NCBI GenBank assembly: GCA_027031765.1
Contig: JALVPN010000165.1
Span: forward strand, 30,001 to 62,000
Length of the DNA stretch: 32,000 nt
Direction: 5' to 3'
DNA from: Promethearchaeota archaeon
Lineage (GTDB): Archaea; Asgardarchaeota; Thorarchaeia; Thorarchaeales; Thorarchaeaceae
In this document: positions 1 to 32,000 of the stretch, piece by piece
Layout of the letters: every line of letters begins with the position of its first letter
Position numbering within the stretch: position 1 is the first letter of the stretch
Notes under the pieces: generated by a model
Seen by the model: only the letters and a program-made list of their open reading frames with translations
Databases searched by the model: none
Told to the model about the DNA's origin: nothing
Program-made: the position numbers and the translations under genes

Positions 1-70
1 CGTCCACTCCCGCCGTAGTCCAGTCGGCCCAGTCCACCCCGTGGTCTTGAGAGGTGCAGGAGGGGGTGCC

Positions 71-751
71 CTAGGACCCGTCACTCTCTGGGGCCCTTCC
101 TGCACCATACACACAGAGGTCGTTCAAGAAGCAGGAGCTACAGTGTGGTGACCTGGCCCTGCAGGTGCTCCTACCGTGCCGGACAAGGTTATGGTTCAGG
201 TGGTATATGCACCTCTCGTCCAGTATCGACTCCAGCAGCGTATGCGCCCGCTCCCTGCTGGTGCCCTCGGGGATGAGCCCCAGTCGTCTGGTCACCCTCC
301 ACACATGCGTATCAACAGGGAGTGCTGGCCTGCCGAAAGAGAACAGCAGTACGATTGCTGCGGTCTTTGGCCCGACGCCATGGAGTGACATCAGCCAGCG
401 CCGTGCCTCCTGCAGCGGCATCTCTCGCAGGTGCTCCAGCTCCAGTCCGCCAGTCCGTTCTCTAATCTCACGGAGCGCACGTCTTATCCTCTTGGCCTTG
501 ACCGCGCTCAGCCCCCCACTGCTTATTGTCGTGGCGAGCTGTGCCTCGTCGGCATCCGCCACATCCTCCCAGTCTGGGTACCGTGCTCTCAGTCTATCAT
601 ATGCCCTCCGGGCCAAGACATCAGTGGTGTTCTGACTGAGGATGGTAAGTACCAGCTCGGCCACCGGCTCTAGTCTGCGCGTCGTTATTGTCTCGCCGTA
701 GTGTTCCCGTAGTCGTCTGCAGACCTCCTGTGCAGTTGACTTGACGTTCAT
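71..751 (-). CDS. nth: Endonuclease III (Nth/MutY HhH-GPD DNA glycosylase)
   Basis: HhH motif LMSLHGVGPKTA, catalytic PVDTHV, C-terminal 4Fe-4S motif C-x6-C-x2-C-x5-C (CRARSPHCSSCFLNDLC). Start taken at ATG 751 (MNVKS); ATG 808 is possible. The listed 847 start overlaps the divergent flavodoxin gene. Confidence 0.92.
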   Translation of the reverse strand: MNVKSTAQEVCRRLREHYGETITTRRLEPVAELVLTILSQNTTDVLARRAYDRLRARYPDWEDVADADEAQLATTISSGGLSAVKAKRIRRALREIRERTGGLELEHLREMPLQEARRWLMSLHGVGPKTAAIVLLFSFGRPALPVDTHVWRVTRRLGLIPEGTSRERAHTLLESILDERCIYHLNHNLVRHGRSTCRARSPHCSSCFLNDLCVYGAGRAPESDGS

Positions 752-834
752 GTCTTGACACCAGCACGTCAGACCACTGGTCGGACGCGGCCCATTCAGA
801 AGACTCATCAATAGTCTGCGTCCAACAGTGTAGT

Positions 835-1278
835 ATGGACGAGCCACATGTTATTGTAGTCTACGAAAGCACACGTGGGCGCACCAAGGCAATGGCTGAG
901 GCCATCTGCGCGGGTGTGACCGGGGAAGGTGTGGTCTGCCGGATGCTCACTGCGACCGAGTTGAACGACATTGGGGGTGCATGCGGGCTGGCGGTGGGGT
1001 CTTCCACGCGCATGAAGCGGCCCTTGCCGGGAATCCGTACACTCCTGTCACGACTGCCGACGCTTGACGGGCTCCCTGCTGCTGCCTTCGGCTCATACGG
1101 GTGGAGTGGTGAGGCGCCTGATGAGATTGCACGGCTGCTCGCCGAGCGTGGTGCAGTCCTACTTGATGAATCGCCGGTGAAAGCAAAGGACTACCCATCT
1201 GAGGATGCGCTTGAACGCTGTCGTGACCTGGGCCGTGCGCTCGCTGTGCGGTGTACCTCTACCGGAACGACACCATAG
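835..1278 (+). CDS. Flavodoxin (FprA-type flavodoxin domain, short chain)
   Basis: FMN loop VYESTRGRTKAMAEAI, plus GSST and AFGSYGWSGEA motifs. Confidence 0.85.
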   Translation: MDEPHVIVVYESTRGRTKAMAEAICAGVTGEGVVCRMLTATELNDIGGACGLAVGSSTRMKRPLPGIRTLLSRLPTLDGLPAAAFGSYGWSGEAPDEIARLLAERGAVLLDESPVKAKDYPSEDALERCRDLGRALAVRCTSTGTTP

Positions 1279-1324
1279 AGTACCACGTATATGTGGAGTT
1301 TCCCGGACTACGGGGTTGAGGGCC

Positions 1325-3241
1325 GTGGGTCACATTGCAAGGCTGACAGGCTATGCTCTACGTCACAAGGCCCACTTTGCTGGTTTCATGAGTGCCGCCG
1401 CGGTGGCAACAGTCTTCAACCTACTCACCCCACTGGTCCTCGTCCGTATCATCGACACGGTGGTCCCCAGTCAGAAGCTTGCCCTCATAGTCCCACACGC
1501 CCTGCTCTATCTCGCCCTGATTGTCGGCTATGCACTGTTCGACTTTGTCCAGCGCTACCTCAGTGCACTGATGGCACAACATGTGATCTTTGAACTGAGG
1601 GCCGAGCTGTACGAGTCGCTCATGTCGAAGGACCTGGCCTTCTACGATGAGAACGAGACCGGCCAGCTCTTGGCCCGCGTCACAACTGACGTGACGACGA
1701 TGCGCCAGTTCCTACTATGGGGCTACCGCGTGATATTCACCGGCGCTGTGACACTGGTGGGGACGTACTATGTGATGTTCACACTGAGCCCACGACTGAC
1801 CATGTGGATGCTACTGGTGCTGCCCGCGCTCGGCTATGTGATTTATGCCTTTGCCAAGCGGGTGCGCCCGGTCTTCTTTGCGGCAAGAGACCAGTATGGA
1901 CGGCTCAGCGCGGTCTTGCAGGAGAACATAACTGGGATGAAGATTGTCCAGTCATACTCAACACTTGAACATGAGAGCAAGAGGGTCGAGCAAGAGAACC
2001 GCAAGTACCTTGACCTGATTGTTGAGGCAAACAGGCTGGCGAACTTCTATTCTCCCCTGTTGATAACGGTGCTCGGGGTTGCGACTGGCGCACTGGTGTA
2101 CGTTGGGGGCCTGCTGTATAGCTTCGGTGACCTTTCCGCTGGCGAGTTCGTGGGCTTCGTCAGTCTTGTCGCAATGCTGGTGCTCCCCGCGCGGTTCCTG
2201 ACCTGGGGTGTCGGTATGTACCAGCGCGCATCCGCTGCTGCAGAACGCACCTTCTACATCTTGGACGCCCGCGATGAGATAATGGACCCCCCTGACCCGG
2301 TACCTGTTGAACGTCTTGAGGGTCATGTTACATTCCAGCACGTGTTCTTCTCCTACCGGGGGGACAACTACATCCTCCGTGACATCAACCTTGATGTCAG
2401 GCCCGGGCAGGTGGTCGCACTCCTCGGTGGTACTGGCTCTGGCAAGACAAGCCTGGTGAACCTCATCCCTCGCTTCTACGATGTTGACCCCGACCCTACT
2501 GTCACAGTGCGTGGGAGGACGTACCGAGTGGACAGACACGGCCGGGTCAGGATTGGTGACACTGAGTACCGCGTAGAGGACGGGACGCTCACTATTGATG
2601 GCGAGTCCTTCACGGTCCAGCCACCGGGGGCCCTCTTGATTGATAGTGTCGATGTGCGCCGCTACTCGCTCGACGACTTGCGCCGCAACATCGGGATGGT
2701 GCACCAGGACCCGTTCCTGTTCTCAGCATCAATCAGGGAGAACATTGCATTTGCAAGACCGGACGCACCCATGGATGAGGTCATTGCTGCGGCCAGGGCC
2801 GCCATGATCCACGACTTCATAGTGTCCCTCCCAGGGGGCTACGACACAGTTGTCGGTGAACGTGGTGTCACCCTCAGCGGCGGCCAGCGACAGCGCATTG
2901 CCATCGCGCGTGCCCTCCTTGCAGACCCACGAATCCTCATTCTCGATGACTCTACAAGCTCCGTTGATGCAAGGACGGAGCTGGAGATACAACGTGCACT
3001 GGAGAACGTGATGCGTGGGCGTACTACTTTCATTATCACGCATCGTCTGAGCACAATCCGTGGTGCCGACCTGATTGTCATGATGGAGCGTGGACGTATT
3101 GTTGAGGTGGGTACCCATGAGGAACTGATGGCCCGGGGCGGCCTGTATGCCGACCTATATGCCACGCTCGACGTGATGCGTGAAGAGGCGCGACGACTGA
3201 CCGCTGGCCAGACCGCTGGGCTGGGGGGTGGTACACAGTGA
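1325..3241 (+). CDS. Heterodimeric ABC exporter subunit A (TM287/TmrB-like; 6-TM domain + NBD with non-canonical Walker B)
   Basis: Walker A GGTGSGKT, signature LSGGQ, Walker B ILILDD (D replaces the catalytic E), switch THRLS. Start placed at GTG 1325 (MGHIARL); the ORF is open from 1205. Carries a ~45-aa insertion in the NBD. Confidence 0.93.
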   Translation: MGHIARLTGYALRHKAHFAGFMSAAAVATVFNLLTPLVLVRIIDTVVPSQKLALIVPHALLYLALIVGYALFDFVQRYLSALMAQHVIFELRAELYESLMSKDLAFYDENETGQLLARVTTDVTTMRQFLLWGYRVIFTGAVTLVGTYYVMFTLSPRLTMWMLLVLPALGYVIYAFAKRVRPVFFAARDQYGRLSAVLQENITGMKIVQSYSTLEHESKRVEQENRKYLDLIVEANRLANFYSPLLITVLGVATGALVYVGGLLYSFGDLSAGEFVGFVSLVAMLVLPARFLTWGVGMYQRASAAAERTFYILDARDEIMDPPDPVPVERLEGHVTFQHVFFSYRGDNYILRDINLDVRPGQVVALLGGTGSGKTSLVNLIPRFYDVDPDPTVTVRGRTYRVDRHGRVRIGDTEYRVEDGTLTIDGESFTVQPPGALLIDSVDVRRYSLDDLRRNIGMVHQDPFLFSASIRENIAFARPDAPMDEVIAAARAAMIHDFIVSLPGGYDTVVGERGVTLSGGQRQRIAIARALLADPRILILDDSTSSVDARTELEIQRALENVMRGRTTFIITHRLSTIRGADLIVMMERGRIVEVGTHEELMARGGLYADLYATLDVMREEARRLTAGQTAGLGGGTQ

Positions 3242-5034
3242 GCCATCACGTTGGTGACGATGAGGAGCGTACCTACGAGTACAGTGACAGCGCACTGCTA
3301 GGACGGATGGTGCGCTACCTGCTGGAATACCCGCACATAGTGGTGGGAGTGTCCCTCCTTGTGGCAGTCAACATATCCGTCAGTATATTCTCCCCATTCG
3401 TGCTCCGCACCGGTATCGACGACATCTTCCCCACTGGTGACCTGGACGCACTCTCGGTCTGTTCCGTGTTGTACATTCTCTTGCAGGTGGTCTGGTGGCT
3501 ATCGAGCTATGGACAGGGATACCTGACCACACTGATGGGCCAGCGGGCCGTCTACCGTATCCGGCAGTCACTCTTCCAGCACCTCCAGTCCCTCTCACAG
3601 GAGTTCTACGACCGTAAGTCCAGCGGACGCGTGATCTCCCGCCTCACCAATGACATCGACCGGATGAGCGAGTTCCTGACCGGGGGGCTCTTCAACTCGC
3701 TCGCACAGATGTTCATCGTGTTCGCGGTCGGCGTCACAATCCTCGTTGTGGACATAGACCTCGCCCTCGTGTCGCTCGCCGTCGTGCCACTGTTGGCGGT
3801 CTCAACACATGTGTTCCGTCAGCGTGCGAGAGAGGCCTACCGACAGACACGCAAGACAATTTCCAGTGTGACCTCAAACCTTGCAGAGAGCATCTCGGGT
3901 GCAAAGGTGACGAAGAGTTTTGCGCGTGAGCGAGAGAGCCTTGTACGTTTCGCAGAGGTCAACATCAAGGACTACCAGTCGAACGTCAACGCTGCAAAGG
4001 CGACCTCCGTCTTCTTTCCGGCCATCCGCCTCATCGGAGGCCTCGGTGTCGTACTGATACTCTGGGTGGGTGGTACCCGCCTGATTGAGGGCTCGATCAC
4101 AGTCGGGACGCTCCTCCTCTTCATCCAGATGAACGCAACGTTCTTCCGGCCAATCGTTGTTCTCACGAGCTTCTACAACACGGTCCAGAGTGCCTTTGCT
4201 GGTGCCGAGAGAGTGTTCGCCATACTCGACACACAGCCCGCTGTCAAGGACAGCCCCGATGCAATTGACCTCCCAGATGACATCAGGGGGCACATCCGTT
4301 TCAACAACGTGTCGTTCAGGTATGTTGAGAGCACCCCTGTCCTTGTCGACTTCAACCTTGAGATCATGCCGGGCGAGACCGTCGCCCTTGTCGGTGATAC
4401 TGGCGCCGGCAAGACCACGGTCATCAGTCTGCTCAACAGGTTCTATGATGTTGACTCGGGCTCGATCGAGATTGACGGCATTGATATCCGTCGTGTAAAG
4501 CAGCGCTCCCTGAGGTCGAAGATTGGCCTTGTCCTCCAAGAACCGTTCCTGTTCAGCGGCACTGTCCTTGACAACGTCCGTTACGGCAGGCCTGACGCAT
4601 CATATGAAGAGGTACTTGAGGCTGTTGAGGCAATTGGTGCACGAAGGCTCCTTGAGAGCCTTGAGAACGGCCTCCTCACCGAGGTGGGGGAGCGTGGGGG
4701 TCGTCTGTCTGAGGGAGAACGGCAACTCGTCAGCTTTGCGAGGGCGCTCCTTGCCGACCCGCGCATCCTTGTCCTGGACGAGGCTACGAGTTCAATCGAC
4801 ATATACACCGAGTACACAATCCAGCGGGGGATGCGTGCCCTCCTCAAGGGGCGCACTGCTGTCGTGGTGGCACACCGCCTCTCGACCATTGTCAGTGCTG
4901 ACCGCATCGTGGTCCTTGAGAAGGGCCGGATTGTCGAGATGGGCACGCATCACGAGCTGATGGCCCGCCGTGGGAAGTACCACTCACTATACGAGCTCCA
5001 GCTACGACCCCGTGCTGCTGGAATCACAACCTGA
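3238..5034 (+). CDS. Heterodimeric ABC exporter subunit B (TM288/TmrA-like)
   Basis: GTG start overlaps the upstream TGA. Walker A GDTGAGKT, degenerate signature LSEGE, canonical Walker B ILVLDE, switch AHRLS. The pairing gives one consensus and one degenerate ATP site, as known for TM287/288. Confidence 0.95.
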   Translation: MSHHVGDDEERTYEYSDSALLGRMVRYLLEYPHIVVGVSLLVAVNISVSIFSPFVLRTGIDDIFPTGDLDALSVCSVLYILLQVVWWLSSYGQGYLTTLMGQRAVYRIRQSLFQHLQSLSQEFYDRKSSGRVISRLTNDIDRMSEFLTGGLFNSLAQMFIVFAVGVTILVVDIDLALVSLAVVPLLAVSTHVFRQRAREAYRQTRKTISSVTSNLAESISGAKVTKSFARERESLVRFAEVNIKDYQSNVNAAKATSVFFPAIRLIGGLGVVLILWVGGTRLIEGSITVGTLLLFIQMNATFFRPIVVLTSFYNTVQSAFAGAERVFAILDTQPAVKDSPDAIDLPDDIRGHIRFNNVSFRYVESTPVLVDFNLEIMPGETVALVGDTGAGKTTVISLLNRFYDVDSGSIEIDGIDIRRVKQRSLRSKIGLVLQEPFLFSGTVLDNVRYGRPDASYEEVLEAVEAIGARRLLESLENGLLTEVGERGGRLSEGERQLVSFARALLADPRILVLDEATSSIDIYTEYTIQRGMRALLKGRTAVVVAHRLSTIVSADRIVVLEKGRIVEMGTHHELMARRGKYHSLYELQLRPRAAGITT

Positions 5035-5171
5035 CACCATGTGTGGTGGCCGTGACGAGCACCGATCACACTCCAGCCATGTATGGCATCCGACAGGTCG
5101 CGCTGCACGGCACCCGTACCATGTATGTGCGTGCTGTCATGCAGTGGAGCTGTGTCTGGGTGCACGGCCCA

Positions 5172-5966
5172 TCAGTGTCCTCCACAGTGGCCGCCATGAT
5201 GGGAGCCGTGGCCATGGTGGTCATGGTGCCCGTGTCGAGTGTCATCGTCGCAACAGGACGACCACGGACGCCACCATGGCACATGACACATCGCCCTGTG
5301 AACTGCATCTGCTGCCAGCGCTATCGAGTCACCTACGGTCCTGCCAATGGTCTGTGCCAGTGGGCCACTGTAGTCCCACCGCATGTGGCAACCCCGGCCA
5401 TGGCCCGTGTCCGTGTGCACAAGCCTGTCCTCGTCTATGTGGACTGCACGTCCCGTGCTCTCGATGTGGACAGTACTGCCATGGATGAACACCATCGCAT
5501 CGTCCTGAATGACCAGTACGACCGTCCCTGCAGGGTCTGACCTGCCTATCAGCACCGCTGCGCCATCAATGCGGGAGGCGCGTTCGGGGTGCAGGTCGCT
5601 GGCATCAACCATCTCACGCACCGCTCTGACGAACGCGTCAACATCAGCGTATCCCAAGGCGGCTGCGTCCCCGCTGGTGGCCCTCTTGGAGTGGTCACCA
5701 GCACTATGATCCTGGATGAACAACAGCTGGATTCCCTGAAGGCTCCCAGCAACAGCACGTCCAACAACTCCCTCGTCAGTCTCAACAAAGGCATCCACTG
5801 CGAACTTGGCCTGTCCCGCAAAGGCCATGCCCACTGGTGTGCCATCCTGTTCGAGTGGTGTCCATATGCATCCCGGACCGAGCTCTACCAGCGCCTTCTG
5901 GTGCAACACCACCTGTGTCGCCTCGACCACCACATTGACTGTTCCATTTGGTGACAGTGCGTTCAT
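5172..5966 (-). CDS. Hypothetical protein with His/Cys-rich C-terminal tail
   Basis: 264-aa ORF whose ATG overlaps the ArsR stop (ATGA). It ends CCDDDTRHGHHDHHGHGSHHGGHCGGH. Confidence 0.7.
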   Translation of the reverse strand: MNALSPNGTVNVVVEATQVVLHQKALVELGPGCIWTPLEQDGTPVGMAFAGQAKFAVDAFVETDEGVVGRAVAGSLQGIQLLFIQDHSAGDHSKRATSGDAAALGYADVDAFVRAVREMVDASDLHPERASRIDGAAVLIGRSDPAGTVVLVIQDDAMVFIHGSTVHIESTGRAVHIDEDRLVHTDTGHGRGCHMRWDYSGPLAQTIGRTVGDSIALAADAVHRAMCHVPWWRPWSSCCDDDTRHGHHDHHGHGSHHGGHCGGH

Positions 5967-6640
5967 TCGCTGTCCTCCTCCTCAAATGCAATGTCTATGT
6001 CCTCTTCTCCGGCGTCCTCACCCGTGTCCTCCCGTGCCGCAGAGGTGTCGAGTTCCCGCTCCATCCTGCTCGTCAGCCACTGCGCGAGCCGGTATGCCAG
6101 CCTCCCCTCTACAGTCACGTGGTACGTCCCACGCACCTCCCCCTTTATCACATATCCAGCGTCTATGAGCTGGTTGAGGTGGTGCATCAGCGAGCTGCCA
6201 GTCTTGCCGGTCATGTTCTCGAGCTCGTTGAAGGTCTTCCCGCCATCACGGAGGAACTCCAAGATTCGGAGGCGCACCTCGCTCCCCAAGGGACTGACGA
6301 CCCGCGCCACTCGTTCAGGTGGTATGTCCTGGACTCTCCTGCGTCGGCTCCCGTGCCTCTTTGTCCTCACCAGCAGATGTGGTGCCCTTATTGTCACACC
6401 GGCACTGCTCAAGGAACGCCGTATCTGCTCTCCCAGCCCGTCGAGCATCTCGTCGAGGCTCTCGGTCAGTCCTGACAGGTCGATATGTACTGCATGTGTT
6501 TCCATCCTTGGCCTGCGCCCGTAGGACCTGCGGTAGCGTGCACGGATCTCCTCAATCTCCTCGAGCTCTCTCTTGAGCTGCTCCTTCAGGCGACGCACCT
6601 CTTCGAGCTCTCTTCTCATCTCTTCCGCGTCATCGGCCAT
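5963..6640 (-). CDS. ArsR/SmtB-like winged-HTH transcription regulator with N-terminal coiled coil and acidic tail
   Basis: LGSEVRLRILEFLRDGGKTFNELENMTGKTGSSLMHHLNQLIDAGYV is a wHTH pattern. ATG 6640 is preceded by a GGTGA SD site. Confidence 0.85.
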   Translation of the reverse strand: MADDAEEMRRELEEVRRLKEQLKRELEEIEEIRARYRRSYGRRPRMETHAVHIDLSGLTESLDEMLDGLGEQIRRSLSSAGVTIRAPHLLVRTKRHGSRRRRVQDIPPERVARVVSPLGSEVRLRILEFLRDGGKTFNELENMTGKTGSSLMHHLNQLIDAGYVIKGEVRGTYHVTVEGRLAYRLAQWLTSRMERELDTSAAREDTGEDAGEEDIDIAFEEEDSE

Positions 6641-6660
6641 CTCTTCACCACTGTAGCCAC

Positions 6661-6694
6661 TTACAGCTGTAATACTGTACATTTTTACATATAA
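6661..6694 (-). promoter_or_regulatory. TATA-like box plus 12-bp palindromic operator candidate upstream of the ArsR gene
   Basis: Perfect palindrome TTACAGCTGTAA at 6661-6672. TTATAT on the minus strand at 6694-6689 puts the predicted TSS at or near the palindrome. Confidence 0.45.
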
Positions 6695-6738
6695 GTCCAG
6701 CTGTCCCGGTGCGCGGGCACTACACTGTCCTTGGGGGT

Positions 6739-7185
6739 TCAGAGATGTCCTGTTGCCCTGTGTTGCGTTGCGACCTCGACAAGTCGAGTGATGAAGCCAC
6801 CGGCCATGCCGGCGACGAGCCACACGAGATAGGCCCTCACTGTCGTGCCTGTCATCGGCGTCCATCCTGTGAGTTGCCAGAGTGTCGACCATACAACAGT
6901 GTCTAGGAGCACGGCAAGTGTCATGTATGCAGTCCCCAGAATGACGCCCTTCATTACAGGGCATATCCTGGACCTGAGGTCGCACCCGGACCCGAAGAGC
7001 CGTCCAGAGATGACCCCGGTTGCCAGTATGAGTACTACTGCGGTTGAAACGGGCCATGCATACTGTGTGTTGCCTGTGCTCACTGCAAGGAACACTGCAA
7101 TGGTCGTGGTCACGTAAACGACAGCAAAGTCACTCAGTGCTTGCAGCCACAACGGTCGTCCTGTCCACCACATCTCTTTGTCCAT
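6739..7185 (-). CDS. Hypothetical 4-TM membrane protein
   Basis: 148 aa with four hydrophobic segments, filling the gap between flanking genes. Confidence 0.7.
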   Translation of the reverse strand: MDKEMWWTGRPLWLQALSDFAVVYVTTTIAVFLAVSTGNTQYAWPVSTAVVLILATGVISGRLFGSGCDLRSRICPVMKGVILGTAYMTLAVLLDTVVWSTLWQLTGWTPMTGTTVRAYLVWLVAGMAGGFITRLVEVATQHRATGHL

Positions 7186-7333
7186 TCAGCCTATGTGGCC
7201 GCCGACGTATATCTACCGGTAGCGGCGGTACCACCCTGATGCATGCACCGCAGTATGTTGTTCATGGGGTGCCCGCTCTTTCCCGCTATGATACGCGATA
7301 ATGTAAAATAATCGTGGCCGTGTACCTTGACAT

Positions 7334-7864
7334 ATGATGAGCTCCGACAGCAAGCAGTTCATTGTCCTCGTTGCCGGAGAGGGTGGCGTTGGGAAGAGCA
7401 CCCTGATCAAGTACCTTCTGGAGGGTGTGTACATACCACAACGCCTTACGGTCGGCCTCAACGTAGAGACCTACACCCTCACCATTGACGGCCCGGAGTA
7501 CCATCTCACAATCAGGGATGCTGGTGGCGAGGAGCGCTTCCGGTTCATGATGCCGATGTGGACGCGCGGTGCAAAGGGCGCACTGCTCGTGTTCGACCTG
7601 GGACGTTATCACACCTTCCTGCACCTGCCGGACTGGCTGGAGCTGATGCGTGACTCGCTGGCACCCAGTAGGATTCTGCTCGTCGGTGCCAAGTGCGATA
7701 TCGGTGACGACCGTGAGGTGGACACGAGCGAGGCACATGATATTGTCGGCCGGTATGGGCTGGCTGGGTATGTCGAGACCAGCTCCATGATGGGGATTGG
7801 TGTCCGTGACGCATTCGAGATGCTCGTAAGGCGGATAGCCGCATCAGAGGGCCCCCCATCTTGA
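7334..7864 (+). CDS. Rab/Roc-like small GTPase (Ras superfamily)
   Basis: G1 GEGGVGKST, G2 TVG, G3 DAGGE(ERFR), GAKGALLVFD, G4 AKCD, G5 ETSS. No C-terminal prenylation Cys. An AT-rich box ~25-30 nt upstream suggests a leaderless transcript. Confidence 0.9.
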   Translation: MMSSDSKQFIVLVAGEGGVGKSTLIKYLLEGVYIPQRLTVGLNVETYTLTIDGPEYHLTIRDAGGEERFRFMMPMWTRGAKGALLVFDLGRYHTFLHLPDWLELMRDSLAPSRILLVGAKCDIGDDREVDTSEAHDIVGRYGLAGYVETSSMMGIGVRDAFEMLVRRIAASEGPPS

Positions 7865-7922
7865 GCCGTGGCTATGCTGGGCAATATGGTCACTACAATG
7901 GAGCCGGACAGGTGCGTGGACG

Positions 7923-8174
7923 ATGAGCGAGTTGAAGACAATCCGTGTGTTCTGCAAGAGGTGTGGTGAGTGGTATGAGGAGTCAGTTGACATGTCTGTT
8001 CTCTCGCAGTCGCATACGGGTGTGGTGTCGCTGGCCTTCGACCACGGTGACCATGTCCTGACGGTGTTCCTCGACTCTGACCTGTCAGTACGCGGCGAGT
8101 CGGTCGCAGACAAGGTCAAGGACGACAATCATGAGCCCACAAGAAAGGCCCTGGACTACTTTGACAGGTATTAG
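7923..8174 (+). CDS. Small putative Zn-binding protein (CxxC ... HxDH ... D-x4-VR)
   Basis: CKRC near the N-terminus and DHGDHVLTVFLDSDLSVRG. The pattern recalls a small domain common in Asgard proteomes (from memory, not searched). Confidence 0.72.
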   Translation: MSELKTIRVFCKRCGEWYEESVDMSVLSQSHTGVVSLAFDHGDHVLTVFLDSDLSVRGESVADKVKDDNHEPTRKALDYFDRY

Positions 8175-8196
8175 TGAAGACAAGGTGATTGAAGTG

Positions 8197-8901
8197 ATGC
8201 AGGAATGGCTTTCCGTAATGTCCATTGACATAGTTTCGAACTATGTGGCAATTGTTGTCTGCACTTGGACGGCGCTTGTAATCGCAAGGCGTTGGCGTTC
8301 GGATAGGGATCCGCTCACGGCCTCGTTGGCCGTGGCGTTTGTACTGCAGTCTGCTGGCCTACTTGCCTCAATATTGTCCGAGGTGCTCCTACGTCTGTCT
8401 GGTGACCACTATGCGGCTGGCATGTGGAGTCTCGTGTTTGTGGTCTCCTTCCTGTTGTCATTCCCTCCAGTAGCCTACTTCCATGCGGGCCTGTTCCACC
8501 CGCGCAACAAGTGGTACGTCCCAGTTGTGTCTTTTCTCTCTGGCTCTGGCGTTGCCCTCGCGACCACAGCTCCCGACTACTACAGCCCGCCGGCATCAGT
8601 ACACGCCATCTTCCTCGCTGTCCTGCTCCTCGTATACCCGCCCATCGCCGTGAGCTGCATGAGGCTCGCGCCACTTGCCAGCAAGCGGCTTACCCGGGTG
8701 AAATTCTGGACGGTCAGTGTATGGGCAGTGGCCCACTCTGCCGCGTACGTCCTGCTGGGCATACCTGAGATCTTCACGATTGCCGGAGTCGTTGTGGTCT
8801 CACTGTATGCAGGCAGTGCACTTGCACTCACGGCATCATATCTCACAGCCTATCTCGGATGGGTCATGCCCTCGTGGTTCCGGGCCCGCTTCAACAAGTG
8901 A
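8197..8901 (+). CDS. 7-TM membrane protein, receptor-like, no cytoplasmic output domain
   Basis: Seven hydrophobic segments by eye and a C-terminal GWVMPSWFRARFNK. SD-like AGGTGA before 8194/8197; ATG 8218 is an alternative start. Confidence 0.75.
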   Translation: MQEWLSVMSIDIVSNYVAIVVCTWTALVIARRWRSDRDPLTASLAVAFVLQSAGLLASILSEVLLRLSGDHYAAGMWSLVFVVSFLLSFPPVAYFHAGLFHPRNKWYVPVVSFLSGSGVALATTAPDYYSPPASVHAIFLAVLLLVYPPIAVSCMRLAPLASKRLTRVKFWTVSVWAVAHSAAYVLLGIPEIFTIAGVVVVSLYAGSALALTASYLTAYLGWVMPSWFRARFNK

Positions 8902-8953
8902 CGGGAGCACTCCGCATCACTCGTCCGGCCTTGGAGCTGGCACTCCCACGTCA

Positions 8954-10108
8954 CTATCTCTTCCGTCCGCGTCTGCGTCCCCCCATCCCTGGTGTTCGCC
9001 TATGCCGGCGCATGAGCCGTTCCTCTCTCTTCCTCTCCCGTGCTGCCTTCTCCTGACGAGAACAGTTAATCCTTGCAGCGCGCCCCAGTCCCATGACGCG
9101 TGCCGCGTCCTCCTCGTCACCCCGCTGCCTGTAGAGCTTCCTGGCCCGTTCCCACGCCTCTGCAGCACCACAGAAATCGCTCAGTCGTGCGAGGGCATGT
9201 CCGAGTGCATCGAAGACATCAGGGTCCTTGCGCGTGATACTACTGAGCCGCTCCCAGATGGCTGCCGCCTCTGCCCAGTCCTGCAACTCCATGTAGGTGG
9301 CCCCCAGGTATCGCAGGGCCGTGACATTCTTCTTGTTGCGGACAAGGGCCCGTTTGAAGTGTACGACCGCCTCTTCCAAGTTCCCTGCACCGTGCTCCAC
9401 GCGGCCCATTGTGACCTCAATGGTGGCATCCTCAGGGTCTATCTCTGCAGCCCTCCTGAGCGCCTTCATAGCGGCCCGGTAGCGTTCCGCCCGCCTGTTC
9501 ACCTCTCCAAGCGTCAGCCATACCTGTTTCGAGTCGGGTGCAGCCTTTGTTGCCGCTTCTGCGGTCTTGACGGCGTCCCGCCAGCGCTCCATCAGTGTGA
9601 GGACAATCGCCTTGTGGAGCATCGCTGGCACTAGGCCCGGGTCGAGTCCGAGGGCCTTGTCAAAGGAGCTGACCGCGTCGGCCAGTCTGCCACGGCCCGT
9701 ATGGATCTCACCAATCCGCAGCCAGAGCATGGGGCTGTCACCACGCCTCCTCACGAGCTCCTGCAGGCACTCCAGCTCCTCATCAGTCCGGCCAAGCACT
9801 TTCAGAGCTGCTGCCCGGTCTACAAGTATGTCCGTATTGTCCGGCGAAAGCCTGAGTGCAGTGGTGAACTCGTCGAGTGCGTGGGCTGCCCTGTCAGGCC
9901 CGAGGGCCAAGAGGATCCGCCCCCTGTTGACATGCGCCTCCACAAGGGACGGGTCCAGTCGTACTGCCTGGTCAAGGCATCGCAGCGCCTCGCCGTAGTC
10001 ACCACTCTCTGCAAGGAGAACTGCCTTGGCATTCCACGCCCTTGCATCTTTGGGGTGCTCTCTGAGGTGCTGTTCCAGAGTACTAAGTCTGTCTTCTGTG
10101 GGGCTCAA
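8954..10108 (-). CDS. TPR-repeat protein with basic C-terminal tail
   Basis: Consecutive 34-aa TPR units (AWNAKAVLL..G.Y.EAL.CLDQAVRLDP; LWLRIGEI...G...AV..FDKAL.LDP). Start placed at TTG 10108. Confidence 0.9.
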   Translation of the reverse strand: MSPTEDRLSTLEQHLREHPKDARAWNAKAVLLAESGDYGEALRCLDQAVRLDPSLVEAHVNRGRILLALGPDRAAHALDEFTTALRLSPDNTDILVDRAAALKVLGRTDEELECLQELVRRRGDSPMLWLRIGEIHTGRGRLADAVSSFDKALGLDPGLVPAMLHKAIVLTLMERWRDAVKTAEAATKAAPDSKQVWLTLGEVNRRAERYRAAMKALRRAAEIDPEDATIEVTMGRVEHGAGNLEEAVVHFKRALVRNKKNVTALRYLGATYMELQDWAEAAAIWERLSSITRKDPDVFDALGHALARLSDFCGAAEAWERARKLYRQRGDEEDAARVMGLGRAARINCSRQEKAARERKREERLMRRHRRTPGMGGRRRGRKR

Positions 10109-10211
10109 TACGGGTCGGTGTGTGCACCGGGACTGGGCATATGAAGGTTGAGTTGCCCCCGGGCACACGGCACTCAGAAGTACTAAAAGGTGTGGTGACA
10201 CGGGGCACAAG

Positions 10212-10946
10212 ATGAATCACGCCTCCTCCCGTCTACTGACACTCGCGACCGTACTGTTCGTGACAGCTGTGTCCCCCGTCCTTGCGCAGGGCCCCTCACT
10301 GTACTGGGCCATCAGTGTGGGTGATGAGTTCACATTTGTCCTCCAGCGGAAGTACGTCGACCCCATGTTTGAGGAGCGGTTGGACGAGTTCGCACCCTTT
10401 GTGACGCGTCTGGATGAGGGGCAGAAGGTCATTGCACATGTTGACGGCCTGGCCGAAATCCCCTCCAATATCTCAGAGCCCTCTCAGGTGCCCAAGTCCA
10501 ATTGTAGCCTCATCAGGGTCAACGACTCTGAGGTGATTGCCCATAACCTGACACTCATTGCCATCCCTATCGGCACTTGGGACTTGGCACATGGCGCTAC
10601 CGGGAACAGCTCGGACGACGGGAATGACAGGCTCACATTTGCGACGACCGAGTCTGAAACGGAGTGGCAGACCCTGCTCACGGGGGACTTCTGGGTCTTC
10701 CTCCTCCACATCACGTTCCGGATGGACACCACATACTCAAAACTCGACGGTGTGCTGAACAGCATTGGTGTCCAGGTCGAGATGAGCGGGAACGACTTCC
10801 TGGATGTACGTTTCACCCGCTACAGCCCCGGTGTACCGACTACCCTGCCGGCGGATGTGCAGCTCCTGACAGTCGCCATTGTTGGGGTTGCGGCAGTGGT
10901 CGTCCTGTCCGCCGGGCTGTTCCTGTACCGCCGCAGGGCCGGATGA
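10212..10946 (+). CDS. Secreted, C-terminally anchored surface protein (paralog 1)
   Basis: Signal peptide (VLFVTAVSPVLA-QG), C-terminal TM followed by YRRRAG. Shares motifs with 11011..11757. Confidence 0.8.
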   Translation: MNHASSRLLTLATVLFVTAVSPVLAQGPSLYWAISVGDEFTFVLQRKYVDPMFEERLDEFAPFVTRLDEGQKVIAHVDGLAEIPSNISEPSQVPKSNCSLIRVNDSEVIAHNLTLIAIPIGTWDLAHGATGNSSDDGNDRLTFATTESETEWQTLLTGDFWVFLLHITFRMDTTYSKLDGVLNSIGVQVEMSGNDFLDVRFTRYSPGVPTTLPADVQLLTVAIVGVAAVVVLSAGLFLYRRRAG

Positions 10947-11010
10947 GGGCATGCACAGCTTTTTCTTGTCGTTTGTACTGAGTCCCGTTCCAGACTCCCG
11001 GGGTGATCCG

Positions 11011-11757
11011 ATGCGTTTGTTCCGTCTTGTGTGGGCACCCATCCTGCTCATGCTCCTCATGTTGCCTGTGCAGCAGGCCTGCTCCCAGACCCCTCACTCA
11101 CTGCACTGGGGCGTGTCTGCAGGTCAGGAGCAGAGGTACGTGCTGCAACGCAAGTTTGCCGACCGCGAGGTCATACCATACCTGGCCTCATTCATCCCCG
11201 TTGTCAGTGTGATTGATGAAGGGCAGACCTTTACAGTCAGGTTCACCTCGTTCGACAACATCCCACCGTCCTTCAACGCCATTAACGGTACTCCACGCGC
11301 ATATTGCAATGTCATCCGTGAGAATGACACTCAGACCGTGCTGCGCAATGTCACCGGTTTTGCAGTGCCCTGTGGGGACTGGGAGTATCTCGAGCACGCC
11401 CTGAACCTCACCGACCAGCCCGGCATCACGCTGATTAACGAGTCCGACACCTGGGGCTACATCGCATCCGGTGCTCATCCCGCGAGTCCGGAGATTTCCA
11501 TATACAATGAGGTGCGGTTCGACAAGTCCAACGGCACACTGGTGTTCCTGCGCTGGCGCTTCACAGGTGCCGGGACAACCCTTACGGACATTGTGATTGC
11601 GCGCTGGTACCCCGGCATCCCCACAGTCCTCCCCATGGGCATTGACCTCGCCCCTATCATCCTTGGCGTCATAGGGATTTCACTTGCAGCAGTCTGTGGT
11701 GTGCTGGCATACCGTGGGTTCAGGAGACCCTCATTGATGGAACGGCTCGGACGGTAA
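11011..11757 (+). CDS. Secreted, C-terminally anchored surface protein (paralog 2)
   Basis: GGTGA SD before ATG 11011, signal peptide, shared motifs SL.W..S.G.E...VLQRK..D, DEGQ, R.ND, P.G.W and PG.PT.LP, then a C-terminal TM with a basic tail. Confidence 0.8.
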   Translation: MRLFRLVWAPILLMLLMLPVQQACSQTPHSLHWGVSAGQEQRYVLQRKFADREVIPYLASFIPVVSVIDEGQTFTVRFTSFDNIPPSFNAINGTPRAYCNVIRENDTQTVLRNVTGFAVPCGDWEYLEHALNLTDQPGITLINESDTWGYIASGAHPASPEISIYNEVRFDKSNGTLVFLRWRFTGAGTTLTDIVIARWYPGIPTVLPMGIDLAPIILGVIGISLAAVCGVLAYRGFRRPSLMERLGR

Positions 11758-11861
11758 TGCTGTTGTTGTCAGGGTGTGGTTGTAGGTGTCGTCCTCGTTC
11801 CACCCGGAACAGCTCGGACGGTAGTGCTGTTGTCATTGTCGACCACAGGAGGTGATAAGAG

Positions 11862-12203
11862 ATGAGTCCGGTCGCTGATGCGCGCAGGGTGGAGTGTCGT
11901 GAGGGCAGCTCGGAGGTGCACCTCTCTGTAGGCGAGTACTTCTACTTCGAGTTCGGCCGTCACTGTTCCGTAGGCGAGGACACAGAGTTCTCCATCTTGG
12001 ACCCGGACATTGTGGTACTGGTAAGGACAGAGGTCGAGTACCTCCATCCCGAGCGCCTGGGTACTGGGATCATAGGGGCGGACGAAGAGCGTGGCAGGTG
12101 GTACTTCAGGGCCGTCCGCCAGGGCACGACCAAGGTGGTGTTCCGCTACCTCTTTCGGGGCGATGTTGACTTTGAGTGCACCCTCCATGTCCATGTCCAC
12201 TAG
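11862..12203 (+). CDS. Chagasin/I42 protease-inhibitor-like Ig-fold protein
   Basis: L.VGE.F pattern, G........W.F.A...G.T.V.F.Y pattern and 113-aa length all match my recollection of I42. The NPTTGY loop is divergent (HCSVGE). No signal peptide. Confidence 0.55.
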   Translation: MSPVADARRVECREGSSEVHLSVGEYFYFEFGRHCSVGEDTEFSILDPDIVVLVRTEVEYLHPERLGTGIIGADEERGRWYFRAVRQGTTKVVFRYLFRGDVDFECTLHVHVH

Positions 12204-12303
12204 CGGCTGTCACCTGCCCTCCCAGCGGTCAACCATCATCAATGAGCCAGTGGGAGCGGGTTAGTTCTCCGTCCCGCGTGTACGTAGCTGGCTGCTGTGG
12301 ATG

Positions 12304-12798
12304 CTACTTCTTGATACCGTAGTAGGTATACATGTCAACAGGAAGCCCCGCGAGCTTGAGGTACACCCATAGCTGCATCTTGTGCATTGCCATGTGGGTG
12401 ATTATCTCAGGGAAATAGTCGCCCCAACTCTTCTCGGCTCCAGTCTCATAGAAGGGCCGGAGATTCTCCTTGAGGAACTCGGTATCTGACATCTTGCTGA
12501 AGTAGTCAATGACATGCTTCACGCCGTCATCGAAGACCTTCAGCATGCCGTTCACATCCTCGCTCCGAAGGCCACTCTCCATCTCTTGTGCCTGTTCGGG
12601 AGTTGCAACCTCACTCGTGTAGACAGCCGTGTCCATGCGGGGGATTTGTGCGAGATGGTTGGCCACCTCAATCAGACTTCGCATTCCATCAGCAGGGCAG
12701 AAGTTCAAGTCTGCGTCCGCTGCCGTCGCTAGAACAAACCTTGCCTGTTGTGCCTCATGCCTGAACGCTCTCAGGAAGGTTTCTACGAGCTCACTCAC
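12304..12798 (-). CDS. DinB/YfiT family metal-binding four-helix protein
   Basis: NHLA and HMAMHKMQLWVYLKLAG His-triad pattern. Strong SD GGAGGTGA before GTG 12798. Confidence 0.85.
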   Translation of the reverse strand: MSELVETFLRAFRHEAQQARFVLATAADADLNFCPADGMRSLIEVANHLAQIPRMDTAVYTSEVATPEQAQEMESGLRSEDVNGMLKVFDDGVKHVIDYFSKMSDTEFLKENLRPFYETGAEKSWGDYFPEIITHMAMHKMQLWVYLKLAGLPVDMYTYYGIKK

Positions 12799-13034
12799 CG
12801 CTTCACCTCCAGTCAGTCCGGCCGGGCCACTCAAATCGCCACTGCCGACCGGCATACGGGGTTCTATTAGCTGGTCGGGCTAGAAAAGACGTTGGGTGTG
12901 AGCAGCAATGTGTATGCACAGTCCGGAAACCATGGAAATCCACGCAGCGCTGCCTCTACCCCTCCTCAACAATACACGCTTTCTCACGGCACAAGTCCTC
13001 GCTGTGGCAGCAGTTTCATGCGATACTGACAGTA

Positions 13035-13865
13035 ATGTTCCGTGAGAACCAAGAGTTCCCATTCACTTTATCACTCTCAACAAGACTGCTAGGGCGGGCA
13101 TCGACATTGAACCAAGGGCGAAAGGGCATCAACTACGACCGCATAGCGGAGGTCTACGATCAGACTCGTTCAGGGAACCTGGAGATGGTACGCCTAATCA
13201 TCGACGGCGCCCCGCTCACTGCCGGGGCCCTCGTATTGGATGTGGGTTGTGGCACGGGGAACAACACCATCTTGTTTGCTGGGCGAACGGACGCCAGGGT
13301 GGTGGGAGTCGACATCTCAGCAGGCATGATAAAGAGAGCACGGGAGAAGTCAGCAGGACTTGCACTGGTCCAGGGGAACGCAGAGAGCCTGCCGTTCAGA
13401 GGGGGTGTCTTTGACCTCTCATTCATGACTGAGGTGATACATCTTCTTGACCATCCCTTCAATGTTCTGTCCCAGGTCTATCGAGTGCTTGCCCCTGGTG
13501 GAAGACTGTGCATCGTGACCCAGTCGCATGAACAGATTGACCGGCGAATGACATCTAGGTTCTTTCCTGCAAGTGCAGAGATTGACAAGCAGAGGTTCCC
13601 GCCTGTGCCTGAGCTCTGCGAGATGCTCCAGCGCATTGGCTTCTCGGGTGTAGAATCACAGACATACAAGTTCCCGGAGCAGAGGATTGGAAAGGAGTTC
13701 CTTCAGACCGTGAGGAAGAGGGGGTTCTCAATGCTCCACAAGATTGGACGACAGGCCTACGAGAAGGGGGTTCGTGAACTCGAACAGGTTCTGTCAGAGG
13801 GCACCATCCTCACGTACGTGCCCGAATACACATTCGTGTGGGCCCAACGAGAGCAGCGTCGATAA
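13035..13865 (+). CDS. Class I SAM-dependent methyltransferase (type 11 / UbiE-like)
   Basis: YDRIAEVYD, VLDVGCGTG, VGVDISAGM, GNAESLPF and RVLAPGG motifs. The start may lie slightly downstream. Confidence 0.9.
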   Translation: MFRENQEFPFTLSLSTRLLGRASTLNQGRKGINYDRIAEVYDQTRSGNLEMVRLIIDGAPLTAGALVLDVGCGTGNNTILFAGRTDARVVGVDISAGMIKRAREKSAGLALVQGNAESLPFRGGVFDLSFMTEVIHLLDHPFNVLSQVYRVLAPGGRLCIVTQSHEQIDRRMTSRFFPASAEIDKQRFPPVPELCEMLQRIGFSGVESQTYKFPEQRIGKEFLQTVRKRGFSMLHKIGRQAYEKGVRELEQVLSEGTILTYVPEYTFVWAQREQRR

Positions 13866-13939
13866 CCCGTACTACCCGGGCCTTGAAGATATGAGGGGCC
13901 CCGGTCCCCACTGTGCAGGCTCGTAGAGTCAATGCTAGA

Positions 13940-14014
13940 TCCTTCCATGGGAGGTTTCCAACCCTTGAAGCCACGGTATGCCAGAAAGCCACAGACTACA
14001 GCAAGGCACACTCC
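13940..14014 (-). pseudogene. Relic of the C-terminal TM segment of a surface-protein paralog
   Basis: Encodes GVCLAVVCGFLAYRGFK versus GISLAAVCGVLAYRGFR at 11674-11724; 39/51 nt identical by my count. No homologous upstream coding sequence was seen. Confidence 0.55.
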
Positions 14015-14225
14015 CTGCTCGGCACGCCCCTGACATGCACGGTGAGATACGTTTCCCGTCGTCAACGTCGGTCAGTCGGTCGGCTACAGTCGCCCTCGTG
14101 GGTGAGTGGCCCGTCCCCTGCTAGGTGTTGTCGCGACGTGGTCTGGATGCACCATGTGCTGTGTATGTGCAAAAATAGTTGGCAGCTGCGCCGCAGAGGC
14201 CAGTCCCCTGAGGCGCATTTGCCAG

Positions 14226-14978
14226 TTACCTGCAACGTTCACGCAGCAGGTCTCTTATCTCTCTCAGCACAACGAGTACCTCGTTGTCCACCGCGCCGGT
14301 GCTCTGTCCGGCCGGTCTCTCGGCGGGTGGCACAAGCTCGGTGGTCGTCACATAGGGGTGTGTTATCTTCCGGAGTTCCCGGAGGATGAAGTCACGCACC
14401 TCCATGTAGTATGGGATTCCCTCAATGTTCTCCTCAGGACGTGCCCCTGCCTGGGCGCCGCCAGAGTACCCTGCAGTCTGTATCTCGACACAGCCGATGC
14501 CGAACATCCTGTCGAACGGCCCGGCCCGCGAACTGATGTTCGTAATCGTCCTGAAGGGGACGTGCTTCTCTGTGATGTTGATAATCCCCTTCCGGACATA
14601 GATCTCCGGCATGGTCTCGCCTGTTTCACTCCTCACACTGTACTCAATCGAGTTGACGTACAGTGGCACTGCAATCACACCCGGGACTAGCCACACAGCA
14701 TGGACGACCCAGACTATGAGGTTTGCCAGCACGAAGTAGTCGGCGATGTACTGCCAGTACTCCATGACAGTCAGCCCATTGTCCATCGCGGCCCCGTAGG
14801 CAATCCCCATCCATGCAAGGATGAGTATCGTCCACGTGACCACCGCGGCAGAGGCCATCTGAAACCACAGCTTGTTCCTGAATGCCTTGGTAGGTCTGAA
14901 GACCTTACCACTCGCAATCTTCTCCATTGGAGGTCGGATTACCTTCTCTTCAGTCTTGGTACCCACCTTCCCTCTCAT
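14226..14978 (-). CDS. Membrane protein with bacterial PH (bPH_2, YdbS-like) domain
   Basis: Two TMs followed by EIYVRKGIINITEKHVPFRTITNIS...GPFDRMFGIGCVEIQTAG. ATG 14927 is an alternative start. Confidence 0.8.
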   Translation of the reverse strand: MRGKVGTKTEEKVIRPPMEKIASGKVFRPTKAFRNKLWFQMASAAVVTWTILILAWMGIAYGAAMDNGLTVMEYWQYIADYFVLANLIVWVVHAVWLVPGVIAVPLYVNSIEYSVRSETGETMPEIYVRKGIINITEKHVPFRTITNISSRAGPFDRMFGIGCVEIQTAGYSGGAQAGARPEENIEGIPYYMEVRDFILRELRKITHPYVTTTELVPPAERPAGQSTGAVDNEVLVVLREIRDLLRERCR

Positions 14979-15537
14979 CCCCTTTCTTCCGTCTCTTGTA
15001 ACGAGGAATCTCCTTTGCGGCCAGCCTGTAGAAGATCACGGTCGACTGTCGGGTCATCGGCAGTCCGGCCTGGTCTTCCCGGAGAGTAATACCGTACTCC
15101 TCCATTATCTTGTCGAGGACATCACGGCACTCGCTCTCCTTCGGGCACTCGGCACACAACTTACCTGCGTACGAGTGGTGAGTGTACCACACTACGACCT
15201 GTTGCAGTGTGAATACGATGTAGACCTGGGACGCAGTCTGGTAGTCGAAGCCAATGAGGAGCCCGTTGTAGTCCTGGATGCTCTCTACATCAAGCCTGTG
15301 GCTCTCAGCATGTTGTGTAAGTGTCTTCCTGATCTTCTCCCTGGCCCTGTTCAGCACCCTTGACACGTACGCTCCATCGTTGAACTGGAGCTGCTTTGAC
15401 GGTGGCTGCCCCATCAGCTCTGCAACGTATGGCGGTATTGTGGCTGGTCTCGAGTACTTCTCGGCAATCTCACTGGTCGAGAGTCCGTGTTGGAACTCCC
15501 ACCAGACGACTGCTTCATGTAACGACAGGACTGTCAT
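14950..15537 (-). CDS. Archaeal HTH (sigma70-r4-like) transcription regulator with C-terminal Cys cluster
   Basis: GLSTSEIAEKY...YVSRVLNRAREKI HTH with an insertion; VWYTH...CAECPKESEC putative metal site. Confidence 0.68.
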   Translation of the reverse strand: MTVLSLHEAVVWWEFQHGLSTSEIAEKYSRPATIPPYVAELMGQPPSKQLQFNDGAYVSRVLNRAREKIRKTLTQHAESHRLDVESIQDYNGLLIGFDYQTASQVYIVFTLQQVVVWYTHHSYAGKLCAECPKESECRDVLDKIMEEYGITLREDQAGLPMTRQSTVIFYRLAAKEIPRYKRRKKGDEREGGYQD

Positions 15538-15771
15538 TGGCGATTCCTCGTCACCTCTTCACACATAGACTCCCCACATTCACTAATAAATCTTTACCCT
15601 GTGGCGGTAAACATTTGTGTCCGACTCACGTGTCACCGCCACCCTCCGTGCTATCTTGGACATGTTCCAGAGAACCGCGCCCACAGGCCGTCTGGCAGGC
15701 TCGGGAGTGGGTGTTGTTCGCCCCGTCCTGTACCCGTCTGTTCCGGTGCCGTGTGCGAAAAACTCTTATTC

Positions 15772-15798
15772 AATGTTTACAAATATCTGGTAAACATT
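15772..15798. promoter_or_regulatory. Inverted repeat operator candidate AATGTTTAC-N9-GTAAACATT
   Basis: Perfect 9-bp arms ending 9 nt before the ABC ATPase ATG, in the divergent intergenic region shared with the HTH regulator. Confidence 0.55.
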
Positions 15799-15806
15799 TT
15801 GGAGTC

Positions 15807-16583
15807 ATGACTATGGACTCGGCCTCCTATGTTGTTGAAACGGACAGACTGAACAAAGTGTTTGATGGTATACACGCAGTCAGAGACCTCGACCTCCGTG
15901 TGTCATCTGGTGGACGTTTTGGCCTGCTTGGTCCCAACGGTGCTGGCAAGACGACTACTGTACGCATGTTGTCAGGCCTACTACTGCCCACGAGCGGGAA
16001 CGCCAGGGTCTGTGGGCTTGACATCTACAAGCAGCGCGACGAGGTCAAGGCGGTCACAGGTCTCCTCCCTGAGACCCCCGGCCTATACTCCAAACTCACC
16101 GCCGTGGAGTTCCTGGAGTTCATAGGCTCTCTAAATGGGATGAGTGGCGAGATCCTGAGGAAACGGATTGACCGGCTCCTTTCAGTCCTCGGCCTCGAAG
16201 ACCGTCAGGACGACCTCCTTGAGTCGTACTCTTCAGGGATGAAGCAGAAGGTGCTGGTCGCATCGACAATCCTCCATGAGCCGAGGCTCGTGTTCCTCGA
16301 CGAGCCCACCGCACGCCTCGACCCGGCAGCCAGCGTGCTTGTCAAGGACCTGATCCTCGCGCTGTCGGAGGACACTGGTACGAGCTTCTTCATCTGCACC
16401 CACATGACCTCATTTGCAGAGGATGTGTGTGACACCATCGGGGTCTTGAACAATGGGGAGCTCGTGACGGTGGGCCCGCCACAAGAGATCATAGAGTCTA
16501 CCGGCTCGGAAGACCTTGAAGAGGCATACCTGAAGATAGTCGGTGGTAAGGTCGACCGCGAGTCGCTGCTGGACTGGAGGTAG
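15807..16583 (+). CDS. ABC-2 type exporter ATP-binding subunit
   Basis: GPNGAGKT, YSSGMKQK, VFLDEPT and ICTH motifs. ATG 15807 or 15813. Confidence 0.95.
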   Translation: MTMDSASYVVETDRLNKVFDGIHAVRDLDLRVSSGGRFGLLGPNGAGKTTTVRMLSGLLLPTSGNARVCGLDIYKQRDEVKAVTGLLPETPGLYSKLTAVEFLEFIGSLNGMSGEILRKRIDRLLSVLGLEDRQDDLLESYSSGMKQKVLVASTILHEPRLVFLDEPTARLDPAASVLVKDLILALSEDTGTSFFICTHMTSFAEDVCDTIGVLNNGELVTVGPPQEIIESTGSEDLEEAYLKIVGGKVDRESLLDWR

Positions 16584-16589
16584 CGGACT

Positions 16590-18266
16590 GTGCCACGCAA
16601 CTGGCTGCACATTGCACGGGCCGAGTTCTATGTCCTGACTGCAAGCCTGCGTCCACACCGACTGCGTGCCGTCGTCATGCTATACGCAATCGGAGTCCTG
16701 TGGGCGGTCTGGGCTGCACCGGCAGTCACTGAGTGGTTTCTCAGCAGCATCGTCCCCCTGGACCAGTTGCGCCCACTGCTGATAGTCCTGGTACCCGGGC
16801 TCATCCGGTCTGCCGTTGTTGTGGTGTGGTTGATGCTGTTCCTGTTCCCACTGTCCTATGCGCTCCAGGAGATTAAGGTGGGACAATGGGAGATCCTCCT
16901 CTCGAACAACGTGCGCACACGCGACATACTGCTGGGTACGTTCCTGGGCATGACCCCCGTATATGGGTTCGTCACACTCGTCCTCGCCCCCCTGCTCGTC
17001 GCACCGGTCGTTGTCATATTTGATGTCAGCCCATTGGGGTCCATACTGATGTATACACTGCTGTTCGCATCGGCGCTCCTCGCAATATGGCTGTCCAACT
17101 TTGTGATTGCGGTGGTACAGTCCAAGCTTGGTGACTCTCCACGTGGCAATGACCTTGCAAAGGCCCTCGCCCTGGTGGTCGCACTCGTTGCACTCGGGCC
17201 ATTCTATGGCCTGATGTATTTCGCGCCGGCGATGTCCGAAGTCCTCAGTATGGATGTGTTCTTGGTGTTGCCGTTCTCGTGGATGGCCGACCTGCTGACA
17301 TGGGTTGCCATCTCCTTCAGTGGTGCGACCATCGCCGCCCCCCAGATGACGGCAATCCGCAGTGTCCTCGTCCTGGAGCCTGCTGTGCTCGCAGTCCTCT
17401 CTGGTGCGTTCTTTGTCCTCTGCATTGGAGTGGCACTGGCTGCTGCCGACCGCGTGTTCACAATCAGTGCCGGTGCCAGGACGGAGGTGGTCACGACAAT
17501 ACGTGGTGAGAACTTCTTCCTGCGTGGCATCCGACGGCTCTTTGCTGGGCCGTTCGGAGTACTGGTCGTGTGCAGTTTCAAGGACTTCTTCAGGAAGGCA
17601 CAGAACCTCTCGAAGGTCTTCTACAGCGTTGTCCTGGCCGTGTTGCTCCCCGTCCTCATGCTCACGACAATGGATGAGGGGCCTAGGCCCGACGTCGGTG
17701 AGATGGTGATGTTCTTGGGCACACTGTTCACCATGACAGGAGTGGTCCCCTTCGTGGGAGTGTCCTTCCTTGAGAGCCGTGACCAGCTCTGGACTATTCA
17801 GAGCAGTCCCTCGGGTGCCCAACGTTTTGTCATTGCAAGGCTTGTCACATTCGTACTCACGCTTGTCGTCATCTGTACGGTGCCTGCTGTTGCTTTCGGC
17901 ATAATCCTTGGCCTCGGCCCACTCGGTACCCTCGGGATGTACCTGTACATAGTGACCGTTGCATCTGGGGGTGCAATGGTCGCGACCGGGATCACGGCAA
18001 GGAACCCCGACTACGAGGACACCAAGTCTGCGGCCCATCAGACCAACACAATGCTCTCTATCTTCATCCCCATGATTGCAGTGGTCTTCCCGCTGCTGCT
18101 GATGCTTGTTTCCCTCATAATGGGGGTGGGCGATGAGTTCTTGGCGGCTATTGGACCTGAGAACATCGGCCTCTTCGTGATGCTGTCCGGCTCGGCATCA
18201 GTTGTGGTGACTGGTCTGGTGGTCGTCCTCATTGGGGTCCGGTCTCTCGCGGCCCCTGACAAGTGA
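16590..18266 (+). CDS. ABC exporter permease (about 12 TM, two fused halves)
   Basis: 558-aa hydrophobic ORF starting 7 nt after the ATPase stop. Confidence 0.85.
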   Translation: MPRNWLHIARAEFYVLTASLRPHRLRAVVMLYAIGVLWAVWAAPAVTEWFLSSIVPLDQLRPLLIVLVPGLIRSAVVVVWLMLFLFPLSYALQEIKVGQWEILLSNNVRTRDILLGTFLGMTPVYGFVTLVLAPLLVAPVVVIFDVSPLGSILMYTLLFASALLAIWLSNFVIAVVQSKLGDSPRGNDLAKALALVVALVALGPFYGLMYFAPAMSEVLSMDVFLVLPFSWMADLLTWVAISFSGATIAAPQMTAIRSVLVLEPAVLAVLSGAFFVLCIGVALAAADRVFTISAGARTEVVTTIRGENFFLRGIRRLFAGPFGVLVVCSFKDFFRKAQNLSKVFYSVVLAVLLPVLMLTTMDEGPRPDVGEMVMFLGTLFTMTGVVPFVGVSFLESRDQLWTIQSSPSGAQRFVIARLVTFVLTLVVICTVPAVAFGIILGLGPLGTLGMYLYIVTVASGGAMVATGITARNPDYEDTKSAAHQTNTMLSIFIPMIAVVFPLLLMLVSLIMGVGDEFLAAIGPENIGLFVMLSGSASVVVTGLVVVLIGVRSLAAPDK

Positions 18267-18454
18267 GGTGTGTCACTGCAAGGTGCATACCAGACGCAAC
18301 GGCCAGCATGTCTGGTGGGTGTCCATGGTTCCGGCCCGGCCTTGACTTGACTGGCCAATGACCTCGTCAGCTCGTCCGCCCACACCCGCTGCTCGCGCTC
18401 CCGACAGCCGTGTCCCAAGTGATGGGGGTGGTGTGGGCCGGCAATCCGGCCGTT

Positions 18455-19189
18455 TCAGGCTGTGAGCTGGAACGACCATATGTAGAGGGCCATCGCTATG
18501 ACCGAGATGGCGAGCGCAGCGACCACCTGCCGTGGTCTGGGCACACCCGTGGGTCCTGTGACCCGTGTGCGTCCGTACCGCTCAAAGAAGAAGTATGCGA
18601 TGGGCAGTGTGACCAGTGCCGCTGCGAACTGGTCAACTATCCAGTGCTGTCGTACTAACAGCGTCGACAGTATCACTGCCAGTGCAACGGGCCACGCTAG
18701 ATACCCGTACTCTCTCCTCGCTCTGGACAACGAGTACGCTGCAAGTAGGGATGTCGAGCCATGCAGACTCGGGAAGCAGTTGACATGGACATCGGTCTGG
18801 TACAGTAGGGCTATCTGCATCGAGAAGAAGTCGGTGCCTGTGACCGTCCTTGGGGGTCCCTGTACCGGGAACAGCAGGTAGATGGCATACGCCACGAGGC
18901 TCACTAGAACGTATGAGGCCAGCATCGCATTCCGGTACTCACGCTGGACGAATGACAGGTATACATAGCTGAAGAAGATGAACGTGTAGAACACGTACCA
19001 GTAGATGATGATTGCCGGGGGTACGAGGGGGATGGCAAGGTCTACAGGTGTGGCCAGGGTCACTGCCGTGTGTAGCATGAGTGACAGTTCTGCTACTGGC
19101 GTGTAGAGCAGTGAAACCCCAAAGATGACCAGTATTGCCATTATCCCTTGCAGCACCCAGAGGTACTGGAAACTTGTCGTGCTCGTCAT
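18455..19189 (-). CDS. PAP2 superfamily membrane enzyme (PAP2_3 / AUR1-like)
   Basis: YLLFPVQGPPR, NCFPSLH and QHWIVD catalytic motifs; GGTGA SD. Confidence 0.85.
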   Translation of the reverse strand: MTSTTSFQYLWVLQGIMAILVIFGVSLLYTPVAELSLMLHTAVTLATPVDLAIPLVPPAIIIYWYVFYTFIFFSYVYLSFVQREYRNAMLASYVLVSLVAYAIYLLFPVQGPPRTVTGTDFFSMQIALLYQTDVHVNCFPSLHGSTSLLAAYSLSRARREYGYLAWPVALAVILSTLLVRQHWIVDQFAAALVTLPIAYFFFERYGRTRVTGPTGVPRPRQVVAALAISVIAMALYIWSFQLTA

Positions 19190-19418
19190 CCCGTCACCAC
19201 CACTATTACCTCCTGATATACGTTGCGCAGCACCGCTGGGACGGCCCAGTCCGGGACTCCCATGGCGTCGGTGGAACCAGTCGTCCCTGTGGTGTGCACC
19301 AGGTCGGGTTGTGTGGTCGTAGGTGCCGGGTATGAGTTCAATTCGAATTATCTATAAGGCAGCCACATTGTAGCCGTGCCGTCCACGCGGACTATACGCA
19401 AGGGTGAGGTTACCCAGA

Positions 19419-20660
19419 ATGGATTTCCAAGAGTCAGAGGAAGAAAAGATGTTCCGCGAGGCCGTACGCGAGTTCGCCCAGCGATACGTTGCACCGGCCT
19501 GGCAGGAATACGACCGCTCACATGAGATCCCGCGCGACCTGATCAAGAAGATGGCGGACATGCAACTGTGGGCCCCTACTGTGTCCGAGGAGTACGGCGG
19601 CGCCGGAATCTCCATGACCATGGCCTGTATTGCCGCGGAGGAGCTCGCTAGGGCCGACCTCTCCATCGCACTACCGGTCATGTACCTCGTTGAGGCCTCC
19701 TGGGCGTTAATATTCGACCTGTACGGCACTCATGAGGCCAAGAGTGAGATACTCCCCAGAGTCACCAAGGGCGACCTCTTCTTCGGCATCGCCACCACCG
19801 AGCCCACCGGTGGCTCCGACCTCGTCAACTCGACCAAGACAACAATCAAGCCAAAGGGTGACAACTTTGTCGTGAACGGCGAGAAGGTCTACATCAGTGG
19901 CGTCCGGGAGTCTGAGAAGTACGGCGGTGTCTACTGGACACTCGCAAAGGAAGACCCCAAGGGCGACCACAAGGCATTCACAGCCTTCATCCTGCCCCTC
20001 AACCTGGGCGACGGCCTGCACCCCGGCATCACCACCACGCTCTTCGAGGACATGGGACGCATGGGGGTCTCAACAGGTGGCTTCAATATCGAGGATGTGG
20101 AAATCCCCCCGCACTACATAATCGGTGAGCGCAACCGCGGCTTCTACTATGCAATGGAAGGCTTCTCAGCTGCAAGGGTGCTCATTGGTGCGACGTGCCT
20201 TGGCTCCGCAGAGGGCGCCTTCCAGATTGGCGTCGACTACGTCAAGCAGCGGAAGCAGTTCGGCAGACCACTCGCGTCCTTCGAGGGGATCATGTTCGAG
20301 GCTGTCCAGTCATGGATGGCCCTTGAGGCCGACAAGAACCTCGTGTACAAGGCTGCCTGGATGATGGACCAGCACTACCGTGAGAAGAACCCCAGTATCT
20401 CCAAACTCGACATCGCAAAGTACACCGCAGCAGCCAAGTACAGGACACCGCACGATGCCCTCGATATCATCACACGGGCCATGACCTGGCACGGTGCCTT
20501 CGGCTATACGAAGGAGTGCCCACTTGAGGCCGCATACCGCGGCGTCCGCTCCTACACCATCGGGGCCGAGGGCGGTGCTCACATCCAGCTCATTGTCATG
20601 GGCCGCGAGATTTTCGGCAAAGAATACCTGCCCTATCGACAGAAGGGGCAGTTCGACTAG
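19419..20660 (+). CDS. Acyl-CoA dehydrogenase
   Basis: EEEKMFREAVREFA, TTEPTGGSD, VVNGEKVYIS, RKQFGRPL, HGAFGY and YTIGAEG motifs. SD GGTGAGGT before ATG 19419. Confidence 0.95.
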   Translation: MDFQESEEEKMFREAVREFAQRYVAPAWQEYDRSHEIPRDLIKKMADMQLWAPTVSEEYGGAGISMTMACIAAEELARADLSIALPVMYLVEASWALIFDLYGTHEAKSEILPRVTKGDLFFGIATTEPTGGSDLVNSTKTTIKPKGDNFVVNGEKVYISGVRESEKYGGVYWTLAKEDPKGDHKAFTAFILPLNLGDGLHPGITTTLFEDMGRMGVSTGGFNIEDVEIPPHYIIGERNRGFYYAMEGFSAARVLIGATCLGSAEGAFQIGVDYVKQRKQFGRPLASFEGIMFEAVQSWMALEADKNLVYKAAWMMDQHYREKNPSISKLDIAKYTAAAKYRTPHDALDIITRAMTWHGAFGYTKECPLEAAYRGVRSYTIGAEGGAHIQLIVMGREIFGKEYLPYRQKGQFD

Positions 20661-20674
20661 TTCCAGAACGGCCA

Positions 20675-20696
20675 GAGAGAGGACTACTCCTCTCTC
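20675..20696 (+). terminator. 9-bp hairpin after the acyl-CoA dehydrogenase stop
   Basis: GAGAGAGGA-ctac-TCCTCTCTC is a perfect stem followed by a pyrimidine-rich tract, at the point where GC content drops. Confidence 0.4.
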
Positions 20697-21378
20697 CTCC
20701 CGTTTCTTGTAGATTGCGTCTGCTACTTGGTTACGCGCACGGCGGAACAACATTCCAGGAGTGAACAGTTTTGTGGACGGCTCTCTCACTACGCTGCCAC
20801 TAATGTCCCTGCCCGCGAATGCTGTGTACAAGGTGAACCTCCCACTCAATGCTCCCGAATTCTTGGGCTCACCTCCTTGTGAATCCACAAGATGAACAAG
20901 AGTTCTCTTGGTGTACATTCTCTAGACTTGGCAACCTGAAACAATGGACTATGTTCGATTTCAAGGCTGAGTCTGCGTACTTCATGTACACACCCCATTG
21001 GTAGGATTCGATATAATGCCGGGCAATTCAGGGTCTACTGGAAGAAGAACTGGTTGAGCGAGTATATGGTGTCTGAAATGAGGCTTGGGCGTTGCGTCTG
21101 CCCAGACTTCGACATGCAATCCGCCCGTCGTTTCCCCAACTAAGACAAGTAGCCGATATCAACCGCACCAATTCGGAAAAGAATGATTGGGCTAGGAGCC
21201 GCACATGTAGACCCAACCGAAATCCGAACTCAGTTTTCTGAGACTTGGCCTTTTGGATGATGGTAGATGTGCGTTTCACTGTTTTTGAGCAGACGAAAGT
21301 CCTAAATCTGCTTGCGGAACAGGCCCACTGTGCTCCAATCATGAATTTGCACCCCAATATGGAGGGGATTCTCCTACA

Positions 21379-22986
21379 ATGAGAATTCGCGGAATCGAGG
21401 TATCTAATTTCAGGAGTCTCGTGCACTTCGCAATGAAGGATATCGGGAATTTCAACATTCTCGTCGGCCGGAACGGTGCTGGGAAATCCAACATTCTGGA
21501 TGCAATTGATGTCTTTCTCACAAGTCTGAAACGATATCCGCAGTTTCAAGATGTGCCAGACAGTTGCTGGACAAGGCAGAGTGATTCATCTGAAATTTCG
21601 TTCTCATTTGAACTTGAGTTCACCAATGAAGAGATTGAGGTTCCTACTGACGCTGGGGAAAACAATGGTTCACCATCAACTCATAGCGTGGTCATTTCTA
21701 GAACCTTGCGTCGAGAACAAAAAGAGTGGAGTCTTCGAACCCTCAGCATCAACGACCAGCCGCTGGTGAAGGATTACCAAGAGCTTGATAGTAGCGATTC
21801 TGCTACAGTAGCGGAAGTCCTAAAGCAGATTGCTGGTGCAGTTTCGAAATCATACAGGCTACTTGGGTTCTCTAGGTTTGTCGCGCCTCAAGCCTCGACG
21901 CCCGGACAACGAGTCCCGGCGATTCCCGCGAACGTTATCAAAGGGATCATCTCACTGGAAACTGCGGAAACCTCTGAAGCAGACAATCAGTCATACGAGT
22001 TGGAAGAGCAGTTCGAAAGAATGAGTGGTGATACGCTTGCGGTTACTGCCACCTCCATTCGCGTTCGAGAGGGACAAACAAGGATTCCTCTTGAACTTCT
22101 CGGGGTCGGGATTCAGACCACTTTGGGTATGGTACACGACCTCCTGAATCCAACTGGAGTAATTCTCATTGAAGAACCTGAGATTCACCTGCATGCCGGT
22201 CTTCAACGACAGGTTCTTGAAAGACTGAAGGAAGTTAGTGAGAGGTGTCAAGTTTTCATTACAACGCACTCAACAATATTCTTGGATGAATGCGAATACG
22301 GCTCACTCTGGCATGTCAGAAAGACCGGTGGAGTCACGACCGCAACCCGTGTGGAAGGGCTCGATGACTTGAGAAGCATTGTCCTTGGCCTTGGCATACG
22401 GCCTAGTGATGTACTAGCGGCGAACAGCATACTACTCGTTGAAGGCCTCACCGAGAAGATTGTAATCCCCTTTTGGGCGCGCCTTGTGGGGAAGAGGTTT
22501 GAGCCTCCAAAGGTAAACATTGTTCAAATGGGTGGTGTTGGAACGGGACGCTACCATCTTCATCTTTGGAAACAGATGGTAAGTGCCTTCAAGATTCCAT
22601 TTTTCATACTGCTGGACGGTGACGAGGCTGCTAGACGCGAAGCAAAGAAGTTGGAAGAAGAACATGGCGTAAATCCAAGGATGATTTACACTCTGAAGAA
22701 GGAATCAATCGAAGACTACTATCCTGATGACTTGACTATTGAGTGTCTTGAGAACATGCTTTCGCTTCCCCCAGACCAACAGCCGAGCTTGCACGAAGAG
22801 CTACCTTCCTCAGGCAGAGCACGGCACATTGACAAGTTTATCAAGGGGCACAAGCCCAAATCTGGGCCGAACTGGAAAGTACAACTGGCCAAATGTATGG
22901 TAGAAAAGATGAGGGCTGAGCACTTGGATGATGAAATCAGGGAACTGATACTACAAATTGATGATGTACTTGGCCAGTCATCGTAA
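21379..22986 (+). CDS. OLD-family ATP-dependent nuclease (ABC-type ATPase + TOPRIM)
   Basis: NFRSL, Walker A GRNGAGKS, Walker B ILIEEPEIHLH, QVFITTHS, TOPRIM LLVEGLTE and LLDGD. Confidence 0.9.
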   Translation: MRIRGIEVSNFRSLVHFAMKDIGNFNILVGRNGAGKSNILDAIDVFLTSLKRYPQFQDVPDSCWTRQSDSSEISFSFELEFTNEEIEVPTDAGENNGSPSTHSVVISRTLRREQKEWSLRTLSINDQPLVKDYQELDSSDSATVAEVLKQIAGAVSKSYRLLGFSRFVAPQASTPGQRVPAIPANVIKGIISLETAETSEADNQSYELEEQFERMSGDTLAVTATSIRVREGQTRIPLELLGVGIQTTLGMVHDLLNPTGVILIEEPEIHLHAGLQRQVLERLKEVSERCQVFITTHSTIFLDECEYGSLWHVRKTGGVTTATRVEGLDDLRSIVLGLGIRPSDVLAANSILLVEGLTEKIVIPFWARLVGKRFEPPKVNIVQMGGVGTGRYHLHLWKQMVSAFKIPFFILLDGDEAARREAKKLEEEHGVNPRMIYTLKKESIEDYYPDDLTIECLENMLSLPPDQQPSLHEELPSSGRARHIDKFIKGHKPKSGPNWKVQLAKCMVEKMRAEHLDDEIRELILQIDDVLGQSS

Positions 22987-23343
22987 CCACTGGGTTTCCT
23001 ACAATCTATGCCAAGAGTCGAACCGGATTCCAACGGCCTCCACTCGGTTCAAATGTTAGGGCACGCGCGTATCAACTTGGGAGAGCACCGACCACCAAGT
23101 TCGGTGTTGAGTGTTGCAAAGAGAACACAGTTTGGGACGGTACAAGCCTACTCAAACCTACTCGTACCGGGTTCCTAAATGTCCAGGCCTAGGCGTGGAG
23201 TCCGTCCGAACCAGTGAACAGCTGTTTCCACTTGTTGTGTTCTGTCGTTGTCCGGCTCATTATGCGATTGCCAATGCAGCCTAGCGGCGGCCCTGAGATT
23301 CCCCGACGCACGGCCCCATTGCCTTAGGTGGATTGGTTCTGTT

Positions 23344-23361
23344 GGGCACATGCATGTGCCC
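23344..23361. repeat. Perfect 18-bp palindrome GGGCACATGCATGTGCCC
   Basis: Seen directly, between the convergent OLD and Schlafen genes. Function unknown. Confidence 0.85.
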
Positions 23362-23495
23362 TTGCCCTCTTGGTCATTCTACGGAGAAACATGCATCAAC
23401 ACTTGCTACCCGGTCGCACTTCTGGTTTTGTTCATTGTTCCCAGCTGAACGGAACAAGACCATTCATGGTGGAGTTTCAGAGCCATAGCAGTGAA

Positions 23496-25253
23496 TCACT
23501 TCCAGCGCTTCCTTGCGTACTCAACAATCTTCCTTAGGTCATCGATGCCAGTCGTTCTAGCCCCTTCTCTGATATACAGAATCTTCTTCTGTTTCTTCAG
23601 CATCAAGACCGGTTCATCTGCCGGTCTTACGTCAACACGACAGATTTCTTTGTCGTCAACTTGTGGAAACGTGGTGCGGAAAAACTGTCGGAACATACCT
23701 TGGACTTGGCTGTTGAACTTCTGAGTCAAGGATCTGTCAAAGGTATCGGAGCTTGGTTCGTGATGAAAGCAGGAGTAGTCTCGCTCTAGGCCAAGTATCT
23801 CCCCGTCATTCCCGACTCCGATAAGGAGTACACCGCCATCCGAGTTCATGAATGCGCAGATTGTCTTTATCACGGGGTCGTATAATTCACTATTCTTCCC
23901 TTGGAGATTGTAGTCCCACAACATCGATGACTTGAACTCGATGAACTGGGACTCCCCCATCTCTATCAACTCCTCGACAGTGGCCCGTTGGACTCTCTCA
24001 AGTGATGGTGCCCTTGGCCTTGTGTAGAGGTACAGTGCCGCGCATAGCACGGCAAGTGCCACGCTCCACTCGATGACGCGGTAGACAACCATTTGCAGCC
24101 TGGTTGTGGGCAAGAATGACTTGGGCACTCTGATAATGTATCCGTTCGTCGTTCCAAGATATAGATGGCCACGATCGTATCCCGGAATGAGGATTGACTC
24201 AAGAACTTCAGGATACCGGCCCATTGTGAGCTCTTCCCTGCTAATCATTGGAGTGACTGACTGGGCATTGTCATCCAAGTCGATGTATGCAAGTCCCAAT
24301 GCTGTGACCACATACAACCGCTTGAGGTCTACATCGATGTCAATAGCGTTCACAACTCTCGATGGCAATCCGTCATCACTCGTCAGGCGAGAACGAACTA
24401 ACGTTGCGCTAGTTCCGTTCTCGTCGAAGATGAATAGTCCCTCATTTGTCCCTATGTAGATTCTATGGGTGAGTTGGTAGTAGTCTATGCAACTGACACT
24501 TAGAGGGTTCCCTACATCGTCTTGGATATGGCTGAAGTTCACGCCGGTTCTCAGATTGAAGAACGCAAAACCCCTGCCTGTGCCAGCAAGAAGGCAGTCA
24601 CCACGCACTTTGAGCGACCGTACATTGTTTGAGGGCAGACCATTCTCAGTTGTGATGTTTCGGGTTTGATACGTGGATGGAGCGTACTCAACAACCCCGA
24701 TCTGCTCGCTTCCAAGGTACAATACGGTGTCTGATCCATTACGGAATGTTTCAATGTCCCGAAACTCTACGTCCTCTCCTATGTTTGGGATTCGGATGGG
24801 ATCGAATACTACTCGCTGGTTCTCATAGGACCAGTGCATCCAATAGGCTCCTCCATCTGGTCCATCCGTGACCACGTAGCTTAGCCATCTATCCCATGTT
24901 GTTCCCATATCGTATACTCTGCTGCCACCTGTTGCACTGTCAACTGAATGAGGCCCAGATACAGAGTTGTTAGAGAGGTTGACATAGTAGAGACCGCCTA
25001 TTCCGTTGAAGGCTATCATAGACTCGGCAGCATCGAGGAATATCATTGGCCTGATGCTGTACCCCGGGAAACCATTATCTACATGTGTCCACTGCAGGTC
25101 CTCAGAGGCTGGCTGAACAAGCCATCGGTCAACACTGGCCGTAGCAGGGAATACCACCATGAATACTATCACAAGCCTGAGGAATCGCTTGTCAGACCTT
25201 AGTTCTCCGAGTTTCGCAAACACTCCTCCTTGTGCTTTTGTTCTGCCCATCAT
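23496..25253 (-). CDS. Receptor-like protein: signal/anchor, extracellular beta-propeller, single TM, cytoplasmic Schlafen (AlbA_2) domain
   Basis: N-terminal hydrophobic segment; Reg_prop-like repeats ITTENGLPSNNVRSL and LTSDDGLPSRVVNAI; TM at ~24023-24092; AlbA_2 motifs GESQFIEFKSS and TICAFMNSDGGVLLIGV. ATG 25253 overlaps the upstream stop (ATGA). Confidence 0.87.
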   Translation of the reverse strand: MMGRTKAQGGVFAKLGELRSDKRFLRLVIVFMVVFPATASVDRWLVQPASEDLQWTHVDNGFPGYSIRPMIFLDAAESMIAFNGIGGLYYVNLSNNSVSGPHSVDSATGGSRVYDMGTTWDRWLSYVVTDGPDGGAYWMHWSYENQRVVFDPIRIPNIGEDVEFRDIETFRNGSDTVLYLGSEQIGVVEYAPSTYQTRNITTENGLPSNNVRSLKVRGDCLLAGTGRGFAFFNLRTGVNFSHIQDDVGNPLSVSCIDYYQLTHRIYIGTNEGLFIFDENGTSATLVRSRLTSDDGLPSRVVNAIDIDVDLKRLYVVTALGLAYIDLDDNAQSVTPMISREELTMGRYPEVLESILIPGYDRGHLYLGTTNGYIIRVPKSFLPTTRLQMVVYRVIEWSVALAVLCAALYLYTRPRAPSLERVQRATVEELIEMGESQFIEFKSSMLWDYNLQGKNSELYDPVIKTICAFMNSDGGVLLIGVGNDGEILGLERDYSCFHHEPSSDTFDRSLTQKFNSQVQGMFRQFFRTTFPQVDDKEICRVDVRPADEPVLMLKKQKKILYIREGARTTGIDDLRKIVEYARKRWK

Positions 25254-26152
25254 ACAGCCCCCAGAAACCATAGAACAGCATAGGTTGCATTTATCGTGGC
25301 ATGTAGAGCCCATGGTTGTGTCAGGTTCTCAGACAAAAGCCACACCATACCCAGCAGAATCCCTAGCCCAAACCTCGTTATGAACGCCGCAAGAACCGAA
25401 CCTACCGGATCGAAGATATTACCAACGTACTGGGCGTTAGTGAACAGATGACAAACCGCAAAGAGAGAAGAAGCTAGCAACAGCCCTATGGGCTTGCTCC
25501 GGAATCTCTCGGACAGGCGCTGTTGGACTATAGCCCTGTTGACCAGCTCCTCGACAAATCCAATAATGACCCCTCCGTAGACCACTAGTCCCATGAGCCC
25601 GACTAATCGCTCAGGGCTGGCAAGGGTTGGGAATTGGTCAATGACCGGCAACAATCGAATTCCAAAGGATATCATGATTACTACCAGCAGGAAGATAGGC
25701 AGGCTACTGGTCCTCCAAGGTTCTCCACCTCGGATTCCCAGTGATTCCAATGAGTAGCCAAAACCACGCCAGAAGATCACGGCAATCGCCAGACCTGTAA
25801 GGAGAATGGCAATGCTGGCAGAAAGGATGTCAAGGCTTGGAAAGAAACTGAAGAACCACCATCCAACATCGAGATAGATCACTAAAGCGAGTACTGCCTC
25901 TTCAATAGGGTTTCTAGACAGCTTCTCAGGTCGCTTCAGGTGCTGGCTGTGACTCCACAGAAGTGCGCTGCATCCAATGACATTCAATGCCCCAAGCACG
26001 ACAATGTATGATTCAGAATACATGATTGCATATGCCAAACTCGAGGATGTCACCAGAGCCGCCAAGAGAATGATCGCCTTGATATCGCGAGGGTTCAGTT
26101 GAGTTTGTTGCTCCTCTGCCACCTTCGTCACCCCTGCTGGGTGACCCCCCAT
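25250..26152 (-). CDS. CPBP family (CAAX/Rce1/Abi) intramembrane glutamic metalloprotease
   Basis: All catalytic motifs intact: EELVNR (EExxxR), FAVCH (FxxxH), HATIN (HxxxN); multi-TM. GTG 26122, with a GGTGA SD, is an alternative start. Confidence 0.88.
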   Translation of the reverse strand: MGGHPAGVTKVAEEQQTQLNPRDIKAIILLAALVTSSSLAYAIMYSESYIVVLGALNVIGCSALLWSHSQHLKRPEKLSRNPIEEAVLALVIYLDVGWWFFSFFPSLDILSASIAILLTGLAIAVIFWRGFGYSLESLGIRGGEPWRTSSLPIFLLVVIMISFGIRLLPVIDQFPTLASPERLVGLMGLVVYGGVIIGFVEELVNRAIVQQRLSERFRSKPIGLLLASSLFAVCHLFTNAQYVGNIFDPVGSVLAAFITRFGLGILLGMVWLLSENLTQPWALHATINATYAVLWFLGAV

Positions 26153-26243
26153 CTCCCCAAAGAAAAAGCTTGTGCGTCTGAAGCAGCACCATACAGCTCT
26201 CGAGTTGGTGGTCTGGCGAGTCTTCCCGTGCAAAGGACTCAAA

Positions 26244-26277
26244 TACTAAGGCAGCTTAGTACTAATCATGATTAGTA
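26244..26277. promoter_or_regulatory. Tandem palindromic operator TACTAA-N6-TTAGTA x2
   Basis: TACTAAGGCAGCTTAGTA (26244-26261) and the perfect palindrome TACTAATCATGATTAGTA (26260-26277), which is centred on the ATPase ATG. Confidence 0.7.
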
Positions 26278-27629
26278 AATTCATCGACCGTGACGCCGAG
26301 CTCTCTCTGCTTGAAAAGGAGTGGAGGGGGCATGGTGGGAAGCTCTTGGTCCTGTACGGTCGAAGGCGGGTTGGCAAGACCAGACTCCTAGCTGAGTTCG
26401 TCCAAGGAAAGGATGGCGTGTTCTATATTGCGAGCGACTCATCACCGCAAGTCCAGATTGAAGAGCTCAAGACGAGAGTTGCGGACTTCCTCAACGATGC
26501 GTTGCTGAGAGACCTTGAACTCAAGAACTGGGAGCAGTTCTTTGAGTATCTTACGAGGAATCTGCCGTCCAAGAGGTTCTATCTCATACTGGATGAGTTC
26601 TCCTATCTTGTCAAGAGCGATCGGACGATTATCAGTGTTTTGCAAAGGGTATGGGACAGAGTCTTGTCAAATTCCAAGGTCTTCTTGGTACTGTGTGGAT
26701 CGGTAATGGGCCTAATGAGGGATGAGGTGCTCTCCTCGGCATCTCCTCTGTATGGTCGGCGAACAAGGGACATCCTACTGAGGGACTTGCCATTCAAGCA
26801 CGCAAGAGAGTTTGTTTCCTTCCCGTTTGCGGAGGCAATGCAGCTGTACTTTGCAGTTGGCGGCGTACCGGAGTATCTGCAGAAGGCATCAGAGTACCAC
26901 AGCATGAATGAGTTTCTCAGCCGGGAGTTCTTCAGCACCACGGGATACTTCTATCGCGAGCCGTATTTCATAGTGTCACAGGAGTTCAGGGAGCTGAGAA
27001 TCTACTTCTCGATTCTCAATGCTATTGCCACCGGGAGAACACGCCCGACCGACATAGCCAACTTTGTGGGGATTAACGCCCGAAGCGTATATCCGTACCT
27101 GGAGGGGCTCATTCGGATGGACTTTGTCAAGCGGGAGATACCCGTTCTTGGGAGCCCCAAGCGAGGCGTCTACCGGATCAAGGACTCCCTCCTTGACTTT
27201 TGGTTCGGCTTTGTCTTTGGCCATCGGGATGAGATTGAGCGGGGCTCACTGAACCTAGACAACCTGGATCTGTCAGCCTACTATGGGAGGCGATTCGAGG
27301 AGTTCGTGAGGAGTGAGGTCGTCCACCTGCTGTTCAACTACACCAAGATGGGACGATGGTGGCATCGTGGTGAGGAGATCGACATTGTTGCGGTGAACGA
27401 CTCTGCCAATGAGATACTCTTCTGTGAGTGCAAGTGGAGCGACCTCAAGAAGAGGGAGGCCGAGCAACTCATTCAGGGCTTGCAGCAAAAGGCGAGGCTC
27501 GTGAGCTGGGGCACGGAATCAAGGGTGGAGAGATTTGGCGTGGTCGCACGTAGAGTGCGGGGAAAGGAGGGCCTCCGAAGTCAGGGCTATGTCGTGTACG
27601 ATCTGCAGGACATCAAGAGTGTGCTGTAA
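26268..27629 (+). CDS. Archaeal AAA ATPase (ATPase_2) with wHTH and DUF234 / PD-(D/E)xK-like C-terminal domain
   Basis: FIDRDAEL, Walker A YGRRRVGKT, Walker B ILDEFSY, LCGS, SPLYGRRT, GGVPEYL, FWFGFV, and GRWW..GEEIDIVA..ILFCECKW nuclease-like motif. Confidence 0.92.
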   Translation: MISKFIDRDAELSLLEKEWRGHGGKLLVLYGRRRVGKTRLLAEFVQGKDGVFYIASDSSPQVQIEELKTRVADFLNDALLRDLELKNWEQFFEYLTRNLPSKRFYLILDEFSYLVKSDRTIISVLQRVWDRVLSNSKVFLVLCGSVMGLMRDEVLSSASPLYGRRTRDILLRDLPFKHAREFVSFPFAEAMQLYFAVGGVPEYLQKASEYHSMNEFLSREFFSTTGYFYREPYFIVSQEFRELRIYFSILNAIATGRTRPTDIANFVGINARSVYPYLEGLIRMDFVKREIPVLGSPKRGVYRIKDSLLDFWFGFVFGHRDEIERGSLNLDNLDLSAYYGRRFEEFVRSEVVHLLFNYTKMGRWWHRGEEIDIVAVNDSANEILFCECKWSDLKKREAEQLIQGLQQKARLVSWGTESRVERFGVVARRVRGKEGLRSQGYVVYDLQDIKSVL

Positions 27630-28851
27630 CCATTGACCCATCACGTTTCGGGAGGATGCGTTTCACGCATGGCCTATGCTCCCCGCTATCCGCAAGAACA
27701 TACAGTATCACCCCCTATCCTCACTGTTGAGCTGCACAACACGCATTGGGGCAAGTGACCTCAGTCCACATGGCGGTGAGATTGAGAATCGGGAGCTACG
27801 CCTCCAGAATTGTTTCTGAGAGTCGTGGCAAGTCCTTCAACTTTGACAAGCGTTGAATTGCCGAGTCCGACCTCCACACAGTTGAAGTGGAACACAATGG
27901 TCAGTCTTGGTATCTGCAGGTATGTCTTCCGGTGGGCTCGTCGCTTGATGGATATGTTCGTCTTCTCAAGCCACCTATCACTACTGGTCCAATCCAACAG
28001 ATTCTGACGAAGTCTATGAAGGTCAATCCAGTGAGTGGTTCACGAACACTCTACATTTGCGAGATTCGAGTCTGCAGCACAGATGCTCAAGGCAGAGTCC
28101 ACTGTCACCAAGTGAAGTTCAGTGAGCCGTATCCCCCCACTTTGAGCCTCCTGTTGCCGGCTATGGTACAACATGGGGATGGTTCACCCTGCCGCTACTG
28201 ACGTGTGGTCTTCCCGCGTGTCCAGAAAACCAGTATGCGGCCACACAGTACACACTAGGTGGGGTCACCGCCTGCGACGCGCGACACGGGCCATAGGCCC
28301 CAGATATACCCGCTCACTCCACCCGGCCACCGGTGTGACCGTCCTCCGTGCCTCCAACAAACATATCCAACACCACTACCATGGTCACACCTCCTGCAAG
28401 ACCGTTGTCCATAATACGCTCCACTACCATGTTAAGACTCTCGTACGGGGGCTCGTGGGCGTCCACTGGGGCTGGTAGGCCAGAACCGACACGGATGCGC
28501 AACAGGGGGCGAAGCACAGACAGAAGAGCACTCAGACCAAGTGCCACGTGGGCGCTCTGCCTCGCCCTTGCTACTGTGTGACCACACAGGCGGGTAGATG
28601 GTGGATTGGTGTCAAGTGGCTGTTTCACCTCGGATCCCGGACTGGATTGTCGAGTGGAGCGCCCCCAGTGGGCCCCTCCCTGTGCGCCCATCCGCTCGCC
28701 CAGGCCGAGGCCGGGCTCTCGCCCTCACAGACACGCAAGCCAGTCATGTATGTCGCCCAGATGAGCAGCAGCGCACCATACTCCTCCGCACCGATAACCC
28801 GCAACCGGTCGCCCGCACTCCGCAGCACCCGAACCGCCCCCTCCAGCACCG

Positions 28852-29164
28852 CTACCGCACCGGCATGGTCACCACTCTCCCACTGACCGGGTCGTGTGCC
28901 AGCCTCCCAAGCCTCACCTCGAACCGCTTCAGTTTTCTCAGAGTCTCCATGAAACGCTCGTGATTGCAGAATCTTCTACGCTCCTGTTCTGTTGGCGTTT
29001 CACCCTGGTATGGCATGCAATCGTAAACGTATGTCCTCAGACGTTCAAAGCCTTCACACACCGCTTCAGAGAACTTCACGAAATCGATACGCGGCTCATT
29101 GAAACAGTGCTTGAGAACCTTCGCAAAAAAACCCCAAATCTATCATGACTGCTGCCCGGTCCAA
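28852..29164 (-). pseudogene. Frameshifted, truncated NYN (LabA/DUF88, PIN-fold) ribonuclease
   Basis: TTG start gives LDRAAVMIDLGFF. Removing one T from the T7 run (plus-strand A at 29125-29131) continues AKVLKHCFNEPRIDF...LRTYVYDCMPYQ...RFEVRLGRLA. The downstream QKGVD and GDSDF motifs are absent. Confidence 0.75.
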
Positions 29165-29376
29165 CCGCTGTTGTCCTCTAATGATATCTGACCGCCGCCC
29201 TCTCGAACGACAGCACGAATTTTCTGTGGCGCGTTGTTGGCGCCCTGACTTAAAGGTCATTGCTGCTGAGTATCTGACGAATTCATTGCTGACACACATG
29301 GCTCCGGACTGTGCTGCTGACGGTTGTCCATCATGTCAGTCACAGGGGCAGTCTGCATCATGTCTGGCTGTGGGAA

Positions 29377-29526
29377 CTATGCATCTGTGGTCTCAAACCT
29401 GAGATGCACCGTTCCCCCACAGTACGGACACTCAGCGCTTGTTGGCCCCGTCCACCGAACAGTCTTGGTACTGATCTTGGCGCAACAACTTGTGCAGTAT
29501 GCCGGGATGTGTGGTATCACAATCAT
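29377..29526 (-). CDS. Small zinc-ribbon protein (49 aa)
   Basis: MIVIPHIPAYCTSCCAKISTKTVRWTGPTSAECPYCGGTV has two CxxC knuckles. Confidence 0.6.
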   Translation of the reverse strand: MIVIPHIPAYCTSCCAKISTKTVRWTGPTSAECPYCGGTVHLRFETTDA

Positions 29527-29614
29527 TGGCTCTCTGCCCTTGGCAGGGGTCACGGTCCTACTCCTCACGCCCCTCGCTCTCGACTCTCTTCTTCGTCCGC
29601 CGCAGCCCATTGTC

Positions 29615-30598
29615 CTATCGGTCTGACGCGAGCCGCCGCTTCGCGATGACCGCCACAAAGACGATGGCACCCGCTGCTACGACAGTTCCTGCAGTGACGG
29701 GACCAAGCATTGGGTTGGTGATCTCACTAGTGTTGTTTGCTGTCGTTGTGTCTGTTGTTTCGGTCGATGTTGTGGTGCTGTTCGTGGTCACAGTGTCCCA
29801 TATGGACTGCTGGAGAATGAAGAGCAGCGTCCCATTTGACGTATAGTGAAAGTATGTCGGCCAAGCCTGTATGCTCTCATGATCCTGTGCTGTGAGGTTG
29901 AATGCTGCAACGGACCATGTTGGCCTCAAGAGCATCTCCTTTGTGTAGAAAGGTGCCTTGTATATGCAGAACATGGTCGCCGACTCCGTCGGGTCAGTGA
30001 GATACTCTGGGTCCGCACCCGGATAGTACATCGGATAGCCCGGAAGTGGTCTGTGAGTGGTCGGACTGATGAGCACCAGTGAACGAATCCTTGCCTCGGC
30101 CAATGTAGTCCTGAGAACCTCTACGTGAGAGCACTCCAGATCATCCAGTGTGACTGTCTGGGTCCTGACCACTCTCCTAGTCAGGGTCCCATTGTCTTGA
30201 GAACAGCGGTACGTCACGATCAGTTCGATGAAGTACGTCTGATTGAAGCCCCATACAAACAAGGGATGTTCTCCAGGCAGAGAGTAGCCTGCAATCTCAA
30301 AACCCGAGCTCAAGTGGGAGAGTGGCCGAACTGCATCAACAAGTGACTGGTTGGTCATCAGGTCTGGTACTCTCTCTTCCATCATTTCCGTCACATTAAC
30401 TACTTCGTACTCATACGACGCTCCGTCTATGGTGATATTGAGCGAGGCTGAAGGCCCCACTTCTGCTGTGTCACAGTATGTGCCATCAACTGTATGCATT
30501 GACTCCGAAGCGACGGGATACGGCAGAATGGTGGTTAAGGTCAACACCAGAGCAAACATGAGTGCAATAGCCCATTGTCTGTACACGTACACTCGCAT
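29615..30598 (-). CDS. Cell-surface glycoprotein (signal peptide, Thr-rich linker, C-terminal TM), paralog A
   Basis: Signal peptide, 10 N-x-S/T sequons, TTNSTTTSTETTDTTT linker, TM followed by KRR. GGAGGA SD. Confidence 0.82.
   Translation of the reverse strand: MRVYVYRQWAIALMFALVLTLTTILPYPVASESMHTVDGTYCDTAEVGPSASLNITIDGASYEYEVVNVTEMMEERVPDLMTNQSLVDAVRPLSHLSSGFEIAGYSLPGEHPLFVWGFNQTYFIELIVTYRCSQDNGTLTRRVVRTQTVTLDDLECSHVEVLRTTLAEARIRSLVLISPTTHRPLPGYPMYYPGADPEYLTDPTESATMFCIYKAPFYTKEMLLRPTWSVAAFNLTAQDHESIQAWPTYFHYTSNGTLLFILQQSIWDTVTTNSTTTSTETTDTTTANNTSEITNPMLGPVTAGTVVAAGAIVFVAVIAKRRLASDR
30318..30416. repeat. 99-bp perfect direct repeat, copy 1 (copy 2 at 31817-31915)
   Basis: Base-by-base identical at an offset of 1499 nt, while flanking paralog sequence is clearly diverged. 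Confidence 0.9.
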
Positions 30599-30604
30599 AT
30601 CCTC

Positions 30605-31009
30605 CTAGTACCGGTTTGGCCCTACGTAGGCCACCATGTGCCTGACATCGCCGCCGTACCTGGGGTGGACGGGGTTGTACTGAGATGGGAGAAGAAGCCC
30701 GTCTGTGGGATCCTTGTCGTATGGGGAGTTGGATTGACCGTCGAGGCCATCGTCAAGGCAAGACCATATCTGGAAGAACCTGTAGCCAAAGTTCACACGG
30801 TAGTATGCTGTCTGGTTCCAGAGGTGAAGCGTGGGATCCGCGTGGATCCATGTCCACTCTGAGCCATCATGCTGTTCCCACGTATTCCAGAACCAATCAA
30901 ACTCCTGCGGGTCGTATGAGTCCCAGCCCCACAAGGTGAGAGAACTCAACCAGTTGCTGTCCAGCACTGTCTTCGTCTTTCTCTCCACGTTTATCTGAAT
31001 GGCGGTCAC
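30605..31009 (-). CDS. Trp-rich hypothetical protein
   Basis: 134-aa GTG ORF whose stop lies 7 nt before the next start. It contains WTWIHADPT, weakly reminiscent of the transglutaminase-like W-x-H-x-D-P motif. Confidence 0.45.
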   Translation of the reverse strand: MTAIQINVERKTKTVLDSNWLSSLTLWGWDSYDPQEFDWFWNTWEQHDGSEWTWIHADPTLHLWNQTAYYRVNFGYRFFQIWSCLDDGLDGQSNSPYDKDPTDGLLLPSQYNPVHPRYGGDVRHMVAYVGPNRY

Positions 31010-31101
31010 TTCACACCGCTCCTATACCACAATGCACAGTTGTGTTCGCCAGTGGACTCACCTGACATTGCGTGGCCTATGAGTGCAATGGTACTGCAGC
31101 G

Positions 31102-32000
31102 TCATGAGTTTCCTCGCCTCGACCTTGCCAGTATTGCGACTGCCATGAAGGTGACGGCCACTGAAACAGTTCCTACAATGACGGGATTAGGCAATGGGTT
31201 GACAATCTCACTAGTGTTGTTTGCTGTTGTTCTGTCTGTTGTTTCGGTTGATGTTGTGGTATCACTTGTTGTTGTGGTACAATTCGTGACTGGTGGGCAG
31301 AGTGGAATCTGTTCAAGGATAAGGAGTAACGTTCCGTTTGATGTATAGATGAAGAGTACTGGCCAAGCTCTTGTGTTGTTGTCTAGTGGTGCCGTGAGGT
31401 TGTAAGCCATGACAAACCATGTCGGTTCAAGAAACATCTCCTTTGTGAAGAAGGACGCCCTGTACATGCAGGCCCAACCCCACTCACTCGGGTCGGTGAG
31501 GTTCCCTGGGTCACGGCCGAGCTCGTAGAGTGGGTAGCCTGGAAGAGGTCTGTGAGTGATTGGACTGACGAGCTCTAGCGAACGATTCCTTGCCTCGACC
31601 AATGTAGTCCTGAGAATCTCTATGTGAGAGCACTCTAAATCATCCAGCGTGATTGTCTGGATTCCAACCACTCTCCGTACAAAGCTCCCGTTGTCTTCGG
31701 AACAGCGGTACGTTACTACCAGCTCGATGAAGTCTGTCTGATTGAACCCCCATACGGAGATGGTGTGTTCACCTGGCCAGTAGTAGCCCGTACCTGCAAA
31801 GCCAGAACTCATGCCTGAGAGTGGCCGAACTGCATCAACAAGTGACTGGTTGGTCATCAGGTCTGGTACTCTCTCTTCCATCATTTCCGTCACATTAACT
31901 ACTTCGTACTCATACACTGTTCCGTTTATGGTGATGTTGAGCGAGGGCGAAATGCCCGTGTCTGCCTCGCCACTCTCCTTGCCACCGCTTGTTGGGGGTG
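31102..32000 (-). CDS. Cell-surface glycoprotein paralog B (5' end beyond window)
   Basis: The frame stays open to the window edge (...SPSLNITINGTVYEYEVVN). Colinear with 29615..30598 and ends in a Thr-rich linker, TM and RSRR. Confidence 0.85.
   Translation of the reverse strand, partial: PPTSGGKESGEADTGISPSLNITINGTVYEYEVVNVTEMMEERVPDLMTNQSLVDAVRPLSGMSSGFAGTGYYWPGEHTISVWGFNQTDFIELVVTYRCSEDNGSFVRRVVGIQTITLDDLECSHIEILRTTLVEARNRSLELVSPITHRPLPGYPLYELGRDPGNLTDPSEWGWACMYRASFFTKEMFLEPTWFVMAYNLTAPLDNNTRAWPVLFIYTSNGTLLLILEQIPLCPPVTNCTTTTSDTTTSTETTDRTTANNTSEIVNPLPNPVIVGTVSVAVTFMAVAILARSRRGNS
31817..31915. repeat. 99-bp perfect direct repeat, copy 2
   Basis: Identical to 30318-30416. Confidence 0.9.

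Follow-up and report, generated by a model that had tools for sequence, protein, structure and literature searches.

The window (the whole 32,000-nt stretch of DNA that we analysed) encodes a predicted single-pass membrane receptor in which an extracellular beta-propeller is joined to a cytoplasmic AlbA_2/Schlafen-type nuclease domain, immediately downstream of a gene for a CPBP/Rce1-like glutamic-type intramembrane protease. Our best explanation, which we judge to have an even chance of being right, is that the receptor serves as both sensor and effector in a membrane module of two genes, whereby a cue from outside, gated by CPBP cleavage or binding, activates the Schlafen nuclease. Within this explanation, both cleavage of the receptor and its RNase activity are predicted. 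The features on which it is based are collected in Table 1.

The first-pass annotation had placed the receptor gene correctly; it sits on the minus strand, the plus-strand translation of the same interval being full of stops. The full open reading frame (23496..25313, minus strand) comprises 605 aa. Translation probably begins with the ATG at 25253, which shares an ATGA with the stop of the CPBP gene upstream and near which the homologues begin; a public gene call (P0002) starts one codon further on and gives 584 aa. A longer form, starting at 25313 and carrying a Cys-rich extension of 20 aa, was rejected because it overlaps the end of the CPBP coding region and is present in no homologue. The GC content of the stretch holding the module is 0.50, as against 0.575.

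Table 1. Positions of the receptor gene, its CPBP partner and their parts in the window
Feature	Position	Strand	Details and evidence
Receptor-like gene	23496..25253	-	585 aa from ATG at 25253 (likely start); ORF list, translation, ATGA overlap, homologue starts
N-terminal basic and hydrophobic segment	25116..25190	-	Hydropathy; helix 21-45 in model; translation
Seven-bladed Reg_prop-type beta-propeller, predicted extracellular	24111..25103	-	AF2, VIA, Foldseek, Atlas, sequons
TM helix	24024..24107	-	Hydropathy; model helix 382-409; basic TRPR after
Cytoplasmic linker, TM helix to AlbA_2 (~23 aa)	23955..24023	-	Model helices 417-422, 425-431; translation
Cytoplasmic AlbA_2/Schlafen-type nuclease domain	23502..23954	-	Pfam PF04326; PDB profile matches
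ESQFIEFK, catalytic E-x4-E-x-K motif	23931-23954	-	Translation; relatives' alignment
GVGND, Asn at third catalytic Asp position, Asp directly after	23805-23819	-	Aligned to second D of GVDD, rat SLFN13 5yd0
CPBP/Rce1-like glutamic-type intramembrane protease, upstream partner	25250..26152	-	300 aa from ATG at 26152; Pfam PF02517
CPBP motif EExxxR	25535-25552	-	Intact
CPBP motif FxxxH (His)	25448-25450	-	Intact
CPBP motif HxxxN	25289-25303	-	Intact
Divergent intergenic region upstream of CPBP-receptor operon	26153..26267	.	Sequence read

From its N-terminus, the receptor consists of a signal or anchor segment, a seven-bladed Reg_prop-type beta-propeller, a single TM helix and a cytoplasmic AlbA_2/Schlafen domain. 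This order had been proposed from the letters alone, and each feature named was recovered by translation, hydropathy, Pfam and an AF2 model; these include the N-terminal hydrophobic segment, a second one followed by RPR, and two GLPS motifs, both of which fall inside the propeller. The N-terminal segment could be a signal anchor or, in view of its Pro...A-x-A-like end, a Sec-type signal peptide. Modelled with AF2 on an alignment of 70 sequences (mean pLDDT 91, pTM 0.71), the receptor showed the seven-bladed propeller at residues ~50-380, followed by the TM helix and an alpha/beta C-terminal domain. This alignment-based model was used throughout, single-sequence prediction of the receptor having reached a pLDDT of only 32. 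An Atlas structure search with the whole receptor gave no usable match. The TM helix is preceded by a juxtamembrane (I/V/L)P motif, the Pro of which is invariant in 16 relatives, and the cytoplasmic linker that follows the helix is a candidate cleavage or regulatory segment.

Three lines of evidence agree with the earlier proposal that the propeller lies outside the cell and the AlbA_2 domain inside. The receptor conforms to the positive-inside rule. All six of its N-x-S/T sequons are located between the two hydrophobic segments, with none past the second, and this bias extends to the family, 14 members of which contain 77 sequons in their 4628 ecto residues and 8 in their 2514 cytoplasmic ones (binomial p = 7e-8). 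Finally, in some relatives the propeller is replaced by SBP_bac_3, a domain that is obligately extracytoplasmic. Given the pLDDT of the model and a sequon bias that holds over 14 members, the receptor features, as modelled, exceed what chance would produce. The propeller is probably N-glycosylated.

The kinship of the propeller is most apparent in its structure. The best Foldseek matches were the Bacteroides HTCS sensors BT4663/BT4673 (4a2l/4a2m and 3ott/3va6; E ~1e-13 to 1e-11), the Atlas search returned Reg_prop clusters in all of rows 1-8 (96-100% of members with PF07494; TM up to 0.79), and VIA gave Z scores of ~29 to seven-bladed propellers. By sequence, the Pfam Reg_prop model PF07494 found zero matches in the receptor, even at E up to 10, and the relatives P0025, P0026 and P0109 scored under threshold; the family profile does reach the PF07494-carrying proteins P0173-P0175. 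The assignment to the Reg_prop type made in the first-pass annotation is thus borne out by the fold and the closest structures, but not by the Pfam model. The receptor shares with the Bacteroides sensors (BT4663, BT4673; 4a2l, 3ott, 3va6) GLPS-type blade motifs and an extracytoplasmic position before a TM helix. Those sensors have two propellers and a Y_Y_Y domain and feed a histidine kinase, whereas the receptor, which comes from an archaeon, has a single propeller, lacks Y_Y_Y and ends in a nuclease domain.

At the C-terminus, Pfam PF04326 (SLFN_AlbA_2) matched residues 454-588 of the 605-aa form with 67.2 bits, above its gathering cut-off of 25.3 (E 2.4e-18), and PDB profile matches comprised SLFN14, 11, 13, 5, 12 and CbCash, so the AlbA_2/Schlafen identity proposed for this domain holds. 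This assignment comes from sequence profiles, the full-model searches with VIA-align and Foldseek having been filled by propeller matches. A profile of the clade aligned to the catalytic C-lobe of SLFN11/13/14 over ES..EFK and GVDD (E 2.7e-11 to 7e-10), and matched CbCash 9ylu at E 0.004. The ESQFIEFK segment, singled out earlier as the two-Glu catalytic motif, is present, and its E, E and K, which are E433, E438 and K440 of the receptor, are found in 65/66 aligned relatives. Its spacing equals that of the triad E17/D22/K24 of CbCash, which cleaves tRNA with no more than one AlbA_2 domain (PMC13462974); over this stretch the likeness to CbCash is one of pattern. An earlier caveat about the third acid was also well founded, since the position, which in the receptor is occupied by Asn481, aligns to the catalytic Asp of rat SLFN13. 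We take that Asp to be D248 of that protein; the equivalent Asp is needed for the activity of both SLFN13 and SLFN11. Because Asn replaces this residue, the receptor nuclease could, by analogy, be weakened. The substitution is shared with P0022 and P0171, and found in 3/12 propeller-family members, compared with Asp in 61/66 relatives overall (~92%).

The partner protein is a confident CPBP match (PF02517, 52.2 bits vs 22.4, E 7.4e-14). Its EExxxR, FxxxH and HxxxN motifs are invariant in 8 partner CPBPs that are only 25-40% identical to it, and their counterparts in Rce1 make up its catalytic dyad and its oxyanion hole (PMC13692083); E201 and H235 are among the predicted catalytic residues of the partner. 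The positive-inside rule places the EE motif where a TM helix meets the cytoplasm, with a K/R-rich loop adjoining. A CPBP gene adjoins the receptor gene on the same strand in 12/13 informative propeller-family loci (the locus described here, L001/L002, the P0005 contig, L004, L009, L010, G383:C19, G348:C67, G322:C228, L024, L025 and L026), in genomes that have just 5-10 CPBP matches each in ~3 Mb; locus L006 (P0025) has no CPBP neighbour. Co-transcription and translational coupling of the receptor and CPBP genes are strongly supported. No other feature of the gene's context is as well conserved as this coupled CPBP with its intact catalytic motifs; the first-pass annotation of the receptor took in neither this partner nor the effector swap and the wider class described below. 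Upstream, the divergent intergenic region holds part of two TACTAA...TTAGTA palindromes, which continue to 26277 and constitute a putative operator. A complex prediction combining the CPBP with the juxtamembrane/TM segment of the receptor, run without controls, scored 0.00 and counts as evidence in neither direction.

In two family members, P0021 and P0026, the propeller, TM helix and CPBP are all retained and there is no AlbA_2 domain. The C-terminal effector is therefore swappable on a propeller-TM chassis, and it is to this chassis that the CPBP pairing belongs, since a change of cytoplasmic domain leaves the pairing intact. The replacement domains had zero matches among Pfam models and PDB sequences; they have a weak H-x-R-x-L-I motif in common, and Atlas hits, which serve as leads only, suggest that they are possibly PLD-like.

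Consistent with the Asgard origin proposed for this DNA, NCBI labels the homologues Thorarchaeota or Lokiarchaeota. The propeller form is limited to a single Asgard family and is patchy there, the module being present in 4/86 of its genomes; a related-locus search with a 6-sequence alignment found one locus. The sensor-TM-AlbA_2 arrangement is not peculiar to Asgard archaea, since it extends to a broader class in bacteria whose N-terminal parts are SBP_bac_3, dCache-like or 2TM/bPH_2. The AlbA_2 domain has roughly 5,900 relatives in all. In the one SBP_bac_3-TM-AlbA_2 locus seen (L007), there was no CPBP neighbour. The receptor module is flanked by an OLD/GajA-like nuclease and a PDC-S27-like ATPase, and in G383 the module lies beside a Hachiman-like PDC-M23A/B pair; defence genes thus adjoin it in two genomes, which, together with its patchy occurrence and low-GC setting, lends it an accessory or defence flavour. 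PADLOC 2.0 matched only the neighbours (GajA/Old, PDC-S27), the receptor and the CPBP matching no model, and the window contained no tRNA gene or obvious integration site. This DNA was found in one sequencing run, a hydrothermal vent metagenome that is probably the source sample, and no RNA run was listed.

We propose the following mechanism. The membrane-tethered, monomeric nuclease would be inactive. Sensing of an extracellular or envelope cue by the propeller would change the relationship between receptor and CPBP, whereupon the CPBP would most likely cut the receptor in or beside its TM helix or, alternatively, free it from an inhibitory grip. The Schlafen domains could then self-associate, and the active nuclease would cut tRNA or other RNA and so halt growth, in response to attack or stress. 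That assembly activates the nuclease is an experimentally established rule for Schlafen proteins, carried over to the receptor only by analogy: in CbCash, ligand-driven filament assembly activates tRNA cleavage (PMC13462974); the introduction to the same paper describes SLFN11 as active in dimers; and SLFN-pAgo is likewise reported to be activated by assembly. The protease step has a precedent in PrsW, a distant CPBP relative that makes the site-1 cut in RsiW, a single-pass anti-sigma factor, and so sets in motion the release of a cytoplasmic effector (PMC3482391).

A more ambitious form of this mechanism seems to us doubtful. Here, the receptor would act at the cell surface, where a ligand of the propeller (virus, glycan or neighbouring cell) would trigger intramembrane proteolysis by the CPBP, so that a Schlafen tRNase, or a PLD-like enzyme in the sister forms, would be set free in the cytoplasm; the protein would be one of a large, unrecognised class of TM receptors with an AlbA_2 output. 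Counting against both forms of the mechanism, the usual ligands of SBP_bac_3 and dCache sensors are small nutrients, and with such sensors in the relatives ordinary signalling fits better than immunity.

It might instead be argued, with the IRE1-like model of the first-pass annotation, that a ligand dimerises or clusters the intact receptor and so activates the RNase, which would then cleave tRNA and bring on dormancy, the CPBP being a maturation or housekeeping accessory. The closest structures to the propeller belong to the Reg_prop sensors of Bacteroides hybrid kinases, which signal as dimers. Moreover, the AlbA_2 output can work without a CPBP, since neither L007 nor L006 has one as a neighbour, and assembly activates the Schlafen nucleases mentioned above, namely the CbCash filament (PMC13462974) and SLFN-pAgo. 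However, the adjacency of a CPBP with an intact active site, and its retention when the effector is swapped, are hard to explain if it has no signalling role. We consider clustering by itself unlikely; with an intact, translationally coupled CPBP, gating by the protease is no less likely than clustering.

A related possibility is that the CPBP does not cleave at all and serves as a scaffold at the TM region, holding the receptor on or off. Indeed, the CPBP proteins Abx1 and CflP bind and regulate the CovS kinase independently of their catalytic residues, and several S. aureus CPBPs are reported to be inactive scaffolds (PMC13692083), so conserved CPBP motifs do not prove proteolysis. Against this, all of the catalytic residues are invariant in the 8 partners, including the first Glu, which CflP has lost, and invariance among proteins so divergent argues for selection on catalysis. 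We therefore regard a purely non-proteolytic role as rather improbable.

The cytoplasmic domain might also bind DNA or RNA without cutting it, making the receptor a one-component TM regulator, possibly released in the manner of ATF6, of nutrient- or glycan-responsive gene expression. The Asn at the third acidic position would fit such a role, as would the nutrient-type sensors (SBP_bac_3, dCache) of the sister architectures and the database names of relatives ('RNA-binding domain-containing protein', 'predicted transcriptional regulator ... shared with Schlafen'). Nevertheless, the high conservation of the catalytic E, E and K, and of the third Asp, across the clade points to catalysis, the Pfam scan of the receptor found no HTH or other DNA-reading domain, and the alternative effectors on the chassis have an enzymatic, PLD-like look (a lead only). 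Likewise, among the soluble relatives the closest occur as fusions with DUF262 and with type I methylase modules from restriction systems. Taken together, binding without cleavage appears distinctly unlikely. Lastly, variable C-terminal domains on one N-terminal chassis, and the fact that peptidases of the PrsW family, which are distantly related to CPBP proteins, are linked to nuclease toxin domains (PMC3482391), might suggest an exported polymorphic-toxin-like protein whose nuclease is freed and exported by the CPBP against competitors, in the way proposed for toxins linked to PrsW, but this is very improbable, as the predicted topology puts the C-terminal domain in the producer's own cytoplasm, a conserved small downstream gene that might serve as immunity protein or antitoxin was not found across 9 loci, and the protease is a separate gene and not an N-terminal fusion.

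The module resembles several known systems in part. CbCash and the other prokaryotic Schlafens (Weickert, Liu and Strecker 2026, PMC13462974) likewise combine a single AlbA_2 domain and an E-x4-(E/D)-x-K motif with a dedicated sensor part. Cash, encoded at type III CRISPR loci, senses intracellular cA4 through a Csx15 domain, whereas the receptor spans the membrane, has an extracellular sensor and is partnered by an intramembrane protease. The eight Schlafen clusters described (Cash and seven others) are all soluble, with C-terminal pAgo, methylase, ATPase, NACHT or unknown parts (PMC13462974). In the receptor, Pfam and the AF2 model revealed only the propeller and TM helix beside AlbA_2, with no Cash-type Csx15/Rossmann-like cOA sensor. 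Mammalian SLFN11/13/14 are also soluble and have two AlbA_2-like lobes per chain plus helicase or linker domains; the receptor has one lobe, with its third Asp changed to Asn, and self-association would therefore be needed. PrsW-RsiW and Abx1/CflP-CovS resemble the proposed module in tying a CPBP-superfamily protein to a membrane-spanning signalling protein, but neither controls a nuclease. To our knowledge, none of these genes is arranged as a translationally coupled pair with its sensor. With IRE1 and RNase L the likeness is one of logic alone (a sensor and an RNase on opposite sides, with activation through self-association) and not of homology; those proteins have a kinase or pseudokinase and a KEN RNase domain, neither of which had a Pfam match in the receptor, and no dedicated protease partner.

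A role for Schlafen nucleases in prokaryotic immunity has been shown only recently. The prokaryotic triggers described to date all act, as far as we know, inside the cell, be it as cyclic oligoadenylate, as guide RNA or through an ATPase or NACHT module. Our literature search, the coverage of which was incomplete and which is no proof of novelty, found no paper on CPBP and Schlafen proteins together, nothing relevant on membrane or periplasmic Schlafen forms and no description of a sensor-TM-AlbA_2 class. The Asgard setting gives the module interest for the history of Schlafen proteins and of receptor-type signalling, the data being silent on the ancestry of the eukaryotic proteins. Since it is a conserved two-gene pair with clear catalytic residues, the proposal is directly testable. 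The CPBP partner suggests switching by proteolysis, for which nothing comparable has been described in nuclease-based systems, and if regulated intramembrane proteolysis is indeed the mechanism, logic of the Notch/ATF6 type would here be joined to a Schlafen immune effector. The findings also point to a broad set of bacterial membrane AlbA_2 proteins linked to SBP, Cache and PH domains. If our interpretation is correct, events at the cell surface would be coupled directly to RNA cleavage, through a Schlafen domain carried on an extracellular sensor.

On the forward strand the interval 23496-25253 is rich in stop codons, and the receptor gene reported there by the first-pass annotation is encoded on the minus strand, in an open reading frame running 23496..25313. 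Its translation bears out each of the elements described: a basic and hydrophobic N-terminal segment, two GLPS motifs, a second hydrophobic segment followed by TRPR, six sequons (6/6 between the two hydrophobic segments), and both ESQFIEFK and GVGND. We take the ATG at 25253, which forms an ATGA overlap with the TGA stop of the gene upstream, to be the start, because homologues begin at the equivalent point; the public gene call (P0002, 584 amino acids), whose residue numbering is followed here, starts one codon later. The longer frame (25254-25313, minus strand) would add 20 Cys-rich codons (six Cys in 20 residues) and is probably untranslated, since it runs into the end of the upstream gene and homologues lack an equivalent.

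The only Pfam match of the receptor was to SLFN_AlbA_2 (E 2.4e-18). An AlphaFold2 model on a 70-row alignment (mean pLDDT 91, pTM 0.71) gave the succession of domains listed in the table. In structure comparison the propeller matched 7-bladed propellers with Z of about 29; the top Foldseek ranks went to periplasmic sensor domains from two Bacteroides hybrid two-component systems, BT4663 and BT4673, and every one of the nearest ESM-Atlas clusters carries Reg_prop. Since the Pfam Reg_prop model fell below threshold on the receptor, 'Reg_prop-type' is a structural and profile-level assignment. Several lines of inference make the predicted topology, with the propeller outside and the AlbA_2 domain inside as originally proposed, well supported. 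Basic residues lie beside the cytoplasmic sides of both hydrophobic segments, and over 14 family members the ecto part carries 77 sequons and the C-terminal part 8 (p = 7e-8). Most persuasive are the nearest AlbA_2 relatives from outside the family; many of them share this plan with a different ecto-domain, SBP_bac_3 or dCache-like, and SBP_bac_3 domains are extracytoplasmic by nature. The N-terminal segment of the window subgroup, with a short hydrophobic core, Pro and then small residues, looks like a cleavable signal peptide, and that of a second subgroup looks like a true anchor, so that the mature protein would be either single-pass or a two-TM hairpin.

A profile built from 45 AlbA_2 domains of the clade aligned with the catalytic lobes of SLFN14, SLFN11 and rat SLFN13 (E 2.7e-11 to 7e-10) and extended to CbCash, a CRISPR-associated nuclease in which a lone 163-residue Schlafen domain cuts tRNA (PMC13462974). 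Of 66 aligned sequences, 65 have E433, E438 and K440, and the E-x4-E-x-K spacing of these residues is that of the CbCash triad E17/D22/K24, established by mutation and structure (PMC13462974). The earlier caveat about the third acidic position was correct: at this residue, which corresponds to the second D of the SLFN13 GVDD, 61/66 sequences have Asp, and the window receptor and two other propeller-family members have Asn. Judged from these residues, the window copy may be attenuated, or the third position may be tolerant in this subfamily.

The first-pass account stands as an observation and partly as an interpretation, but it lacked the upstream partner, a gene for a CPBP (Rce1-like) intramembrane protease. 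Twelve loci (the window, L001/L002, the P0005 contig, L004, L009, L010, G383:C19, G348:C67, G322:C228, L024, L025 and L026) have a CPBP gene immediately beside the receptor gene and in the same orientation; some of these loci may derive from closely related genomes, and in L010 the CPBP gene lies downstream. Because these genomes contain only 5-10 CPBP matches each, chance adjacency is negligible. The L005 contig was too short to score, and the sole propeller-TM-AlbA_2 locus seen without CPBP was L006, whose protein (P0025) has no clear N-terminal hydrophobic segment as called and may be mis-started or decaying. Eight CPBP partners share 25-40% identity with that of the window, yet EExxxR, FxxxH and HxxxN are invariant; these are the Rce1 catalytic dyad, stabilising salt bridge and oxyanion hole (PMC13692083).

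Two further receptors, P0021 (L009:770-2452) and P0026 (L010:5001-6770), share the propeller, an invariant juxtamembrane (I/V/L)P motif and the TM helix, and keep the CPBP neighbour, with cytoplasmic domains that are not AlbA_2. Sequence searches with these domains found no match; Atlas look-alikes suggest, as a lead only, that they are PLD-like / MIT_C (H-x-R motif). The CPBP partner goes with the sensor-TM chassis, not with the effector. Keeping the sensor constant while exchanging an enzymatic effector is a pattern typical of conflict systems, and it favours an effector role for the C-terminal domain over that of a DNA-reading regulator.

The data establish the architecture, the conservation of both active sites, the operon coupling and the effector swap, and several converging lines lead to the topology. 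In the mechanism we propose, the Schlafen nuclease would be off while tethered and on after a signal; that the module is a signal-gated membrane Schlafen nuclease with CPBP as the gate strikes us as an evenly balanced proposition. If CPBP is the gate, cleavage is somewhat more likely than a non-catalytic, scaffolding role of the kind by which the CPBPs Abx1 and CflP regulate membrane sensors (PMC13692083). The positive-inside rule puts the EE motif of the CPBP at the cytoplasmic end of a helix; a cut in the receptor close to where its TM helix enters the cytoplasm would fit this, if weakly. Activation by clustering alone, the IRE1-like scheme of the first pass, could accommodate related AlbA_2 receptors without CPBP (L006 and the one SBP_bac_3-TM-AlbA_2 locus inspected), but we favour the protease-gated switch because CPBP is near-obligate and catalytically intact, and because the distant CPBP relative PrsW provides a precedent, cutting the single-pass anti-sigma factor RsiW (PMC3482391).

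Features of the receptor locus (window coordinates) and of the receptor protein (P0002 residues)
Feature	Position	Strand	Remarks
ORF, 202 aa	20310-20918	-	no Pfam or PADLOC match
ORF, 173 aa	21028-21549	-	no Pfam or PADLOC match
Stand-alone OLD-family ATPase-TOPRIM nuclease	21379-22986	+	AAA_15/AAA_21 + OLD-like TOPRIM; best PADLOC matches GajA, Old
Receptor	23496-25253	-	
CPBP/Rce1-like intramembrane protease	25250-26152	-	upstream of receptor; Pfam E 7.4e-14
ATPase_2 + wHTH + DUF234 protein	26268-27629	+	PADLOC candidate PDC-S27, E 5.6e-43
Helix	residues 21-45		AlphaFold2 model
Seven four-stranded blades	residues about 50-380		AlphaFold2 model
TM helix	residues 382-409		AlphaFold2 model
Short linker	residues 410-432		AlphaFold2 model
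Alpha/beta domain	residues 433-583		AlphaFold2 model

The CPBP-receptor pair lies between the OLD/GajA-like gene, convergent with the receptor gene, and the PDC-S27-like ATPase_2/DUF234 gene, which is divergent from the operon and is not conserved beside the cassette in other genomes. All of these, with several ORFs lacking a family match, sit in a low-GC stretch (about 20700-29200; GC about 0.50-0.51 vs 0.575 elsewhere); no tRNA genes were found in the window. The 173-aa ORF, which may be spurious, shares about 170 bases with the start of the OLD gene. Within the divergent promoter region, 26244-26277 contains a perfect palindrome of 18 bp, TACTAATCATGATTAGTA, whose centre is the ATPase start codon and which overlaps a second TACTAA-N6-TTAGTA box; this sequence is a candidate operator. 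Immediately downstream of the cassette in genome G383 (L011:3706-7636) is a Hachiman-like pair of genes, PDC-M23A (E 2e-40) and the PDC-M23B/HamB helicase (E 8e-257). A defence role is suggested rather than established, since neighbours at the other cassette loci were uninformative and no PADLOC model matched the receptor or CPBP.

About a dozen full-length relatives of the receptor were found in a set of 5.8 billion clustered proteins, and a 400-genome sample of the phylum contained them in the window's own family only (4/86 genomes). In NCBI the homologues are labelled as Candidatus Thorarchaeota, one of them as Lokiarchaeota; one homologous contig encodes TBP, and the window DNA was found in a hydrothermal vent metagenome. 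We also surveyed the AlbA_2 domain among its nearest 50%-identity representatives: of the 136 inspected, about 59 have TM segments preceding it. Fifteen of these combine a signal or TM segment, a 230-330-aa ecto-domain and a TM helix; in 29, two TM helices lie close together, as in an Atlas bPH_2 + AlbA_2 cluster of 305 members labelled bacterial; and 15 show other arrangements. Examples include P0029, P0040 and P0044 (SBP_bac_3), P0011 and P0143 (dCache-like), and P0030 with about 28 others (two TM helices, bPH_2). Among prokaryotic Schlafens, a 2026 survey distinguishes Cash and seven other clusters, none described as membrane-bound (PMC13462974), and the literature searched contained no account joining CPBP with Schlafen, nor of periplasmic-sensor Schlafens. 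Membrane-anchored AlbA_2 proteins with classical extracytoplasmic sensors apparently form a broad, undescribed class. The function of the present module is a predicted one and its Schlafen effector is of a kind already known in prokaryotes; what is new is the arrangement of sensing and gating.

Follow-up and report, generated by a model that had tools for sequence, protein, structure and literature searches.

A CPBP intramembrane protease paired with a putative propeller-Schlafen membrane receptor in a Thorarchaeota genome

Gene organization and protein architecture

The window analyzed here is a 32,000-nt stretch of a contig from an Asgard archaeon (Thorarchaeota). On its minus strand, a gene that encodes a CPBP (Rce1-like) intramembrane glutamic protease is followed by a gene that encodes a putative membrane receptor with a Schlafen nuclease domain (Table 1). 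The CPBP open reading frame ends in GTA TGA, with the stop codon at 25252-25250, and the receptor frame opens with ATG ATG GGC. The first of these ATG codons (25253-25251) gives a 4-nt ATGA overlap between the two genes, as the earlier note on this DNA had described; the second (25250-25248) would reduce the overlap to 1 nt if used. The start of the CPBP gene is ambiguous and may be ATG 26152, GTG 26122 (the database gene call), or TTG 26242. A scan for sigma-70 promoters and terminators, which is ill-suited to archaea, found sites no more numerous than in shuffled sequence. The sequencing runs listed with the stretch include no RNA run, and the sole run is a hydrothermal-vent metagenome, perhaps the source sample.

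Table 1. Features of the CPBP-receptor locus (positions in the window; aa, amino acid positions of the encoded protein)
Feature	Position	Strand	Details and basis
CPBP (Rce1-like) intramembrane glutamic protease gene	25250..26152	-	300 aa from ATG 26152; PF02517
CPBP motif 1, EExxxR (E201, E202, R206)	25535..25552	-	EELVNR, aa 201-206; sequence; invariant in 12 clade members
CPBP motif 2, FxxxH (F231, H235)	25448..25462	-	FAVCH, aa 231-235; sequence; clade alignment
CPBP motif 3, HxxxN (H284, N288)	25289..25303	-	HATIN, aa 284-288; sequence; clade alignment
ATGA overlap, CPBP stop TGA/receptor start ATG	25250..25253	-	Read from sequence
Receptor gene	23496..25253	-	585 aa plus stop; homolog alignments (four full-length; nine)
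Receptor TM1, preceded by basic N-terminal tail	25119..25184	-	aa 24-45; AF2 helix 22-45; interface residues 14-52
Extracellular seven-bladed beta-propeller, Reg_prop/hybrid two-component sensor type	24123..25094	-	aa 54-377; AF2, Foldseek
Receptor TM2	24021..24104	-	aa 384-411; AF2; complex prediction
Basic cytoplasmic juxtamembrane linker, candidate cleavage region	23955..24020	-	aa 412-433; alignment
Cytoplasmic single-lobe Schlafen/AlbA_2 nuclease domain	23499..23954	-	aa 434-585; PF04326
Catalytic motif Ex4ExK (E434, E439, K441)	23931..23954	-	Sequence and homolog alignment
Lower-GC island with OLD nuclease, module, and ATPase_2/DUF234 gene	20700..27700	.	GC about 0.48-0.52, flanks 0.57-0.60

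The CPBP protein matches the Rce1-like family PF02517 in Pfam (E 6e-14; 52.5 bits, cut-off 22.4). Its three catalytic motifs are all intact in the sequence, in agreement with the earlier note, and lie on successive membrane helices as positioned by hydropathy. Hydropathy and Lys/Arg counts suggest about nine membrane helices with a cytoplasmic N-terminus, and five N-terminal helices precede the catalytic core. The same counts place the loop after EExxxR in the cytoplasm and the loop 239-252 outside, and the cavity of the active site should face the cytoplasmic leaflet. The CPBP motif residues listed in Table 1 are invariant in 12 clade members with identities to the window's CPBP down to 20%, as is E85, a glutamate specific to this clade. 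The clade is small and distinct. Searched with a profile, 1.84 billion representative proteins yielded only about 13 full-length relatives, and the next matches were ordinary CPBPs aligned over the catalytic core only. Profile searching was the only way to recover these relatives, as a word-based homolog search returned the window's own protein alone. The nearest named NCBIfam models are those of Mrt-type sorting-signal proteases, all of which scored below cut-off (MrtS 21.9 bits, cut-off 130; MrtJ 18.6, cut-off 75; Mrt_core 17.6, cut-off 100). The earlier note had also named PrsW as a CPBP/Abi protease; that assignment calls for correction, as PrsW belongs to a Pfam family other than that of CPBP.

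Based on an AF2 model and Pfam, the receptor consists of a first membrane helix (TM1), an extracellular seven-bladed beta-propeller, a second membrane helix (TM2), and a cytoplasmic prokaryotic Schlafen nuclease. The well-predicted blades of the propeller have pLDDT values of 80-94, and the top Foldseek matches are the sensor domains of BT4663 and BT4673 (E about 1e-12 to 1e-10, with about 1e-12 for BT4663). By sequence, Reg_prop (PF07494) has no match in the window's receptor, and its homologs score 17-28 bits (cut-off 20.4). N-x-S/T sequons are enriched in the propeller region. Some virus sensors are hypervariable, unlike this ectodomain, which is about as conserved as the nuclease (mean identity 45% and 48%, respectively, among close members). 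Since TM1 has a small-residue, A-x-A-like end, it may be a cleaved signal peptide; the complex model described below uses it as the main docking helix.

The nuclease domain matches SLFN_AlbA_2 (PF04326) in Pfam with an E-value of 2e-18 (67.3 bits, cut-off 25.3). Among PDB sequences, the matches under E 0.001 are SLFN12 and a chain deposited as Schlafen 8 (5yd0), followed by weaker matches to SLFN11 (E 0.009) and SLFN5 (E 0.02). Ex4ExK is the catalytic motif in antiphage bacterial Schlafens and SLFN11 (PMC13056530). This motif is kept in all eight aligned AlbA_2-bearing receptors, and also in a divergent receptor at locus L059. The SLFN11 residues D-D-K align with G-N-D in the window's receptor, which thus has Gly at the first Asp, Asn at the next, and then Asp. 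The third acidic residue, the Asp of "GVDD", is taken here to be SLFN11 D252. At the second "GVDD" Asp position, six of the eight Schlafen-bearing homologs aligned have Asp, and the window's protein has Asn. With Gly and Asn at the "GVDD" Asp positions, the window's Schlafen copy is likely, though less than certainly, competent as a nuclease.

Conservation and distribution of the gene pair

At all 14 loci found with a member of the CPBP clade, a receptor homolog adjoins on the same strand. Across these loci, protein identities fall to about 20-25% and the flanking genes vary. The gaps between the two genes range from -4 to about +60 nt, with one gene call at 294 nt. The CPBP gene comes first at 13 loci, and the single reversed locus is also without a recognizable Schlafen domain. 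Furthermore, distances among the CPBP proteins track those among the receptors (Mantel r 0.74, p 0.0002, nine pairs), indicating co-divergence. Every receptor homolog found has an adjoining CPBP gene, the opposite of the outcome that the earlier note gave as speaking against its proposal. A 4-nt overlap alone says little, being frequent in operons; the pairing is above chance because adjacency is conserved at these 14 loci, compared with none of 82 control AlbA_2 loci (359 kb), which comprise AlbA_2-only matches from metagenome and viral scans.

Likewise, a CPBP gene was found at none of 15 AlbA_2 loci from the same phylum, nor alongside a bPH_2-AlbA_2 relative. The idea of CPBP as a companion of membrane-anchored AlbA_2 proteins in general was rejected based on these three sets of loci. 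Within this receptor family, CPBP goes with the propeller and the membrane helices rather than with AlbA_2 itself. The metagenome scan returned AlbA_2-domain matches only and no further full-length receptor, and the viral-contig scan returned two AlbA_2-only matches and no CPBP-receptor module.

The C-terminal part of the receptor varies among loci. The receptor at L059 has a divergent AlbA_2 domain that was undetected by hhalign. Classification of this protein as a non-Schlafen receptor was considered and rejected based on its Pfam AlbA_2 match (E 4e-6). In genome G392, the C-terminal domain of the receptor (153 aa) is not AlbA_2 by hhalign or Pfam. Its best Pfam match is tRNA_lig_CPD (E 0.014), a homolog search gave no matches, and a single-sequence AF2 model reached a pLDDT of only 44. 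The ESM Atlas hinted weakly at PLD-like domains, with scores of 0.91-0.93. These results suggest an effector swap in this receptor. In addition, locus L035 is a decayed copy, with an intact CPBP gene and a broken receptor gene.

The module has a patchy distribution. Among 86 genomes of one family, five carry it, the window's own among them; the remaining 314 genomes searched from the phylum gave no full-length match. It is also rare, with about 14 loci in the protein and genome collections searched, all from uncultured hosts.

Predicted complex, genomic context, and mode of action

Prediction of the CPBP-receptor complex gave ipSAE values of 0.68, 0.67, and 0.57, and the best of three controls gave 0.00. 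When this tool was calibrated, 58 of 80 solved complexes and two of 110 mismatched pairs reached its pass mark; these rates hold only roughly here, where the alignments were self-supplied. The runs share at least 70% of contacts, with partner pLDDT values of at least 79. The model is unlikely to have passed by reproducing a solved complex, since no PDB sequence matches the CPBP profile. The predicted interface involves the first helices of both proteins, with TM1 of the receptor as the docking helix for the first helix of CPBP. The outer end of TM2 contacts CPBP loop 243-251, and the outside location of loop 239-252 agrees with its predicted contact to this end of TM2 and to the ectodomain. 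The prediction supports binding of CPBP to the receptor through the transmembrane helices. Combined with the pairing at all loci, it bears out the two-gene module that the earlier note had proposed, and the two genes very probably form a functional, physically interacting module.

The confident contacts in the model include no catalytic residue, so the model represents a docked partner and not a substrate in the active site. A CPBP that acts without catalysis might use such an interface, which is built from membrane helices plus a loop on the outside and lies apart from the active site. Such a protein would bind the two membrane helices of the receptor and set the conformational or oligomeric state of the Schlafen domain, and a ligand would then cluster the RNase in an IRE1-like manner with no cleavage. 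Abx1 binds the CovS region that carries the two membrane helices and can control CovS without its own catalytic residues (PMC3578759). CflP acts likewise on CovS (PMC13692083), and SpdC with WalK provides a further example (PMC5854430). The receptor here has the layout of those kinases (TM1, outside domain, TM2, and cytoplasmic enzyme), and the activity of Schlafens is controlled by their oligomeric state (PMC13462974). However, the 12 sequences, with identities as low as 20%, are invariant at all four catalytic residues of CPBP, one of which is the first (catalytic) Glu, lost in CflP (PMC13692083). This invariance indicates selection on catalysis. Even so, conservation of these residues falls short of proving regulation by proteolysis, given that Abx1 keeps them yet can do without them (PMC3578759). 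We put the odds that CPBP is catalytically active on the receptor at about even, and consider the cleavage-free alternative unlikely, though a serious competitor. Abx1, CflP, and SpdC are not known to share a tight one-to-one operon with their kinases, which also counts against this alternative.

The explanation that we consider best, with a probability of roughly 0.4, is a dedicated membrane complex from which the Schlafen RNase is released by cleavage. CPBP would be translated first from a shared transcript and would then dock on the membrane helices of the receptor. The receptor would cross the membrane twice, with the propeller outside and the Schlafen RNase in the cytoplasm about 20 residues below the membrane. 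Upon sensing a cue, such as a virus particle or a damaged envelope, the propeller would shift TM2. We infer that the receptor is the substrate, in which case the basic juxtamembrane linker would reach the CPBP active site and be cut there. The freed Schlafen domain may then assemble, cleave tRNA or other RNA, and stop translation. By the geometry of the Rce1 structure, peptides that immediately follow a membrane anchor on the cytoplasmic side are the kind that Rce1-type enzymes cut, and the candidate linker would be such a peptide. On the other hand, the enzymes of classic regulated intramembrane proteolysis are not known to be usually encoded one-to-one beside their substrates, which counts against cleavage. 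Signal-triggered release as the activating step is a tentative and somewhat doubtful part of this explanation.

The direction of control may also be the reverse. As a safeguard resembling an antitoxin or immunity protein, CPBP would clip, degrade, or restrain the receptor, and infection or envelope damage would block the protease or split the complex, thereby unleashing the RNase. The predominant gene order, in which CPBP is upstream, translationally coupled, and made first, and the reversed order at the locus lacking a recognizable Schlafen domain, would fit a safeguard as well as an activator; the gene-order argument hangs on this one exception. One-to-one adjacency and a predicted stable complex would be typical of toxin-immunity pairs. 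CPBP/Abi proteins are known for bacteriocin immunity, which depends on their catalytic motifs. The decayed copy at L035 is compatible with any model. CPBPs in bacteriocin loci aid producer resistance (PMC13692083). Overall, we find the safeguard role rather unlikely, and cleavage-released RNase remains the preferred reading.

Regarding the genomic context, the module lies within the lower-GC island between two defense-type genes. These are an OLD nuclease gene (matching GajA/Old models, E about 1e-30) at about 500 nt and a PDC-S27-like ATPase gene (E 6e-43) at about 100 nt, both within 10 kb. In genome G006, the module adjoins PDC-M23A/B, a Hachiman-like pair (E 3e-255). Several of the loci have ordinary metabolic neighbors. 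The earlier note did not recall the pairing from any described defense system, and the searches agree: no family in PADLOC-DB v2.0.0 matches CPBP or the receptor at E <= 0.01, and the combination of Schlafen and CPBP was not found in the literature searched. The module probably serves antiviral defense.

A role outside defense would make the module an environmental signaling device, whose two-component-type propeller senses an extracellular glycan or envelope cue and drives an RNase that tunes RNA pools, or would make CPBP an Mrt (myxosortase)-type protease dedicated to maturing or sorting this one surface protein. Structurally, the ectodomain best matches domains with which Bacteroides hybrid two-component systems sense glycans, Mrt-type proteases are the nearest named NCBIfam relatives of CPBP, and the metabolic neighbors at several loci point in the same direction. 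Of prokaryotic Schlafen genes, 30% are away from defense genes (PMC13056530). However, the NCBIfam scores are far under the cut-offs (22 versus 130 and 19 versus 75 bits), and the receptor lacks a terminal sorting signal, having instead a 170-aa nuclease after TM2. The low-GC island with its two defense-type genes, the Hachiman-like neighbor in G006, and the patchy distribution also argue against such roles, which we regard as improbable.

The fullest form of the preferred reading is a Notch-like Asgard immune receptor, in which the propeller would detect virus or envelope damage and an Rce1-type cut at the inner membrane face would free a translation-stopping Schlafen tRNase. With all of these parts combined, it is doubtful.

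Significance and relation to known systems

Prokaryotic Schlafens have only lately been shown to be antiviral tRNases with varied sensors. In this family, the Schlafen domain is placed behind a membrane helix and combined with an outside-facing propeller of the type with which bacteria sense glycans, and a dedicated intramembrane protease accompanies the receptor. In a defense role, the module would sense viruses or envelope damage from outside the cell, as has been proposed for few known defense systems. If the Notch-like reading is true, prokaryotic immunity would have its first known nuclease system with outside-in sensing and proteolytic gating, one that unites Rce1 and Schlafen, two families that eukaryotes use as well. 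The large and poorly understood CPBP/Abi family would gain a concrete one-to-one partner, on which a protease role and a scaffold role can be tested. Rce1, Schlafens, and receptor proteolysis all feature prominently in eukaryotes, which makes the Thorarchaeota/Asgard host interesting from an evolutionary standpoint as well.

The pSlfn defense proteins (RorSlfn5 and EcoSlfn7; PMC13056530) and the CRISPR-associated Cash (PMC13462974) have the same single-lobe AlbA_2 effector with an Ex4(E/D)xK motif and a variable sensor. The pSlfn genes also tend towards defense islands, the kind of setting in which this module lies (PMC13056530). RorSlfn5 and Cash are soluble when purified and respond to cues in the cytoplasm (PMC13056530 and PMC13462974), whereas the protein here has an extracellular propeller sensor, a membrane helix before the nuclease, a constant CPBP partner, and an Asgard host. 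In PMC13056530, prokaryotic Schlafens are sorted into 55 classes, plus 558 unannotated clusters, and its main text mentions no transmembrane or CPBP-linked class.

Abx1/CflP with CovS and SpdC with WalK show the same arrangement of a multi-pass CPBP on the membrane helices of a two-helix receptor with a cytoplasmic enzyme (PMC3578759, PMC13692083, PMC5854430). In these cases, the receptors belong to the histidine kinases of Firmicutes, and their regulation is independent of the catalytic residues, whereas the module here has a putative RNase output, invariant catalytic residues, and overlapping genes. The Mrt proteases of C-terminal sorting systems (PMC11980579; NCBIfam MrtS and MrtJ) are likewise CPBP enzymes, each devoted to certain membrane-anchored substrates. 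The CPBP described here scores far under those family cut-offs, and its partner is not a short C-terminal sorting tag. Rce1 shares with it the Pfam family, the EExxxR, FxxxH, and HxxxN motifs, and a cytoplasmic loop after motif 1, but there is no prenylated CAAX substrate here, and CPBP has five extra N-terminal helices with the invariant E85 and is too dissimilar in sequence to match any PDB entry. An archaeal example of Rce1, a type II CAAX protease, is MmRce1 (PDB 4CAD).

Notch, SREBP, and RsiW with PrsW and RasP follow the same logic as that proposed here, in which an outside signal leads to a membrane cut and an active cytoplasmic domain. Their proteases belong to other families and are not known to be one-to-one operon partners, and a transcription factor or anti-sigma factor is released instead of a putative nuclease. 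IRE1 has a common layout, with a far-side sensor, a membrane helix, and a cytoplasmic RNase activated by assembly. The folds are unrelated to those of IRE1 and RNase L and the module has no kinase, so this resemblance is an analogy only. Finally, BT4663 (PDB 4a2l) and BT4673 (PDB 3va6 and 3ott) have in common with the predicted structure of the receptor a Reg_prop-type propeller fold and an extracytoplasmic sensing position. In comparison, the receptor has one propeller instead of two plus Y_Y_Y, shares 13-16% identity with these proteins, and would have an RNase output in place of a kinase and regulator.

Conservation of the CPBP-receptor gene pair

The gene for CPBP, a Rce1-like intramembrane glutamic protease, and the gene for the receptor, which ends in a Schlafen/AlbA_2 domain, are both located on the minus strand. 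The earlier note described an overlap of the CPBP stop codon with the receptor start codon as ATGA. This overlap is real, because the ORF ends and starts were read at exactly these codons (table). The protease motifs described there as intact could all be read in the sequence as well (EELVNR, FAVCH, and HATIN).

Full-length relatives of the receptor are rare. Among 5.8 billion protein clusters, only three were found besides the window's own (46, 44, and 33% identity), and each has a Rce1-like gene of 293-302 aa directly upstream in a different neighborhood. Three further loci, each belonging to the taxonomic family of the window, were obtained from 400 genomes in its phylum. The genomes with matches represent five of the 86 from this family, including the window's own genome, and no full-length match was found in the other 314 genomes of the phylum. 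One homologous locus belongs to a genome labeled Candidatus Thorarchaeota, and the window DNA is present in a hydrothermal-vent metagenome. Scoring of 1.84 billion representative proteins with the CPBP profile gave about 13 full-length relatives at E <= 1e-16, below which ordinary CPBPs match the catalytic core only. A receptor homolog adjoins every member of this CPBP clade that has a readable contig.

In total, 14 loci were collected, three of which are truncated by contig ends. CPBP is upstream in 13 of these loci, with gaps of -4 to about +60 nt between the two genes (294 nt in one gene call). This CPBP-first order hints at a safeguard or immunity role for CPBP, which is considered unlikely overall. 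At locus L034, CPBP is preceded by a second receptor copy, which the contig start truncates (order receptor-CPBP-receptor), and this suggests tandem modules. Locus L035 is a decaying copy with an intact CPBP; a frameshift splits its receptor, and the Schlafen domain is lost directly behind its first motif, after 'GESEE'. The order receptor-CPBP is seen at one locus only, in genome G392. Its receptor retains the propeller and membrane helices and ends in a 153-aa domain that is not AlbA_2 and for which the Atlas points weakly to PLD-like domains. This may represent an effector swap.

No CPBP gene was found within 1.5 kb at any of 15 same-phylum loci with a closely similar AlbA_2 domain and other N-termini, or, at E <= 10, at any of 82 metagenome and viral AlbA_2 loci (359 kb). 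Adjacency of CPBP and transmembrane AlbA_2 genes holds for the receptor homologs but not for a membrane-anchored bPH_2-AlbA_2 relative, which has no CPBP within 5 kb. Pairwise distances of CPBP and receptor are correlated (Mantel r 0.74, p 0.0002; nine pairs), as expected from inheritance as a unit; given that the loci are related, this correlation reflects linkage rather than co-adaptation. The idea of a two-gene module, as put forward in the earlier note, is strongly supported.

Genomic context

The pair lies within a stretch of approximately 7 kb with a GC content of 0.48-0.52, and both flanks have 0.57-0.60. Genes for an OLD-family nuclease and an ATPase_2/DUF234 protein are located on opposite sides of the pair. 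The OLD-family gene is intact and solitary, at an edge of the low-GC island. The ATPase_2/DUF234 gene is divergent from the pair, and its product, which matches the candidate defense family PDC-S27, has a central winged helix (TrmB and HTH_45 matches). The short divergent region between this gene and the CPBP operon contains two overlapping palindromic boxes (TACTAA-N6-TTAGTA), one of which is a perfect 18-bp palindrome centered on the ATPase_2/DUF234 ATG. These boxes may be a shared operator. Downstream of the island are further minus-strand ORFs, of which the one of 327 aa has no Pfam match.

Among the homologous loci, that of genome G006 has a Hachiman-like two-gene system (PADLOC PDC-M23A/B, E 3e-255 and 1e-40) directly downstream of the pair. 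Other neighbors include a large GHKL ATPase gene (HATPase_c_3) downstream at L035, a small PLD-like gene at L059, and a MazE-like gene at L012. Metabolic genes of an ordinary kind are also present near some loci. A role of the module in signaling or maturation outside defense appears improbable.

Coordinates of the gene pair, its surroundings, homologous loci, and receptor segments
Feature	Position	Strand	Details
OLD-family ATPase-TOPRIM nuclease	21379-22986	+	AAA_15/AAA_21 and OLD-like TOPRIM; PADLOC GajA/Old, E ~1e-30
Receptor gene	start ATG 25253-25251 or next ATG 25250-25248; stop 23498-23496	-	585 aa; C-terminal 150 residues SLFN_AlbA_2 (Pfam PF04326, E 2e-18)
CPBP gene	start ATG 26152, alternatives GTG 26122 and TTG 26242; stop TGA 25252-25250	-	300 aa counted from ATG 26152; Rce1-like/CPBP (Pfam PF02517, E 6e-14)
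CPBP E85 codon	~25898-25900	-
Palindromic boxes	26244-26277
ATPase_2/DUF234 protein	26268-27629	+	PADLOC PDC-S27, E 6e-43
Downstream ORFs	29615-32000	-	327 and 271-298 aa
Locus L034	1-4086
Locus L035	607-3368
Locus L018/L061 (G392:C120)	receptor 988-2808 and CPBP 69-950, both in L018	-
Hachiman-like system at locus L062 (G006:C19)	8628-12540	-
Receptor TM1	residues 22-45		helix; AF2 model
Receptor all-beta region	residues 54-377		AF2 model
Receptor TM2	residues 384-411		helix, then two short helices; AF2 model
Receptor alpha/beta domain	residues 434-585		AF2 model

Protein architecture and the predicted complex

The AF2 model of the receptor, for which four sequences were aligned, has a mean pLDDT of 75. 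In Foldseek searches, the top matches were the periplasmic sensor domains BT4663 and BT4673 of Bacteroides hybrid two-component systems, the matches being among seven- and eight-bladed propellers, and receptor homologs have weak matches to Reg_prop repeats. The N-terminal tail and the stretch after TM2 are both basic, and N-x-S/T sequons are more frequent in the propeller (1.2-2.1 per 100 residues) than in the cytoplasmic part (0-1.2). From these patterns, the propeller is assigned to the outside of the cell and the Schlafen domain to the inside.

The Schlafen domain consists of one lobe, which can be aligned to both lobes of SLFN12. Its motif, E434-x4-E439-x-K441, conforms to the Ex4(E/D)xK pattern that is kept in every Schlafen-bearing receptor homolog and that is the catalytic motif of SLFN11 and antiphage bacterial Schlafens (PMC13056530). 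As a caveat for this particular copy, at the position of 'GVDD' in SLFN11 the window's receptor has G-N-D, and the second position is Asp in most homologs.

About nine hydrophobic segments are present in CPBP. Loops rich in K/R alternate with K/R-free ones throughout the clade, from which a cytoplasmic position is estimated for the N-terminus and for the loop that follows EExxxR, and an outside position for the loop 239-252. This is the same orientation as that of Rce1, whose cavity opens to the cytosol. Residues E201, E202, R206, F231, H235, H284, and N288 are invariant in 12 clade members, as are clade-specific residues that include E85. This Glu belongs to an 'NP-x-EE'-like motif where the third helix begins on the cytoplasmic side, within a clade-specific N-terminal extension and outside the canonical CPBP motifs.

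Complex prediction with author-supplied alignments gave ipSAE values of 0.68, 0.67, and 0.57 for CPBP-receptor and 0.00 for all three controls (partner replaced twice, receptor once). In the calibration of the tool, 58 of 80 solved complexes and two of 110 mismatched pairs reached its pass mark, counts that hold only roughly here because of the supplied alignments. As the CPBP profile has no sequence match in the PDB, it is unlikely that the pair passed because the tool had memorized a solved complex. The runs share at least 70% of contacts, with a partner pLDDT of 79 or more. The confident contacts form two groups. One joins receptor residues 14-52 (N-terminal tail and TM1) to CPBP residues 19-44 (first helix); the other joins the propeller base and the outer TM2 end (receptor residues 340-343 and 385-396) to the CPBP loop 243-251. 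Predicted contacts in these groups include receptor 35-39 with CPBP 36-44 and receptor 389-396 with CPBP 246-250. Both groups agree with the independent CPBP topology estimate. These predictions support, and do not prove, binding between CPBP and the receptor.

No receptor segment is placed in the CPBP active site in the model. CPBP proteins include true proteases as well as receptor-binding regulators with dispensable catalytic residues (PMC3578759, PMC13692083). That CPBP acts here as a catalysis-independent regulator of the Abx1/CflP type is a main rival reading, considered slightly less probable than signal-dependent cleavage.

Possible mechanism and comparison with known systems

The anatomy suggests that CPBP and the receptor form a sensor-effector complex, in which the propeller would sense a cue from outside the cell, the Schlafen domain would be the effector, and CPBP would control it. 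The earlier note proposed a proteolysis-gated RNase system, and such proteolytic gating is a reasonable hypothesis. The favored, still tentative reading (probability roughly 0.3-0.35) is that, on signal, the basic linker just below TM2, with residues 412-433 as the candidate region, would be cut and the nuclease released. Cleavage is favored because conservation of the catalytic residues is strict in a clade that evolves fast, because the CPBP cavity is expected to open toward the cytoplasmic leaflet, because Rce1-type enzymes are naturally suited to a peptide that immediately follows a membrane anchor, and because a nuclease about 20 residues from the bilayer is plausibly hindered until freed.

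It is established that Schlafens of prokaryotes act as tRNases against viruses and are linked to various sensors, and that their activity depends on the assembly state (PMC13056530, PMC13462974). A survey covering 5,930 Schlafens of bacteria and archaea mentions, in its main text, neither membrane-spanning forms nor CPBP partners, and no paper on Schlafen together with CPBP was found in the literature searched. Neither protein matched any PADLOC model. Each part belongs to a known family, and the combination is absent from the literature searched; the pair is therefore classed as a probable Schlafen-based defense, in which the sensor is transmembrane and faces outward and an intramembrane protease serves as the dedicated partner.
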